Source: Nitrosopumilaceae archaeon
GTDB lineage: Archaea; Thermoproteota; Nitrososphaeria; Nitrososphaerales; Nitrosopumilaceae
Direction of reading: 5' to 3'
DNA: 64,000 nucleotides
Assembly: GCA_965203465.1 (NCBI GenBank)
Contig: CBDBCR010000001.1
Span: 608,001-672,000, forward strand
The position numbers and the translations under genes were made by a program. Shown one piece after another: positions 1 to 64,000 of the stretch. Position 1 is the first letter of the stretch. Every line of letters starts with the position of its first letter. The notes under the pieces are model-generated. The model made no database searches. It saw only the letters and a list, made by a program, of their open reading frames with translations, and was not told the origin of the DNA.

Positions 1-2
1 TC

Positions 3-104
3 GCGGCCGCCTGCCCCGGCAGGCTCGACGTCCTCGGGGCCCGCAGGGTCAGGACCGTCGGGCCCGGATACCACCAGACGGTCGTGGACGCGCGCGTGCG
101 CTAG
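3..104 (+). CDS. 3' end of probable Trm5/Taw2 (Met-10-like) SAM-dependent tRNA-modifying enzyme (partial)
   Basis: Frame from base 3 reads ...LDVLGARRVRTVGPGYHQTVVDARVR*, resembling the C-terminal R-x-V-x-x-x-GP...V-x-D signature of Met-10-like proteins; only 33 codons are visible. Confidence 0.45.
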   Translation, partial: AAACPGRLDVLGARRVRTVGPGYHQTVVDARVR

Positions 105-319
105 CCGTCCGGCTCTGCCGACGCGGGCGACCTCTTGGTGGTGGCCATCGTGTACCCCGTCCAGGCGACGGTCCCGAGCACGGCGCCGACTATCATCAGA
201 ACCGACAGCTCTAGGACCACCGGGCCCCACTCGGAGACCATGACGAGGTAGGCGTACGCGAAAAAGGCCGGTATGCAGAGGCAGAATATCAGCACGCCGA
301 GGGCCCTGCGCCTTTCCAC
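101..319 (-). CDS. Small two-TM membrane protein
   Basis: 72 aa with two hydrophobic helices; same strand as and just downstream of the acetyltransferase. Confidence 0.7.
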   Translation of the reverse strand: MERRRALGVLIFCLCIPAFFAYAYLVMVSEWGPVVLELSVLMIVGAVLGTVAWTGYTMATTKRSPASAEPDG

Positions 320-349
320 CGCCGTGCCCGCCCCCCGGCGCTTATAATC

Positions 350-859
350 CTAGGCGCGATCCAGCTCCGCGGACATGAGGTATGCGTCCTCGCCGTCGCG
401 GTAGTACGAGTGCAGGCGCTGCCTGGAACTGAAGCCGAGCGCGCCGTACAGCTTTATGGCGCCGGCGTTGCTGCAGCGCACCTCTAGGTAAAACTCGTCG
501 CACGAGCGTATCCGGGCGCCGGTCACGGCCTCTTCGACGAGCGCCTTGCCCATGCCCCGCCCGCGGAACTCCGGCAGGACCGCCACCGAGACCATGTGGC
601 CCTTTTTTACGAAGCCGAGTTTCTTAAAGTTGGAAAACCCGAACTCGGTCTTGCACATGATGTACCCGGCGCACCTTCCGCCGGCCTCTGCGACCAGGAA
701 CGCCTCGGGCATCTCGGCGAGCAGGCTCTGGTAAAAGTAGTCCGTATAGTGCTCGGGCAGCGTCTTTAGGTTTATCTCCATGGCCGGTATCAGGTCTTCG
801 GGCCCGGCGCGCCGGACGACGCACCCGTCCATCTGGCGCAGGATCTGCCTCTTTGTCAT
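350..859 (-). CDS. rimI: N-terminal/ribosomal-protein acetyltransferase (Ard1/RimI, GNAT)
   Basis: LPEHY, GHMVSVAVLPEFRGRGMG acetyl-CoA motif, LEVRCSN..A..LY..LGF, YYRDGEDAY; start moved to the ATG at 859. Confidence 0.92.
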   Translation of the reverse strand: MTKRQILRQMDGCVVRRAGPEDLIPAMEINLKTLPEHYTDYFYQSLLAEMPEAFLVAEAGGRCAGYIMCKTEFGFSNFKKLGFVKKGHMVSVAVLPEFRGRGMGKALVEEAVTGARIRSCDEFYLEVRCSNAGAIKLYGALGFSSRQRLHSYYRDGEDAYLMSAELDRA

Positions 860-1038
860 CAAGGCGCGGGCAGCTCCGGAGAAATTATCAATATGCGGGG
901 GCCGCGCGCTAGGATATATGTGAGTTTTGAGCCGGGGCGCCCGGCAATGTGCTGCGTGGAGGCGACCCCGTCGGGCCCGGCGACTTTGAGTCAGCCGGGG
1001 GCATGGACGCACAAGATTGCACCGGGCGGGCCGAGATC

Positions 1039-2019
1039 ATGAAGGGCGTGATACTGCACGCGGGCAGCGGCACGCGCCTGCGCCCGCTCACGCGCGCGTG
1101 CCCAAAGCAGCTGCTGCCCGTGGCCAACAAGCCCATGTCCCAGTACGCGCTGGAGGACTTGCGCGAGGCGGGCATAACGCAGATAGCCGTGGTGGTCGAT
1201 GCCGCCCACCGCGGCAGGGTGTCGGGGTACTACGGGGACGGCTCGGGCTTTGGCGTCTCGATAACCTACGTGGAGCAGGACGCGCCGCGGGGCATATCGC
1301 ACGCCATAGGCCTGTGCCGGGAGTTCGTGGGCCGCGACAGGTTCGTAGCGTACCTGGGCGACAACATGATGCAGGGGGGCCTGCGCGCCCACGCCGAGGG
1401 GTTCGGCTCGGAGGCGATGGCGCTGCTCTGCCCCGTGGCCGATCCGTCGCGCTTCGGGATAGCGGAGCTGGACGCCGGCGGGGCCGTGCGCAGAATAACC
1501 GAAAAGCCCGAGGATCCGGCGTCCAACCTGGCAGTGATCGGGGTGTATTTCCTGAGCCCGTCCATATTCGACGTCATAGGCTCGCTGGAGCCGTCCGGCA
1601 GGGGCGAGCTGGAGATAACCGACGCCCTGCAGATCGTGCTCGATTCGGGGGGGCTGGAGCACCGCGTGGTGCGGGGCTGGTGGAAGGACGCCGGTACCCC
1701 GGAGGACATGCTGGAGGCAAACAGGCTCGCGCTCGGCGCGCGGGCGCGCGCGGGCGGCTCTTGCCTGATGCGCAAGACGCGGCTGGACGGGCCGGCGCTG
1801 GTGGGCGAGGGCTGCACCGTGGATCACTCCAAGCTCGGACCCAACGTCTCGGTGGGCGAGGGATGCACCGTCAGGGGCTGCGCCGTGCGCGATTCCATAA
1901 TCATGCCCGGCTGCGTGCTCGAATCGGGCACCATATCGGGCAGCATAATCGGGGCCGGCTCGCGCGTGCGCGGCGACCTAGAGGGCGCGCTGCTGGCAGA
2001 AGGGTCGGTCCGGGAGTGA
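1039..2019 (+). CDS. Glucose-1-phosphate thymidylyltransferase (long form with hexapeptide-like C-terminus)
   Basis: MKGVILHAGSGTRLRPLT...PKQLLPVANKP, YLGDN, EKP, SGRGELEITDA, WWKDAGTPED. Confidence 0.92.
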   Translation: MKGVILHAGSGTRLRPLTRACPKQLLPVANKPMSQYALEDLREAGITQIAVVVDAAHRGRVSGYYGDGSGFGVSITYVEQDAPRGISHAIGLCREFVGRDRFVAYLGDNMMQGGLRAHAEGFGSEAMALLCPVADPSRFGIAELDAGGAVRRITEKPEDPASNLAVIGVYFLSPSIFDVIGSLEPSGRGELEITDALQIVLDSGGLEHRVVRGWWKDAGTPEDMLEANRLALGARARAGGSCLMRKTRLDGPALVGEGCTVDHSKLGPNVSVGEGCTVRGCAVRDSIIMPGCVLESGTISGSIIGAGSRVRGDLEGALLAEGSVRE

Positions 2020-2085
2020 GCCGCCCGCGGCGCTAGGTTATATTGGACGCGGGGAAAACCGCGGCATGGGCGGGGCTGGGCGGCG

Positions 2086-2829
2086 GTGATATTCATACTG
2101 GGCGGCTCGGGGTTCGTCGGCTCTGCGTTCGCCCGGTTCTGCGACGCGGAGGGGCTGGACCACGAGGTCGTCACGCGCTCCAACTACGCCCGGCACGCCG
2201 GCAGGCGGTGCGAGACGCTCGTCGCGGCCCACGGCAACTCGAGCAAGCTGCTCGGGCGCCGGGACCCGGTGGCGGACTTTGAGCGCACCGTCTCTGCGGT
2301 CAAGAAGAGCCTGGCCGACTTTGGCTTTTCCCGGTACGTCCTCACCTCTTCGTGCGACGTGTACCCCGACTGCTCCTCGCCCGGGGCCACCGGCGAGGGC
2401 TCGGTGCCGCCGGCAGCGCGGCACCCGTACGGCTTCCACAAGCACCTGGCCGAGCAGTGCGCCCTGCACGCGTGCCCCGGCGCGCTGGTGCTGCGCCTCG
2501 GGGGGATGGTGGGGCCGGGCCTGAAGAAAAACCCCGTCTACGACATACTGCGCGGGGGGCCGCTCTGGATATCGCCGGACAGCCGGCTGCAGTACATGCA
2601 CACCGACGACGTGGCCCGCATCGCGATGGGGCTGGAGGGGGGCACGTACAACCTGTGCGGGTCGGGCACCGTCCGCGTAGGGGACCTGCCCGGCGCGGAG
2701 GGCGTGGAGGTGGCAGACGGCGCGCCGCGCGTGACATACGACGTCGACGTGAGCAAGATATCTGCCGAGGCCCGCCTGCCCCGATCCGAAAGGGCGGTGC
2801 GAGAGTTCATGCGCGAGCCTGGCGTATAA
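2086..2829 (+). CDS. NAD-dependent epimerase/dehydratase (extended SDR)
   Basis: GGSGFVG Rossmann motif, SS..VY, YGFHK (YxxxK). Confidence 0.85.
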   Translation: MIFILGGSGFVGSAFARFCDAEGLDHEVVTRSNYARHAGRRCETLVAAHGNSSKLLGRRDPVADFERTVSAVKKSLADFGFSRYVLTSSCDVYPDCSSPGATGEGSVPPAARHPYGFHKHLAEQCALHACPGALVLRLGGMVGPGLKKNPVYDILRGGPLWISPDSRLQYMHTDDVARIAMGLEGGTYNLCGSGTVRVGDLPGAEGVEVADGAPRVTYDVDVSKISAEARLPRSERAVREFMREPGV

Positions 2830-2868
2830 ACTTTAAATGATACAATACCTGTCGAAGAATCCGGGCCG

Positions 2869-3411
2869 TCATCCGGGCTCCGGGCCGCCGCGGAACGATC
2901 CGCCGCCTATCATCCCGACGAGAGCTTTCACGGCCTCGTCGGGGGTCGGCGCGCCGACTATCCGGGCGCGCTTCCTGTGGTCCAGGTGCTTTCCTGCGTA
3001 CGCGTCGGCGACGCCTCCGGTGCCCAGCACCGCGACCGTCGGCTTGCCGTGCATGTACGCGGCGCACGCCTCCGAGAGCGTGCCGACCCCGCCCCCGACT
3101 ATCACCAGGCCGTCGGCGGCCAGGGCGTTGAGAAAGTCGCGCGTCATGCCCATGCCGCTTGGCACCACCACCTGGCAGTACCGGTTGGCCGAGGCCGCGT
3201 CGTCCTGCGGTATTATCCCAACCGTCAGGCCGCCCGCCTCCGAGGCGCCCCTGCACGCCTCCTCCATGACGCCGCCGAGGCCGCCGGTGATCAGCACCGA
3301 GCCGGATTCGGCGACGCACCTGCCCACCCGGTAGGCTATCCGGCCGTGCTCGGGCAGAAACCCGTCCTCGCTGTAGCCGATCACGGCTATCTGCCGGTAC
3401 CTTGCAGGCAC
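2869..3411 (-). CDS. LOG/SLOG-family (TIGR00725-like) Rossmann nucleotide-binding protein
   Basis: TGGLGGVMEEACRGA, VGIIP, GGGVGTLSE. Confidence 0.85.
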   Translation of the reverse strand: MPARYRQIAVIGYSEDGFLPEHGRIAYRVGRCVAESGSVLITGGLGGVMEEACRGASEAGGLTVGIIPQDDAASANRYCQVVVPSGMGMTRDFLNALAADGLVIVGGGVGTLSEACAAYMHGKPTVAVLGTGGVADAYAGKHLDHRKRARIVGAPTPDEAVKALVGMIGGGSFRGGPEPG

Positions 3412-3533
3412 GGGGGGCCTCGGCCGGGCGGGCCTAAAACCCTACCGGCCGCTGAATTTTGCAGGCGCAAAATTTAAGCGGCGCTAAACTTCATATTAGA
3501 ACCGGTTATCTAGCATCCGTGGCCGGCCAACCC

Positions 3534-4736
3534 GTGGCAAGGACGTTCCTAAGGTGCAGGGAGTGCGGCAAAGAGCGCGAGGCGGACTTTCTGTACGTGT
3601 GCGACGAGTGCTTTGGGCCCCTGGACGTAAAGTACCGCTTTCCGAGCGTCTCGAGGGGGTCGTTTGAGGGCAGGGAGCAGACCTACTGGAGGTACTTTGA
3701 GATGCTGCCCATCGAGGACAAAAAGAACATCGTCAGCATAGACGCGGGCATGACCCCGCTGGTAAAGGCCGAAAAGCTGGGCGCCGAGCTGGGCCTGGAC
3801 AACCTGTACGTCAAGAACGATTCGGTAAACCCGACCTTTTCGTTCAAGGACAGGCCGGCCGGCGTGGCCGTCTCGAAGGCGCGCGAGTTCGGCCTCGGCG
3901 CAGTGGGCTGCGCATCGACCGGGAACTTGGCCTCGGCCACCGCCGCGCACGCCGCGCGCGCGGGGCTGGAGTGCCACGTGTACGCCCCGGGCGACATCGA
4001 GATGGCAAAGATCGCGCAGGCCCTCTCGTACGGGGCCAACTTCGTGGCCGTCGACGGCACCTACGACGACGCCAACAGGATGGCCGCGCAAAAAGGGGAC
4101 CGCCTGGGGCACGGCATCGTAAACATCAACATGCGCTCGTACTACGTGGAGGGCTCCAAGACGCTGGCCTACGAGGCGGCCGAGCAGCTCGGCTGGAGCG
4201 TGCCGGACCGGATAGTGGTGCCGGTGGGCAGCGGCGCCATGCTCAATTCCATATGCAAGGGGTTCGAAGAGCTCGAAGAGCTGTCGCTTACCGGCACCGC
4301 GAAGGGCATGCGGGTGGCAGCGGCCCAGCCGCGCGGGTGCGCGCCGATAGTAAAGGCGTACGAGGCCGGCGAGGCGCGCGTGCGGCCCGTCGAAAAGCCG
4401 CGGACCGTGGCAAAGAGCCTGGCCATCGGGGATCCGGGCGACGGCGCGTACGTGCTGCGCCGCCTCGAGCAGTACCGGGGCACGGCGCGCGAGGCGGGCG
4501 ACCGCGAGATACTCGAGGCCATACTGCTCCTTGCGCGCACCGAGGGGATATTCACCGAGCCGGCCGGCGGGGTCTCGGTGGCCGTGCTGCGCAGGATGGC
4601 CGAGCAGAACCTCATAGGCAGGGACGAAAAGGTCGTCTGCTACGTGACCGGCAACGGGCTAAAGGCGACCGGACCGCTCATGGACGTGCTGGAAAAGCCG
4701 CGCCTGGTGCGGCCCGACGCGGGGGTGGCCGCATGA
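3534..4736 (+). CDS. thrC: Threonine synthase
   Basis: N-terminal CRECG..CDEC Zn ribbon, NPTFSFKDR PLP-lysine motif, ASTGN, VPVGSG, EGIFTEPAGG, TGNGLK. Confidence 0.93.
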   Translation: MARTFLRCRECGKEREADFLYVCDECFGPLDVKYRFPSVSRGSFEGREQTYWRYFEMLPIEDKKNIVSIDAGMTPLVKAEKLGAELGLDNLYVKNDSVNPTFSFKDRPAGVAVSKAREFGLGAVGCASTGNLASATAAHAARAGLECHVYAPGDIEMAKIAQALSYGANFVAVDGTYDDANRMAAQKGDRLGHGIVNINMRSYYVEGSKTLAYEAAEQLGWSVPDRIVVPVGSGAMLNSICKGFEELEELSLTGTAKGMRVAAAQPRGCAPIVKAYEAGEARVRPVEKPRTVAKSLAIGDPGDGAYVLRRLEQYRGTAREAGDREILEAILLLARTEGIFTEPAGGVSVAVLRRMAEQNLIGRDEKVVCYVTGNGLKATGPLMDVLEKPRLVRPDAGVAA

Positions 4737-6061
4737 GCAAGATAGCTTTCGTGGTGCCGTCGGTCCTCAACAAGGGCGGCGGCGAAAGGAGGCTGGAGCT
4801 GTCCGCGGCGACCGCCGGCGAGGCGTTCGCAAAGGCGGCAGAGCAGATGGGCGATGACTTTGCCAGGCGCGTGCTCGAGCCGGACGGCTCGCCGCGCTCG
4901 CTGATAAACGTGTACATCAACGGCAAGAACGCCGACTTTGCCGGGGGCGCAGAGGCGCCCCTCTCGGACGGCGACGAGCTGTACATACTGCCCGCCGTCG
5001 CGGGCGGCTCGCTCTCAGAGGCCGAGCTGGACAGGTTCTCGAGGCAGGTGATGCTCGAAGAGATCGGCTACGGGGGGCAGCTGAAACTGAAAAACGCGCG
5101 CGCCTGCATCGTGGGCGCCGGCGGCCTGGGCAACCCGATAGCCGAGCGCCTGGCCGCGATGGGCATAGGGGCCATCCGGCTGGTGGACCGCGACGTAATC
5201 GAGACGTCCAACCTGCACAGGCAGACGCTGTACGACGACGCCGACGTGGGGCAGGTAAAGGTCGAGGCCGCCGCGCGCAAGCTGGCCCGGCTGGGCCCCT
5301 CGTGCAGGCTCGAGGCGCTGGCCATGTCCGTAAACGAGTACACCGCCCCCGAGGCGGTCTCCGGGTGCGACGTGGTCATCGACGCGCTCGACAGCGTCGA
5401 TGCCCGCTACGCGCTCAACAGGGCCTGCGCGGAGGCCAAGATACCGTTCGTGACGGGGGCCGCCGTCGGGGTCTCGGGGCAGGCCTTTACTGTGCTGCCC
5501 GGCGAATCGGCGTGCTACCACTGCATGTTCCCGTCGCTGGACGAGGAAAAGATGCCCACCTGCAGCATAGAGGGAGTCCACCCTTCCGTGCTTTCCGTGA
5601 TCGGGGGCATAGAGGTGGCCGAGGCGGTGCGCGTGATACTGGGGCAGCGGCCCGCGCTGGCCGGCAGCATGCTGCACGTCAACATATCCACGATGGACTT
5701 TGAAAAGGTGCGCACGTTCAGGGCGCAAGAGTGCGCCGTGTGCGGCTCGGGCAAGAGGGCCGAGGCGCCCAAAAAGGATCTCATCGTGGAAGAACTGTGC
5801 GGCAGGGGGCGCGGCAAGAGGACGTTTTCGATCACGCCGACCGGCCCGTTCAGGCTGGACGCGGGCTCGGTGGCCGCTGCCGCCCAGAGGCGCGATCTGG
5901 CCTCCGAAGACATGGGCGAGCTGGGCCTCTCGCTGCGCAACCAGGACTATTCGGTCAGCATCATGAACCGCGGCTCGGCCGTGATCGTGGGCGCGCGCGA
6001 CGAGGACGAGGCCGTCTCGATGTACCGCTCGCTGGTGGGCGGCGCGCCGGGGCCCCGATAG
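4733..6061 (+). CDS. moeB: MoaD/ThiS ubiquitin-like domain fused to MoeB/ThiF adenylyltransferase
   Basis: ATGA overlap with the thrC stop; Ubl domain ending PAVAGG, then RFSRQ, VGAGGLG, DRDVIETSNLHRQ, CYHC, CAVC. Confidence 0.92.
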   Translation: MSKIAFVVPSVLNKGGGERRLELSAATAGEAFAKAAEQMGDDFARRVLEPDGSPRSLINVYINGKNADFAGGAEAPLSDGDELYILPAVAGGSLSEAELDRFSRQVMLEEIGYGGQLKLKNARACIVGAGGLGNPIAERLAAMGIGAIRLVDRDVIETSNLHRQTLYDDADVGQVKVEAAARKLARLGPSCRLEALAMSVNEYTAPEAVSGCDVVIDALDSVDARYALNRACAEAKIPFVTGAAVGVSGQAFTVLPGESACYHCMFPSLDEEKMPTCSIEGVHPSVLSVIGGIEVAEAVRVILGQRPALAGSMLHVNISTMDFEKVRTFRAQECAVCGSGKRAEAPKKDLIVEELCGRGRGKRTFSITPTGPFRLDAGSVAAAAQRRDLASEDMGELGLSLRNQDYSVSIMNRGSAVIVGARDEDEAVSMYRSLVGGAPGPR

Positions 6062-6092
6062 GTTAAATACGCGCCGCCCGCGCCGAGGCTCC

Positions 6093-6512
6093 GTGAAGCT
6101 CGTTCTGGCCGCCGCGGTGCTCGGCTTGGCCGCAGCCGCCCAGCCTGCCTGGGCGCAGTCGGACCTGTACGTGCACGTGCAGACGATACTGCGCGACTCC
6201 GACGGCACGCTGATAGCGTACCTGGAATCCTCAAAGTTTACGGATCTCAACCTTGCGTTCATGGACAATTTCCTGGATCTGGAGGCCTCGCGCGAAGCGC
6301 CGGCCATAGTGGACCTGGGGGGGCAGTTCTTCGAGGTGATACGGCGCGTGCAGGTGGTGCCAATAGACACGTACACCGTGGTCGCCAGCACCAACCTGAC
6401 CTACGAAGTCGGCGGGCAGACGCAGCTGCTCGCGCGGTTCGCCCACAACGGGTACCCCACGGTGCCGGGCGACACGCTGGAGTCCATCTGGACGTTCGTG
6501 CGCCCCGCGTAG
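6093..6512 (+). CDS. Secreted hypothetical protein
   Basis: Signal peptide ending AWA-Q; TTAAATA box about 25 bp upstream. Confidence 0.75.
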   Translation: MKLVLAAAVLGLAAAAQPAWAQSDLYVHVQTILRDSDGTLIAYLESSKFTDLNLAFMDNFLDLEASREAPAIVDLGGQFFEVIRRVQVVPIDTYTVVASTNLTYEVGGQTQLLARFAHNGYPTVPGDTLESIWTFVRPA

Positions 6513-6545
6513 GGAATCTTAGTTGGCGCGCCTGCGCGGGCCGCC

Positions 6546-6710
6546 GTGAACAGGGCCGTAAAGGTGCCCATGTGGCAGCACGCGTGCGAGCGCTGCGGCT
6601 ACCGCTGGACCACGAAAAAGAGGCTGCCGGGCAACTGCGCGCGCTGCAACTCGCCGTACTGGAACAAGGCGAGGCTGCCGACCGGGTGGGTGTACGTGGG
6701 CAAAAAGTGA
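6546..6710 (+). CDS. Small Zn-ribbon protein (54 aa, absent from ORF track)
   Basis: VNRAVKVPMWQHACERCGYRWTTKKRLPGNCARCNSPYWNKARLPTGWVYVGKK: CxxC-x13-CxxC-xSPYW. Confidence 0.75.
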   Translation: MNRAVKVPMWQHACERCGYRWTTKKRLPGNCARCNSPYWNKARLPTGWVYVGKK

Positions 6711-6717
6711 CCCGTTT

Positions 6718-8082
6718 TCAGGCCGCCGCCTCTTGCCGCCCGGTCTTTCCTAGCACGGCGCCCACCCCGATGGCCACGAACGCGATCAGGGGCAGGAACC
6801 TGTACGGCTGGTTGGTCTGGTCGGAAAAGCCGGTCAAAAACGGGGCTATGAGGAGCATCCCCGAGATCATCACCATTATGGAATCGGCGTGCCGCATGCC
6901 CAGGCGCGAGGCCGCCGTCAGGCCCACCAGCAGGGGCATGAGCAGCACCAGCACGAGGCCGTCGAAGCGCATCTGGTAGGCAAACGAGGTGAACCCCTCC
7001 CAGAACTCCGAGGCCGAGAACGCCTCCTGCCTGCCCGTGATGAGGTCGGTGCTGGTGCCCTGCACGACAAAGACCGTCGCCATGATGACGAGCACCATGG
7101 CCGTGCCCACGGCCATGACTATCCTGCGCCTGGCGGGCAGGCCCGAGCGCAGCACGAAATAGACGGACATGGGGAGGAACGCCACGGTCAGCGCCTTTGC
7201 CGGTATGGACAGCAGGTAGAACGCCGGCGCGGCCTGCCACAGCCTGACGACCAGGTATATCGACGTCAGGTACAGGAGCGCCCAAAAGCTGTCGTACGTC
7301 ACGCTCGTATCGTACGTGAGGAATATGCCGCTCTGCATGAGCACGGCGGCCGAGATCAGAGCGGCGAAGCGCTTGCCCGATATCGTGCGCGCGGTCTCAA
7401 AGACCAGCAGGATCAGCGCGATGCTCGAGACGAACGGCAGCACCGCGTAGTTGCCGAACGCCTGCATGGACGCGTATATGAAGGCGTACTTTACGTGCGG
7501 CTCGGTGGACGTCAGGGCCGTCTCCGGAGTCCAGGTCTCCATCCTGGCGAGTATCCCGGCGTAGTCTTCCCACTCCTCGTCCTCGTACAGCTCGCCGTAG
7601 CTGAGCGCCGCGTACGGCACCAGCATGGCCGCAAGGACCGCGTACGAGACGTTTCTGGAGACCTCGAAGCGGAACGGGGCCGCTATCACGCGCGTAATCC
7701 GGTGGGGAAGCATCCCCATGTACTGCATGAACCCTACGCCCAGTATGGCCGCGCCGCCGGCGAGCACGGGCGCGGCCCACGGCCCGAACTCGTAGACGCC
7801 AGGCCCCGTGTAGTCGAGGCCCGGCACGGGCGCCTGGCCAGTCGAGGTCATGGCCGCGGGGAACACCACCGAGATCATGCTGATGCCGGTCACCACGACC
7901 GCGAAGAAAAAGACCGCCGTCGAGGCGCGGTTGTCCCTCTCTGCGGTCCTGCGCGCCTTTTTGTGCCGCCGGACGGGCGCCTCTGCCGGCTCGGGCGCCT
8001 TCGGCTCCGGAACCTTGGGCTCGGCCTTCGGCTCCGCGTCTGCGGGCCCGGATCTGAAATGCCGCCTTTTCCTGCGCGCCAT
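6718..8082 (-). CDS. Multi-TM membrane protein, GT-C/PMT-like glycosyltransferase candidate
   Basis: About 10 TM helices with an acidic EDEE loop after an early helix; lies in the glycosylation cluster; start at ATG 8082. Confidence 0.6.
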   Translation of the reverse strand: MARRKRRHFRSGPADAEPKAEPKVPEPKAPEPAEAPVRRHKKARRTAERDNRASTAVFFFAVVVTGISMISVVFPAAMTSTGQAPVPGLDYTGPGVYEFGPWAAPVLAGGAAILGVGFMQYMGMLPHRITRVIAAPFRFEVSRNVSYAVLAAMLVPYAALSYGELYEDEEWEDYAGILARMETWTPETALTSTEPHVKYAFIYASMQAFGNYAVLPFVSSIALILLVFETARTISGKRFAALISAAVLMQSGIFLTYDTSVTYDSFWALLYLTSIYLVVRLWQAAPAFYLLSIPAKALTVAFLPMSVYFVLRSGLPARRRIVMAVGTAMVLVIMATVFVVQGTSTDLITGRQEAFSASEFWEGFTSFAYQMRFDGLVLVLLMPLLVGLTAASRLGMRHADSIMVMISGMLLIAPFLTGFSDQTNQPYRFLPLIAFVAIGVGAVLGKTGRQEAAA

Positions 8083-8359
8083 GGCGCGGCCCCCGGGGGG
8101 CCGATAATAAAGGATTGTCTGGAGGGCCGGCCGCCGGAGCGCGTGCCGCAAGACCTGTCTCCGGCCAGCAGAGTCCGGCCGACGGACCTCGGATGTTTTA
8201 CGGGCCGAGCCGGTTTCGCGTCGGCCGGCCGACGCAAATTGTGCGCCGCCCCGCCGCAAGCCGGTGCATGCGGGGCGAAAACTCTCGCGGGCCTGCCTTG
8301 GGCGGTTACTTGCTCGAGGTGCCGCCCGGGCCGGACGCCCTCCCCCGATAGGCACTTAA

Positions 8360-9397
8360 GTGAAACGGCGGCCGCGCGCGCCGTTGGACATCCCGCTGAG
8401 CCTCGATCCGAGCGGAATGCACCGGGCATACGACGACTGGCCGCGGCTCGCGCGCGAGGCGTACGAGCAGCGCCCAGAGCCCGCCATGGACTACCGCTTC
8501 GATCACGTGGTGTTCGCCGGCATGGGCGGCTCGGGGGCGCTCGGAGAGATATTCCACTCGCTGCTCTCGCGCTCGCCTGTCCATGTGGACATAGTCAAGG
8601 GGTACCGGCTCCCGTACACCACCGGGCCCGGCTCGCTGGTGGTGGCAACGAGCGTCTCGGGGCAGACGGCCGAGACCATATCGGCGCTGCGCTCGGCGCA
8701 AAAGACCGGGTGCAGGGCGGTCGGGTTTTCGTCCGGCGGCCTGCTGCAGGAGATATGCCGCAGGGACGGCATACCGCACTACCGGATAGGCGAGGTGCAC
8801 TCGCCGCGCGCCTCGCTCGTCTCCTACCTGTATTCCATGATAGGGGCGCTCGGGCCCGTCCTGCAGCTCGGCCCCTCGGACGCAGAAGAATCGCTCGGCC
8901 ACCTGAGCTCGCTGGCGGCCCGCGTATCGTCGTCCAACCGCGACGGCAACCAGTCCCTCGAGCTTGCGTCCTGGCTGTCGGGCACGCCGGTGATACTGTA
9001 CCCGTGGGGCCTGCGCGCCGCGGCCGTCCGGTTCAAAAACTCGCTCCAGGAGAACGCAAAGATGCACGCCATGACCGAGGACATCATAGAGTCGTGCCAC
9101 AACGGCATCGTCGGGTGGGAGTCCGCCTCGGACGCGCGGCCGGTCATGATACGGGGGCACGGCGACGGGCAGACCACGCGCGAGCGCTGGAAGGTGATGT
9201 CGGAGTACTTTGCCAGCCGCTCCGTGGAGTTCCGGGAGGTGTCATCGCCGGCCGGCTCGCTGCTCACAAAGCTGGTCGGCCTCATATACGTGCTGGACTA
9301 CGCGTCGGTGTACCTTGCGCTGCTGCGCGGCGCCGACCCCGCGCCGGTCGAATCCATCGACTACGTAAAGTCACGGATCGGCCCCGGCCAGGCTTGA
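8360..9397 (+). CDS. SIS-domain bifunctional phosphoglucose/phosphomannose isomerase-like protein
   Basis: GMGGSG, SVSGQTAET, SPRAS, ENAK, ESCHNGIVGW. Confidence 0.88.
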   Translation: MKRRPRAPLDIPLSLDPSGMHRAYDDWPRLAREAYEQRPEPAMDYRFDHVVFAGMGGSGALGEIFHSLLSRSPVHVDIVKGYRLPYTTGPGSLVVATSVSGQTAETISALRSAQKTGCRAVGFSSGGLLQEICRRDGIPHYRIGEVHSPRASLVSYLYSMIGALGPVLQLGPSDAEESLGHLSSLAARVSSSNRDGNQSLELASWLSGTPVILYPWGLRAAAVRFKNSLQENAKMHAMTEDIIESCHNGIVGWESASDARPVMIRGHGDGQTTRERWKVMSEYFASRSVEFREVSSPAGSLLTKLVGLIYVLDYASVYLALLRGADPAPVESIDYVKSRIGPGQA

Positions 9398-10534
9398 GTA
9401 CATGCGCAGCGCCCTTTCGGAGGCGCGCGCCATGGAGTACTCCGCGGCGAGGCGCCTCGCGCCCTCGGCGCCCATCGCCGCGGCCCGCGCCGGATCCGAG
9501 GCGATCTCGAGCATGGCGCGCGCCCAGGCGCGCGCGTCGCCGCGGGGCGCCACCACGCCGCCGGCGCCTGCCACCGTGGGCAGCGGCTCCGAATCCGAGA
9601 CTATCACGGGCACCGAGCACGAGAACGCGTCGAGTATGGCCAGGCCGAACCCCTCGCAGGAGCTCGGAAAGAGCAGCGCGGCCGAGCCCTTTATGGCCGA
9701 GTACTTTTGCTCGTTGTCCAGGTACCCGGCAAACTCGACGCCCTCGCCGGCCTCGCCGCGGAGCCGGTCCATCTCGGGGCCGCCGCCTATGACGCGCAGC
9801 GTGATATCAGGGTTGCTCCTGCGCGCTATGGCAGCCGCCTTTATTATCACGTCGACGCCCTTGTAGAAGACCAGGCGCCCGACGTACACGAACGAGGCCG
9901 GACCGCCGCCGCGCGCCGCGGCCCGGCGCCCCGGCTCGGGGTCTATGGTGTTGGGGACCACGTGCACCGGCGAGACCGATCCCATCGCCCTTACGTCCCT
10001 CTCGGTGGCCTCGCTTGGCACGTGTATGGCGTCGTGGCCGCGCCGCAGCATGATCTTTTCGAAGCGCGGGGCCAGCGCCGCCGCCAGGCGCGAGACCCCG
10101 CCCTGCCGCCTCCACCTCTGCCAGTAGCAGTCCCCGCACAGCGAAAAGACGTCGTGGACGGAGGTGACGTGCGGGATGCCGGCCATCCTGGATATGGCGG
10201 CGCCCGCCGCCGCCGGGGCGAAGTTGTTGGAGTGTACCACTTGTATCCCTTCCCTCCTCGCGATGGACAGGCCGCGGCGCACCGCGCCGAGCACGTACGA
10301 GGCGTTCTGCGCCATGCCGGTCGGCAGGCCGGCCTCGTAGCCGAGGCGGGCGCCGGCGAATTCGAGCGAGACGCCGGGCAGGTCGGGGTAGCGCTCGCCC
10401 GGGACCCTGCCGCACACCACCCACGCCCTGCCGCCCGATTCGCCTACCATGCGGGCAAGCATCCGCATCACGTGCTCGCCGCCGCCCTTGGAATCGGAAA
10501 AGTACTGCGAGAGCAGCAGGACGCGAACCGTCAC
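9371..10534 (-). CDS. Glycosyltransferase family 4
   Basis: GGGE N-terminal motif, YVGRLVFYKG, PSSCEGFGLAILDA; GTG start overlaps the wzt stop. Confidence 0.9.
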   Translation of the reverse strand: MTVRVLLLSQYFSDSKGGGEHVMRMLARMVGESGGRAWVVCGRVPGERYPDLPGVSLEFAGARLGYEAGLPTGMAQNASYVLGAVRRGLSIARREGIQVVHSNNFAPAAAGAAISRMAGIPHVTSVHDVFSLCGDCYWQRWRRQGGVSRLAAALAPRFEKIMLRRGHDAIHVPSEATERDVRAMGSVSPVHVVPNTIDPEPGRRAAARGGGPASFVYVGRLVFYKGVDVIIKAAAIARRSNPDITLRVIGGGPEMDRLRGEAGEGVEFAGYLDNEQKYSAIKGSAALLFPSSCEGFGLAILDAFSCSVPVIVSDSEPLPTVAGAGGVVAPRGDARAWARAMLEIASDPARAAAMGAEGARRLAAEYSMARASERALRMYSSLAGADP

Positions 10535-11265
10535 CCGCTCACCGCGCTCATGTACGCATCGACCACGTCGGCCGCCGGCCCGCTGGCGGCCACCGTGCCG
10601 CCCTCTATCAGCACCGCCGAATCGCAGTGCTGCCTGACCTGGCCCATGTCGTGCGTGACCAGTATGACCGTCCTGCCCCTCTTGCGGAACCGAGCTATGC
10701 TGTCCAGGCACTTTTTCTGGAACGCCACGTCGCCCACCTGTATGGATTCGTCTATCATGAGTATGTCCGGGTCCACCTGCATGGCCGTGGCGAAGGCCAG
10801 GCGCGAGTACATGCCGGCCGAGAACTTTTTGATCTTGGTGTCCTCGAACCCGCCCAGCTCGGCGTACTCTATGACGTCGGGTATCCTCCCGGATATCTCC
10901 TTTTTGGAAAAGCCCAGCAGCAGGCCGTACTGCACGATGTTGTCCGAGGCGGTCAGCTCGCCCATGAACCCGACGCCCAGGCTAAGGAACGGCGTCAGCG
11001 TGCCGTTGACCCTCACGGCGCCCGAATCGGGCTTGTACACCCCCGAGATTATGCGCAGCAGCGACGTCTTGCCCGCCCCGTTGCGGCCCACGATGCCGAA
11101 CATCTGGCCCTTGGGCACGCTGAACGTCACGTCCTTGAGCACCTCCAGGTCCTCGTACTTTTGGCGCCGGGTGAACATGCTGGTGACCGCCTCGTACACG
11201 GACTCGTGCCTCTCGTGGAATATGCGGAACTTTTTCGAGACGTGCTCGACGGAGACCGCGTCCAT
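10531..11265 (-). CDS. wzt: Polysaccharide ABC exporter ATPase (Wzt/TagH-like)
   Basis: GRNGAGKT Walker A, FSAGMYSRLAF signature, IDE Walker B, VTHD. Confidence 0.92.
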   Translation of the reverse strand: MDAVSVEHVSKKFRIFHERHESVYEAVTSMFTRRQKYEDLEVLKDVTFSVPKGQMFGIVGRNGAGKTSLLRIISGVYKPDSGAVRVNGTLTPFLSLGVGFMGELTASDNIVQYGLLLGFSKKEISGRIPDVIEYAELGGFEDTKIKKFSAGMYSRLAFATAMQVDPDILMIDESIQVGDVAFQKKCLDSIARFRKRGRTVILVTHDMGQVRQHCDSAVLIEGGTVAASGPAADVVDAYMSAVSG

Positions 11266-12018
11266 TCAGAGCATCTCCACTATCCTTGCGCGCATGGCGC
11301 GGAACACCGCGTAGCCGGCGCCGAGCACCGCCAGGGTGGTGCCGACCGCTATGAGGACGGAGCCGGCCTCCGGCACCGAATCGTATATGGCCACGTCGCG
11401 CGCCATCACCATTATCTGGACCATCGGGGTCCACTCCAGCATGCCCCTCATGGCGCCGGGCAGTATGTCCATGGTGTAGAATATGGGGGTAAGGAAGAAC
11501 CCGGCCTGCATGATAACGCGCCAGATGAACTGCACGTCGTTGAACCTGACGTTGAGCACCGAAAGCGGCAGGTTGAGGCCCAGTATCAGGACGAGTTCCA
11601 GGGCCAGTATGGGGAACAGCAGGAGCACGGTGGCCGTCGGCAGAAAGCCGAACGCGGCCATGAATATGCCGAACACGACCATCTCGAGGCACAGCATTAT
11701 GCCGGCGGTCATGGTGGCGCTGACGGCCGGCACCTCCTGCCTGATGAAGACCTGCGTCATGAGGCCAGATTTCGCCACGATGCTCGAGAGGCCCATGTCG
11801 GTGCCCCTCTGCATGGCGTTGTACACGATGAGGCCGAGCAGCAGGTACAGCGGAAAGTGCTCGATGTCGTTGCGGAAGACGTTGGTAAAGACCACGTACA
11901 GCACGCCGAGCATCAGCAGCGGCTCCAGGAACGTCCACATGAAGCCGAGCACCGAGTTGCGGTACTTTATGCGCAGGTCCGAGACGGCGAAGTTGGTTAT
12001 GAGGCGCCTCTGTATCAC
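11266..12018 (-). CDS. wzm: Polysaccharide ABC exporter permease (Wzm/TagG-like)
   Basis: DLRIKYRNSVLGFMWTFLEPLL, FFLTPIFY; 6 TM helices; start at GTG 12018. Confidence 0.92.
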   Translation of the reverse strand: MIQRRLITNFAVSDLRIKYRNSVLGFMWTFLEPLLMLGVLYVVFTNVFRNDIEHFPLYLLLGLIVYNAMQRGTDMGLSSIVAKSGLMTQVFIRQEVPAVSATMTAGIMLCLEMVVFGIFMAAFGFLPTATVLLLFPILALELVLILGLNLPLSVLNVRFNDVQFIWRVIMQAGFFLTPIFYTMDILPGAMRGMLEWTPMVQIMVMARDVAIYDSVPEAGSVLIAVGTTLAVLGAGYAVFRAMRARIVEML

Positions 12019-12064
12019 GCCGCGCGCCGGCGCGCGCCTCGTTAAAACCGTATCTTGCCGCTTT

Positions 12065-12136
12065 CGGCTAGCCTGGTGCTCTCTTCCGTGCCCTCTTCCG
12101 GCTAGCCTGGTGCTCTCTTCCGTGCCCTCTTCCGGC
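12065..12136. repeat. Perfect 34-bp tandem duplication
   Basis: CGGCTAGCCTGGTGCTCTCTTCCGTGCCCTCTTC occurs twice, followed by a partial CGGC. Confidence 0.9.
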
Positions 12137-12645
12137 CTCGCCGCCCCGTGCTCCGTACCTTGCAGGCAGCGCGGCAGAGTGCTCCCCGCGCCCGGGCAGT
12201 CCGCCGGGTCTGCCCCGGGAGTCAGAATGCGGGATTTTGCGGGGTTTTCGGAACCGGTACCAGGCCCACAGCTTCCTGGCCCGCACCGGACCCCCACGAG
12301 GCCGCCTGTCTGCGCGTTGGCCGTCTCCGCCTTTGCCTTTTGGCGCCCTGTCCACCTCGCCTGCGCCTCGCTCATCTTCACGCCGCCCCGTCCAGCATCC
12401 CGCATGTGTTCCTGTCGGCCGAGGCGCCCGAACACACCCGCCTCCGTTTCCACCACGCGCGCTAGGATCCGCCGTTCTGCCCCGCTCTGGCCGCTCCACG
12501 CCCGCCTATGGCGGTGATGCTATTTTTGGGGGTTGCACAATTCCCCCGCGAATAGCCCAAAGCGGCGGATTCCGTCCTTTTGGGGGCTCGGCGGCGGCCC
12601 GATTCTACCCGGGGGCCGTTTCCGGCCCGTCCGGGCCCTTGCAGA

Positions 12646-13452
12646 TTACCCCGCAGCGGCCGTTTCCGCGTCGCGCCGGATCCGGTTGAGCGCGCGCACG
12701 TTCGACGTTGCCGCGAGCAGCACGCCGAACCTCTCCTGCGTCTCCTTTTTCCTGTACCTACAGAGCAGCCGGTGGGCGCGCGTCTCCGCCCCGAATATGC
12801 CCTCGACCATCCTGCGATTCCGGTAGCGCCACAGATCGAACAGGGCCGCGGCCCTGCGGCGGAACCGCTTGCCGCCGTTGCGCCTGTTGCCGCCGTTCTC
12901 CCCGCTCTGATCGATGTTGGGGCGCATGTCCGTGTCGAAGGCGGCCTCGCAGTTCCTGTCCGAATCGTACCCCCTGTAGGCGTGGGACCGCCAGCAGGCG
13001 AAACTGCGCCCCAGTTTCTTGGACTTTTCAAAAAGCGATGGCGGCATGTCGGTGTCGGCCACGCTGCTCGGCGTCATCGCGCACGAGAGGATTATCTGCC
13101 GCTTCAGCACCGCGAAAACGTGCAATTTCAGGTGCGATTTTACGCGCTCTGCGGTCTCTCTGCCGGTCTTTTTGTCCAGTTTTGCCTTGTCTTCGTACCT
13201 GTCGGTCTTCACGCCGGTGCTGTCCGCCGCCGTGTCGACCTCGCTCGCCTCGCCGATCCCGGCCCTTTCCAGGCACGCGTTGGCGATCGCCGTCAGCACC
13301 CTTTCGAGCCACTCCATGTCGAGCGCCGCGTGCGCCCTGAAAATGGTCGTATGGTCGGGAACGAGCCCGATCAGATCCAGGTTCCACGACGCCGCGTTCT
13401 CGGCTTTCTGGTAGAGGTTGAAGTGGTTCATCAGGATGCACACGATGGACAT
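12646..13452 (-). mobile_element. IS5-family DDE transposase, probably inactive
   Basis: PDHTTI, ADSTG, KLH, Y..R..VEGIF motifs; the expected ADRGYDS reads AYRGYDS (second catalytic Asp lost); no clear TIRs. Confidence 0.8.
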
Positions 13453-13511
13453 TTCGGCCAGGGGTGCGCTCTTTTCCGGCCTCGGGCTCTTGCGCGCCGG
13501 CCCGCCCACGA

Positions 13512-13994
13512 TCAGCCGCGGGGCCTTTCGAAGACGGCCTCGGTGCCGGCTAGGTGCTCCCGGAGGACTTCGTCGACGTGCAGCACCACGGGGGCGATTT
13601 CCACGCCACACGCGTCCTGGACCTCGACGGCCTTTTTGCAGATCGATCTGAGCGCCCTGCCCCCGTCCTCCATGTCGTGGACCGCCACTACGTGCCACGT
13701 CCCGTCCCGCAGGACGGCGTAGTGGACCCCGACCACGTGATCCAGCGCCTTGAACGCGCCTTCCATGCGCGCGACGACCTCCCCCGCGCGATCCCGCAAT
13801 CCGGCGCCCATCCGGAGCGCCAGTCCCCGCATCTCGGATTCCTGCCGCTCCACCCTCCGCTCCAACTCGCGCACTCTGGCGGCAACGGGCGTTTCCCGGG
13901 TCTGCCGCGCCGGCCCGCCCCCGACGCCGGCATTCCCGGCGGATCCGCGCGCCGCGTTCCCCTCCAACCCGATCCCGAACGCGGCCGCGTCCAT
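13512..13994 (-). CDS. Hypothetical protein, coiled coil plus possible minimal nucleotidyltransferase-like fold
   Basis: TATA-like GGTATAAAC just upstream; C-terminal domain resembles 15013..15471. Confidence 0.6.
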   Translation of the reverse strand: MDAAAFGIGLEGNAARGSAGNAGVGGGPARQTRETPVAARVRELERRVERQESEMRGLALRMGAGLRDRAGEVVARMEGAFKALDHVVGVHYAVLRDGTWHVVAVHDMEDGGRALRSICKKAVEVQDACGVEIAPVVLHVDEVLREHLAGTEAVFERPRG

Positions 13995-14295
13995 GTTTAT
14001 ACCCGGCGTTCGCGGGCGATCCCGGCCAAAGCCCGCGCACGGGTGGGCGTCTCCGGGCGGGGGCCCCCGGTCTGCTCGCCTACGATCTTGGGGTCCTTGG
14101 GCGCCCGCTTGGAGACTGTACCGCAGCGTCTTTTCGCTGATCCATTTGGCGCGCGCGGCAGACCCTCAAACCGGCCCCCAATATTGGCCGTAAAAGAGCG
14201 CCGGCCCGGCCGGTAGCCGATTCTTTCAATTTTCGTACAAGACAGTTTTTCCGCGCCCCAACAACGTATAAAACGTCCACGGGCCGGGGAGCGGC

Positions 14296-14412
14296 ATGAC
14301 CAAAGGCATACTCTCCAAGGACGCGTACCAAAAAGGCGAGGATGTAATTGCGCGTACGTATCCTTCCGTGGAGAAGGCTATCGAAGAGATACCAAAGGCG
14401 CTGTTTGAGTGA
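14296..14412 (+). CDS. 38-aa microprotein or gene fragment
   Basis: MTKGILSKDAYQKGEDVIARTYPSVEKAIEEIPKALFE; GTATAAAA box about 23 bp upstream. Confidence 0.4.
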   Translation: MTKGILSKDAYQKGEDVIARTYPSVEKAIEEIPKALFE

Positions 14413-14586
14413 GGGCATATCCGGCCCAGATTTTTGACGAACCGCTTCAAGCCTGGCGTAGACCGCGCCCACCCGTACGCCCGGCGCGGATCCGGGCAGC
14501 GCGGGACGCGCCGCCCTAGCGACGACGCGTTCCGGCCCCGATCCGCGGCATTTTATCCGATACTGCATCCGAAAAAGAAAGCGGGG

Positions 14587-14685
14587 CTAGTCTTCGCCGA
14601 GCTTTTTCCACTCGTCGTGAGCCCTTTTGGCAAGGGCGTCTCTTACGTCGTCCATTTTCATGGTTCTTTTATCCGGGTTGCCCAT
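14587..14685 (-). CDS. 32-aa helical microprotein
   Basis: MGNPDKRTMKMDDVRDALAKRAHDEWKKLGED, followed by a T-rich terminator-like tract on the minus strand. Confidence 0.4.
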   Translation of the reverse strand: MGNPDKRTMKMDDVRDALAKRAHDEWKKLGED

Positions 14686-15012
14686 GGCGCTCGGTTGGGG
14701 CAAAGATCCACAAGAGCGTTAAGCGCGGCGCAGGCGCATGGCGTCAGGCGGCCGGATCGGCGGCGCGGGTCGCCCCTCCGGGCGCGGGCCGCGCCCCGAA
14801 CGCGCTTTCCCGCGGGGCAGCGGAAAACGCGTTCCGGGCCGGGGCACGTCCCCCGGACTGCCCGCTACCGGCGCGTCAAGCTCTAATGCCGGCGAGCGGC
14901 GGATGCGGGGTTTTTCCGGCCAACGCGGGAGCCGGCCCGCTCGGAGGGGCCAAATCCCCGCCGAGAGCCAAGCTGCGTTTATTACGCGACGAATCTGCCC
15001 GCCAGTGCGGAA

Positions 15013-15471
15013 ATGGCGACCAAAATGTACAACCGTCTCGCAGACCCCGGCCTGGGGCGCCGGCCGGCCGGGAAAGGCGCCGCGACGGCCGGAAAAGGGC
15101 CGCGCCCGCCGGGCGGCGACGCGGAACCGGAAAGCGGGCCCGATCCGAGGCTTGGCCCGCGCCGCCCCGACCCGCCAGGCTGCGGCTCCGCGGACGAGGT
15201 GCTCAGAAAGGTCGGGATCCTGGTCTCGCGCTTCCGCTTCCCCGAGCAGATAGCCCGGGTCATGGCGCGCGTGGAAGGCGGGGGCACGGTCCGTATCCTG
15301 ATAGTCCACCGGTACGAGAGCCACGGCGAAGCGATCGACGTCGTGCGGGAGGACTTTGGCGCGTTCGACGACGACGTGCCGGGCGCGTACTTTGAGTTCA
15401 CGTACGCCAGATCGGAGGGGTTCGACGCGGGCGATTTCCGCGACTTTGTGGACGTGCCGCGTCTTGGATGA
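15013..15471 (+). CDS. Hypothetical protein, paralogue of 13512..13994
   Basis: GTVRILIVHRYESHGEAIDVV aligns with GTWHVVAVHDMEDGGRALRSI; TTTATTA box upstream. Confidence 0.6.
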   Translation: MATKMYNRLADPGLGRRPAGKGAATAGKGPRPPGGDAEPESGPDPRLGPRRPDPPGCGSADEVLRKVGILVSRFRFPEQIARVMARVEGGGTVRILIVHRYESHGEAIDVVREDFGAFDDDVPGAYFEFTYARSEGFDAGDFRDFVDVPRLG

Positions 15472-15989
15472 CGCGCGCTTGGCGCGCAAGAGCCCGCAAC
15501 CGCGGCGCGCACGGGCAGAACGCAAAAGCCCGGGCAGGGAACGGCGCCTTTCCTGCAGGGCCGGCGCGCAGCGGCCGCGGCAGAGCCGCGGGCGGCCAGA
15601 CGGGATCGCGGGCCGCCTTGATCGAAACGCCGCGGGGCGCTCCGGGCGGCGCCGGCCGCCGCGGCCGCCGGTAAAGGAGAGCCGCGATGGTTCGCCGGAA
15701 CGGCTTGTCGTTCCGCCTTTCCGACATGTCGTTCTGCCTGAGCGCTCGCGGGCTAGAAAACCTCGGATGCGCTTCCGCCCGAAAGGCGCGCCGCCCGCCC
15801 GCATCCGGGGGTTTCCTCCGGTCTGGCCGGCGGGCGCGTAGAGTGCGCCCGCGCCCGGAAACCGCCCGAGACGCCGCTAGAGCCCCCCTCAGACGGCCTC
15901 CGGGCGTTTCCCGGGCGCGGCCTCCGGGCCGGCCCGTGAATCCGGCAGGTTTTTATGTGGCCCTGCGTTAGCCTGCGCGGTGCTGGCAA

Positions 15990-16307
15990 ATGGGCTCTGA
16001 CATGGCTTATCTGGGCGATCCAGAGTCCCCGCAGGTAAAAGCGGCAAAAGAGCTGATAGGCAACAACTACGACAAGATACGCGCCGATCTCGCAAGATAC
16101 AGCGCCGATATGAGGTGGGTGGCGGACAATCGCGAGGCTCTGAAGAAGGACTACGGCGACATGTACGTAGCCGTCCTCGATAAAAAAGTCCGCGCCAGCC
16201 ACGCGAACCTTACGAAACTCCTCGAAGAGATCGACGAAAAAGGCATCGACAGAAGAAACGTGCACATAGAGCGCATCTACAAGCAAGATGTGGCTCTGCT
16301 GTTCTAG
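15990..16307 (+). CDS. DUF5678-like protein (putative antitoxin partner of aspartyl protease)
   Basis: W..N.E.L.K.Y...YVAV...KV.A pattern; directly upstream of a retropepsin gene. Confidence 0.7.
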   Translation: MGSDMAYLGDPESPQVKAAKELIGNNYDKIRADLARYSADMRWVADNREALKKDYGDMYVAVLDKKVRASHANLTKLLEEIDEKGIDRRNVHIERIYKQDVALLF

Positions 16308-16351
16308 CGCAGTTTGCAAACTCTTATACGGGGGAAACAATCGGAACACAC

Positions 16352-16808
16352 GTGAAAATAGCCACGGAAGTGAATGGCACGTCGATCTGGATCAGCGGCA
16401 CGATTGTCAACCCGTTGATGCGCGAACACAATTCCAGCAAGATACCATTCTTGGTAGACACGGGAGCCGTCCGCACGACCTTGCTACAGGGCGCGGCCAA
16501 AAAAACTCGGAATCGACTTTGCATCGCTAGAAAAACACCCAATCGACATGCTGGGCATAAGCGGACGGCAGGACGTATACGTGATGAAGAACACGCTGCT
16601 GGTGTTTTCAGACGAGCAGACAGGCGAGCTCATCCTGCGGCACATCGACATGAATGTTTTGAAGCCGGATCCGGACAGCGGGGACGAATCCGCCTTTGCG
16701 CTGTTCGGCACGGATCTGCTCAGCGGCTTTCGCTTCGAGTACGACCTGCCCTGCGCTATCTTGGAGACGGATATCTGGCTAGCGGCGCAGGCTCCAGGCC
16801 GGCCTTGA
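16352..16808 (+). pseudogene. Retropepsin-like aspartyl protease, frameshifted at an A7 run
   Basis: FLVDTGA catalytic motif in the first frame; LGID...LFGTDLL in the +1 frame after A7 at 16499-16505. Confidence 0.8.
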
Positions 16809-16966
16809 GGCGCGCGGCCGCCTCCGACGTACGGGCGAAGCCGGGATCCGCGCTTGGCGTTTAGCCGATCTTGTCCGGCGCGGGCGGGGCGATCCGGCTT
16901 TAAAGACAAAAACAAATGCTAAAATGAGAACCGGGCGGCGTTGATTGCGATGGCCGAAAAGCCGGA

Positions 16967-17052
16967 AAAAACGCTGAAAACAAAGCTGAAAACAAAGCTG
17001 CTAACAGTGGCGCTGAAAGTAGCGCTGAAAGTAGCGCTGAAAGTAGCGCTAG
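16967..17052. repeat. 12-bp degenerate tandem repeat (VNTR), about 7 units
   Basis: Units AACAAAGCTGAA / AGTAGCGCTGAA with a GCTG core at period 12 (one 15-bp interval). Confidence 0.8.
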
Positions 17053-17455
17053 TGGTGGTTCGGTTATATCTTGAGCGTCCACAAGACGGGCGACGCCGGG
17101 GCAAAAGAGAGCGTGAGAATCCGGGGTAAAAACCCGTCACGGCAAGGCGGGTGCCGATTATGGACGCTTGGACGGCTACCAGATCCCGTATCCCGGAGTC
17201 GGATCTGGCGCCGCGCGACCGAAGGCCACAAAAACGGCTCGCCGGTGACGTACAAAAAACCGCATTCGCGGGGGGCTCGAGGCTTGATTCAGGATCTGTG
17301 CAGGTGCCTTAGGTTCTTCACGATCCGACATATTACCGGAATCGGCTCTGCGGCGGCCCGGCCGATGCCGGAGCCGGGTTTCCCTCCGCGTCCGGGACCT
17401 GCAAAAGCGCCTGGCCCGACTGAGCGTCGCCGGCCGTGCCTATCGCCCGTCCTCA

Positions 17456-20161
17456 TCACTTGGCCTTGCTTTTCTTCAGCGTCTCCAGCAGGCGGAATCC
17501 AGCATTGCGCTTGTTTTCGTCCGCGGACTCGGTCAGCGATTCTGCGTAGGACGCGATCTCGTCCGCGTGCTTTTGGTTTCCCATCTCTGCGGCTAGCATG
17601 TACGCGTCGTACTGATCCCTTCTCTCCAAGTTGCGCGCTTTTGTGACATACGCGTTCGAGATCGTAGCCATCAGGCCGGAGTCAAGCTCTTCGTAGCGTC
17701 CGTTCGCGTCATTCAGCCGCAGCCCGTATTTGAAGGCGCCTTTGGACGCGATGGCGTCGAAAAAGGCGGATCCGACGTGTTCTTTCAGGCTGTCGGGCGT
17801 GCGCGTGAGAAGGAACCACGTCAACCTCGGATTCATGTCTCCGTCTCTGAGCAATTCCAGCATCGAGTCGATCGCAGCCTTTGTCGTCAAGAATTGCCGA
17901 TACTTCGGATCGTCTAAAATCTCGAGCAGCTCGTACAGGAAGCCTGTCTGCTTGAACTCTTCAAACGCGTCGCTGGCCGTCTCGAGATACTCCGTGTCTT
18001 CGCCTTTTTTTCCAGCCAAGATCCTGAGGATCTCGGTGTTGTGCCTCTGATCGGAGCAGGACTGTAGCACTTTATGCAGCGCCCTGTCGATTTTCTTGTC
18101 CAAGTCGATCCTGCCGATCTGCTCCAGCAGACGGTGAGGAAGGGGCGCATTGGCGCCGGCACACTGCATCGCTAGATCGGCGATCCTGGAGCGGAGCGTT
18201 TCGGCCTCGTCTGGAGACATGGACCCGGCCAATTGGGCGCACAGTATGTCGTACCCGGCGCTCGGCGCGACGCCGAAGGTGGCCTCGGATATTATCTTCG
18301 AGACCAGGCCCGACATCCTGGCGCCCTCCCGGCGGTATTCCAGGCATTCCGCGACGAAAAATTCGTCCCACAAACCGGCCGCGTCGATCTTTTCGACCGC
18401 CATTTCGCCCATGCGCTCGGCCAAGCCTGCCCCGACTACGGCGCGGTTCTTGGAAAGCAGCTCTAGCGCGGCCAAGTCCGGCGGGTCGGCTAGGAACGCA
18501 TCGGACACGAGTCTTTCGCAGACAATGTCCCGCATGCGCGCCGGCATCAGGCCTACCTGCTCGGCCCCGATCCTTTCGACCATGCCGCGCGCGTTTCCGA
18601 GCAGCGGGCCCGCGACGTAGTGCCCGAGAGTGGCGGCCATTCTCGCGCGGACCGGAGAGTCGGGCGCCGCCTTTACCAGTTCTGCCAGCATCGCCACGTT
18701 GCCGCTCAGCGCGGGCATGCCGGGATCGGACTCCGAGGCCGATTCCCTCAGTATCTCGTCGATCCTGCCCATGTACGCCTCTTGAGCCCCCGCGTCCAGT
18801 TTTCCGAACATCCGGACCGCCTTTGGGTCCGAGCGGGAGAACGCGTCCTCGAACTCGCTTATGCCCGGCAGCGCCGCGTGCGGCGCCTGGCTCATCCGGA
18901 GGAACGGGACTATGTCCGCTCCGGGCATCTGCGTGGCGCCCAGGAACCTCAAAAGCCGCGAGCGCTCGGCCTCGGGCATCTTGGCCGCCTTTTCGCACCA
19001 CTCTTTCTGCTTGGCGCCGTCTTGGTACATGCCCGGATCCCCCTCCAGCGCCTTGCAGAATTCGGGCCACTCGTGCATGAGCACGACCGACTTGAGCAGC
19101 GAGTTGGTATCGCCCGTGACGAGGCCGCTTTGGAGCATGCCTGACTTTTCCCTGGATTCTGCCAGCCTGTACAGCGCCACGGCTATGTTGAGGAACTGGT
19201 TGATTTTCCTGGGGTTGTCGATCGCGCCGGACAGCAGTATCGTGAGGGCGAACTGGTCGAACTCCACGCTGCGCCTGCCGATCTGCTTCTTTGCGTAGGA
19301 CCTGAGGCTCTCGCCCAGAAACGACGGCACCCGGAGCGAGACCTGGAAGAACTTGCTCAGAAACTCGTTGCCGTCCCTGTCGGTGCTCGCCGCGCCCGTT
19401 CTCTTTAGGTGCGAGACGAGCGCCTCGTCGTCGCACGCGAGCACGTTGACGCAGCCGTCCTTCACCATGAACGTCTGGATCAGGCCCAGAATTTTCACGG
19501 CCACGGCGCTCTCGCACCTGTCCAGGTTGTCTATCACGACCACCAGTCTCTTGGGCCTGTGCTTGCCGACGATCCCGTCGTAGATCCTGCCGAACTGCCT
19601 CGGGGACGCGGTGGGCGGGATCGTCTTCCTCGCCGTGCTGAAAATCATCTTTGCCGACAGCGCCAGCAGGGTGAGGCACAGCGCCCCGATCACGGTCATG
19701 CCCGCCATGTCCGGATACAGAGCGAGGGCGGCAGCGAGGGCGGCCGCCGCGCCCGCGCCGCCGAACACGGTCCGCCGCCGGCCCCCCAGGCGGCGCAGCT
19801 CCGCGTGCTGGATCTGCCGCCGGTTGTACAGCATGTCGTCCAGCTCTTCCCGCTTGTACGGGGAGCCGGCCTGGGCATTGAGCTCCTCGAGCAGCCCCTG
19901 GGGCAGGGATTCGGGCGAGAGCCCCCACGCGTCCACCTCGGCGTACCCGAAGCCCTTGAGGTTCTCGTCGCTGCGTATCCTGTCGCGGAGCATGTGCGCT
20001 ATGGACGACTTGCCCACGCCCCATTTACCGAAAAGCCCGACGTTGAGCGGGGTCTCGGACTTTAGCAGGATGTCGGCCAAGGAATCGACGTAGTGCCGGT
20101 GCGCAAACTCGTCGCCGGCCCGGCCTTCCAGGGCGCTGTCTTTGAGGTAGTCTTGGCCCAC
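17456..20161 (-). CDS. KAP-family P-loop NTPase with long helical C-terminal region
   Basis: D.F.H..YVD.L, GKWGVGKS Walker A, two inserted TM helices, VVVIDNLDRC Walker B, FLSKFFQV, NPRKINQFLN. Confidence 0.88.
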   Translation of the reverse strand: MGQDYLKDSALEGRAGDEFAHRHYVDSLADILLKSETPLNVGLFGKWGVGKSSIAHMLRDRIRSDENLKGFGYAEVDAWGLSPESLPQGLLEELNAQAGSPYKREELDDMLYNRRQIQHAELRRLGGRRRTVFGGAGAAAALAAALALYPDMAGMTVIGALCLTLLALSAKMIFSTARKTIPPTASPRQFGRIYDGIVGKHRPKRLVVVIDNLDRCESAVAVKILGLIQTFMVKDGCVNVLACDDEALVSHLKRTGAASTDRDGNEFLSKFFQVSLRVPSFLGESLRSYAKKQIGRRSVEFDQFALTILLSGAIDNPRKINQFLNIAVALYRLAESREKSGMLQSGLVTGDTNSLLKSVVLMHEWPEFCKALEGDPGMYQDGAKQKEWCEKAAKMPEAERSRLLRFLGATQMPGADIVPFLRMSQAPHAALPGISEFEDAFSRSDPKAVRMFGKLDAGAQEAYMGRIDEILRESASESDPGMPALSGNVAMLAELVKAAPDSPVRARMAATLGHYVAGPLLGNARGMVERIGAEQVGLMPARMRDIVCERLVSDAFLADPPDLAALELLSKNRAVVGAGLAERMGEMAVEKIDAAGLWDEFFVAECLEYRREGARMSGLVSKIISEATFGVAPSAGYDILCAQLAGSMSPDEAETLRSRIADLAMQCAGANAPLPHRLLEQIGRIDLDKKIDRALHKVLQSCSDQRHNTEILRILAGKKGEDTEYLETASDAFEEFKQTGFLYELLEILDDPKYRQFLTTKAAIDSMLELLRDGDMNPRLTWFLLTRTPDSLKEHVGSAFFDAIASKGAFKYGLRLNDANGRYEELDSGLMATISNAYVTKARNLERRDQYDAYMLAAEMGNQKHADEIASYAESLTESADENKRNAGFRLLETLKKSKAK

Positions 20162-20532
20162 GCGGGGCGCGTACCGTTCCCCTATAAAAAATCGGGGGAT
20201 TCGGGGCCGCCGCGAGGGCTGGAAGCAATGCGCAATCGCCCAAACTCCCCGCATCCGCGCCTAGAAAACCCGGCCCCGCCAGTTTACGCGCGACTTTCGC
20301 CCGCAGACGCCGCGCGCCTCGCGGCGCTTTTGGGCCCTCGCTTACGCGGGCGCGCAGAGCCGCCGCCGCGCGCTCCCGGCTCCCCCGGGCCGCGGACGGA
20401 GCCCGGACTTGCGATGCCGCCCCCGGGCGATCTCTGCGCCCGTCGGGGCGCGGCGTGCGCGGGGGGCCGGCGCTTTCGGCGCCCCGCGGGGACGCGCGGC
20501 GCGGGCCTCGCGCCAAGCGCGGACGGGCAAAG

Positions 20533-20646
20533 TCAGCGCCCTATGTCAAAGTAGGTCATGCGCAATCTCGCGAATCCCGCAGATCCGTGCATAGAAAACC
20601 CCAACCGGCGTGTTTACGCAGACTTATGAACGCGGATCCTGCTCAT
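20533..20646 (-). pseudogene. Possible remnant of GNAT toxin (start plus C-terminal fragment)
   Basis: ATGA overlap with the upstream antitoxin stop; broken frames give VFYA...GF....MTYFDIGR*, resembling the GNAT FY.K.GF...MY.DI C-terminus. Confidence 0.3.
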
Positions 20647-20810
20647 TCCACCAGCTTTACGCTCTTGGCCAGTTCCAAAGCATCGTCCAACGCTTTGCGC
20701 TGAGCGGGGGTCGGGCCGCGTTTGAGGTTGTCCATGAGCCTCGCCCAGTCCTCGGCATTGAGCGGTTTTATGTACCGGTTGGACGTGCACGGCCGAGCTG
20801 GCATGCCCAT
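20643..20810 (-). CDS. DUF1778/TacA-like small antitoxin
   Basis: IKPLNAEDWARLMDNLKRGPTPAQRKAL resembles the L.AE.W..F...L..PP.P...L C-terminal motif. Confidence 0.5.
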   Translation of the reverse strand: MGMPARPCTSNRYIKPLNAEDWARLMDNLKRGPTPAQRKALDDALELAKSVKLVE

Positions 20811-20885
20811 CCTGTTTCCGGAACTTTCCACGCAACGGCGCACCGCGCGCTCTTATCTAAACGCTTTGGAACTGTCGGGGTCCGT

Positions 20886-21770
20886 TTACGTACCCACTAG
20901 GCACGCGCGCGAGCCCGCCGCCCTGATCTGGGCGTATTCGGGGGCCGGCGGGACGCCCAGAATCTCGCCCAGCTTGCCCATGGTCGGGAGGCCAAGCTTC
21001 TCCTCGAAGCGGGTCATCAGGATGCCGAACCTCGCCCGGCCGCCGGCAGTCGAGCATTTCTGGCGCACGCTGCGCTGCCTGATCACGGACCTCATGACGC
21101 GCTCGCACGCGTTGCTGGTAGGATCCAGGCCCGGGTGCAGGATGAACGTGAAGAGCTGGTCTGCCGCGCGCTCCAGCTTGCCGCCGAACTTTCCGCGGCC
21201 CGCCTTCTTGTACTCGCCCGCCAGTTCCTTGGCGGCCGACGCCAGCATCGCGTGGTTTTCGCTAGCGCGGGTCTGCAAGCGCGCCGCCCGGATGCGTCAG
21301 CGACCTTGCCTCGTCGTAGAGGACGAGCAGCCTGAGGTGCAGTTCCACGTCCGCTTTTCCTTGGACCGCGATGTCTGCCCGGCATCCAGGAGGACGTGCG
21401 AAGTACTGCTGGCGCACCAAGATCACGTCGTAGACTACGTACCCGTCGGCCGTGCTGGCCGCCCTGATCCTGTACTCGAAGTGCTCCCCGAATGCCGCGC
21501 CGCCGCGCGACGACGCCGGGCGCACCGCGACCAGCGTGAGGGTCACCAGCCCCCGCGCGCAGACCTGCCTGCGCTCGGCTCATCCGCCGCCGGATCGGGC
21601 GGGCAGGTCCTGGACGGCACGGCCCGCCGTGCGGGATCGGATCCGCGGGGTGCCGCGGCTTTTCTGGCGGCACGCTGCGCTCCTTCCCCTCGCCCCGGCC
21701 GGGCGACGACTGCCTCGAGCACCGAGGCCGAGAGGTTCGGGAAAGGCGTGATCGAAAAGGACGCGTAGTG
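20886..21770 (-). mobile_element. Degenerate IS66-family transposase (frameshifted)
   Basis: LFTFILHPGLDPTSNACERVMRSVIRQR (PTNNxAERxLR motif); upstream frame VAVRPASSRGG...TADGYVVY. Confidence 0.75.
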
Positions 21771-21928
21771 GGCGGGCAAAAGGGTGCCGCGGCGGGCGCT
21801 TCCGAGGCGGCGGGGGGCGCAAGGCACCGTACTGGCGCGGCCCTTGCGCGCCGGGCCGGAGCGCGCCGTCGCGATCTTGCCCGGCGCGGAGCCCCCGCCT
21901 GCCCGGCCGCAAAAGCGCGCGGGCCGAT

Positions 21929-22477
21929 CTACGGAGCGCGCGCGCCCTCGGTTCCGGACACGAATTTGTCCCACACGTATCTGAACGAGGCGTTCTGTTT
22001 TTTGGCCTTCTCGACGTCGAACATTTCGAGTGTTTTCGCCATGAAATCCTTCCGCGACGGCCACCCTCCCCGCTCGAGCATCCTCTCGAAATTCTCCTTG
22101 GACACGGATTCCGTGTTCGTGTGGTAGGGGATTTGCAGGCGCGCGCACTCGTCAGTTCCCATGCCGGCGAGGCACCAGCTCTCGATTTCGGTTTTTACCA
22201 CCGCGATGTTGCCGTGGCGCGCGTTGGGGATCTTGCGCAGAGTCTCCTTTCTTTGTATGTAGCAGGTGCTCTGGTCAAAGTCCGCGAACACGATGTAATC
22301 GCGCTTGATCTTGTGCAGCGTTTCGACGAACTGCACCAGCGTTTCCTTGTCTTTGCTAGCGTACAGGCGGGTCTCGACGTTGTATCTTTTGGCGAGCTCG
22401 CCGCGCATCACAGAATCGAAGAATTTCTCGTCGTCGCGCCCCTCCAAGAACACGACCACGCTCGCGTCCATCACCAC
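21929..22477 (-). CDS. TOPRIM-like (DUF4276/RloB/AriB-like) nuclease
   Basis: VFLEGRDD, FADFD (DxD), EIESW, terminal N.SF motif; overlaps the ATPase stop. Confidence 0.75.
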   Translation of the reverse strand: MVMDASVVVFLEGRDDEKFFDSVMRGELAKRYNVETRLYASKDKETLVQFVETLHKIKRDYIVFADFDQSTCYIQRKETLRKIPNARHGNIAVVKTEIESWCLAGMGTDECARLQIPYHTNTESVSKENFERMLERGGWPSRKDFMAKTLEMFDVEKAKKQNASFRYVWDKFVSGTEGARAP

Positions 22478-23700
22478 TCCAGCATGTTCTGCATGTGCAT
22501 CTCGGCCAAGCCCACGCCGTTTTCCAGAAACTGCGCGATCTCTTTGTTCGCCGACGGGCGGCAGATCTCTGAAAACCCCCCGGGAACTTTTTTGATCGCG
22601 TACAGGCTCTCTGTTCCGGCATGGCGGACGATCTCCGAGCTGTGGGTTGTCATTATGATCTGCCGTTCTCGGGAGGCGTCCATTGCCATATCCACCGTCC
22701 TTGCCATCAGGGAGGGGTGCATGCTCTTCTCCGGCTCTTCTATAGCCACCACGGGCATGTCCCCGAAATACATGGACGCCACCACGACAGCCGCGCTGAC
22801 GATTCCGTCGGAGAGCGGAGGCGGGGGAAACTGCGCCTTTTCGGGGCGCCTGCCTGCCGCGGCGAGCGCGACGGACTTTGCAAAGTCCTCAGCACCCATC
22901 GATTTGACGGACGGCAGCATTTCGGACACCAGGGCGTGCAGTTTCTTTCTGGATTCGCCGTCGGCTAGCGTGCGCTTTAGCACCTGCACAAGGTCGGGAC
23001 CTCCGCCCTCTAGCTCCGGCGGCCCTTGGGGGATTCCGGCCGCTCTGGAAAAGTTGTACGCGCCTATGTTTTCAAAGCGAAGGAGCCACGGAAAAAAGTC
23101 CACCAAAAGACCGGATTCGACGAGCAGCTTGCCCTCTGCGTCCGACGCCGCGCAGCGCCCGAGCTCGCCTCCGAGGCGCCCACCAAGATCCGTCTCCAAG
23201 CGAAGCCTGCCGCCGCGCCGCGCCGCGTGGACGGTTCCCTCGCGGTCTGCGTTCGAGTACTCTGGGCGGTTGCATCCGGCGCCCGCGGGCCCTATCTGCG
23301 TGCGCTGTTCGCACACGTCAAAGGCCCAGGAATCTTCGATCAGCTCGGCCTTTTCGTCTCCCGCCCTGAACTCGAGGCGCCACTTCCCGCCCGTGCTGTA
23401 CACCTTGCGCCGGCCCGGTATGCGCGCGCGCGTTTTCGGCGCCTTTACTTCCAACTCGACCACCGTGCTTTTGCCAGCCAGTTTCGGGTTGCCGACGTAT
23501 TGTGGGCCCCCCTGCGCCGAGACGGCGCCGTCCAGCCCGCTCTTGCAAAGGTCGCGCAGAAACCCGAATATGCTCACAAGGTTCGACTTGCCGGAGGCGT
23601 TGGCCCCGACCACGACGTTGAGCCTTTCCAGTTCCAGATCCATGTCTGCAAAACTCTTGAAGTTTTGGACCTTGATCCGCTTCAGGAACAGTCCCTGCAT
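22471..23700 (-). CDS. ABC-type ATPase (AAA_15/AAA_21, OLD/PARIS-AriA-like)
   Basis: IKVQNFKSF, GANASGKSN Walker A, LSDG signature, IEEPEKSMHP Walker B, TTHS; start at ATG 23700. Confidence 0.88.
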   Translation of the reverse strand: MQGLFLKRIKVQNFKSFADMDLELERLNVVVGANASGKSNLVSIFGFLRDLCKSGLDGAVSAQGGPQYVGNPKLAGKSTVVELEVKAPKTRARIPGRRKVYSTGGKWRLEFRAGDEKAELIEDSWAFDVCEQRTQIGPAGAGCNRPEYSNADREGTVHAARRGGRLRLETDLGGRLGGELGRCAASDAEGKLLVESGLLVDFFPWLLRFENIGAYNFSRAAGIPQGPPELEGGGPDLVQVLKRTLADGESRKKLHALVSEMLPSVKSMGAEDFAKSVALAAAGRRPEKAQFPPPPLSDGIVSAAVVVASMYFGDMPVVAIEEPEKSMHPSLMARTVDMAMDASRERQIIMTTHSSEIVRHAGTESLYAIKKVPGGFSEICRPSANKEIAQFLENGVGLAEMHMQNMLEW

Positions 23701-23799
23701 GCACCAGTCACCGGCCAACGCGTTAATAACCATTGCCGGCGCGCGGGATCTTCCGTGATCGGCTGCCCGGCCCCGGAATCTGCCGGAACCGGCCCGTAC

Positions 23800-23807
23800 T
23801 TTAAATA
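23800..23807 (+). promoter_or_regulatory. Archaeal TATA box of CBASS operon
   Basis: TTTAAATA about 22 nt before GTG 23830, the spacing of a leaderless archaeal transcript. Confidence 0.6.
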
Positions 23808-23829
23808 CACGGCGCGCCCGGAAGAAAGC

Positions 23830-24792
23830 GTGGAGACTCCGGCCGTGGCCCACGCGGACATACTCGCCTTCGCGGAAGAACACGTCAACCTTCCTAGGGA
23901 TTCCGCGCGCCGGTACCGGGAGCAGGTAAACGGCCTCAGAGAGAACCTCGCGCGGCACATCAAGGAGAACCCCGGCTTCGGGCTGGTCAAGATGCTGCAT
24001 TCGGGAAGCGTCGCCAAGGGGACCGCCCTGCGCACCATCAACGACCTCGACGTGGCCGTGTACGTGAAAAAAGAGCAGGCGCCGGTCGACGAGAAAAAAG
24101 TGGTCGGCTGGATGGAGGGGTGCCTCCGCGATGCGTACCCCAACAAGGATCGGGGCGACTTTGCCTGCCTGGACCACTGCGCAAGGATCAATTTCAGAGG
24201 AACCGGACTGGACGTGGACGTAGTCCCCGTCATTTACGAGGGGGGCGACGACGACCGGGGATACCTGGTGGACAAGTACACCGGCGAGAGGCTGCACACC
24301 AGCATCCCGCTCCACCTGGAATTCATGCGCAGGCGCAAGGGGAACGATCCGCATTTCGCGCAGGTCGCGCGCCTGGCCAAGTGGTGGGCAAAGCAGCGAA
24401 AAGACGAAAATCCCGGATTCAAGTGCAAGTCCTTCCTGCTGGAACTCCTGCTGGCCCACCTGTCGGACTTGGGGGCGAAGATGAACGACTATCCGCAGGC
24501 GCTCGAGACGCTGTTCAACTACGTGGTGCGCACCGGCCTCGAGGAGCGCGTGTCGTTCGACGACTACGATTCCGGCGCCCTTCCGGGCCCCACGGGGGCC
24601 GCCATCGAAGTACTGGATCCGGTCAACGCCGACAACAACGTCACCGGCGGGTATTCGGACGGCGACCGCGACGCGCTGGTGGGTGCCGCAGAAGAGGCGG
24701 CAGACGCCATACGCGAGGCCCTTTACGCCACCACCAAGGGGCGGGCGGTGGAGCGCTGGCAGGCCGTCCTGGGGGAGTCTTTCAGGGGGTAG
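23830..24792 (+). CDS. cdnC: CBASS CD-NTase, CdnC-like (clade C) cyclic oligonucleotide synthase
   Basis: FAEEHVNLP, SGSVAKGTALRTINDLDVAVY, GLDVDVVP, TSIPLHLEF, FAQVARLAKWW, KSFLLEL, DPVNADNNV, WQAVLGESFRG; colinear with E. coli MS115-1 CdnC as I recall it. Confidence 0.93.
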   Translation: METPAVAHADILAFAEEHVNLPRDSARRYREQVNGLRENLARHIKENPGFGLVKMLHSGSVAKGTALRTINDLDVAVYVKKEQAPVDEKKVVGWMEGCLRDAYPNKDRGDFACLDHCARINFRGTGLDVDVVPVIYEGGDDDRGYLVDKYTGERLHTSIPLHLEFMRRRKGNDPHFAQVARLAKWWAKQRKDENPGFKCKSFLLELLLAHLSDLGAKMNDYPQALETLFNYVVRTGLEERVSFDDYDSGALPGPTGAAIEVLDPVNADNNVTGGYSDGDRDALVGAAEEAADAIREALYATTKGRAVERWQAVLGESFRG

Positions 24793-24796
24793 TCTC

Positions 24797-25300
24797 ATGT
24801 CGACGCATTCCTTCACGACGAGCTCCGCGTTCACCAAGACCGCCTCGGCGTACATCGCCTCCAAGGTGTCGGCGGATCTCAGGGCCATGAGCGCGTACTA
24901 CGGGAGGCCCAGCGAATCCGAGATCGCGGACTACCAGGAAGAACTGAACGAACTCTTGCCTGGAGGCTACGTGTCGAGCGTGCAGTACGGGTTCAAGCGC
25001 AACGGCAAAAAGATAGTAGTCTTGGAATACGAACACAGGCCGTCGGGCCTGCGGGACGACAACTCCGGCCGCGTTTTTTCCAGGGCAGATGTCTCTGGCG
25101 CGGAGTGGTTTTCGTTCCTGACATACAGCGCAAAGTGGGACGCGCTGCACGACGGCGCCAAGAAGCAGATCCGACTGCGCCTTCCGTTCCAACGCTCCGA
25201 GGGACACGAACCGAGGGACGGCGACGGCTACTGGGCGGCCGACAAGAGCTACTCTGCGCAGGGCGCCGGCGCGCAGCGGAGGACGTTCCGCCCGCACTAG
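24797..25300 (+). CDS. cap7: Bacterial-type HORMA protein (Cap7)
   Basis: Ser/Thr-rich N-tail, ASKVSADL..M..YYG.PS, GYVSSVQYGF, DVSGA.WFSFLTYS.KW, LPFQR, DKSYS. Confidence 0.92.
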   Translation: MSTHSFTTSSAFTKTASAYIASKVSADLRAMSAYYGRPSESEIADYQEELNELLPGGYVSSVQYGFKRNGKKIVVLEYEHRPSGLRDDNSGRVFSRADVSGAEWFSFLTYSAKWDALHDGAKKQIRLRLPFQRSEGHEPRDGDGYWAADKSYSAQGAGAQRRTFRPH

Positions 25301-25309
25301 GTGTTGTGC

Positions 25310-26251
25310 ATGAGCTCGCAGGATCTGTTCGACTATGTCCGGGAAATGCCGGACGAAGACGCCGCCTGCCAGTTCGAGGCGCTCGTCGGGCTGGATCGCC
25401 TAAAGGATACGGTGCTGAAAGAGGCCCGCCTCGTAGTAGTTCCGGGGTCGCTGGAAGACTGGAGCAGGGAAAAGCACGGCTCCGTGCTGCCGTGCGTGGC
25501 GCAGTTCCGCCAGCGCTCTCCGCTGATGGTTTTTTACGGGGACGTGGGCACGGGCAAGACTACGCTGGCCGATAGCCTGGGGGACGCCGTCGCCCGCAAA
25601 GAGGGGATCTCCGTGACGCTCTTCCGCCTGAGCCTGATAGCCCGCGGGCAGGGGGCCGTGGGCCAGATGACCAGCCTGATATCGCAGGCCTTCGACGAGG
25701 TGGCACGAAAGGCCGGGCGCGGGGCCGGCCGGGACGGAAAGCCCTCGTCGGCGGTCGTGTTCGTGATCGACGAGGCAGACGCGCTGGCCGAATCCCGGGA
25801 CACCGAGCAGATGCACCACGAGGACCGCGCCGGCGTCAACGCGCTGATCCGGGGCATAGACCGCCTCGCCAAGGAGCGCCTGCCGGCCCTGGTGGTGCTG
25901 TGCACCAACCGGTACGAATCGCTCGATCCGGCGGTCCTGCGCCGCGCGGCCATCAGCCACGAGTTCAAGCGGCCCAACGACGAGCAGAGGGAGGCGCTGC
26001 TGCGCAGGGCCTTCGGCGACGTCTTCGGGACCGAAGAATACGAGCGGCTGGTCGGGCGGACCGGCCCCGGCGAGGCCGGATACGGGTATTCTTTTTCGGA
26101 CATAACGCAGCGCCTCGTGCCGAACATACTCTTGGAGGCGTTTCCGGACGGCCGCGTCGGTTTCGGCACCGCCTCGTCGGTGCTAGACAGAACCGGCCCG
26201 ACCCCGCCGTTCGGCCGCCGGGGGAGGGACGGGGCACGCCCACCGGCCTGA
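25310..26251 (+). CDS. cap6: TRIP13/Pch2-like AAA+ ATPase (Cap6)
   Basis: GDVGTGKT Walker A, RGQGAVGQMT, VIDEADALAESR, MHHEDRAGVNALIRGID, LDPAVLRRAA. Confidence 0.92.
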   Translation: MSSQDLFDYVREMPDEDAACQFEALVGLDRLKDTVLKEARLVVVPGSLEDWSREKHGSVLPCVAQFRQRSPLMVFYGDVGTGKTTLADSLGDAVARKEGISVTLFRLSLIARGQGAVGQMTSLISQAFDEVARKAGRGAGRDGKPSSAVVFVIDEADALAESRDTEQMHHEDRAGVNALIRGIDRLAKERLPALVVLCTNRYESLDPAVLRRAAISHEFKRPNDEQREALLRRAFGDVFGTEEYERLVGRTGPGEAGYGYSFSDITQRLVPNILLEAFPDGRVGFGTASSVLDRTGPTPPFGRRGRDGARPPA

Positions 26252-27660
26252 GCGCCAGCGGCGCCCGGATCAGTGGCGACAACTACCAGCACCTGTTCGC
26301 CTGGCTCAAGGTGCTGGAGGCGAGATCTCAAGACATCGAAAGCGTCGGAATCGAAGATCCCGACGCGGAAAACGCGGACGACGTGACGGTGTACATGAAA
26401 GACGGGAGGCGGGAATGCTACCAAGCAAAGTATTCGAACGACGCGAGCCGGCCCGCGACGCTCGAATGGCTCACCGAATCCGAACCGGGCGGGCGGAGCA
26501 TGGTGCAGGGGTTTTACGAGCTGTGGAAGGGGGCAGAGATCAAGCCCCGGATAACACTGGCGACCAACCGGCCCCCGGGCGGCGATCCGCTGGCGGGGCT
26601 GGCAGACGGAGACGACGACACCGTCGCGCGCCGCCTAGAGCACGCAAAACCCGGATCCAAAGAAGGCCGCCTGTGCGCCAGTCTGGCCGGCCACCTCGGA
26701 GCGTCCACAGCCGACACCGTGGCGTTTCTTCGCGACGTCCGGTTTTATTTCAGATCAAGGGGGGAGCTGATCGGGCTGGTCAAGGAACGCATGGGCGCCG
26801 CGGGCCTCTGCAACGACGACGACGCGGTTGCCAGAGGCGTCGGCATTGTGCGGGACTGGACGACGGGGGGCAAAAGAAGAATCGCCAGGGCGCAGCTGCT
26901 CTCTGCCCTCGAGCCCCTAAAGCGCCCGCCCCGTTCTACGGCGTCGATCCTGGTCCAGATGCTCGACCGCGATCCGGAGCCGGCAAGCGCCACTATTTCG
27001 TTCGACTGGACGGATCTGTTTCCGGGCAGCGAGCCCAGGCGCGTGCCGTCGGATCCGGGTCTGTGGAACTCTGAATTCCTGCCGGCGTTCAGGCGGGCGG
27101 CGCGGACGCTGCGCTCGCGACACCACGCGCACGTGCTGGTGCGGGGGTACATGCGCCTGCCAACGTGGTTCGCGGTGGGCGCGGCGCTGGCCGAGGCCGC
27201 CTACTCTGAAGTCTCGTACCTCGAGGGGGAGGAGGAACGGTCGTCCGCGGGGGAGATATCCAGAGTAGACGTCGAGTGCTACGTGTCCGACCTGGGCCCC
27301 GGCCGGGACGTTGCGGTGGGCGTCGCGCTGGCATCGGATCCGTCGCCCGAAGCGGTGAAGTACATACGCGGCCAGATTCCGGGCGTCGGCAGATATGCCA
27401 GCGTCCGCCACCCCGGCGGGGCCAGCCGCCGGGCTATACGGGACGCGGCCGAAGCCGGGGGCTGGGCCCTCGGAGCGTGCGACTCGATCCGCCGCCTCTG
27501 CCAGAGCGGGCCGGAACGGGTGCACCTCTTCATGTCGGCGCCGCGCGGCGTGGCGCTGCTGCTGGGCCGCCTGTGGACCCGCATGCCTTGCACGCAGCTC
27601 TACGAGGATCTCGGACCGGGCAAGGGATACTGCCCTTCCTACCTGTTCCCTGCCTCCTAG
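26248..27660 (+). CDS. cap4: Cap4-like effector: PD-(D/E)xK endonuclease plus C-terminal SAVED sensor
   Basis: GARISGDNYQHLFAW, DDVTV...YQAKY nuclease core; SAVED end VHLFMSAPRGVALLLGRLW...QLYE...Y.P; apparent CTG start overlapping the cap6 stop (CTGA). Confidence 0.85.
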   Translation: MSASGARISGDNYQHLFAWLKVLEARSQDIESVGIEDPDAENADDVTVYMKDGRRECYQAKYSNDASRPATLEWLTESEPGGRSMVQGFYELWKGAEIKPRITLATNRPPGGDPLAGLADGDDDTVARRLEHAKPGSKEGRLCASLAGHLGASTADTVAFLRDVRFYFRSRGELIGLVKERMGAAGLCNDDDAVARGVGIVRDWTTGGKRRIARAQLLSALEPLKRPPRSTASILVQMLDRDPEPASATISFDWTDLFPGSEPRRVPSDPGLWNSEFLPAFRRAARTLRSRHHAHVLVRGYMRLPTWFAVGAALAEAAYSEVSYLEGEEERSSAGEISRVDVECYVSDLGPGRDVAVGVALASDPSPEAVKYIRGQIPGVGRYASVRHPGGASRRAIRDAAEAGGWALGACDSIRRLCQSGPERVHLFMSAPRGVALLLGRLWTRMPCTQLYEDLGPGKGYCPSYLFPAS

Positions 27661-27678
27661 GGCCCGGCGCGCCCGCGC

Positions 27679-28284
27679 TCACCGCATCTTGGCGAACCGA
27701 ACCACGCGCATCGCGCCGCCCGACATCTCCTCGAGCGGCTTGGCGAACGCCGTAAAGTCGCCGTCGTTCGAGACCAGCGCGGCCTTGCCATCCAGTGAGC
27801 GCGCTATCGTGACCGCCTGCATCATTATGATCCTGTCCGTTTTCGCATCCTCGTAGAGGCGCCTGAGCGCGGGCTTTGGGCTGGCCTCGGCCGACTTTGC
27901 GCTTATCCTCCAGGCGCTGAACAGGCGGGCCTTTTTGGCCTTTAGCCACGCGCGCGCCTCGGCGGTGCCCGGCTCGTTGACGGCTGCCATGTGCATCCGC
28001 TCGATTCTGCGCAGCAGGCCGCCGTCCCTTCCTGGCTCTTGGTACATGTCGTATATCCAGTTCTTTTTGGCCCCCTTTACGCGGCCCATCCACGCGATGT
28101 CGTTCCTGCCCCTTCCCCTCTTGTTGGCCTTTTGGAGGCGCTTGAACTCTGTCTCGACGGCGCGCGGGACCACGAGCTTGCCGTCCAGCCGCCTCTCGAA
28201 CCAGGCCGGCCCCCTGCCGATCTCGTGGTACGATTTGAGCACGAGCACCACCGCGCTAGTCTCCATGATGGCCGTCCCGTCCAC
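27679..28284 (-). CDS. PIN-domain ribonuclease-like protein
   Basis: IMETSA (first acidic residue is E), VVPRAVETE, TDRIIMMQA, LVSNDGDF. Confidence 0.75.
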   Translation of the reverse strand: MDGTAIMETSAVVLVLKSYHEIGRGPAWFERRLDGKLVVPRAVETEFKRLQKANKRGRGRNDIAWMGRVKGAKKNWIYDMYQEPGRDGGLLRRIERMHMAAVNEPGTAEARAWLKAKKARLFSAWRISAKSAEASPKPALRRLYEDAKTDRIIMMQAVTIARSLDGKAALVSNDGDFTAFAKPLEEMSGGAMRVVRFAKMR

Positions 28285-28728
28285 CCGCGCGGCCCCGCGC
28301 GCTGCTATTCATAGGTTGCAGCCGCGCCCCGGCAGGGCGGCCCTGGCCGGATCCACAAACTCGGCCGTCGCGCCCGTGCCCCTCCGGTTGAGCTGCGGGC
28401 GCGCCGTGGGCAAACCCGCGCCTTGGGGCGGCTCGTAGGCGGCAGCCGGCGACTCCGCCTGTGCCAGGCCGGCGGCCCGCCATCTGGCAGGAGCGTGGCG
28501 GGATCCACGATGTGCCCGCGGCTCGGCGTCGATTCCCGGCAGTCGGCGCCAAGCTGCGCCCCGCGCCCGCAAGGGCGTCTCGGAAAGGACGGGCCGGCGG
28601 TGAACGATAGTCCGGAACGACGGGCGGATCGCGGGCAATATTGTACAGCTCGGCCTGCTAGGGCATTCTGCACGAACGTTGACGGCGTTGCAGGGGATGT
28701 TTAAGCAGTTCCCGTTCCGTGCCCCTGC

Positions 28729-28860
28729 ATGCCAAAATACCCCGGAAAGGCCGACAAGGCTGACTTGGACAACAATGCCCACCAGCTCAATCCGGAACAC
28801 TCCGCGTACAAGGGGCCGGCCCGGCCGCCGCCCCCAAAAAGCGCCAAGAAAGGCTCCTGA
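28729..28860 (+). CDS. DNxxxQxNP microprotein, copy 1 (43 aa)
   Basis: MPKYPGKADKADLDNNAHQLNPEHSAYKGPARPPPPKSAKKGS; TTTAAG box about 24 bp upstream; homologous to copy 2. Confidence 0.75.
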   Translation: MPKYPGKADKADLDNNAHQLNPEHSAYKGPARPPPPKSAKKGS

Positions 28861-29400
28861 CCGGCTAGCGCCGCCCGGGGCGGGCCCCATCACGACGACC
28901 GTCTGAATCGCCGCATTCTGGCACATGCGGCTACTTGGGACGCGCCAGAGCGACGGGCATCTTGTCGCCCACGTACGGGCGAAGGCGCCGATCCCACGTT
29001 TCGAGCCGCCAGATCCGCCGCGCAGGAACCGGCGTCGCTTGGCAGGCGCGGAGCGCGCCGCCTGCGGGCGCACTATCCGCGCGGCGCCCTGGGCAAGAAC
29101 GGGACGGCGGCAAAAAAGGCGATCGCAGGCGGTGCGTCGGGCCGGACGGACGGGGCGCGCCGCGGATCGCCTGCGTTTTTGGATCCTGGAAGAGGTCGGT
29201 TTCGGGCGCAGAAAAGCGGCCCAAGCCCCAGCGGAAAGAGCGTCCGGTTGTCCAAGTACAGCGCAAAAAAAAAAACGCCGAGTGGTACGATCTTTGATCG
29301 TGCAAGCCAATCCTTGATGGGCCGTGGTCGTCTATCTAGCCAGCACTCTTGTACTGGTTATGATCGCGCCTGCCCGGCCGTGCGGATTCCCAAAGCCCTT

Positions 29401-29487
29401 CTATTCTTGATCTGTAACTACCCAGTACAATTCTGCTATCGTGCAGACTATGCCCAGTATTGCGATCGCTTTTTTCAACGATGTCAT
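29401..29487 (-). CDS. 28-aa hydrophobic peptide or truncated membrane-protein gene
   Basis: MTSLKKAIAILGIVCTIAELYWVVTDQE*; TTTAAA box about 27 bp upstream; T11 tract downstream on this strand (A11 at 29265-29275). Confidence 0.4.
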   Translation of the reverse strand: MTSLKKAIAILGIVCTIAELYWVVTDQE

Positions 29488-29898
29488 TGTGCAGATGTAC
29501 GTTTACTTGGCATTTAAACCCCCCGCTACGTCTCACCGGGTGCTTTGTACGGGCCGCGGATCTCGGCGATCGGGCGTTTTGTGGCTGTTCCGGAAGCGGT
29601 TCCGCGGCCCGGGCCCCCGCTCCGCGCCTCCGGCCGGCAGGTGCGCCCTCGGCCGGCCTTTCCTCGCCGGGCGCCCGACGTGGCGGATCGAGCTTTGAGG
29701 GGCGCGCGCTTTGGCAGCCGGCCGTGACCGACAAGCGCGGCGTCCGGGAAAAGCCGGCCCCGGGCCGCAAAAACCGGTCCGCGCGGCCCCCGCAGGCGCC
29801 GGGCCTCGGATGCGCCGGAATCCGCCGTTCTGGGGGATCCTGCGGCAGCCGTCCGGAACAATGGATATATGCGGCATTCGCGGGCACGCGCCGCCGAA

Positions 29899-30180
29899 AT
29901 GGCGAAGATCGAGATCAAGGCCGTGCACGCCTGCGACGTGGCGGAGATCTTGAGAAAGTACGGTCAGTACGACGCGTTCGTGGAGAACCGCATGGCGTGC
30001 TATGTCTGCGGCAAGACCGTCAACGAGGGCAACATGGCCGGCCTGCGGAGGTCCGGGAACGGGGTGGAATTCGCCTGCGGGGAGGCGGCATGCTACGGCG
30101 CCGTCCTGAAGAGCGTAGCGGGAAAACGGGCCGACGCGGCCGCCGGCCCGCGTCGCGCGCCCGGCGGCAGCTCGCCCTGA
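29899..30180 (+). CDS. Small Zn-finger protein (CxxC...Cx4C, TRASH-like)
   Basis: IKAVH..D, CYVCGK, FACGEAAC; GATATAT box upstream. Confidence 0.7.
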   Translation: MAKIEIKAVHACDVAEILRKYGQYDAFVENRMACYVCGKTVNEGNMAGLRRSGNGVEFACGEAACYGAVLKSVAGKRADAAAGPRRAPGGSSP

Positions 30181-30420
30181 GTAGGCGGCCGGCCCGCGGG
30201 GAAGCCTTGCGCGGGCCGATCCCGGCGAGCGGCTCTTCCGCCGCAATCATTCTGTCGCGCCGGGCGAGTGCAATTCGCGTCTGCTAGGACGCCGGCCCAG
30301 ACCGGTCGCGGAGGCCGAACCGCCCTTCATCGCGCGCAGGATCGTGCACGGCGGGAGGGCGACGGCCGAGGGCCAGCGGACGGTTCGCGGACGCAAATCG
30401 CGACTCATCCGCCAAGCCCT

Positions 30421-30834
30421 CTACGCCCATACGTGTATCTGGTTGCCGATCTTGCCCCCCAGCCCGATTCGGCGTATGAGATTTTCCATGGCTTCCCTGT
30501 CTCCGCGGGGCACGATCACGTGCAGCGGGGCGGGAATCTTGGTGTCGGGCATAACAAGACACCCCCATGCGCGCAGCTGTCCTTCGGCGTGTTCGGTGTG
30601 GGGGCCGGACACGTCCGTCTCTGCCTCGCCGATATGGGTCACTCCCCGTTGATCTTTGCCCAGCAGATCGGGAAACTTGCCGTTTACGGCGTACGGTTTC
30701 GGAAGGCGGCTGTATTTTTCATCAAACAGTTGTGGCGTATCCTCTACATCGATGTGAGTCACCTCGACGCCCTTTTCCTTCTCAAGCGCCTTTGCAAGCG
30801 CGTTGATCAAACTCTGGTGCTTCTCAGACGCCAT
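30421..30834 (-). CDS. Small PD-(D/E)xK-like nuclease-fold protein
   Basis: N-terminal H..LI helix, FPDLLG, HIGEAET, Q helix; CTTAAC box upstream. Confidence 0.6.
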   Translation of the reverse strand: MASEKHQSLINALAKALEKEKGVEVTHIDVEDTPQLFDEKYSRLPKPYAVNGKFPDLLGKDQRGVTHIGEAETDVSGPHTEHAEGQLRAWGCLVMPDTKIPAPLHVIVPRGDREAMENLIRRIGLGGKIGNQIHVWA

Positions 30835-30997
30835 GCCGCTTTACCCACATCGGCAGTTAAGCGTGTTCCGTCGGCAGCCACAGCGACGAGGCACGCGGGC
30901 AAGGACCAGGATTGGCAGCTGTACCGGGGCAAGAAGGAGCGGCGATCTAGGCCGGGCGCCGGCCTCGGTTCTGGAGCGGCGAGGCGCACGGCCGCGC

Positions 30998-31630
30998 CTA
31001 CGCGCGCTTCACCCCGAACTCTTTCATGACCTTCTGCACGACCTCTTCTGCCTCCCTTGGGACGTCGTCTCGTTCCAGATATGACAGGCGCCTTGCGAGC
31101 TCCGCCTTGGGGTACCGTCGCCCGGACCGCCTTTTCCACTCTTCCTGCAGGACGTTGACCGCGCCGCTGCTCCGCCTGCGCCTGTCCAGTTCCTCCGCGG
31201 ACAACCCGAACTCTATCCCGTGTTTTCTCGCCAGCTGCCTGCTGTATCTTGCCAGCATCGAGCTCGGAAACAAGTCCTCAAAGTCGCCGTCCAGAAAATG
31301 GCACTGGTTCGCGGCGAGTATGCCTTCCTCTACGAGTTTGTCAACGTGCTTGCGCGCCCTGCTGTCCTTGTCCAAAAGGACGAAGATCTTCTTTCCTGAC
31401 ATCTTCAGGTACCGGATCAGCGGCCCGAGGTGCTTTGCGTTGCCGCACCCCCCTATGTCGAGCGTCCAGGGGGCCATCGCTACCTCGTAGCCCAGGGTGC
31501 GGGCCAGCGCCGGTATCGCGGTGTCTTCGGACTTGCCCTCCGCGCAGCACAGGTAGTCGCTGTCAAGCACGTCCGAGTAGCTTGTCCCCATGCTGGATCT
31601 GATCAGGTTTTTTTCCGCGCGCGAAATCCC
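30998..31630 (-). pseudogene. C-terminal TOPRIM domain of an OLD-family nuclease, 5'-truncated (ATPase part absent)
   Basis: I..SMGTSYSDVL linker, AEGKSE, IGG.GN, LLDKD (DxD), DFEDLF, YPKAELAR. Confidence 0.75.
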
Positions 31631-31850
31631 CGAATCTGCGGACGATCCCTCGAATCCGGCCCGGCACATAGTGGACGACCGCCAGGGCAGGGCGTGGCCG
31701 TGCAGCCCGGGATTCCTGCAGTACCACCTGCTGTACCCAGAGGACAGCTGGCAGCCGATCAGGGGCGGCAGCAGCGGCGCGATAACGTGGATCGTGGATC
31801 GCGCCTGCAGCATGGTGGACAGGCGGAGCCTCTGGGGGCCGGCGGTTTGA
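31625..31850 (+). pseudogene. C-terminal half of CEHH-type/E2-like protein (BilB-like), 5'-truncated
   Basis: RHIV...WPCSPGFLQYHLLYPEDSWQPIR resembles the C..G..EYH...D.W..R motif; stop overlaps the JAB start (TTGA). Confidence 0.6.
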
Positions 31851-32308
31851 AGATCCGCCGCGTGGACCTTCCGCGCAAGATCCTGCAGCAGACGTTCGAT
31901 TTTCTGGGGGAGCGGGGATCGCGCGGGCTCGAAGCACACGCCATGTGGGCGGGCGCGGTCTCGGAAGGGACGTTCGGCGTATCGGCCGCGATATTCCCGC
32001 GGCAGGCCTGCTTGCCGGCATCCTACGAGGTGCCCGAAGACGAAGAGTTTAGGATCAACAGGCGGCTGAACCGGAGGGGCCTCGTCTCCATGTGCCAAGT
32101 ACACACCCACCCCGGGCGCGCGTTCCACAGCCGCGCTGACGACGAGGGATCCGCGCTGGCACTGCCCGGCTCGCTCAGCGTGGTCGTGCCCGGCTACGGG
32201 GCCGCCGGGACAGACGACCCATCGGCGTGGGCGGTATACGAGCTGTCGGGACGGCGCTGGCGCCGCTTGGGCAGGAGCAGGGTGGAGAGGATGTTCCAGG
32301 CACCATGA
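31847..32308 (+). CDS. JAB/MPN+ metallo-isopeptidase (BilC-like)
   Basis: LEAHAMWAG catalytic Glu region, QVHTHPGRAFHSRADD (HxH-x7-S-x2-D type motif), SVVVPGYG. Confidence 0.88.
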   Translation: MKIRRVDLPRKILQQTFDFLGERGSRGLEAHAMWAGAVSEGTFGVSAAIFPRQACLPASYEVPEDEEFRINRRLNRRGLVSMCQVHTHPGRAFHSRADDEGSALALPGSLSVVVPGYGAAGTDDPSAWAVYELSGRRWRRLGRSRVERMFQAP

Positions 32309-33798
32309 CCTTCACCGCCGCGCAAAAGACCGACGCCCTGATGGGCGCTCTGCTGGGCAGCCCGGCCGTCGGCAGCATGCGCCGCCGGCTCGATTCTTTC
32401 ACGGCGGACATCCGCCTGGTGGAGGATCCGCCCACGCCCAACGCGCAGGTGGCCTGCGGCGTCGCGCTGAACCTGCTGCCCCGGCTGCTCAAACACGTCG
32501 GATACGACGGGCCCCGATCCGCCTTGCGGGGGGTTGTCCCCTTCGCACGTGCGGTTGCTGGATTCGGGGGGCGGCCGGGACGCCTCTGCCACCTTTGTTC
32601 GTGCGCGGGGAGTCTTCCGGGGCGCGCAACGCCCTGTACGCGGGCTCGTCGGGGTGGAGCTCGTACCTGTCCGCGGGCGGCCCGTGCCCGTGGGTTCCGG
32701 CCGTGTACAACGCGCTGGGCGCCATGCACGCGGGGGCCCTGGCAGTCGGCGAAGTGTTCAAGATGCTCGCGCGCGAAGCGAGGCCGGAGACGGCCGCCCG
32801 CCTAGAGTACGATCTGGTCACCCACGGCAGAGCCAGGCAGCCCGTGACCGACCCGCCCGTCCCCGAAATAGTCGATCTGGGCGACCTGACCGTGGTCGGA
32901 TGCGGGGCGATAGGGCAGGCGCTCTGCTGCGCGCTGTCCGCGACCAGGCTGGCGGGCCGAGTCACCCTGCTGGATCCGGAAAATTTCGACGAGTCCAACG
33001 AGCAGCGGTACCTGACGGCGTTCGAAGAGGAGAGGGGCAGGCCCAAAGTACGGCGTGCGGGCCTGATCCTGTCGGCCCGGAGCCCCCCGCTTCGGGTCAA
33101 CGCGACCGACCTGACGTACGAGGCCTACATGGAGACCGCCGACGCCCGCGTCTCGGAGGTGGCAGTCTGCGTCGACAACGTAAAGACCAGGCTCAACGCG
33201 CAGGCCGCCCTCCCGCGGACGCTCTGGAACGGGTGGACGGACGTAGAGCCGGGCAGCCTCAGGTACGGCGTGAGCAGGCATTCGCTGGCAGGCAGCTCCG
33301 TGCCTGGCGTGCTACTACCGCCCCGGCGGCGGCCCGCCCAGCGGCGAAGACATGGAAGCGTCAAAGACGGGGCTGAGCAGGGACCGTATAAGGGAGATAC
33401 GCGCGCGCGGGGAGCCGTGCAGCCGCGGCCTGCTGGCCGAGGTGGCGCGCGGCGCGGGAATGCCGCTGCGGCGGCTCCTGCCCTTCGAGGGCAGGCCGTT
33501 CGGGGACCTGCTCCACGGCGACTGCGGCGTGTTCTCGGCGCGGACGGGCGAGCCGGAGGCGCCGACGCCGGCCCCGCACCAGCCGGCGCTGGCGGGGATC
33601 CTGCTGGCTTCGCAGCTGATCCTGGAGAGGATCGCCCCAAAAGCGGCGGCCCTCAGGTCGCTGTCGGATTTCGACGCGCTGCGCGTGCCCGGGCCCCTGT
33701 GCCTGGTCGAGTCGAAGAGGCACCCGGACTGCTTTTGCAACGATCCGGCGTACCGGCGCGCATACGGGCGAAAGTGGGCCGGCTGGCCTCCGGGCTAA
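32305..33798 (+). pseudogene. E1/ThiF-family activating enzyme (BilD-like) with three +1 frameshifts
   Basis: ATGA overlap with JAB; VGCGAIG, DPENFDESNEQRY, VDNVKTR, PCLACYY, DCG, HPDCFC; shifts near 32530 (G6), 32595 (T3) and 33297. Confidence 0.82.
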
Positions 33799-34206
33799 AG
33801 CGCGAGGCGGGGCTGCGGCGCACCGCCGCTAGCGCAGGCTCCGGCACGGGGCGATCTAGGCGCCGGAAAAAGCGTAGCGGGGCCGCCCGCATTTCCGCGC
33901 GTCCGGGCTCCGAGAACGCGCGGCCGCGCCGGCCGATCTGCCGCCGGAAGGCCGGCAGGGGATCGCGGGATCCCGGGTCTGCGCAGCCGGAGGCGTGCAG
34001 TCTCTGGAGCCCGGGATTGGACGAGATCTGCGGCATGCGCGACGGCGATTCGGGCCGGCCTCGGCGGGCGGCCCGCTCTGCCGTACGGGCGGACGGAGCG
34101 CCGGAGCGCGCGGCGCCTTTTTTCGCGCCCGAGCGATCCGCGGACGCGGCCGGTTACCGCCAAGCGATCGTAGAGTTTTTATGCGGGTCCGGAGGGCTGA
34201 CATGAC

Positions 34207-34314
34207 ATGGGCAAATACGAAGGCGCTGGAGACCAAGCGGATTTGGACAACCACGCCAACCAACTCAACCCTAACAACGACGAGTACGCCGGATCAGCAG
34301 ACAAAAAAGACTAG
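34207..34314 (+). CDS. DNxxxQxNP microprotein, copy 2 (35 aa)
   Basis: MGKYEGAGDQADLDNHANQLNPNNDEYAGSADKKD; TTTTTATG box at 34176-34183; T6 directly after the stop. Confidence 0.8.
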   Translation: MGKYEGAGDQADLDNHANQLNPNNDEYAGSADKKD

Positions 34315-34598
34315 GATTTTTTGACGCGGGCGCCAGCCCACATTCAACGTGCCCGACGAAGGGCGTTTTCCGGAGCTGGCGGTGCCGCGTGATCGTTCGT
34401 CTCCCCGATCTCGGGATTGGCGGGGCGGCCCGGTACGGAGGCGGCGCAGCTGCGGGTTCCGGCGGCGCCTGCCTGACCGAGCCGGACGGAGGCGATCGGG
34501 TGCGCGTGTCTGCGGCGCACGGCGCCGCGTCCTGGGTCGCGTCCAGCGGCAAATGCGGACCCGGCGGGCGCCTCGAGGGCGGCTGTCCGCGGCGCGCG

Positions 34599-35672
34599 TC
34601 AGTCCGGCTGGTCGCGGTCCGGATCGTTGCCTGTTCTTTTCTGGATTATGGACAGGGATTTTGAGATCAAATCCCTCGCGTTGTCCGGCTCGAATTTGGC
34701 GGCAAACCCGGTGACGTGCCCCAGCCTCCCTTTTGCGGTGATGACCAGCTCGCCGAGTTCGCCGCTGGCAGATTCGCACTCTTGCTCGAAGAAGTTGCCT
34801 GACAGATCTTTGACGATCGTAGGCGAGATGGCGATCAGCGTCTTTCCGTCCTGTATGAATTCGTTGAAAACCTCGTTGATGCCTTCGTCCCGGAACGAGC
34901 ATCCTACCACTATGCAGGCGTCCTGCTCCTTGAACTCTTTTTTCATGAGGCCGAATATTTCTGAAAACGGGATCTCCTTCTCGTCGTCCTTGGGGGAGAG
35001 GGTGGGCATGATCACCATGTCTTTTTCGACGTTGGGCCCGTCGCCGATCTCGAAACCCGCTACAATGCCGTACTTTTTGTGCATTTTCCATTCCAGCGAT
35101 CCGTGCAGTTTGTAGAGGCGCACGGGGTTGGTGGCATTCTGCGTATCGAACTCCCCACTCCATATGCGAACACCGTACGAATCATCAAACCCGTCAACGC
35201 AAGTGCAGTCGTACAGGCGGCAGCACGTCTCGATGGCGGTATCGTAATTCGTGGTAAAGACGGTGACGGCGCCGGTTTCCGATCTCAGATCATGAAAGAT
35301 CTGAAAGTGCACGTCATACAATTCTTCATCATGATCGTGCTTCCACCCGTAGTGGGATTTGAGGAGCGATTCTATCTGTCGTTCAAGCTCGGCAGACGAC
35401 GACACAAAGCCGCTCCCCGCGTATTTGATGCCGGGCATAGATTCGCCGCCAAAAACCAATCTGCCCGCGCCGGTTTCGTTAAACAGCCTCACGTCTTTGA
35501 GCGCCTGCAGTGCCTCTTCGACGTCCTTGAACCGGAGCCTGTCCGCAAGATGCTTGTAGAGTCTGCCCGTCTCGGCGTCCAGGCGCTCGGGCAGCAGCTG
35601 CAAGAATTCGGCGGTGGTGTGCTTGCTGAACATCGCCGACGCGCCCGCGCCAAGGAACAGCGAAACCCTCAC
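34599..35672 (-). CDS. SIR2-like (SIR2_2) NADase-family protein, copy A
   Basis: LFLGAGAS, FTTNYD, LYKLHGS, VGCSFRDE; visibly lower GC than the flanks. Confidence 0.9.
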   Translation of the reverse strand: MRVSLFLGAGASAMFSKHTTAEFLQLLPERLDAETGRLYKHLADRLRFKDVEEALQALKDVRLFNETGAGRLVFGGESMPGIKYAGSGFVSSSAELERQIESLLKSHYGWKHDHDEELYDVHFQIFHDLRSETGAVTVFTTNYDTAIETCCRLYDCTCVDGFDDSYGVRIWSGEFDTQNATNPVRLYKLHGSLEWKMHKKYGIVAGFEIGDGPNVEKDMVIMPTLSPKDDEKEIPFSEIFGLMKKEFKEQDACIVVGCSFRDEGINEVFNEFIQDGKTLIAISPTIVKDLSGNFFEQECESASGELGELVITAKGRLGHVTGFAAKFEPDNARDLISKSLSIIQKRTGNDPDRDQPD

Positions 35673-35809
35673 GGCGTAGGCCCCCGCGGCCTGCATATGA
35701 GAATTGCGCCGGAGGGGCCGCCCGGTAGCCGCCGGGCAGCTGCCGCGGGGAGATTTTCGCGGCGGCCGTCCGTAGACGCTCCGGCCCGCGGCCGGCCTTG
35801 AGCCTGAAC

Positions 35810-36481
35810 TCACTCGTGGCCCAGGACGTACCCGTCTATCGTTATGGTGCGGTCCTCCGTGTTGTGGACCACGATGCTGGAGCCGGCCCTGACGGTGCAC
35901 GTGTTGTGGTAGGCGTGCCACATCTGGCCGTGCCCCTCGCACGTGTAGTACCTTCCGACGCGGTCGCCCACAAAGCCGCCGACGTCGGTTTCGGGCGGGA
36001 GCACGTATATCCTGAACCCGTCGTATTCGTGATCCGTGGAGAAAGAATAGTAGACGGGGCCCCTGTTGCATACGGTGTACGTCATGTACCACCCGGACTG
36101 GAGGTCTTGGCCGGTGCTCCGGTATTCGGACGAGCACCGCGCCGCGGATCCCGGCTGCGCGCCCGCGTACTCTTGGACGGAGAACCTCTCCCCGCGCGTG
36201 ACGGCGCCGTTGGGGTTCTTGAACCCGTCGGCGCCGTACATCTGCGCCACCGCGGCTAGGCTGAAGGCCGACGGCGTCTTGGCCCTGGATTCCAGCCTGT
36301 CGCACGTGGGAACGCCGTTCTCCGCGCTGCACATTATGTCCCCGGTCTTGTTGAACGCGTGCCCCAGCCCCACGGCGTGGATGAACTCGTGGGCGGCCGT
36401 GGCCGAAACGCCCGCGTCTGATCTGCGCTGCCCCTCGGACGTGGAGCACACCACCGTCTGGACGGGCTTTTCGCCGGTCAT
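35810..36481 (-). CDS. Matrixin/M10-like zinc metallopeptidase, probably N-terminally truncated
   Basis: HEFIHAVGLGH (HExxHxxGxxH) and Met-turn DIM; the frame continues upstream without a signal peptide or clear start. Confidence 0.7.
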   Translation of the reverse strand: MTGEKPVQTVVCSTSEGQRRSDAGVSATAAHEFIHAVGLGHAFNKTGDIMCSAENGVPTCDRLESRAKTPSAFSLAAVAQMYGADGFKNPNGAVTRGERFSVQEYAGAQPGSAARCSSEYRSTGQDLQSGWYMTYTVCNRGPVYYSFSTDHEYDGFRIYVLPPETDVGGFVGDRVGRYYTCEGHGQMWHAYHNTCTVRAGSSIVVHNTEDRTITIDGYVLGHE

Positions 36482-36879
36482 GTACGCGACCCCGTAATAG
36501 TCCGCGTCGTCCGGGACCGTTTGCGCGCACGGCGGTATTTTCCAGAGCCTATGCGTAACCCTGCTTTTGTCCGGGCTACCGTGCCGCGCACGCGCAAAAC
36601 GACAGGGCGGCTTGCGATCTGCGCGCGGAGACGTAGACCGCAGCGCGTTGTCTGCTGATCGCGCCGTCCGTTCTGGCCAAAGCTAGCGCACCGCCGGATC
36701 CCGGCGGCCTTGCAAGAAACCGCGCGCAGGCCCGCAGCACGGCAGCGTACCGCGCGCACGGCGGGTCTGGGGGATCCCGGCGGGAGCCCCGAGCGTCGGC
36801 GCCTTCGGCGCCGCTTGGGGATCTCCCTGCGCCGCTGTTTCACCCGTTGCCCGCCTTTTGCCCGTCGGCCATCTGGCAG

Positions 36880-37420
36880 TTTCTGGGGCGCTTTTCCATT
36901 CTGCGGAACGCCAGATCGCCTGGCACGCGCATCTGGGCGCCCCCCGGCCATGCTGGGAAAGACCCTAGCCAGCTCTACCGCCGTTCGACGCAGCGGGCTA
37001 TGCCAAGCCGGGCGCGGCCGCTCCGCAGATGCTTCTGCGCCTGTTGACTGCGACCAGCGCGTTGATCGAGATCTCGTTCTTGCCCGAAAACTCCTCCCCC
37101 GATTCTTTTCGCCCCTTGGCGCCGGTGCGGATTGCGCGCGCCGCCCACCAGCAGGGCGCAGTGGGATCCCGACGGCGCGACGTTTGACCCGTTCCGGCGT
37201 CCGGCGATCGCCTCGGAAATCGCCTTGGCCGCGGGGGATCTTTTCCAGCGCCTGCCTGTCGAGCGCGGGGTGCAGCGGGACGGCGCTCTGGACGATGCCG
37301 AACGCGGCGCCGAGTGCCCCTTGGCGCATGCCGGTGGAGGCGTACTGGGCTGAGGAGCGGCGCGTGGCGCTTGTACAGCTTGCGCCTGTTGCCCGGGATC
37401 CGACGCCGGGCATCCCTCCA
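36880..37420 (-). mobile_element. Heavily degraded IS5-like (HTH_Tnp_4/DDE_Tnp_4) transposase relic
   Basis: Fragments in different frames: GNRRKLYKRHA, YASTGMRQGALGAAFGIVQSAV (HTH), ALEKI, FSGKNEISINALVAVN (YSGKK-like). Confidence 0.5.
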
Positions 37421-37737
37421 CGAACGGGGGCGTCCTGCCCGTCTCGCCGCGCCGCCCAAAGAGGTGCGCGCACTCTCCCCCGCAGATGCCCGAACGGGCG
37501 TGATCTCCACCCCTCGGCGCGTTGTCGAGCGCCTCGGACGCGTGCACCCGCCCCGGATCCCCGCGCGCCGTGCGGCCGACGGCGGGGTCGGACTTGCAGA
37601 GGCTGGGTTTCGCCTCGAGCGCCGCCTCCCGCCCCATGCGCGCCGCCTGCTCTCGCACGATCGCGTCCCGCGTAGCCGCACGCGGTCGCCGCGTCGGTCT
37701 TTGGCGGCCGCAGTCAAGAAAAATTGAGCTCGTGCGA

Positions 37738-38007
37738 TTACGCATAACCCGTAACTACTTCTACGTCCCGTTTGTTGTACATTATGCTGTTGCCGAAAAC
37801 GACGATGTCGGTGGTGTGCGTGGCTCTGTTTGTAATCGTGACGGTGTATTCCTCTGCGGGACCGTAGTGGATTTTCTGGTTCTGAAGCAGCGGTATCCTT
37901 ACGACCGGCGTCGTCGAATTTTTGATCGCCTCTGCCTGCTTCGAATCGAGCCCGTCGATCATAACGAACCGCTCTACGTAGTACCCCTTACCATCGGATC
38001 GGCTCAC
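37738..38007 (-). CDS. Hypothetical 89-aa beta-rich protein
   Basis: Low-GC ORF VSRSDGKGYYVERFVMIDGL...EVVTGYA; CTATTAT box about 25 bp upstream. Confidence 0.55.
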   Translation of the reverse strand: MSRSDGKGYYVERFVMIDGLDSKQAEAIKNSTTPVVRIPLLQNQKIHYGPAEEYTVTITNRATHTTDIVVFGNSIMYNKRDVEVVTGYA

Positions 38008-38204
38008 GGGGCGGGGCGCCCGTTCCCGGCCATAATAGCATATCGTTCGCCCGGCATTTCGCCCCCTCTGGGGGGAGTGCCGCCCTTGGAAAATCCGCAC
38101 AGGACCGCGGCGGCCGACGCGGACACCCGGCGCGAATGCGCCTGCCACAACTGGCGCGAAACTTGGGCGATCGGAGGATTCCCGTGCGGGGCCAGAGACC
38201 GGCC

Positions 38205-38311
38205 ATGACGCGGATGAATACGGAGCCGGCGACAAAGCGGACTTGGGTAACCACGCAAACCATCGACCCAAACAAGGGTGCGCCGGATCAGAGAAAAAAC
38301 GGGCTCTTTGA
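38205..38311 (+). pseudogene. DNxxxQxNP microprotein, copy 3 (decayed)
   Basis: Aligns at DNA level with copy 2; ATG replaced by GCG, small deletions; reads EYGAGDKADLGNHANH...AGSEKK. Confidence 0.7.
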
Positions 38312-38643
38312 TGCGGGCGCCTGCCCGCATTCAACGTGCCCGACGAATGGCGTTTTCCGGAGCTGGAGATGCCGCGTGATCGTTCGGCGCCCCGATCTCG
38401 GGATCTGCGGCGCAGCCCGGCAGAGGCGGCGCAGCTGCGGGTTCCGGCGGCGCCCGCCTGGCCGCACCGGCCGGGCTACGGGCAGCCCGTTCGCCCCGTG
38501 TGTCGGACGGAGGCGAGCGGATTCCGGTCGTCTGCGCAGACCGCACGTTCGGGTTCCGTGGATGTCTCAAGGCCTCAAGACAGCCGCCTCCAGCGCACGC
38601 TGGCAAAATCGTGAGTGACTGACCAAGCGCGGCAGATCCGCGC

Positions 38644-39744
38644 CTAGAAAAAGCGACGCTCTTCGTCCGCGCGTGACTTTAGATCGCGGCACGGATCGCG
38701 GCCGGATCTCTCCCGGATCACGTCTAGCGATTCTGAGATCAGCTGTGGCGCGTTGCTGGATTCGAATTCGGCGTCAAACCCGGCGACGCACCCCTGTCCG
38801 TCTTTTGGAAAGATGTACGACTCTCCGTGATCGCCGCTAGCCGATTTACACTTTTGCTTGAACAGGTTGTCTGACAGATCCTCGACTACCGTGGGCGAGA
38901 TCACGATCAGCATCTTTTTGTCTTGTATGAATTCTCGGAAGACCTCATTGACGCTTTCGTCCCTGAACGAGCATCCGACCGCTATGCAGGCGTCCTGTTC
39001 CTTGAACTCTTTTTTCATAAGGCCGAATATTTCTGAAAACGGGTTCTCGTCTTCCTCGTCTTTTGGAGAACGGGTGGGCATGATCATGATGTCTTTTTTG
39101 ATGTTGGGCCCGCCGCTCAGTTCGGGGCTCATGATGATGCCGTACGTTTTGTGCAGTTTCCACTCCAGCGATCCGTGCAGTTTGTAGAGGCGCACCGGGT
39201 TCTTGGCGTTCTGCGTGCCAAAATCACCAGTCCATGCGCGACGGCCGTACCTCTCTGCAAAGCCGTCAACGCAAGTGCGTTCCGCCATGCGGCAGTACGT
39301 CTCGATGGCAGTATCGTAATTCGTGGTAAAAACGGTGACGGCGCCGGTTCGTGATTTCAGATCGCGGAAGATTTGATCGTAGGCATCCTGCAGCTTTTGA
39401 TCATGATCGTGGTTCCACGCATAGTGTGATTTGATGACCGATTCGATCTGGTTCTTCAACTCGGTGCACGACGGCCAAAAACCGCTCTGCGCGTCTTGAC
39501 TGCCCGGCATAGACGTAGACGCAAAAACCACTTTGCTCACGTCGGTCTTGCCGAACAGCCTTACGTCTTTGAGCGCCTGCAGGGCCTCTTCGATGTCCTT
39601 GAACCGAAGCTTGTCATCGAGGCGCTTGTAGAATTTGCCCGTCTCGGCGTCCAGGCGCTTGGGCAACAGCTGCAAGAATTCGGAGGTGGTGTGCTTGCCA
39701 AACATCGCCGACGCGCCCGCGCCAAGAAACAGCGAGACCTTCAC
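38644..39744 (-). CDS. SIR2-like (SIR2_2) NADase-family protein, copy B
   Basis: LFLGAGAS, FTTNYD, LYKLHGS, VGCSFRDE; colinear paralogue of copy A. Confidence 0.9.
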   Translation of the reverse strand: MKVSLFLGAGASAMFGKHTTSEFLQLLPKRLDAETGKFYKRLDDKLRFKDIEEALQALKDVRLFGKTDVSKVVFASTSMPGSQDAQSGFWPSCTELKNQIESVIKSHYAWNHDHDQKLQDAYDQIFRDLKSRTGAVTVFTTNYDTAIETYCRMAERTCVDGFAERYGRRAWTGDFGTQNAKNPVRLYKLHGSLEWKLHKTYGIIMSPELSGGPNIKKDIMIMPTRSPKDEEDENPFSEIFGLMKKEFKEQDACIAVGCSFRDESVNEVFREFIQDKKMLIVISPTVVEDLSDNLFKQKCKSASGDHGESYIFPKDGQGCVAGFDAEFESSNAPQLISESLDVIRERSGRDPCRDLKSRADEERRFF

Positions 39745-40022
39745 GGCGTAGGCCCCAGCGGCCTGCATATGAAAATTGCGCTGCTGGCGGGGGCCGCCCG
39801 GTACAGGATCGGGCCCGCGTCCGGGCGCCGGCCTACCTGCACGGGGCTCTCGCACCCTGTCTGTACCTAGCCGGCCGCTGCGGGTGCGGCCCCCGGACGC
39901 TGCCCGCGCCTTCGGCGCGCGCGGCCGGCTCGGCGAACATCGAGGATGTCATTCTGGGCGGCCTCCGGCCGGGCGCGGCTTTCGCGCCCGGGCCGGCTTT
40001 GAAAAACGCCGTCTGTATGCGT

Positions 40023-40139
40023 TCAGCGCTTCGTGTTCTTTTGCACGCTGCGGTTGTCTAGCATCGCCTTGTGCTCTGCGCTGTTCGGATTGAACGCGTC
40101 CGATCTCTGATCGTTGGGCGTTCTCTTGGCCGCTGCCAT
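40023..40139 (-). CDS. DNxxxQxNP microprotein, copy 4 (38 aa, two-motif form)
   Basis: MAAAKRTPNDQRSDAFNPNSAEHKAMLDNRSVQKNTKR: DQRSDAFNPN followed by LDNRSVQKN. Confidence 0.7.
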   Translation of the reverse strand: MAAAKRTPNDQRSDAFNPNSAEHKAMLDNRSVQKNTKR

Positions 40140-40311
40140 GCCCGGTATGCGCACCCGCTCCCATTCATTTCGTAGCTTTACGGGGCCGCAACGGGCCTGC
40201 CCGCGCCCGTTTTTCCGCGCTCGGCGTGCCGCTGGGCGCGCCGAGCCGTTTTTTCATTTAAATATGCCGGCTGCGGCTCTGCCGATATGCTCGGGACAGC
40301 TCGCGCCCTCT

Positions 40312-40391
40312 GGGGGGGGGTATCGCTTGAGGATCCCCGCTAGGCCGCCTTGGCCCCCGCATGCCGACGGTGCCGCGGGGGGGGGGGGGGG
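40312..40391 (+). repeat. Homopolymeric G9 (40312-40320) and G15 (40377-40391) tracts in the leader of the giant gene
   Basis: Read directly; they lie between an ATTTAAAT box (40257-40264) and the TTG start at 40400. Confidence 0.9.
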
Positions 40392-40399
40392 CGTAGCCC

Positions 40400-43300
40400 T
40401 TGGAAAACCTGCATAGGCTCGCGGCCGCCGCGGCGGTCTTTGCGGCTTTCGTACTGGCCGTCCCCCTGGCAGAGGCCACTACGCCCACCATAACGGGCGC
40501 CAAGGCCATCGCCCTAGACAAGATAGAGGTGACCTTCAGCGAGCCGGTAACTACCGCAAAGAACTCCGAAACGGGATGGACGGCGACCGGGGGGGATCTG
40601 GGCACCCTGCGCATAATAGACGGCACGTCCCTCAGTACTCCCAAAAACAAGGTCGTCTTTGAGCTCAGCGGAAAACTGCCGGACACGACGCCGACAGGCA
40701 TAACGCTCTCGTACTCTACGCAAAGCAACTGTGAACCAGTATGGGGAGGACAGCTATGCCGCACGATAGCCGACATCGAAGACGCCGCCGGCGACAGGCT
40801 GGCGTCGCGCTCTAACATACCCGTATCCGACGGCATCGCCCCCACCTTCACCGCCTCGGCCACTAGCACGACCGGCATAACCGTAGTCTTCAGCGAGACC
40901 GTAACCGGAACCGGCACGGTATCGGGCACCTGGACGCTGTCGGGAGACGACGCCGGCACCAGAACCGTAACGGGATCCGCGCCTGCGGGCAACTCGGTAT
41001 CCCTGACCGTATCGCCCGCCCTGACGGACCGCAGCCCCGACCTGCGCCTCACGTACAATCCGTCCTCCGGCGACCTGGCCGACAGCTCGGGCAACGAGCC
41101 GTCCGGCATCGTCAAAGTCTCAGACCGCATCAAGCCGCTAAAGCCGTCCATCACCACGCAGGCCGTCACCGTGACGTCGCCCTCGTTCGACGTGGCCGGC
41201 ACGGCCGAGGAAAACTCGGAGGTGGCAGTCTACGTCGGCGCCAGGGCCGAAAGCGGCGCCGCCAGGGCGGCCGGCGGCTCGTGGACAAAGACCGTCACCC
41301 TCGAGCCGGGCGCCAACTCCATAACCGCAAAAGCCACCGACAGGGCCGGCAACGAATCGGACGCCTCGGAGGCGGTCTCGGTCACCTACAACCCCACCGG
41401 GACCGTCATCACGACGGTGCCGTCCACGTTCACCTCCACGACGCAGACCATAGAGGGCAGGGCGCCGTCCGGCTCCTCGGTCAGCCTGTACAGGGCCGGC
41501 CTGAGCGCCGCGCTGGCCACCGGCGCGGCCGGCTCGGCCGGGCTCTGGTCGATACAGGTGGAGCTGGTCGCCGGCGACAACGTGCTCACGGCCGTCTCCA
41601 CGCAGGGCGGCGTCGACGTGCGGTCCGCGTCCGTAACGTTCGTGCTGGACACGGCCACGCACGAGCTGGCCGTCGTCTCGTCCATCAGGGACGAGGAGGG
41701 GGTGTTCGGCACGCTGGCGGCCCCCCGCGACGTGGAAATGTTCGAAAGAAACGGCAAGACCTACGCCCTGGTGGCCTCGGCGGCCGACTCTGGGCTGCAG
41801 CTCATCGACATGTCCGATCCCAACGAGCCCGACCCGGTAGCCTCGGTGGAGACCTCCGGGCTGCCCTTCGACGTCGAGATAGCCGAGGTAGGACAAAAGA
41901 CGTTCGCCATAGTGGCCGCGCACCGAAACGGCGCCGTCGACTTTGTGGACATCACCGACCTGTCCGCAATATCCAAGGTCAGGACGGTGCGCCACGACTC
42001 CCTGGATCCGGCCGGCGGGGGCTTTTTGAGGCTCGAAGGCGGCAGGAGCCTCGACCACTTTACGGTAAACTCAAAGCACTATATCATAGTGGCCTCGGAC
42101 GCGGGCAAGACCACGCTGGCCCCCGGCGGCTTTTTGATAATGGAGTTCAACGAGAACGTCAATACGGACGGCACCCGGACGGCGCCCAACTTCAAGCACG
42201 TGTACTCTAACCACCAGAAGCAGACCGACGAGAACGGGGCCGAGGTCGTGTACTCTGAGAACAGGGGCGGGTACGGCTCCGCCATATTCGATCCGCACGC
42301 CCGCTTCGACGCAGGGGCCAACGCCTTCGTCCCGGTCACCAACAGGGAGGGGATCCGCGGCTATCCGGGGACCTTCGACGTGCCGCGCGGCGGCGTGGCC
42401 ATCTACACGTGGGTGCTGAGCGTGGACAAGGATTCCAACTGGAAGAGCTTTCCGAACCGCGCCGACAACTGGAACTCGCTGACCGACAGCCAGGGGCGGC
42501 CTAGGACGGTCACCGCCGCCGGCTGGCCGGTCCCGCTGACGGGCAACATGGACAAGGTCGAGACGGCTCCCAGCAGGGTATTGGTGATGAACGACAACGA
42601 CACGCCGGCCGACAAGTCCGACGACTGGCTCGAGGCCTCGTTCGGGTACGGCTATTCCAAGGGGAGCATATTCCGCAGCCCGATATCGGAAAGGCAGGTA
42701 CCGAACGACGGGGGCAGCACGCTGGTGGCCGTCGACGCCAACGGCCGGCCGTTCGAAAAGCGCGGCCTCGACGCGGCGGGCACACTCTTCCCGGCGCTCG
42801 AGGGGGCCGGCTCGGTGGACACGTTCGCCGTGACAAAGGACGGCTCGACAAAGACGTACGCGGCCATCGCGGCCGAGGAGCTCGACGCGGTCCAGATAAT
42901 CGACATAAGCGCCCCGGCGGCCCCGCTGCACGTAGAGGCCGTATTCGACGGCGGGCGCGACGAGGCCGGCGGCCAGTTCCTCGAGCTGGACGGGGCCGCC
43001 GGCATAGAGGTAGTCACGATAAACTCAAAGCCGTACGCGGTGGTCGCCTCTTACCGCGACGACGGGTTCCAGATAATCGATCTTTCGGATCCCGGCTCGC
43101 CGCTGGCGGCCTCGTCGGGCGCCGACAGGCCCGGCCGCGCCCAGGGCGCCTATTCGACGCTCGACGGGCCCACCAGCGTCCACACCTTCGAGCACACGGT
43201 GGCAGGCGGCCAGAGGACATACGCCCTGTTCACGGCCGGCGGCTACGAAGACGACGGCGACGGGGGCGGCTTCCAGCTGGTGGACATCACCGATCCGGTC

Positions 43301-46300
43301 CGGCCGTACGCGACGGGCAGCGGCCGCGACGGCGAGAGGTGCTCGACCGCCGCCAGGTACAACTACCTGGGCGGGGCCAACTCGGCTGCCACCGCCGTCA
43401 TCGAGGGCAGGCTGTATTCCGTGATAGCGGGCATGGACGACGACGGCATACAGACGGTCCGCATGGACCTGTCCAGGCGCGGCTCGACGCTGACGGTGGT
43501 CAACGCGACCGCCGACGACACGGGCGGCTACTCTGCGCTGGGCGCGCCGCGCAGCTCCGAGATAGCCCAGATAAACGGCCGCACGTACATGTTCGTAAGC
43601 TCGTTCAAGGAGGGCGACGCGCTCGACGGCGCGCGCGTGGTGGGCAACGGGGGCGGCCTGCAGATAATCGACGTGACGAATCCGGCCGCCCCGCAGCCGG
43701 CAGCCTCGCTGATCGACACGGACAACACGCCGTTCGACATCCTCAGGGGCGTGGGCGACATAGATGTGTTCGAGGTGGGCGGCCGGCCGTACGCCATAGT
43801 CACCGCGCAGGACGAGTGGGCGTATTCGCCCGACGACGGCGGCCCCGCCAGCAGGGGCGGGTTTTTGATACTGGACGTCTCGGATCCGCACAACCCGCGG
43901 CGCGCCTCGGGCGTGCTGGCCGGGCAGCCCTACGGGGGCGGGGACACCGGCCAGAGCTCCTTCAAGATGTCGGGGCCCATCGGCGTGGACACGGCCAAGA
44001 TAGGCGCCAAGACCTACGCGGTTATAGCCTCGAACTACCAGCTGCCCGCGCACAATTCGGGCGTCTCCGTGGTGGATATTTCGAACCCGCGGCTGCCAAA
44101 GCCGGTGGAGTGGATAGCGGCCGGCTCCAGCGACGACTACGGCTCCCCGTACTCGGCCCTGGGCCGCACGTACGACGTGGAGATATTCAAGACCAATTCA
44201 AAGACGTACGCGGCGGTGACCAGCCCCAACAAGAACGGCGTGCAGTTCATAGACATATCGGCGCCGGGCGACCCGAGGGCCGCCGGCCACCGGATCCACG
44301 ACGCCCAGCTCCAAAAGGCAAGGACGGTCAGCACGATAACCATAAACAACTCACACACGGGCGACGAGCCCAGGACGTACGCCGTCGTGGTGGGTGGCAA
44401 CGATTACACCGAGGAGCTGCACTACCCGCTGCCGTGGGTGCCAGGCCGCCACACGGTCCCGTTCGGCTACATGACGGTCATAGACGCCACGGATCCGGCC
44501 AGTCCGTCCGTCGCGCGGAGCGTCAGCAAGGGGGGCAACGGCGCGCTGGGCAACTTTGACCTGGCCGGCGCGTGGGGCGTGGACGCGTACCACCTGGGGG
44601 CAAAGGCGTACGCGGCCGTCGCCTGCGGCTCCTACGTGTGGGGGAGCCACAACGAGTGCAACGGGGTGACCGTCGTGGAGATCACCGATCCCGACCAGCC
44701 GCGGCAGCGCGGCAGGCTCGTCGAGAGGCCCGCCGCCCCGTCGGCCGAAAACCACCTGCTCGACTCGCGCGGGATAGACACCTTCATCTCGGGCGCCCAG
44801 GCGTACTCGGCGTCGGGCTCGTTCGCCGACCAGGGGATACAGATCCTGAGGCTCAGCACGGTCCGGGACACCACGGCCCCGGCCATCGAAAAGGCGGCGC
44901 TCAACCCCGACAGGGGGATACTCGAAATAACGTTCAACGAGCTGGTCCGCGCATCGTCGGCCAACTTTGACCTGGCCGGCCTGTCGGTAAACTCGGTGGT
45001 AGGCCACAGCCCGGACGGCCGGCTCTCCGGGGCCGAACTTTTGACGGCGGCCGACGACACACTGATGCGCATATCGCTCTCGGATTCGGACAAGACGGCG
45101 TTCGCCGCCCTGTTCGCATCGACGCCGTACCCCCGGCTGGACGTGGCGGCCGGCGCCTTCGACGACCAAGACGGCAACGACGTGGAGGCCATACCCGACG
45201 TTACGATAGAAAAGCTCGAGACCTCGCCGGTGCTCCGCGAATCGTCGCTGGATCTGGGAACGGGCTTGGTGAGGCTCTTTTTCAGCGAGGCCGTCGACGC
45301 CACGCCGCCCTCGCGCGTGGACCTTGCAAAGTTCGAGATGTACAAACTCACCGACGTAAACGCAAAGATATCGCTCTCCTCGTCGAGTTTGGTCACGGGT
45401 TCTGACGACAGGACGCTGGAGATACAACTGGACGAGCCGACGAGGCTGTCCGTCGTGGAGCTCGACGCGGTGCCCGTCATTGACCTTGGCGAGGGGGCGG
45501 TGCGCGGCTCGGAGGGCGAGCACCTCTCCGATGCCTCTAGCGGCAACGTCTTCACCAGGGTGTACGAGGACCGCACCAGGCCGGAGCTGGTCTCGGCGGT
45601 GCGCGACGGCGGCGCGCTCGTGCTGACGTTCACCGAGCCGGTAAAGGTGGCCGCGGCCGACTTTGACCTGGATCAGATCATGTTCTACAGGCACGGGGAC
45701 CGCCCCGGCGCCACGTACCTGGCCGTCGGCCTCTCGAGCGCCACCGTCTCGACCGCCGAAGACTCCGAGACGGTCCGGATAACGCTCACGACGGCGCAGA
45801 CGAATGCCATGGGAAGCCACAAGGACTTGGTGCTCGAGATGGTGTTGGACGGGGGCCTGAGCGCCGTCGAGGACGTGACCGGCTACGGCATAGGCCAGGT
45901 GACAGAACCGCTGCGCAACCCCGACGGGACCGGGCCGGTACTGGATTCTTCCGAAGCGCCCGCCTTCGGCAGCACGGGCCGCACCTTGACCGTGGTATTT
46001 TCCGAAGGCCTGTGGACCGCAGAGACGGACCCCTCAAAGTTCCACGTGCGCGACGGGGCCGGCAACGCGAATACGGCGGGGCAGGTCACGCCGACCGAGG
46101 CGGAGCTGGAGGAGGGCATCGACGGCAGCGAGACGGTCCGGTTCGTGCTTTCAGAGGCCTCGGCGGCCCTGATAGAGGCCATGTCCGACCCCCACCTGTA
46201 CCTGGACTCCGGCGCCGTGCGCGGCTCGGACTCGGACCCGTCCGCCGCCGCGCAGGCTGGCCGCGACGTATCGGAGCCGGCCCAGGCCAGGCCCGCCATA

Positions 46301-49300
46301 AGGTCGGCCACGGCCCTGGACCTGTCCACCATAAGCGTCCAATTCACAAAGCAGGTCACGAGCGCGGCCGGCTCGGCAGACATGGCGGGGGCCTGGAGGC
46401 TCGGCGGGCCCGACTCGGAGCCGGGCGGCATACCGCTGACCTTTTCGGCCGCCACCTCGCTTTCGTCGGCGACCGACACGCTGGCCCTCACCATAAACGG
46501 CCGCCTGATATCGCCGGCCTCGGATGTCTACATAGGCTACGACGACTCGCGCGGCGTATCGATATCGGACGCCGGGGACTCGTCGCTGACCCTCTCGTCT
46601 GCAACCACGGTCATCGGGGGCGCCTCGACGTTCGAGGCCACCGCGACCGCCTCCAACACCATAACCGTGATCTTCAGCGATCCGGTGAGCGAGGCGGGCA
46701 CGTCCGGCCCCGGAGGCTGGTCGGTCTCGGGTCCCGACGCGGGCGCCCTCGAGGTCTCGGAGCGCACCGACATATCTGCGAGCTCCAGGACGCTGGTGCT
46801 CACGCTCGACGGCCACCTGACGTCGACGAACCCGGAAATAACGCTCGACTACGACGAGGCGGCGGGCGAGGTGCGCAACGAGCATTTCGAGATATCCGGG
46901 TCCGTACGAGTATCGGACGGCCTGGCCCCCAGGATATCTTCGGCCGAGGCCGTATCCTTTGAGACGATATCGGTATCGTTCAGCGAGCCGATGGCCCTCT
47001 CTGACACGCACGCGCACGGCTGGTCTATATCGGGGACCGACGCGGCGGGCCTTCACGTGGACCTGAGCACGGCCACGAGCGGCTCGGACGCGGTGGTACT
47101 GACCCTCGACGAGGAGCTGGCCGACGGGGCGCCCGACGGCGTGTACCTGAGGTACGAGACCTCTGGGCAAGACGTGGGGTCCGACGCGCTCTCCGGCGCC
47201 GGCGAGATATCCGACCTTGCCGGCAACGCCCTTGTGGCCGTCTCGTCGATCACGGTATCGGACGGCATAGCCCCGCAGTTTTCGGCCCGGATAACCGGCG
47301 ATACGCAGGTGACAGTCGACTTTACCGAGCCGGTCAGCAGCGCGGACAACTCTTACCTGCACTGGGAGTTTTCGCACGCGGACGGCTCGGCCCCGCACAC
47401 GGCCCCCCTGTCGGCCGCCTCGCTCTCGTCCCTTACCAGCTCCATGGCGCTGCAGCTCAACCGCGCCCTGCCGCTGCCGACTGCGGACCTGAGCATAGAG
47501 TACCTGGGCGTGGGCACGGTCTCGGACGGGGCCGGCAACGAGCTGGCCGCCGCCTCGGCGGAGGTATCGGAGGACAGGCGGCCGTTCATAGAATCGGCGC
47601 GGGCGACTGCGGCCGACACCGTCGTGGTCACCTTTACGAAGCCGGTCAGTAGCGCCGCGGCGCCTGCCGACCTGGCCGGCGCGTGGAGCGTGTCTGGCGG
47701 CGACGCCGACGCGCCTGCCCAGCTGGGGGTGCAGAGCGCCTCGTCGCTGCAGAACCCGACTCGCGCGCTCACGCTGACCTTGAGCGGCAGCCTGCCGGAT
47801 ACAAAGCCGGACGGCGTCTCGGTGGCCTACGATTCGACCCCGGACAGCGGGACCGCCGTGGCCGTATCGGACGCGGGCGGCGCGGCCCTGCTGGACGCGT
47901 CCGTTTCAGTATCGGACGGCATCGCGCCGACCTTTGCTGCCAGCTCGCCCGCCCCCGACAAGGTGCGCGTCGTGTTCAGCGAGCCGGTCTCCTACACGTC
48001 GACGCCGGCCGCGGCGACCTGGATATTGGGAGGGGCGGACTTGCCGCCCGGCGTGGCCGTCAGCGCGAATCCGGCAGTCTCTGGCGCAAGGACGGCCCTC
48101 TTGACGCTGAGCGGCAGCCTGAACGACCCGGTAGGGGATGTCACGCTGCGCTACGACGACGGCCCCGGCAACGCGCGGGATGCCTCGGGCAACGACCTCG
48201 AATCGGCGACCGCGCCGGTCGCCCGGGATCCGGCGCCGACCATAACGTCCGCCAAAGCCACCAAGATCAACGAGATAACGGTCACGTTCAGCAAGGCGGT
48301 CCTGACCTCGGACACCGAGGGCAGGGGCTGGTCTGTGTCGGGGACCGACGCGATCGCGCTGCACGTAGAGGCCAGCTCCGACGTTTCGGCCGGCTCTACA
48401 ACGGTGGTGCTGACCCTCGACGGCAACCTGGCAGACAGCGCGCCGGACGGCGTGCTGCTCCGGTACGAGACCGACGGCCGCGACATATCCGGCGATCTGG
48501 GCTCGGGGTCGGGCGGCATACGCGACTCCGCCTTCAACCCGCTGGCCGCGCGCTCGTCGATAACGGTCTCGGACGGCATACCGCCCACCATATCGGCGAG
48601 GACGGTGCCCGCGCAGAGCGTGATCTACGAGTTCAGCGAGAGCGTGAACCGGGGGAGCCAGCCGTTCACCGTCATCGGATACACGGGAGGCAACTGCGGC
48701 ACCACCCAGACGACCAACTCCGGCAACGGGTTCAGGTACAACGTGCTCAACGCCCAATGCCCGTTCTCGCCTTCCGAGCGCGGGCACTTTTTCCTGACAC
48801 TGAACGATATAACGGACAACGGGGGGAACCGGCTGGGCACGGGCAGGCTGGCCCTGCCCATCGACGACGGTATAGCCCCGACCATAACGAGATCCGAGGC
48901 CACGTCCCTTGACACCATAAGGGTCACGTTCAACGAGTCCGTGACCACCACGGATACGACCGGCAAGGGCTGGTCGATATCTGGAACGGACGCGGGCTCG
49001 CGCACCGTCGATTCGAGCACCGCGCTGGACGGCAACTCCGTGATACTGACGCTCTCGGATCCGCTGCCCGACACGAGGCCCGCCCTGAAGCTGAAATACG
49101 ACACGTCGGGCACCGACGCGGCCGGCGACCCCGGCTCGGGCTCCGGCGACATCACCGACCAGCCGTACACGTCCTTTGTCGTAAACGGCGTCACGATTCA
49201 GCGCAGCGACGTGGCGCAGTACCTGACCTTCCCGGAGTCGACGGGCAACCCGCTGGCCGATGTCGCGGAGGACTTTGTATTCGACGGCATCGCCCCGACG

Positions 49301-52300
49301 GCCTCGTTCGAGGTGACCGGCGACCGCACCATCACGGTCACGTTCAGCGAGACGGTCCAGGGCTCTGACAACGACAAGTCACACTGGTCCATCTCGGGCT
49401 CGGACGCTGCGGGCATACAGATCTCGTCTGTCTCGTCGCTCGCATCGTTTACGGACACCATGACCATAACGCTGGACAAGGATCTGCCCGCGCGGCTGAC
49501 CGACCTGAAACTGGCCTACGACGCCGGCGGCAACATAAACGACCTGAGCTTGCGCCTGGCCGCCTTTGCGGCCACGGCCGTCCCCGACGAGCGGGGCCCG
49601 TCGATAATGTCGGCGGTGGCAACCGGCCCCGACACGATACTGGTCACGTTCTCCAGGGCCGTGTCCAGCTCCGACGCCGACTCGGACCTGCTCTCGGCCT
49701 GGTCGCTGTCCGGAACAGACGCGACGGCAGGCGCGACACCGCTGACCGTATCGGCGGCCACGTCGCTCTCGCTGTCCACGAGCACGCTCGGGCTGACGCT
49801 GAGCGGCAACCTGCCCGACACCCGGCCCGACCTGGTATTGACGTACGATTCGACCCCGTCGCAGAGCACCACGGTTTCCATAACGGACGCGGGCTCCGAG
49901 GCGCTGCCCGACTCTTCGGTGGACGTGGGCGACGGCCTCGCGCCGTCCGTATCCTCGGCGCAGTACACCGGCAGGGGCACCGTCCTGGTGGAGTTCGGCG
50001 AGCCGGTAAAGCTCGAATCTGGCAACGCCCAGTCCGGCTGGACCGTATCGGGGACCGACATCGGAGCGGCTACGTCGGCCTCGCCGCCGGCGGGCCTGGC
50101 CACCTCGAGCGCCACCTCCGTGTCCCTGACGCTGGACGGCCAGCTGGCCGACAAGACCCTCTTGGACTTTACGCTCTCTTACCAGAGCGGCAACCTGGTA
50201 GACGAGAGCGGCAACGCCCTCGAGGCGTATTCGGAAAAGCCCGACGACGGCCTGGCCCCCCGGGTATTGTCGGCCGAGATCTTTACGGGCAACCAGGCCC
50301 GGATCACGTACAGCGAGCCGGTCACGGCCACCCTGCTGGACTACCAAGTCTCGGTGGGCGGGCAGGCCCGCAACGTGCCGATAATATTCGGCACCGGGAC
50401 CGACACGCACAGGGTGCAGTTCACCGGCACGGCCGGCACCGGCGCGACCGGCTTTCTGACGATCGACTCCAGGAGCGTCCTGGACGGCTCGGGCAACGCG
50501 CTGGGGGACAGCGCGGCGCTCCGGCAGAACCTGGCCGACGGGCAGAGCCCGACGGTCGCCTCGGCGACGGTGGCCGACCGCCGCACGATACAAGTGGCAT
50601 TTTCGGAGAGCGTGAGGCTGTCCGGCGCCGGCACAGCGCCGTTCGGCTGGGCCATATCGGGCGCGGACGCAAACAGCGCCGAGGTAGATTCGATATCGGA
50701 CATATCCGAGTCGGTCTCCGGGACGAGCGCCACGCTCACACTGGACAGGGACATCGCCGACACCACGAGCCCGTCTGTCGCCGTGGCGTACTCTGGCGGC
50801 AACATCGAGGACACGGCCGGCAACGCCCTTGCGGCCTACGCGGCGACGGCGGCGACCGACGGCATCGCGCCGTCCGTCTCTTCTGCAGAGTACGTCTCGC
50901 GCGACACCGTCCTGCTGACGTTCAGCGAGCCGGTGAGGCTCTCCTCTGCCGGCGCCCCGACCGGCTGGACCGTCTCGGGCGCCGACAGGGGCTCAGCGAC
51001 AGGCGCCGGCGCCGGCCAGGGCGACATCGCGCCGCTCACCGATCAGGTCTCGGCCTCTTCGGCGACGCTCACGCTCAACGGGAACCTGGCCGACAAGACC
51101 ATCCTGGACTTTACGCTCGCGTACTCTGGCGGCAACATCGAGGACGCGGCCGGCAACGCGCTGGGGCAGTACTCGGAAAGGCCGTCGGACGGCATAAGGC
51201 CCGAGATCGAATCGGCCGTGGCCGGCACGCTCAACTCGGTCACCGTGGTCTTCAGCGAGCCGGTGCTGGCCACCTCGACGGCGCCCTCGGAGACGTGGAC
51301 GCTGGGAGGCTCCGGCCGGCCCGCCTCCGTCGCGGTCAACGACAACCCGCCCATACCGACCGCCGCTACCCGCACCACCCTGGGGCTCAGCGGGAGCCTC
51401 AACGATCCGCTGGGGACAGTCACGCTGGCCTACGACGCGGGCACCGGCGACGTGAGGGACGAGTCGGGCAACGGCCTTGCCTCGTACACGGCCTCGGTCG
51501 TGCTGGACATGCCCCCGAGCGTATCGTCGGCCAGGGTCACCGGCCCCGACAGCGTGGTGATACAGTACAGCGAGCCGGTCGAGGCCGTACAGTCCGACTA
51601 TCGGTCGCTCGCCGTCGGTGGGCAGGCCCGCGCCGTGTCGGGCCTGTTGGGCGGCACGACCGCTACCCACACCATAACGTTCAGGGGAGAGGACCCGTTC
51701 GGCACCGACGCGACGGGCTCTGTATCCATAAACGCGCCCAACATAACGGACGCGACCGGCAACGCACTGGGCGCGGGCGTCATACAGCAGCCCCTCTCGG
51801 ACGGGCAGTCCCCGACCGTATCGGCAGAGTACACCGCGCGCAACTCGGTGGCGCTGACATTCAGCGAGCCTGTAAGGCTGTCCTCGGGCTCCGTGCCGGC
51901 CGGCTGGACGGTATCGGGGACCGACAAGGGCGCCGCCACGGCGGCCTCGTCCGTCTCGGTGATCACCACGTCGGTCACGTCCACTTCGGCGACGCTCACG
52001 CTCAACGGCCAGCTGGCCGACAAGACCCTGCTGGACTTTACGCTCTCGTACTCTGGCGGCAACATCGAGGACGACGACGGCAACGCCCTCGCCGCCTATT
52101 CGGCCACGCCGGACGACGGCATCGCGCCGACGGTATCCTCCGCAAAGTACACCTCGCGCAACATGGTGGACTTGGAGTTCAGCGAGCCGGTCAGGCTGTC
52201 CTCGGGCGGCGCGCCGACCGACTGGACCGTCTCGGGGACCGACAAGGGCGCCGCCACGGCGGCCTCGTCCGTCTCGGTCATAACGACCTCGGTCACGTCC

Positions 52301-55300
52301 ACTTCGACCACCCTGACGCTGGACGGGAACCTGGCAGACAAGACCGTTCTGGACTTTACCCTCGCGTACGCCGCAACCGGCAACATCGAGGACCAGGGCG
52401 GCAACGCCCTGGCCGCCTATTCGGCCACGCCGGACGACGGCATCGCGCCGAAAATAACGTCGGCAAAGGTCACCGGCCCCAACCAGATAACCGTAGCGTT
52501 CAGCGAGCACGTGTTCACGCAGGGGTCGCACTATTCGTCGATCGTCGTGGACGGGGCCGGCCGCGGCATATCGGGCTCCCAGACCGGCCGGACCGTCGCC
52601 GCCGTCATCAGCTTCGACGGCGCGGCGGCCGGCACCGGCGCGGCGGGCGACCTGACCATCAACGCCGGCCAGGTCGTGGACGACGCCAACAACGCGCTCG
52701 GGACGCAGGCCGCGCTCCCCGTGACCCTGACCGACGGGCAGGCGCCGACGTTCACCGCGGAGGCGACCGGACTGGACGAGATAACGGTCACCTTCAGCGA
52801 GAGCCTCTCGATATCCGACGAGACGGCGCGGGGCTGGTCGGTATCCGGGGCGGACGCGACGGGGCGCACCGTCGATTCGAGCACCCCCGTCTCGAACGGC
52901 GATACCGTCGTGCTCACGCTCAGCTCCGATCTGGAAGACACGAGGCCGGACGGCGTGCTGCTCAGGTACGAGGTGTCGGGCACCGACGTATCGGGCGATC
53001 CGGGCTCGGGCTCCGGTACGATAGCCGATTCGGCGTCCAACGCGCTGGCCGCTATATCGTCCGTGACCGTATCGGACGGCATAGCCCCCGAGGTCTCTTC
53101 TGCAAAGTACACCGCGCGCAACTCCGTGGAACTGAGCTTCAGCGAGCCTGTCAGGCTGTCTTCGGCCGGCGCGCCGACCGGATGGTCGGCATCGGGGGCC
53201 GACGTGGTATCGTCCCCCACGGCCGGCTCTGCCATATCGGTGCTGACCGCCTCGGCCACGGCCACCTCGGCGACGCTGACCCTCGACAGCAACTTGGCCG
53301 ACAAGACGAGCCTGGACTTTACTCTCTCGTACGACGAGGCTGCCGGCAACATCGAGGACGAAAGCGACAACGCCCTGGCGCGGTATTCGGAAAAGCCCGA
53401 CGACGGCCTCGCCCCGCGGATAACGTCGGCAAAGGCCACCGGCTTGGACCAGATAACCGTCACGTTCAGCGAAAACATGAACATATCGGACACGACCGCG
53501 CAGGGGTGGTCCGTATCAGGGACCGACGCGGCGGGGCGCACCGTCGATTCGAGCACCGCCGTCTCGAACGGCGACACCGTGGTGCTCACGCTCGGCTCGG
53601 ACATGGAGGATACGAAGCCGGACGGCGTGCTGCTCCAGTACAAGACCTCTTCGGGCGACGTGGGCAGCGACCCCGGCTCGGGCTCCGGCGCGATAGCCGA
53701 CCCGTCGTCCAACGCCCTGGCGGCCCGCCAAAGCATACCGGTATCGGACGGCATAGCGCCGACGGCCACCGCCGAGGCCACGGCGCTCGACCGGATAACC
53801 GTCACGTTCAGCGAGCCGGTCTCGGTGCCGGCCAACGCGCAAGGGTGGTCTATCTCGGGGACCGACGCCGCCGGCCTGGACGTGACGGCGAGCACGTCCA
53901 CCTCGAGCGGCCTCTCGACGGTGCTCACGCTCTCCGGGAACCTGGCCGATACGAACCCGGACAACGCGGTATTGCGCTACAAGACCTCGGCGGGCAACGT
54001 GGGCAGCGACGCGGATTCGGGCTCGGGCGCCATCGGAGATCCCGACTCCAACGCGCTGGCCGCGCGCCAAAGCATGCCGGTATCGGACGGCCTGGCCCCG
54101 ACGGCCTCGTTCGCCTTGACGGACGACCGCGCCATCACGGTGTCGTTCAGCGAACCGGTATCCAGCCCGGACAACGACGCCTCGCACTGGTCTATTTCGG
54201 GGGCCGACGCGTCCGGCCTGGCCGTCTCGTCCGTATCTTCGCTCACCTCGGCGACCGGCTCCATGACCGTCGCGCTCGACGGGGACGTGCCGGTGCCGTC
54301 AGCCGATCTGAAACTGGCGTACTCGGCCGGCGGCACGATAAGCGACGGCGCCTCGCTAGTTTTGGCGGCCGTGCCGGCGGCGGCCGTGCAGGACGACAGG
54401 CGGCCGTCGATCATGTCGGCCAAGGCCGTCAACCCGGCCGCCACGGGCCCGTCGACGATCGTGGTCGTGTTTACCAGGGAGGTGTCCAGCTCGAACAACC
54501 CGTCCGATATACCCTCGGCTTGGTCGGTCTCCGGCACCGACGCGACTGTCAACGGCAGCGCGCTGGCAGTATCGGGCGCGTCCTCGCTCTCGGTATCCAC
54601 AAAGACGCTCACGCTCACGCTAGACGGCCGCCTGCCCGACACTAGGCCGGATCTGGATCTCGCGTACGACTCGACCCCCGCTTCGGGAACGGCCGTGTCC
54701 ATAGCCGACGCCAACTCCAGGGCCATGGCCGACGCGTCGGTTGCGGTAGCCGACGGCATCGCGCCGGCCGTGGAAAAGGCAGAGATCACGGGGCCGACCA
54801 CGATAACGATAACGTACGGCGAGGCCGTCACCGCAGGCGCGGCGGCCTATTCGCCGCCGACTGTGGACAACTATTTCCGCTCCGCGCCGACCGTTTCGGG
54901 CAGCGGTACCGCGGTGCACACCCTGACGTTCACGACCCCGTCGGGGACGCCGGCTGTGGGCACCGGGGCCGCCGGTTCGGTGACCATCGCCGAAGCAGAG
55001 ATAACCGACGAGTCGGGCAATGCCATGATGAGGACGACGGGCGCGCGGATGCAGCCTCTGGCGGACGGGCAGGCGCCTACGTTTACCGCAAAGGCCACCG
55101 AACTGGACAAGATAACGGTCACCTTCAGCGAGCCTCTCACGGTACTGGGCACCAACGCGCAAGGCTGGTCGGTCTCGGGCGGCGACGCCGCCGACCGCAC
55201 AGTCGATTCGAGCACTTCGGTCACGAGCGGCACGACCATGGTGCTCACGCTCAGCTCGGACATGGACGACACGAAGCCGGACGGCGTGCTGCTCCAGTAC

Positions 55301-58300
55301 AAGATATCTTCGGGCGACGTGGGCAGCGACGCCAATTCGGGCTCGGGCGCCATAGCCGACCCGTCGTCCAACGCCCTGGCGGCGCGCGCGAACATCACGG
55401 TATTGGACGGCATAGCGCCGGCCGTGGTGTCTTCCAAGATCACCGGACCGAACACGATAACGGTAACGTACGGCGAGGCCGTCACGGCGACAACCGCGCA
55501 CTATGCACCGACGGTCGGAACCGCCCGCGCCGTGTCCGCCTTGGCCGGCAGCGGGACGGCGGTGCACACCCTGACGTTCGGCGGGGACGCGGCGGGCACC
55601 GGGGATACGGGCACCGTATCCATCGACGCCGCGCAGGTAAAGGATACGTCGGACAACGCCCTGGGGACGTCGGCCATATCGCGGAATCTGGACGACGGGC
55701 AGAGCCCGGAGGTCTCCTCGGCGACGGTGACCGACAGGCGCACCGTATCGGTGACCTTCTCGGAGGACGTAAAGCTGTCGGGAACGGCGGCCGCGCCGTA
55801 CGGCTGGACGCTGTCCGGCGCGGACGCGAACAGCAGGCAGGTATCGTCCGTGTCGGGGATCGACACCAATACCGCGGCCGGCACGGCCACGCTGACCCTC
55901 GACGGCGACATAGCCGACAAGACCGATCCGGCAGTCACTGTGGCCTACTCGGGCGCCAGCATCGTCGATTCGGAGGGCAACCCGCTTGCGGCCTACGCGG
56001 CGACGGCGGCCGACGACGGCATCGCGCCGACGCTCACGGCGAGGGCCACCTCGCTTACCACCATAGAGGTCACCTTCAGCGAGCCCGTCGACGCGCCGGC
56101 CACCAACGCGCAAGGGTGGTCGATATCGGGTACCGACGCTCCGAGCCTGCAGGTAATTTCGAGCACGGCCACCTCGAGCGGCCTCTCGACGGTGCTGACC
56201 CTCTCTGGGAGCCTCGCGGACACCAACCCGGACAACGCGGTGCTGCGCTACAAGACTTCCGCAGGGGACGTGCCGGGCGACGCCGCTTCGGGCTCGGGCG
56301 CCATCGAGGATCTGGCGTCCAACGCGCTGGCGGCGCGCCAAAACGTACCGGTATCGGACGGCATCGCGCCGGCCATCGAGCTGGCCGAATCGCGCGAGGC
56401 CGACAAGATAACGGTCGTCTTTTCGGAGAGCGTCTCGGGGACGGCCACCGGCGCCGGCACGTGGGCGCTTTCGGGCTCCGGCGCCGGAGGCCGCACGATC
56501 GGCTACGCCGCGTTTTCGGGCACGAGCGTGGTGCTGAGCGTCTCGTCGGCGTTCCCCGAGCCCATAGGCGAGGTGACCCTTTCGTATTCGAGCTCTGCGG
56601 GCGACATAAAGGACGGCGCGGACATCGATCTTGCGTCTGTAGCCACGACCGTCACGCAGAACCTGGCGCCGACCATCGCCTCGGCGGAGGCCACGGCGCC
56701 CGGCGAGATCACAGTCACGTTCAGCGAAACGGTATCCGGCACCGCCACCGACGCGGGCGGCACGTGGAAGCTGAGCGGGACCGACGCCGGCTCGATCGCG
56801 GTAACCCAGTACCCCGGCGTCTCGTCGAACGCGGTGATCCTGGGCATTTCGCCTGCCCTGACCACGACGTCGCCGTCGCTCCAGCTGCAGTACATACGGG
56901 GCCCGGGCGACATACAGGATTCCACAAACAAGCCGCTCGCCTCTACTACGTCGCCGCACGTGACGGTGTCGGACGGCATCGCGCCGGCCGTAAAGTCCGC
57001 CAAAGCCACCTCCCTGCGCGAGATAACCGTGGAGTTCAGCGAAGACCTGTCCGTATCCGGCACGAACGCGCAAGGCTGGTCGGTCTCGGGCGGCGACGCC
57101 GCCGGCCGCACAGTCGATTCGAGCACCGCCGTCTCGAGCGGCGACACCGTGGTGCTCACTCTCAGCTCCGACATGGACGACACGAAGCCGGACGGCGTTG
57201 TATTGCAGTACAAGACATCTTCGGGCGACGTGGGCAGCGACGCCAATTCGGGCTCCGGCGCGATAGCCGACCCGTCGTCCAACGCCCTGGCGGCGCGCGC
57301 GAACATACCCGTATCGGACGGCATAGCGCCGGCCGTGGTGTCTTCCAAGATCACCGGACCGAACACGATAACGGTAACGTACGGCGAGGCCGTCACGGCT
57401 ACGGCCTCAAACTATACGCCGACGGTCGGAACCGCCCGCGCCGTGTCCGCCTTGGCCGGCAGCGGGACGGCGGTGCACACCATGACGTTCGGCGGGGCCG
57501 TGGCGGGCACCGGGGATACGGGCACCGTATCCATCGACGCCGCGCAGGTAAATGACGGATCGGACAACGCCTTGGGGACGTCGGCCATATCGCGGAATCT
57601 GGACGACGGGCAGAGCCCGGCGGTCGCATCCGTGACGGTGACCGACAGGCGCACCCTGTCGGTGGCGTTCTCCGAGGCAGTGCAGCTGTCCGGCGCCGGC
57701 ACGAAGCCGTTCGGCTGGACGCTGTCCGGCGCGGACGCGGGCTCGGTGCAGGTGGACTCGGTTGGCGGGATAACGCAGAGCGCCTCGGCCACCACGGCCA
57801 CGCTTGCCCTCGACGGCGACATAGCCGACAAGACCGACCCCGCGATCACGGTGGCGTACTCTGGCGGCAACATAGCGGATACGGCCGGCAACGCCCTGGC
57901 AGACTACGCGGCCGCGACGGCCACGGACGGCATCGCGCCCGCGGTGACCTCCGTTACGGTCACGTCGCGCAACACGATAGACGTGGAGTTTTCAGAACCG
58001 GTGCGGCTGGATCCGGCCGGCGCCCCGACCGGCTGGACCCTGTCGGGCGCCGACGCGGACAGCAGGACGGTCTCGACCATAGGCTTCGGCTCCTCCGCGA
58101 GAACCGCCACCCTGACTTTGAACGGCAACATTGCAGACAAGACGAATCCGGCAGTCACCGTGGCGTACGCGGACAGCGGCAACTTGGAGGATCTGGCCGG
58201 CAACGCCCTGGCGGCATACGCGGCCGCGACGGCCACGGACGGCATCGCGCCCGCGGTGACTTCGGCGACCGTAGATTCGCGCAACACGATATCTGTGGCG

Positions 58301-61300
58301 TTTTCAGAACCGGTGCGGCTGGATCCGGCCGGCGCCCCGACCGGCTGGACCCTGTCGGGCGCCGACGCGGACAGCAGGCTCGTATCGACCATCGCGTTCG
58401 GCTCCCCGGCCAGCACCGCGACGCTGACCCTCGACGGCAACATCGTGGACAAGACCGACCCCTCGATCACCGTGGCGTACGCGGCCGGCGGCAACCTCGA
58501 GGATTCGGCGGGCAACTCGCTTGCGGCCTACTCGGCGGCGGCAGGCGACGGCATAGCGCCGGTCATACTCTCCGCCGAGTCGCGCGAGCTGGACAAGATA
58601 ACGGTGACGTTCAGCGAGGCCATGGACGCCACGCAGACCAACGCCGCGAACACCTGGACGCTGGGCGGCGCGGACAGGCCGGCGACGGTGGAGGTGAGCG
58701 GCAACCCGGCCATAACGACGGACACCACCACGCTGGAGCTGAGCGGCGACCTCGACGATCCGATCGGAACCGTCACGCTCCGCTACAACGCCGGCGCCGG
58801 CGACGCCGAGGACAAGTCGGACAACGCGCTGGCCTCGCAGACGGTCACGGTCACGCAGAACCTGGCGCCGCTCATAGCGTCGGCAGAGGCCACCTCGCTG
58901 GATTCCATCACTGTTACCTTCAGCGAGGCGGTCCGCGGAACCTCCACCAATCCGGACGGCACCTGGAAACTGGACGGGGCCGACGCGGGAACCATCACCG
59001 TGTCGCGGTACCCGGCCCCGTCCGGCACCTCCCTGGTGCTGGGCCTGTCCGGCGAGCTGCCCGACACCGACCCCGGCCTGAGCCTCCAGTACGTGCGGAA
59101 CCCGGGAGACGTTGAGGATCTGACCGGCACGCCGCTCGAATCCACGCAGTCGCCGCACGTGACAGTCTCGGACGGCATCGCGCCGGCCCTCTCGTCGGCG
59201 GCGCTAAACGAGGGCACCGGGGTATTGACGCTTACTTTCACAGAGACGGTAGACGTCTCGGAGATGAACGAGGCGGCTATATACGTGCGCGAGGCGGGCG
59301 CATCTTCGGGCGGCGTGGCCCTCTCGGCTTCGGCGCGCACCACCGCGGCGGATTCCGCGGCCGTCTCGTTCACGCTCTCCGAGCAGAACAGGCAGGCGGT
59401 CATCGCCATGGCCACCCCGCAGCTGGACATGGGCGCCGGGGCCGTGAGAGACCAGAGCTCCAACTCTTCGGCGGCCGCCTCCGACAGGCCGATAGCCGCC
59501 GAGCCGGACACCGTGCGTCCGCAGCTCCAGTCCGCTTCCCTTGACGAGGGCGCCGGCACCATCGTGCTCACGTTCGACGAAAAGATGGCGACGCCGACCG
59601 CGGCGCAGGCGGCCCGCGTCGAGATCGGGACTTCGGGCGCCAACATTGTATTCGCCGAGGCCGACATAGCCTCGGCCGTCCTGGACAGCGCGGGAACCAC
59701 GGTAACCATAACCGTGTCGGAGGCAAAGCGCCAGGAGATAATAGCGGCCGCGCCGTCCGACATAGACCTGCTGTCCGGCGGCCTGCGCGATGTGTCCAGC
59801 GCCGATGCCTCCTCTTCGGGGACCGCGTTGACGGCCACGCCCGACACGACAAGGCCCGCGCTCGCCTCGGCGGTATTGAACACCGACGACGGTGTGCTGG
59901 TGCTGAGTTTCAGCGAGACGATGGACGCCTCGTCGTTTGCGGGCGAGCTTGCCAAGGTCTCGGTGAACACGCCGGGCGACCCGGTGCGGCTTGCGGGGAC
60001 CGCGCGCGCCGACGGCACCAACGTCATAGTGACGCTCGACCCCGACGTGCTCCGGTCGCTGCTGGCCGTCATATCGGCCGCGCCCAACGCCGGCGCGCCC
60101 GGCCTGCTCTCGCTGGCGGTGCCGGGAGCCGCGCCGCAGTTCGCCGACACGTCGGGCAACGCCGTCACGGCCGTATCGGGCAATATTTTGATAGAGGACG
60201 GCCGGCCGCCATCGATGGTATCGGCTTCCGTGACAAGCTCGGACACCATCGTGGTGCGGTTCAGCGAAGACCTGGCCGACGGCACGGTGCAGACGTCGGA
60301 CTTTTCGGTTCCCGGGTACGACGTATCGTCGGTCTCCGAGCTGTCCGGGACCGTCACGATCACCATGGCCAACCCGGACACGTTCACCATGCGCGACGCG
60401 CCGGGCGTCAGGACGGCCGGGCCCGTCTCGGACCTGTTCGGCAATACGCTGGAGCCGGGCGCCCGGATACAGTCGGTCAACGCGATAATGCCCGTCATGA
60501 TATCGCAGTTTACCGTCTCGCACGACGGGCCGGCAAAGGCGGGCGACCGGATACAGATAACGTTCCGCGCCCAGGGCACGGTGGCCATGGACGCGGCGCT
60601 GCGCGTCAACGGCCAGGCGGTGGCGACTGTCTCGGCAGAGAACGGCTTCGACGCGACCTACACGGTTCCGGCCGGCGCCCCGCAGGGCCCGCTAAAACTG
60701 TACGTCGAGATAGTCTCGGGCACCGGCACGCCGACCGAATTCTCGGAAAGGGACCTTACGGGGCCCAACGCGGTCGTGGACACCGTGCCGCCCTCGGTCG
60801 TGTACGCGTCGATAGCCGGGATCGACTCGGTTACCGTCATTTACAGCGAGCCGGTGACCGCCTCTGCCTCCGACTATGCGGGCATCGAGGCCGACGGCGC
60901 CTCCCCCGTGCCCGCCTCGGGCGTGCTCGGCTCGGGGTCCAAGTCGATACTGGTCTCGTGGTCAGGGGGCGGCGCCACGCCGTCGTCCGTGAGGCTGACG
61001 GCCGGCGCGGTCACCGACGCTGCGGGCAACGCGGCGGCCCCCTCGCAGGTAACCGCCGCGGCGGCGCGAACCGAAGTCACGCTCGAAGAGCCGGGCATAC
61101 CGCTGGCCCGCGGCACCGTGGTCGGGACGGTCACGGCGCCCTCTGGGATAGAGCCGGTGGTCGACGTGTCCTCGTTCACGGGGACCGTGACGGATCCGGC
61201 CGTGATCGGCGCCGGCGGCGGCTCGGCCGTCTTCGATTCAGAGCTGCGCATCGTGACCCGCACGTTCGGGCTGCCGGACGCCACGTTCCCGGCCGGCACG

Positions 61301-62719
61301 CAGGCCGGCGGCCTCGGGCCCCTGGCGTCGGGCGGCGCGGCGTTCGGCGAGGCCATCGCCATATCTTCCAGCTCGTCGACGGCGCACCTGTCCGAAGACC
61401 AGCGCGAGGCCTACCCTCTGCTCTTCGACGGCATAACCACGACGGTCCAGGTGGGCCACCCCGGCCGCGACATTATATTCGACAGGCCGGTGCTCCTAGA
61501 GTTCGACATACCGCTGCGCGGCGCGCTGGTCTTTTCTGTCGGCACCCTCGGCGTGCCGCTGCCGATACCTGCCTGCGATCCGTCCTGGGACACCTCGGCG
61601 CTGCCCGTGGGCCAGTCGGTACCCGAGGGCTGGCCGCCGGGCACGTACGATACGAACGCGTGCGTCGACGAGGATTCCGATTCGGTCTGGACCGGGCATT
61701 TCAGCCTCTTCGGGGTATCGCAGCCGCCCCCGCGCGGCGGCTCGGAGTGCGACGACTGCACCCCGCCGACGCTCGGCTACGACCAGTACGGCGCAAAGCT
61801 GGTCGATGCGGGATTTGCGTACAACGGACTGGCCTCGGACGTGGAGTACTTTTTCACCCCGTACCCGCTCATAGAGTCCGAGGTGGGCGCGGAGAACGCC
61901 GTGGTGCTGAAAATATACGAAAACGAGGGCCCGCAGAACGTATCGCACGCCGCGCTGGCCTTCGGGCTGCGCTCCGGCGAGGTGATATCGGAGAGCAGGG
62001 CGGTCATAAACTACGACATTTCGTTCGACGGGGCCGGGACGGTCTCCGTGATAGATCCGGACGGGGCCATCGACCTGGACACTTTGGCAGCCGAGCACGA
62101 GACGGTCCAGTGCTCGCCCGGCTCGGAGCTGGAGTGCCTCCAGATAACGATAAAGCACGCGTTCCGCGCGCCGCTCGAGTTCGACATCGTGGGCACCGAC
62201 GTGTGGGATTCGCAGCGCAACTCGTGGCAAAACTACTACAACCACGGCATAAAAATATCGGGCGAGCCGCTCGACGGCCGGCCCGGAATCGAGGTCGACG
62301 GGATGGTGCTGCACCCCATATCGCCCGACTCTACGAACAGGGACGTGATGATGTCCCCCGACGGGCACCTGTTCAAGCTGTCCCCCGACGGCCGGTACGA
62401 GCCGCTCTCCAACCAGTCGCGGCTGTACCACGACATAGACGAGTCCATGTACCTGTACAGGGGCGTGCCCATGCAGGGCTACGACCGTTCCGATCCCGAG
62501 TTCCGCGACCGGCTCTACGAGCAGGTCGCAGAGGCGCAGAGGGTGCTCGACGCCATGATGCCGGCCCCCGAGGCCGAGGGCGAGGTGTCGGCGCCGGTAT
62601 CGCCGGACAGGCAGGCCGAAGAGGAGCGCCTGCGCGCGGCCATAGCCGCGGAGCAGGAGCGGGCCCGCCTGCTCTTCGATGTATTGTTCGGGTACTTGGA
62701 CATAAACGGGCAGAATTAG
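40400..62719 (+). CDS. Giant (7439 aa) secreted surface protein: LVIVD-type beta-propellers, dozens of Ig-like repeats, thaumarchaeal C-terminal domain
   Basis: Signal peptide; repeated G(L/F)QIID(I/V)(S/T)DP..P blades at about 41.6-44.9 kb; 100-125 aa repeats DGIAP...V.FSEPV...W..SG.DA...D..GN.LA; C-terminal CDDCTPPTLGYD...TPYPLI region. Confidence 0.9.
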   Translation: MENLHRLAAAAAVFAAFVLAVPLAEATTPTITGAKAIALDKIEVTFSEPVTTAKNSETGWTATGGDLGTLRIIDGTSLSTPKNKVVFELSGKLPDTTPTGITLSYSTQSNCEPVWGGQLCRTIADIEDAAGDRLASRSNIPVSDGIAPTFTASATSTTGITVVFSETVTGTGTVSGTWTLSGDDAGTRTVTGSAPAGNSVSLTVSPALTDRSPDLRLTYNPSSGDLADSSGNEPSGIVKVSDRIKPLKPSITTQAVTVTSPSFDVAGTAEENSEVAVYVGARAESGAARAAGGSWTKTVTLEPGANSITAKATDRAGNESDASEAVSVTYNPTGTVITTVPSTFTSTTQTIEGRAPSGSSVSLYRAGLSAALATGAAGSAGLWSIQVELVAGDNVLTAVSTQGGVDVRSASVTFVLDTATHELAVVSSIRDEEGVFGTLAAPRDVEMFERNGKTYALVASAADSGLQLIDMSDPNEPDPVASVETSGLPFDVEIAEVGQKTFAIVAAHRNGAVDFVDITDLSAISKVRTVRHDSLDPAGGGFLRLEGGRSLDHFTVNSKHYIIVASDAGKTTLAPGGFLIMEFNENVNTDGTRTAPNFKHVYSNHQKQTDENGAEVVYSENRGGYGSAIFDPHARFDAGANAFVPVTNREGIRGYPGTFDVPRGGVAIYTWVLSVDKDSNWKSFPNRADNWNSLTDSQGRPRTVTAAGWPVPLTGNMDKVETAPSRVLVMNDNDTPADKSDDWLEASFGYGYSKGSIFRSPISERQVPNDGGSTLVAVDANGRPFEKRGLDAAGTLFPALEGAGSVDTFAVTKDGSTKTYAAIAAEELDAVQIIDISAPAAPLHVEAVFDGGRDEAGGQFLELDGAAGIEVVTINSKPYAVVASYRDDGFQIIDLSDPGSPLAASSGADRPGRAQGAYSTLDGPTSVHTFEHTVAGGQRTYALFTAGGYEDDGDGGGFQLVDITDPVRPYATGSGRDGERCSTAARYNYLGGANSAATAVIEGRLYSVIAGMDDDGIQTVRMDLSRRGSTLTVVNATADDTGGYSALGAPRSSEIAQINGRTYMFVSSFKEGDALDGARVVGNGGGLQIIDVTNPAAPQPAASLIDTDNTPFDILRGVGDIDVFEVGGRPYAIVTAQDEWAYSPDDGGPASRGGFLILDVSDPHNPRRASGVLAGQPYGGGDTGQSSFKMSGPIGVDTAKIGAKTYAVIASNYQLPAHNSGVSVVDISNPRLPKPVEWIAAGSSDDYGSPYSALGRTYDVEIFKTNSKTYAAVTSPNKNGVQFIDISAPGDPRAAGHRIHDAQLQKARTVSTITINNSHTGDEPRTYAVVVGGNDYTEELHYPLPWVPGRHTVPFGYMTVIDATDPASPSVARSVSKGGNGALGNFDLAGAWGVDAYHLGAKAYAAVACGSYVWGSHNECNGVTVVEITDPDQPRQRGRLVERPAAPSAENHLLDSRGIDTFISGAQAYSASGSFADQGIQILRLSTVRDTTAPAIEKAALNPDRGILEITFNELVRASSANFDLAGLSVNSVVGHSPDGRLSGAELLTAADDTLMRISLSDSDKTAFAALFASTPYPRLDVAAGAFDDQDGNDVEAIPDVTIEKLETSPVLRESSLDLGTGLVRLFFSEAVDATPPSRVDLAKFEMYKLTDVNAKISLSSSSLVTGSDDRTLEIQLDEPTRLSVVELDAVPVIDLGEGAVRGSEGEHLSDASSGNVFTRVYEDRTRPELVSAVRDGGALVLTFTEPVKVAAADFDLDQIMFYRHGDRPGATYLAVGLSSATVSTAEDSETVRITLTTAQTNAMGSHKDLVLEMVLDGGLSAVEDVTGYGIGQVTEPLRNPDGTGPVLDSSEAPAFGSTGRTLTVVFSEGLWTAETDPSKFHVRDGAGNANTAGQVTPTEAELEEGIDGSETVRFVLSEASAALIEAMSDPHLYLDSGAVRGSDSDPSAAAQAGRDVSEPAQARPAIRSATALDLSTISVQFTKQVTSAAGSADMAGAWRLGGPDSEPGGIPLTFSAATSLSSATDTLALTINGRLISPASDVYIGYDDSRGVSISDAGDSSLTLSSATTVIGGASTFEATATASNTITVIFSDPVSEAGTSGPGGWSVSGPDAGALEVSERTDISASSRTLVLTLDGHLTSTNPEITLDYDEAAGEVRNEHFEISGSVRVSDGLAPRISSAEAVSFETISVSFSEPMALSDTHAHGWSISGTDAAGLHVDLSTATSGSDAVVLTLDEELADGAPDGVYLRYETSGQDVGSDALSGAGEISDLAGNALVAVSSITVSDGIAPQFSARITGDTQVTVDFTEPVSSADNSYLHWEFSHADGSAPHTAPLSAASLSSLTSSMALQLNRALPLPTADLSIEYLGVGTVSDGAGNELAAASAEVSEDRRPFIESARATAADTVVVTFTKPVSSAAAPADLAGAWSVSGGDADAPAQLGVQSASSLQNPTRALTLTLSGSLPDTKPDGVSVAYDSTPDSGTAVAVSDAGGAALLDASVSVSDGIAPTFAASSPAPDKVRVVFSEPVSYTSTPAAATWILGGADLPPGVAVSANPAVSGARTALLTLSGSLNDPVGDVTLRYDDGPGNARDASGNDLESATAPVARDPAPTITSAKATKINEITVTFSKAVLTSDTEGRGWSVSGTDAIALHVEASSDVSAGSTTVVLTLDGNLADSAPDGVLLRYETDGRDISGDLGSGSGGIRDSAFNPLAARSSITVSDGIPPTISARTVPAQSVIYEFSESVNRGSQPFTVIGYTGGNCGTTQTTNSGNGFRYNVLNAQCPFSPSERGHFFLTLNDITDNGGNRLGTGRLALPIDDGIAPTITRSEATSLDTIRVTFNESVTTTDTTGKGWSISGTDAGSRTVDSSTALDGNSVILTLSDPLPDTRPALKLKYDTSGTDAAGDPGSGSGDITDQPYTSFVVNGVTIQRSDVAQYLTFPESTGNPLADVAEDFVFDGIAPTASFEVTGDRTITVTFSETVQGSDNDKSHWSISGSDAAGIQISSVSSLASFTDTMTITLDKDLPARLTDLKLAYDAGGNINDLSLRLAAFAATAVPDERGPSIMSAVATGPDTILVTFSRAVSSSDADSDLLSAWSLSGTDATAGATPLTVSAATSLSLSTSTLGLTLSGNLPDTRPDLVLTYDSTPSQSTTVSITDAGSEALPDSSVDVGDGLAPSVSSAQYTGRGTVLVEFGEPVKLESGNAQSGWTVSGTDIGAATSASPPAGLATSSATSVSLTLDGQLADKTLLDFTLSYQSGNLVDESGNALEAYSEKPDDGLAPRVLSAEIFTGNQARITYSEPVTATLLDYQVSVGGQARNVPIIFGTGTDTHRVQFTGTAGTGATGFLTIDSRSVLDGSGNALGDSAALRQNLADGQSPTVASATVADRRTIQVAFSESVRLSGAGTAPFGWAISGADANSAEVDSISDISESVSGTSATLTLDRDIADTTSPSVAVAYSGGNIEDTAGNALAAYAATAATDGIAPSVSSAEYVSRDTVLLTFSEPVRLSSAGAPTGWTVSGADRGSATGAGAGQGDIAPLTDQVSASSATLTLNGNLADKTILDFTLAYSGGNIEDAAGNALGQYSERPSDGIRPEIESAVAGTLNSVTVVFSEPVLATSTAPSETWTLGGSGRPASVAVNDNPPIPTAATRTTLGLSGSLNDPLGTVTLAYDAGTGDVRDESGNGLASYTASVVLDMPPSVSSARVTGPDSVVIQYSEPVEAVQSDYRSLAVGGQARAVSGLLGGTTATHTITFRGEDPFGTDATGSVSINAPNITDATGNALGAGVIQQPLSDGQSPTVSAEYTARNSVALTFSEPVRLSSGSVPAGWTVSGTDKGAATAASSVSVITTSVTSTSATLTLNGQLADKTLLDFTLSYSGGNIEDDDGNALAAYSATPDDGIAPTVSSAKYTSRNMVDLEFSEPVRLSSGGAPTDWTVSGTDKGAATAASSVSVITTSVTSTSTTLTLDGNLADKTVLDFTLAYAATGNIEDQGGNALAAYSATPDDGIAPKITSAKVTGPNQITVAFSEHVFTQGSHYSSIVVDGAGRGISGSQTGRTVAAVISFDGAAAGTGAAGDLTINAGQVVDDANNALGTQAALPVTLTDGQAPTFTAEATGLDEITVTFSESLSISDETARGWSVSGADATGRTVDSSTPVSNGDTVVLTLSSDLEDTRPDGVLLRYEVSGTDVSGDPGSGSGTIADSASNALAAISSVTVSDGIAPEVSSAKYTARNSVELSFSEPVRLSSAGAPTGWSASGADVVSSPTAGSAISVLTASATATSATLTLDSNLADKTSLDFTLSYDEAAGNIEDESDNALARYSEKPDDGLAPRITSAKATGLDQITVTFSENMNISDTTAQGWSVSGTDAAGRTVDSSTAVSNGDTVVLTLGSDMEDTKPDGVLLQYKTSSGDVGSDPGSGSGAIADPSSNALAARQSIPVSDGIAPTATAEATALDRITVTFSEPVSVPANAQGWSISGTDAAGLDVTASTSTSSGLSTVLTLSGNLADTNPDNAVLRYKTSAGNVGSDADSGSGAIGDPDSNALAARQSMPVSDGLAPTASFALTDDRAITVSFSEPVSSPDNDASHWSISGADASGLAVSSVSSLTSATGSMTVALDGDVPVPSADLKLAYSAGGTISDGASLVLAAVPAAAVQDDRRPSIMSAKAVNPAATGPSTIVVVFTREVSSSNNPSDIPSAWSVSGTDATVNGSALAVSGASSLSVSTKTLTLTLDGRLPDTRPDLDLAYDSTPASGTAVSIADANSRAMADASVAVADGIAPAVEKAEITGPTTITITYGEAVTAGAAAYSPPTVDNYFRSAPTVSGSGTAVHTLTFTTPSGTPAVGTGAAGSVTIAEAEITDESGNAMMRTTGARMQPLADGQAPTFTAKATELDKITVTFSEPLTVLGTNAQGWSVSGGDAADRTVDSSTSVTSGTTMVLTLSSDMDDTKPDGVLLQYKISSGDVGSDANSGSGAIADPSSNALAARANITVLDGIAPAVVSSKITGPNTITVTYGEAVTATTAHYAPTVGTARAVSALAGSGTAVHTLTFGGDAAGTGDTGTVSIDAAQVKDTSDNALGTSAISRNLDDGQSPEVSSATVTDRRTVSVTFSEDVKLSGTAAAPYGWTLSGADANSRQVSSVSGIDTNTAAGTATLTLDGDIADKTDPAVTVAYSGASIVDSEGNPLAAYAATAADDGIAPTLTARATSLTTIEVTFSEPVDAPATNAQGWSISGTDAPSLQVISSTATSSGLSTVLTLSGSLADTNPDNAVLRYKTSAGDVPGDAASGSGAIEDLASNALAARQNVPVSDGIAPAIELAESREADKITVVFSESVSGTATGAGTWALSGSGAGGRTIGYAAFSGTSVVLSVSSAFPEPIGEVTLSYSSSAGDIKDGADIDLASVATTVTQNLAPTIASAEATAPGEITVTFSETVSGTATDAGGTWKLSGTDAGSIAVTQYPGVSSNAVILGISPALTTTSPSLQLQYIRGPGDIQDSTNKPLASTTSPHVTVSDGIAPAVKSAKATSLREITVEFSEDLSVSGTNAQGWSVSGGDAAGRTVDSSTAVSSGDTVVLTLSSDMDDTKPDGVVLQYKTSSGDVGSDANSGSGAIADPSSNALAARANIPVSDGIAPAVVSSKITGPNTITVTYGEAVTATASNYTPTVGTARAVSALAGSGTAVHTMTFGGAVAGTGDTGTVSIDAAQVNDGSDNALGTSAISRNLDDGQSPAVASVTVTDRRTLSVAFSEAVQLSGAGTKPFGWTLSGADAGSVQVDSVGGITQSASATTATLALDGDIADKTDPAITVAYSGGNIADTAGNALADYAAATATDGIAPAVTSVTVTSRNTIDVEFSEPVRLDPAGAPTGWTLSGADADSRTVSTIGFGSSARTATLTLNGNIADKTNPAVTVAYADSGNLEDLAGNALAAYAAATATDGIAPAVTSATVDSRNTISVAFSEPVRLDPAGAPTGWTLSGADADSRLVSTIAFGSPASTATLTLDGNIVDKTDPSITVAYAAGGNLEDSAGNSLAAYSAAAGDGIAPVILSAESRELDKITVTFSEAMDATQTNAANTWTLGGADRPATVEVSGNPAITTDTTTLELSGDLDDPIGTVTLRYNAGAGDAEDKSDNALASQTVTVTQNLAPLIASAEATSLDSITVTFSEAVRGTSTNPDGTWKLDGADAGTITVSRYPAPSGTSLVLGLSGELPDTDPGLSLQYVRNPGDVEDLTGTPLESTQSPHVTVSDGIAPALSSAALNEGTGVLTLTFTETVDVSEMNEAAIYVREAGASSGGVALSASARTTAADSAAVSFTLSEQNRQAVIAMATPQLDMGAGAVRDQSSNSSAAASDRPIAAEPDTVRPQLQSASLDEGAGTIVLTFDEKMATPTAAQAARVEIGTSGANIVFAEADIASAVLDSAGTTVTITVSEAKRQEIIAAAPSDIDLLSGGLRDVSSADASSSGTALTATPDTTRPALASAVLNTDDGVLVLSFSETMDASSFAGELAKVSVNTPGDPVRLAGTARADGTNVIVTLDPDVLRSLLAVISAAPNAGAPGLLSLAVPGAAPQFADTSGNAVTAVSGNILIEDGRPPSMVSASVTSSDTIVVRFSEDLADGTVQTSDFSVPGYDVSSVSELSGTVTITMANPDTFTMRDAPGVRTAGPVSDLFGNTLEPGARIQSVNAIMPVMISQFTVSHDGPAKAGDRIQITFRAQGTVAMDAALRVNGQAVATVSAENGFDATYTVPAGAPQGPLKLYVEIVSGTGTPTEFSERDLTGPNAVVDTVPPSVVYASIAGIDSVTVIYSEPVTASASDYAGIEADGASPVPASGVLGSGSKSILVSWSGGGATPSSVRLTAGAVTDAAGNAAAPSQVTAAAARTEVTLEEPGIPLARGTVVGTVTAPSGIEPVVDVSSFTGTVTDPAVIGAGGGSAVFDSELRIVTRTFGLPDATFPAGTQAGGLGPLASGGAAFGEAIAISSSSSTAHLSEDQREAYPLLFDGITTTVQVGHPGRDIIFDRPVLLEFDIPLRGALVFSVGTLGVPLPIPACDPSWDTSALPVGQSVPEGWPPGTYDTNACVDEDSDSVWTGHFSLFGVSQPPPRGGSECDDCTPPTLGYDQYGAKLVDAGFAYNGLASDVEYFFTPYPLIESEVGAENAVVLKIYENEGPQNVSHAALAFGLRSGEVISESRAVINYDISFDGAGTVSVIDPDGAIDLDTLAAEHETVQCSPGSELECLQITIKHAFRAPLEFDIVGTDVWDSQRNSWQNYYNHGIKISGEPLDGRPGIEVDGMVLHPISPDSTNRDVMMSPDGHLFKLSPDGRYEPLSNQSRLYHDIDESMYLYRGVPMQGYDRSDPEFRDRLYEQVAEAQRVLDAMMPAPEAEGEVSAPVSPDRQAEEERLRAAIAAEQERARLLFDVLFGYLDINGQN

Positions 62720-62783
62720 CCCGGCTTTAGTGCCTTATCAGGAACGGAAACCGTGCGGAGCCGTGGAGATAGATCTTTCTTCC

Positions 62784-64000
62784 ATGGAGGGGACGGCCTA
62801 CTCGGACATGATGGAGTCGGTGGGCAGCGACGTGACAAAGTACGTGTACAAGAACAGCCTGGCAGCGTTCATGGCGGCGGTGCCCGACGGCGTCTTTGAA
62901 AAATACGCCGGGATCCGGCCAAAGTCGCGCGGCATCGAGGACATGTGCGAGGCGTTCGTGGGGCTGGCCAGGTCGAACCCGGACGCGGCCAAGGCGGCCG
63001 TGCGCAGCTACGTAAAGGGCCTCAAGGAGCTGGTCGGAAAGGGCAGGCTGAGCCCCAACACCGTCCCCAACAAGATAAAGCCGGTAAAGGCGCTGCTGGC
63101 AGCGGCCGAGATAGACCTGTCCTGGAGGGCGATCAACAAGATGATGCCGCCGCCGGTCAAGAGCCGCGACCGCGCGTACACGCGCGACGAGCTGCGGGCC
63201 ATGCTGGCCGGCTCGCCGAGCCTGACCGACAAGTTCATAGTGCTTTTCTTCTCGTCGGGCGGCTTCCGGGTGGGGGCGTGGGACTATTTTTGCTGGGAGG
63301 ACCTGGTGCCGGTCGGCGACCCGCCGGAGGGCGCCGCGCTGCGGGTGTACCGCGGGTACCCCGAAGAGTACTGGACGTTCGTGACGCCCGAGGCGTACGC
63401 GGTCGCGCAGCTGTACAGCAAAGAGTGGGAGCACAGGTTCGGGCGGGCGCCGCGCGGCTCCGATCCGCTGCTCGCCTCGGTGAGGTACGACACGCCGGTC
63501 CGGCTCGGCGTCAACAGCGTCAAGAGCAGGGTGGCCAAGATAGTCTCGCGCGCCGGCCTCCGCCCGCCCGGAAAGGGGCGCAGGATGCACGCGGTCAAAC
63601 TAGACCACGGGTTCCGCAAGTACTTCAACACCATGATGAGGCGGGCCAAGGTGGACTACCTGGACAAGGAGGACATGATGGGCCACAAGGTGGGCCTCGA
63701 ATCCCACTACGAGCGGTACAACGAGGAGGATTTCGAGCGGTTCCCAGAGTACAGAAAGGCCATACCGTTCTTGACCGTCTCGGACGAAGAGCGGCTCAGG
63801 GTCGAGGCGAGGGCCAAGCAGGCCAAGATAGACGAGCTGACCGCCCTGCGGAGGAGGGAGGAGGCGGGCAGGAAGCGGATAAAGTCGCTCAAAAAGGAGG
63901 CGGCCGGCGAGCGCGAGCTGCGCGACCGGGTGTTCGAGATGGTCGAAGAGATCGTGGGCCGGCTGGGCGACGGGCCGTGCGCGAGCTGCGGCGGGGAGCA
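62784..64000 (+). CDS. Tyrosine recombinase/integrase with C-terminal coiled coil (partial, runs off window; absent from ORF track)
   Basis: Open frame from ATG 62784: DRAYTRDEL, SSGGFRVGA (R), DHGFRKYF (HxxR), MMGH, SHYER (Y), EYRKAIPFLTVSDEERL. Confidence 0.9.
   Translation, partial: MEGTAYSDMMESVGSDVTKYVYKNSLAAFMAAVPDGVFEKYAGIRPKSRGIEDMCEAFVGLARSNPDAAKAAVRSYVKGLKELVGKGRLSPNTVPNKIKPVKALLAAAEIDLSWRAINKMMPPPVKSRDRAYTRDELRAMLAGSPSLTDKFIVLFFSSGGFRVGAWDYFCWEDLVPVGDPPEGAALRVYRGYPEEYWTFVTPEAYAVAQLYSKEWEHRFGRAPRGSDPLLASVRYDTPVRLGVNSVKSRVAKIVSRAGLRPPGKGRRMHAVKLDHGFRKYFNTMMRRAKVDYLDKEDMMGHKVGLESHYERYNEEDFERFPEYRKAIPFLTVSDEERLRVEARAKQAKIDELTALRRREEAGRKRIKSLKKEAAGERELRDRVFEMVEEIVGRLGDGPCASCGGE

Follow-up and report, generated by a model that had tools for sequence, protein, structure and literature searches.

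Do the short open reading frames that lie among the toxic effector genes of an archaeal defence island encode functional peptides, and are such peptides dedicated to the effectors beside them? The question is raised by a stretch of 64,000 nucleotides from a Nitrosopumilaceae archaeon, here called the window, which contains a Cap4-like SAVED nuclease, BilC/BilD-like genes and two SIR2 genes. The first-pass annotation had pointed to four short related loci in this DNA and proposed them as a component of immunity.

All four loci were found in the window. Copy 1 (28729-28860, plus strand) is an intact gene for a single-repeat microprotein of 43 amino acids with the core ADLDNNAHQLNPEHSAY and a basic tail. 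Copy 2 (34207-34314, plus strand), also intact, encodes a single-repeat protein of 35 residues and is nearest to the family consensus. The family profiles match copy 2 at 71.5-77 bits and copy 1 at 66-75 bits. Copy 3 (38205-38311, plus strand), already suspected of decay, is a copy-2-like relic, since it has no in-frame ATG and its upstream AT-rich box is lost. Its motif frame, starting at 38207, reads ..ADLGNHANH and is then shifted by indels, and its profile score is 17-19 bits (E 0.03). Copy 4 (40023-40139, minus strand) is intact and encodes 38 residues from its ATG, or 43 residues from an alternative GTG at 40154. A fifth copy, which appears frameshifted, lies outside the window elsewhere in the genome (G000:C1:309604-309687). 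Four of the five copies occupy 12 kb of a single defence island. Coincidence does not account for the motif, since [NH]Q[LM]NP occurs only 4 times in the six frames of the 2.26-Mb genome and three of these occurrences belong to copies 1 and 2 and to the fifth copy.

The proposed kinship of the four loci holds, with copy 4 as a more distant relative that belongs to a sister subfamily of its own (..TPNDQRSD..NPNS.EHKA..DNRS.Q.N). Copy 4 was missed by a profile of the copy 1/2 type; homologues of its own were found in 11 other genomes among the 401 searched. It is tied to copies 1 and 2 by proteins that bear both motif types, among them P0238 and L010:1329-1553. The genes had been called hidden, which is correct for the exact 43-residue copy 1, absent from public protein collections, but not for copy 2 and the 38-residue form of copy 4, which are already recorded there.

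The unit of the family is a repeat of about 30 residues, DLDNH..Q.NPNN..Y, that is present one to four times per protein; the commonest repeat period is 30 residues, observed 94 times. Its core can be written D-L-D-N-H-x-x-Q-(L/M/C)-N-P-N-N-x-x-Y, and in the family alignments the residues D, L, D, N, H, Q, N, P and Y are invariant or near-invariant at fixed spacing. Copies 1 and 2 match this core, except that copy 1 has an N at the position of the H, which is an H in related strains. A single-sequence search with copy 1 recovered one relative only, and the profile search recovered 2352 clusters at E<=1 among 2472 candidates of 15-76 amino acids. At stricter thresholds, 1015 representative clusters were obtained at E<=1e-3 and 145 at E<=1e-10. 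The family was found in 9 of 61 relatives, in 30 of 401 genomes of the class (including the two unpublished genomes G258 and G347) and in 3 of 401 genomes sampled from one bacterial phylum. Its distribution across archaea and bacteria is sporadic.

None of the copies matched a curated family in Pfam-A or NCBIfam (E<=10), and copies 1, 2 and 4 had no match in PHROGs (E<=0.01). The ESM Atlas returned unnamed clusters only, at 0.85-0.90. The motif strings were absent from the article texts of the searched library, and a word search gave just general works on archaeal dark matter and on sponge Thaumarchaeota. The suggestion that the peptides are undescribed is borne out: they belong to a very large, previously undescribed family of microprotein repeats.

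Whether the peptide itself is selected was analysed with a core of 27 codons. In 36 pairwise comparisons pN was 0.01-0.29, whereas pS was 0.48-1.3 and mostly saturated in 35 pairs; the remaining pair had no synonymous changes. Omega was 0.02-0.40 wherever it could be estimated. The peptide is conserved in genomes of 29-69% GC. The related strains retain the copy 1 frame, and their orthologue P0001 is 81% identical, with three replacements and two synonymous changes. The frames are coding and under strong purifying selection, as had been argued from the conserved motif.

To what fold such a repeat might correspond was addressed by structure prediction. The model of the two-repeat protein P0002 (pLDDT 76.7, pTM 0.56) has one helix per repeat, and a Foldseek search with the two-repeat model found no match in the PDB. 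A single repeat gave a weak model (pLDDT 65.9), and the prediction of a copy 2 homodimer (score 0.00, mark 0.42) gave no verdict for or against dimerisation. With moderate confidence, the two-repeat forms are predicted to be two-helix units. Each repeat would be a small helix-plus-turn unit, two of which pack as one domain. Since two repeats would make one domain, the single-repeat proteins, as in the window, would act as dimers or together with a paralogue. The invariant polar residues (D, N, H, Q, N, N and Y) may be displayed to a ligand or a protein partner.

The upstream regions were then inspected for promoter boxes. AT-only pentamers are present 20-36 nt 5' of the ATG in copies 1 and 2 and in the fifth copy, with a chance rate of 8% per site. 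In agreement with the TATA-like boxes noted earlier for the first two, copy 1 has a TTTAA box about 27 nt and copy 2 a TTTTTAT box about 28 nt before the ATG. No clean AT-only box of this kind was found upstream of copy 4. Copy 2 has a T6 run immediately after its stop codon, and a T5 run lies 18 nt 3' of the stop codon of copy 4. The loci are predicted to be independently transcribed small genes, probably with leaderless mRNAs.

Could the repeat be a general accessory of immunity that acts in trans and serves SIR2, pAgo-SIR2, type I restriction-modification (RM), OLD-like nucleases and Ssp systems? It might be a small regulator that restrains the effectors, or it might bait or sense phage proteins. 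The expected enrichment near defence genes was observed: 272 PADLOC families (130+142; E<=1e-5) were matched in 225 ORFs of 20 archaeal homologue loci versus 111 (47+64) in 229 ORFs of 20 control loci, where the family counts are inflated by redundant models, ORF calling was crude and the controls, taken at one arbitrary offset of 300 kb, are not matched for island location. The matches placed in homologue loci include SspC, a type IIG RM enzyme, an MkoA-like protein and a pAgo with SIR2. In this last locus (G151) the small gene is convergent with the pAgo-linked SIR2 gene, the same arrangement as in the window, where three paralogous lineages share one island. Elsewhere, in metagenome loci from other lineages, a closely spaced gene on the same strand accompanies 20 of 46 small genes. 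Three of these loci (L189, L191 and L193) carry the small gene 21 bp after hsdS of a type I RM system, and at an OLD-like ATPase locus (L159), which also has a SIR2-like gene, small flanking ORFs are 16 and 10 bp away. Spacing this tight would suit a functional component of defence operons better than cargo.

However, the partner is not constant among the homologue loci. No neighbour family recurred in the 20 loci besides transposases, which were also the sole recurrent neighbour when RiPP maturation enzymes were considered (the neighbours being partly annotated). Transposase families were matched in 9 of 20 homologue loci versus 3 of 20 control loci, with queries picked from the test set. Overall, members of the family are found preferentially in flexible stretches of the genome where defence systems and IS elements abound. 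The archaeal copies mostly stand alone, a same-strand neighbour closer than 100 bp being found in only 2 of 17 loci, and this genome has two decayed copies among its five. Family members are also present on sponge genome records, and some forms of the family have a hydrophobic N-terminal stretch. With tblastn, two family members had no match in 72,556 plasmid and 50,697 phage records, to which the low-complexity filter of BLAST may contribute. We regard a general accessory as possible but rather unlikely.

A more specific role had also been proposed, with the peptides as antitoxins cognate to the neighbouring SIR2 genes or to a PIN nuclease, or as their regulators. The gene order was seen as reported. 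Copy 2 is convergent with SIR2-A (34599-35696, minus strand) across a gap of 285 bp, copy 3 is convergent with SIR2-B (38644-39768, minus strand), copy 4 is on the strand of SIR2-B and 255 bp upstream of it, and copy 1 is divergent from the ORF at 27679-28284. Copy 2 and SIR2-A were duplicated as a single block, which is in keeping with such a role, as are the position of copy 4 and the convergence in G151. Block A (34164-35727) consists of copy 2, a conserved spacer (34323-34489) and SIR2-A, and block B (38167-39803) of the copy 3 relic, the spacer and SIR2-B; the two blocks are 78-79.5% identical. The spacer includes 80 bp that resemble an IS66 end. An RNA element in the spacer after copy 2 is unsupported, because shuffled sequences fold as well (z -1.3 and -2.2) and the differences between the copy 2 and copy 3 spacers have no compensatory pattern. 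Scans of the 64,000-nt window for Rfam families and tRNAs found nothing.

Like a type II antitoxin or small regulator gene, the small gene adjoins toxic effectors (SIR2 NADases and nucleases), but unlike type II antitoxins the family in the window is not coupled in operons, keeps no constant partner and lacks a DNA-binding domain. The convergent genes each have their own promoter box and T-run terminator, and copy 4 has its own T-run. Out to a distance of 5 kb, 1 of 20 homologue loci and 1 of 20 control loci had a SIR2 gene, each hit being a training sequence of the HMM. The same HMM matched 1 of 80 metagenome loci and none of 16 copy-4 loci; with four training proteins in all, two of which come from tested loci, it could miss a distant SIR2. 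SIR2-B is still open although copy 3 beside it has lost its start codon, frame and promoter box, and this relic next to an intact SIR2 gene speaks against a dependence of the effector on an antitoxin-like peptide. In contigs of related strains, position 34489 is joined to 36500, a junction that may remove SIR2-A beside copy 2. No PIN signature was detectable in the ORF at 27679-28284, the presumed nuclease next to copy 1. A specific antitoxin or regulator of SIR2, PIN or CBASS is thus very unlikely.

The composition of the peptides raises the alternative of a hydrophilin-like protective or stress microprotein, unlinked to defence, whose position in the island reflects its status as an accessory gene. 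KGG-repeat proteins are an example of repeat-containing general stress microproteins. Over 259 family proteins, N contributes 12.9%, D 9.5%, G 9.2% and S 8.6% of the residues. Like hydrophilins and stress microproteins, the peptides are short, very hydrophilic and rich in Gly, Asn and Asp, with tandem repeats of 20-30 residues, models that are mostly coil and a wide but sporadic spread over the domains of life. A known hydrophilin repeat family is not matched, since Pfam gave no hits, and the NPNN repeat differs from hydrophilins in its strict polar motif and predicted helix. The spaced invariant polar residues and the conserved L/M/C after the Q suggest a folded binding unit rather than a bulk protectant, and defence genes are commoner around the homologues than in the control loci. 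We consider a protectant very unlikely. A DNA-mimic anti-restriction protein, a ubiquitin-like tag for the adjacent E1-like gene (itself apparently frameshifted) and an IS passenger were rejected, as the charge varies with acidic, basic or neutral tails, the inspected C-termini have no Gly-Gly tail, and DNA similarity ends at the transposase gene even where this abuts the small gene (L053 and L071).

Taken together, the four loci are fairly likely to be selected members of an NPNN-type family that are carried as cargo of a rearranging defence and IS island, and no cognate antitoxins of SIR2, the putative PIN protein or CBASS. This reading is favoured because their neighbours are inconstant, SIR2 genes are near them at the control level only and copy 3 has decayed beside an intact SIR2 gene. 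The crowding of four of the genome's five copies at one island, and the operon-like spacing in other lineages, weigh against it. The cargo of this flexible island possibly has a link to defence; within the island the peptides would work on defence in trans, if at all.

Archaeal "dark matter islands" have been described as variable regions with small unannotated genes amid defence systems and mobile elements (PMC4158269). The genes analysed here are similar in being small or "hypothetical" and clustered with defence genes and mobile elements. They are unlike the fast-evolving genes of that description in that the NPNN family is broad, with its 16-residue core kept in archaea, bacteria and sponge records.

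This core is strictly conserved in more than 1000 clusters, yet proteins of this size are routinely overlooked in genome annotation. The family recurs beside very different anti-phage systems. In the widest interpretation, which we hold to be speculative and improbable, NPNN-repeat microproteins would be a pan-domain, system-independent component of immunity, a tiny two-helix module, formed by single repeats as a dimer or by repeats in tandem, which would engage effectors of unrelated kinds (SIR2 NADases, pAgo-SIR2, type I RM and OLD-like nucleases) as a regulator or phage sensor. Such a shared module would account for the scattered occurrence of the family in defence islands of organisms as different as ammonia-oxidising archaea and gut bacteria, and it would be a common accessory that present defence catalogues may not list. 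Should the peptides have no role in immunity, they would still mark flexible islands and offer a clean case of a conserved microprotein domain, of a size that permits direct synthesis as well as structural and binding studies.

All four small frames that the first-pass annotation had claimed were present. Copy 1 (28729-28860, plus strand) encodes 43 aa and copy 2 (34207-34314, plus strand) 35 aa. Copy 4, on the minus strand, gives on translation 38 aa from the ATG at 40139 or 43 aa from the GTG at 40154; 260 bp from it, on the opposite strand, starts a single ORF of 7439 aa (40400-62719, plus) with many similar units of about 100 residues. The frame of copy 3 runs from 38207 on the plus strand and reads ..ADLGNHANH. 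It contains no in-frame ATG, has indels after the motif and has lost the upstream AT box, which bears out its description as a decayed copy. A pattern search of the source genome (2.26 Mb, four contigs) revealed a fifth copy on contig C1 at 309604-309687 (region 309597-309690; loci L002 and L072), where a nearby ATG is offset by one base from the reading frame of the motif. An AT-rich box lies upstream of the fifth copy and a T6 run downstream, and an IS66-family element is 2.2 kb away. When the whole genome was read in six frames, [NH]Q[LM]NP had just 4 matches in 2.26 Mb, 3 of them being copies 1 and 2 and the fifth copy.

The window has a GC content of 62-72% apart from dips. AT-only pentamers were found 20-36 nt upstream of the ATG of copies 1 and 2 and of the fifth copy, at a chance rate of 8% per site, in line with the TATA-like boxes noted earlier for copies 1 and 2. 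Judged by sequence, these pentamers are compatible with archaeal TATA boxes that would drive leaderless mRNAs. Five or six T in a row come after the stop codon in copies 2 and 4 and in the fifth copy.

Pfam-A and NCBIfam gave no model for copies 1-4, PHROGs gave none for copies 1, 2 and 4, the three that were scanned there, and the motif strings were absent from the literature searched. A profile built from 11 archaeal members matched 2352 protein clusters at E<=1 among 2472 candidates of 15-76 aa. Out of 1.84 billion representative proteins, it picked out 1015 at a cutoff of E<=1e-3 and 145 at the stricter E<=1e-10. The few named records are called hypothetical or uncharacterized, with labels including Geodia barretti, Halichondria panicea and Enterobacteriaceae.

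Most high-scoring members have two repeats. When the motif matches were counted in 259 family proteins, two were found in 187, one in 50, three in 11 and four in 3, with a repeat period of most often 30 residues. Of 464 residues separating Q from NP, 423 are L, C or M. Variant forms carry the extension ..AYW.SRG.DERPDDW or a hydrophobic stretch at the N terminus, and a few are longer fusions without Pfam domains. In one library protein (P0242, 433 aa), four tandem motif repeats precede a C-terminal region whose GS...DxD-like pattern appears to us reminiscent of nucleotidyltransferases; P0242 has no Pfam match. Copy 4 falls into a sister subfamily (..TPNDQRSD..NP.S.EHKA..DNRS.Q.N); 12 of 401 genomes from the class have it, the copy's own genome included. 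Proteins such as P0238 and L010:1329-1553 unite this motif type with that of copies 1 and 2; the four peptides are related, as had been proposed.

Among homologues of related genomes the peptide is retained, despite a locus GC ranging from 29% to 69%. In 36 pairwise comparisons of a 27-codon core, the non-synonymous proportion was 0.01-0.29. The synonymous proportion was 0.48-1.3, mostly saturated, in 35 of the 36; the remaining pair, L059/L061, had zero synonymous change. Where the pairs allowed an estimate, omega was 0.02-0.40. That the frames code for protein, and the selection on the peptide suspected from the motif, are thus borne out. In contigs of related strains (runs X3 and X6) copy 1 keeps an open frame with 3 replacements and 2 synonymous changes; two of the three replacements bring back the family consensus DNHANQ, and this variant matches protein P0001. 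We conclude that these peptides truly belong to a microprotein family that is large and undescribed.

An AlphaFold2 model of copy 2 (mean pLDDT 65.9) has one helix at residues 10-17, and a model of the two-repeat protein P0002 (pLDDT 76.7, pTM 0.56) has one helix per repeat. A Foldseek search of the P0002 model against the PDB gave no match. The models suggest that two repeats would form one structural unit, and single-repeat proteins may therefore pair.

The surroundings form a defence island, which includes a SAVED-nuclease of the Cap4 type (25900-27660), a JAB and an E1-like protein closest to BilC and BilD respectively (31430-~33800), and two SIR2 genes on the minus strand, SIR2-A (34599-35696) and SIR2-B (38644-39768). 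The E1/BilD-like gene (32227-34205, plus) reads sensibly in three successive frames (32227-32805, 32595-~33300 and 33352-33798) and is either frameshift-broken or mis-assembled. Copies 2 and 3 lie in a segmental duplication, 34164-35727 versus 38167-39803, of 78-79.5% identity. Each block consists of a small gene, a spacer and a SIR2 gene; in block B the small gene has decayed beside a SIR2 frame that is still intact. The spacers after copies 2 and 3 (34323-34489 and 38317-38474) are 88% identical, above the SIR2 ORFs (79.5%), and fold no better than shuffles. Directly upstream of SIR2-A, a 223-aa ORF (35810-36481, minus) contains, in translation, a HEFxHxxGxxH-type zinc-protease motif. Contigs of related strains (runs X3 and X6) join 34489 to 36500 and 34710 to 38876, which suggests putative forms lacking both SIR2-A and the protease-like ORF, and others that carry one recombined SIR2. 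Since these junctions occur and the 3' part of the spacer (last 80 bp) is similar to the terminus of a multicopy IS66-family element in the genome, the island is undergoing reshuffling.

The family is patchy, with 9 of 61 relatives and 30 of 401 genomes of the class (28 of 399 without two unpublished genomes), and with matches in 3 of 401 genomes sampled from one bacterial phylum. We scanned with PADLOC the ORFs of 80 aa or more lying up to 5 kb either side of 20 archaeal homologue loci (225 ORFs) and treated identically 20 control loci 300 kb off on the same contigs (229 ORFs; half a contig off for two contigs <400 kb). At E<=1e-5, 130+142 family matches in the test loci faced 47+64 in the controls, counts that come from redundant models, crude ORF calling and a single control offset unmatched for island status. 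The enrichment looked for near defence genes was therefore found, within these bounds. Matches in the test loci included SspC, SspD, type I/IIG/IV restriction enzymes, pAgo with SIR2, MkoA-like, AbiEi, HEC-06 and PbeA, several of them in L056, L063, L064 and L069. Apart from a single SIR2 and a single type IV enzyme, the control matches are, in our reading, mostly of kinds also matched by housekeeping ATPases and E1 enzymes. Four transposase families occurred in 9 of 20 test and 3 of 20 control loci, a count biased because the queries came from the test set. Locus L064 (genome G151, 2522-8222) combines four genes: a short pAgo-like one of 630 aa, a SIR2 of 335 aa, a microprotein gene in convergent orientation at 5995-6102, and one for a PIN-domain protein at 7395-8222.

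Among 54 longer metagenome loci of two-repeat relatives, where annotation covers a minority of neighbours, L189, L191 and L193 (~1500-8600) share an order in which hsdM precedes hsdS, which is followed at 21 bp by a two-repeat microprotein gene and then by a 1126-aa gene with no match among PDB sequences. The microprotein gene is also near hsdM in L151, L187 and L190, with hsdS as well in L151 and L187. One strand of L159 (2236-8145) carries a 692-aa OLD-family-like ATPase, a SIR2-like gene and three small ORFs, one of which is the microprotein gene. A same-strand neighbour within 100 bp was found for 20 of 46 metagenome small genes versus 2 of 17 archaeal loci. We regard a general, system-independent defence role as a serious rival reading, though less likely than not.

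An all-against-all comparison of neighbours gave no recurrent family other than transposases. A SIR2 HMM, trained on four SIR2 proteins of which two came from the loci then searched, found SIR2 within 5 kb in one homologue locus (L064, SIR2 paired with the short pAgo-like gene) and one control locus, both hits being training sequences, and gave a match in 1 of 80 metagenome loci and in none of the 16 copy-4 loci. Neither Pfam, PADLOC, PHROGs nor PDB sequences gave a match for the 201-aa ORF at 27679-28284 (minus), previously called a PIN nuclease, and this identity was not upheld. The proposal of a specific SIR2 or PIN antitoxin is highly improbable because, besides the lack of a recurrent partner family, copy 3 is decayed beside an intact SIR2-B, the orientation is convergent, and the small genes have promoter and terminator signals of their own. 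The best-supported reading is that the peptides are autonomous cargo of flexible defence/IS islands, whose conserved polar repeat may serve as a small binding unit.
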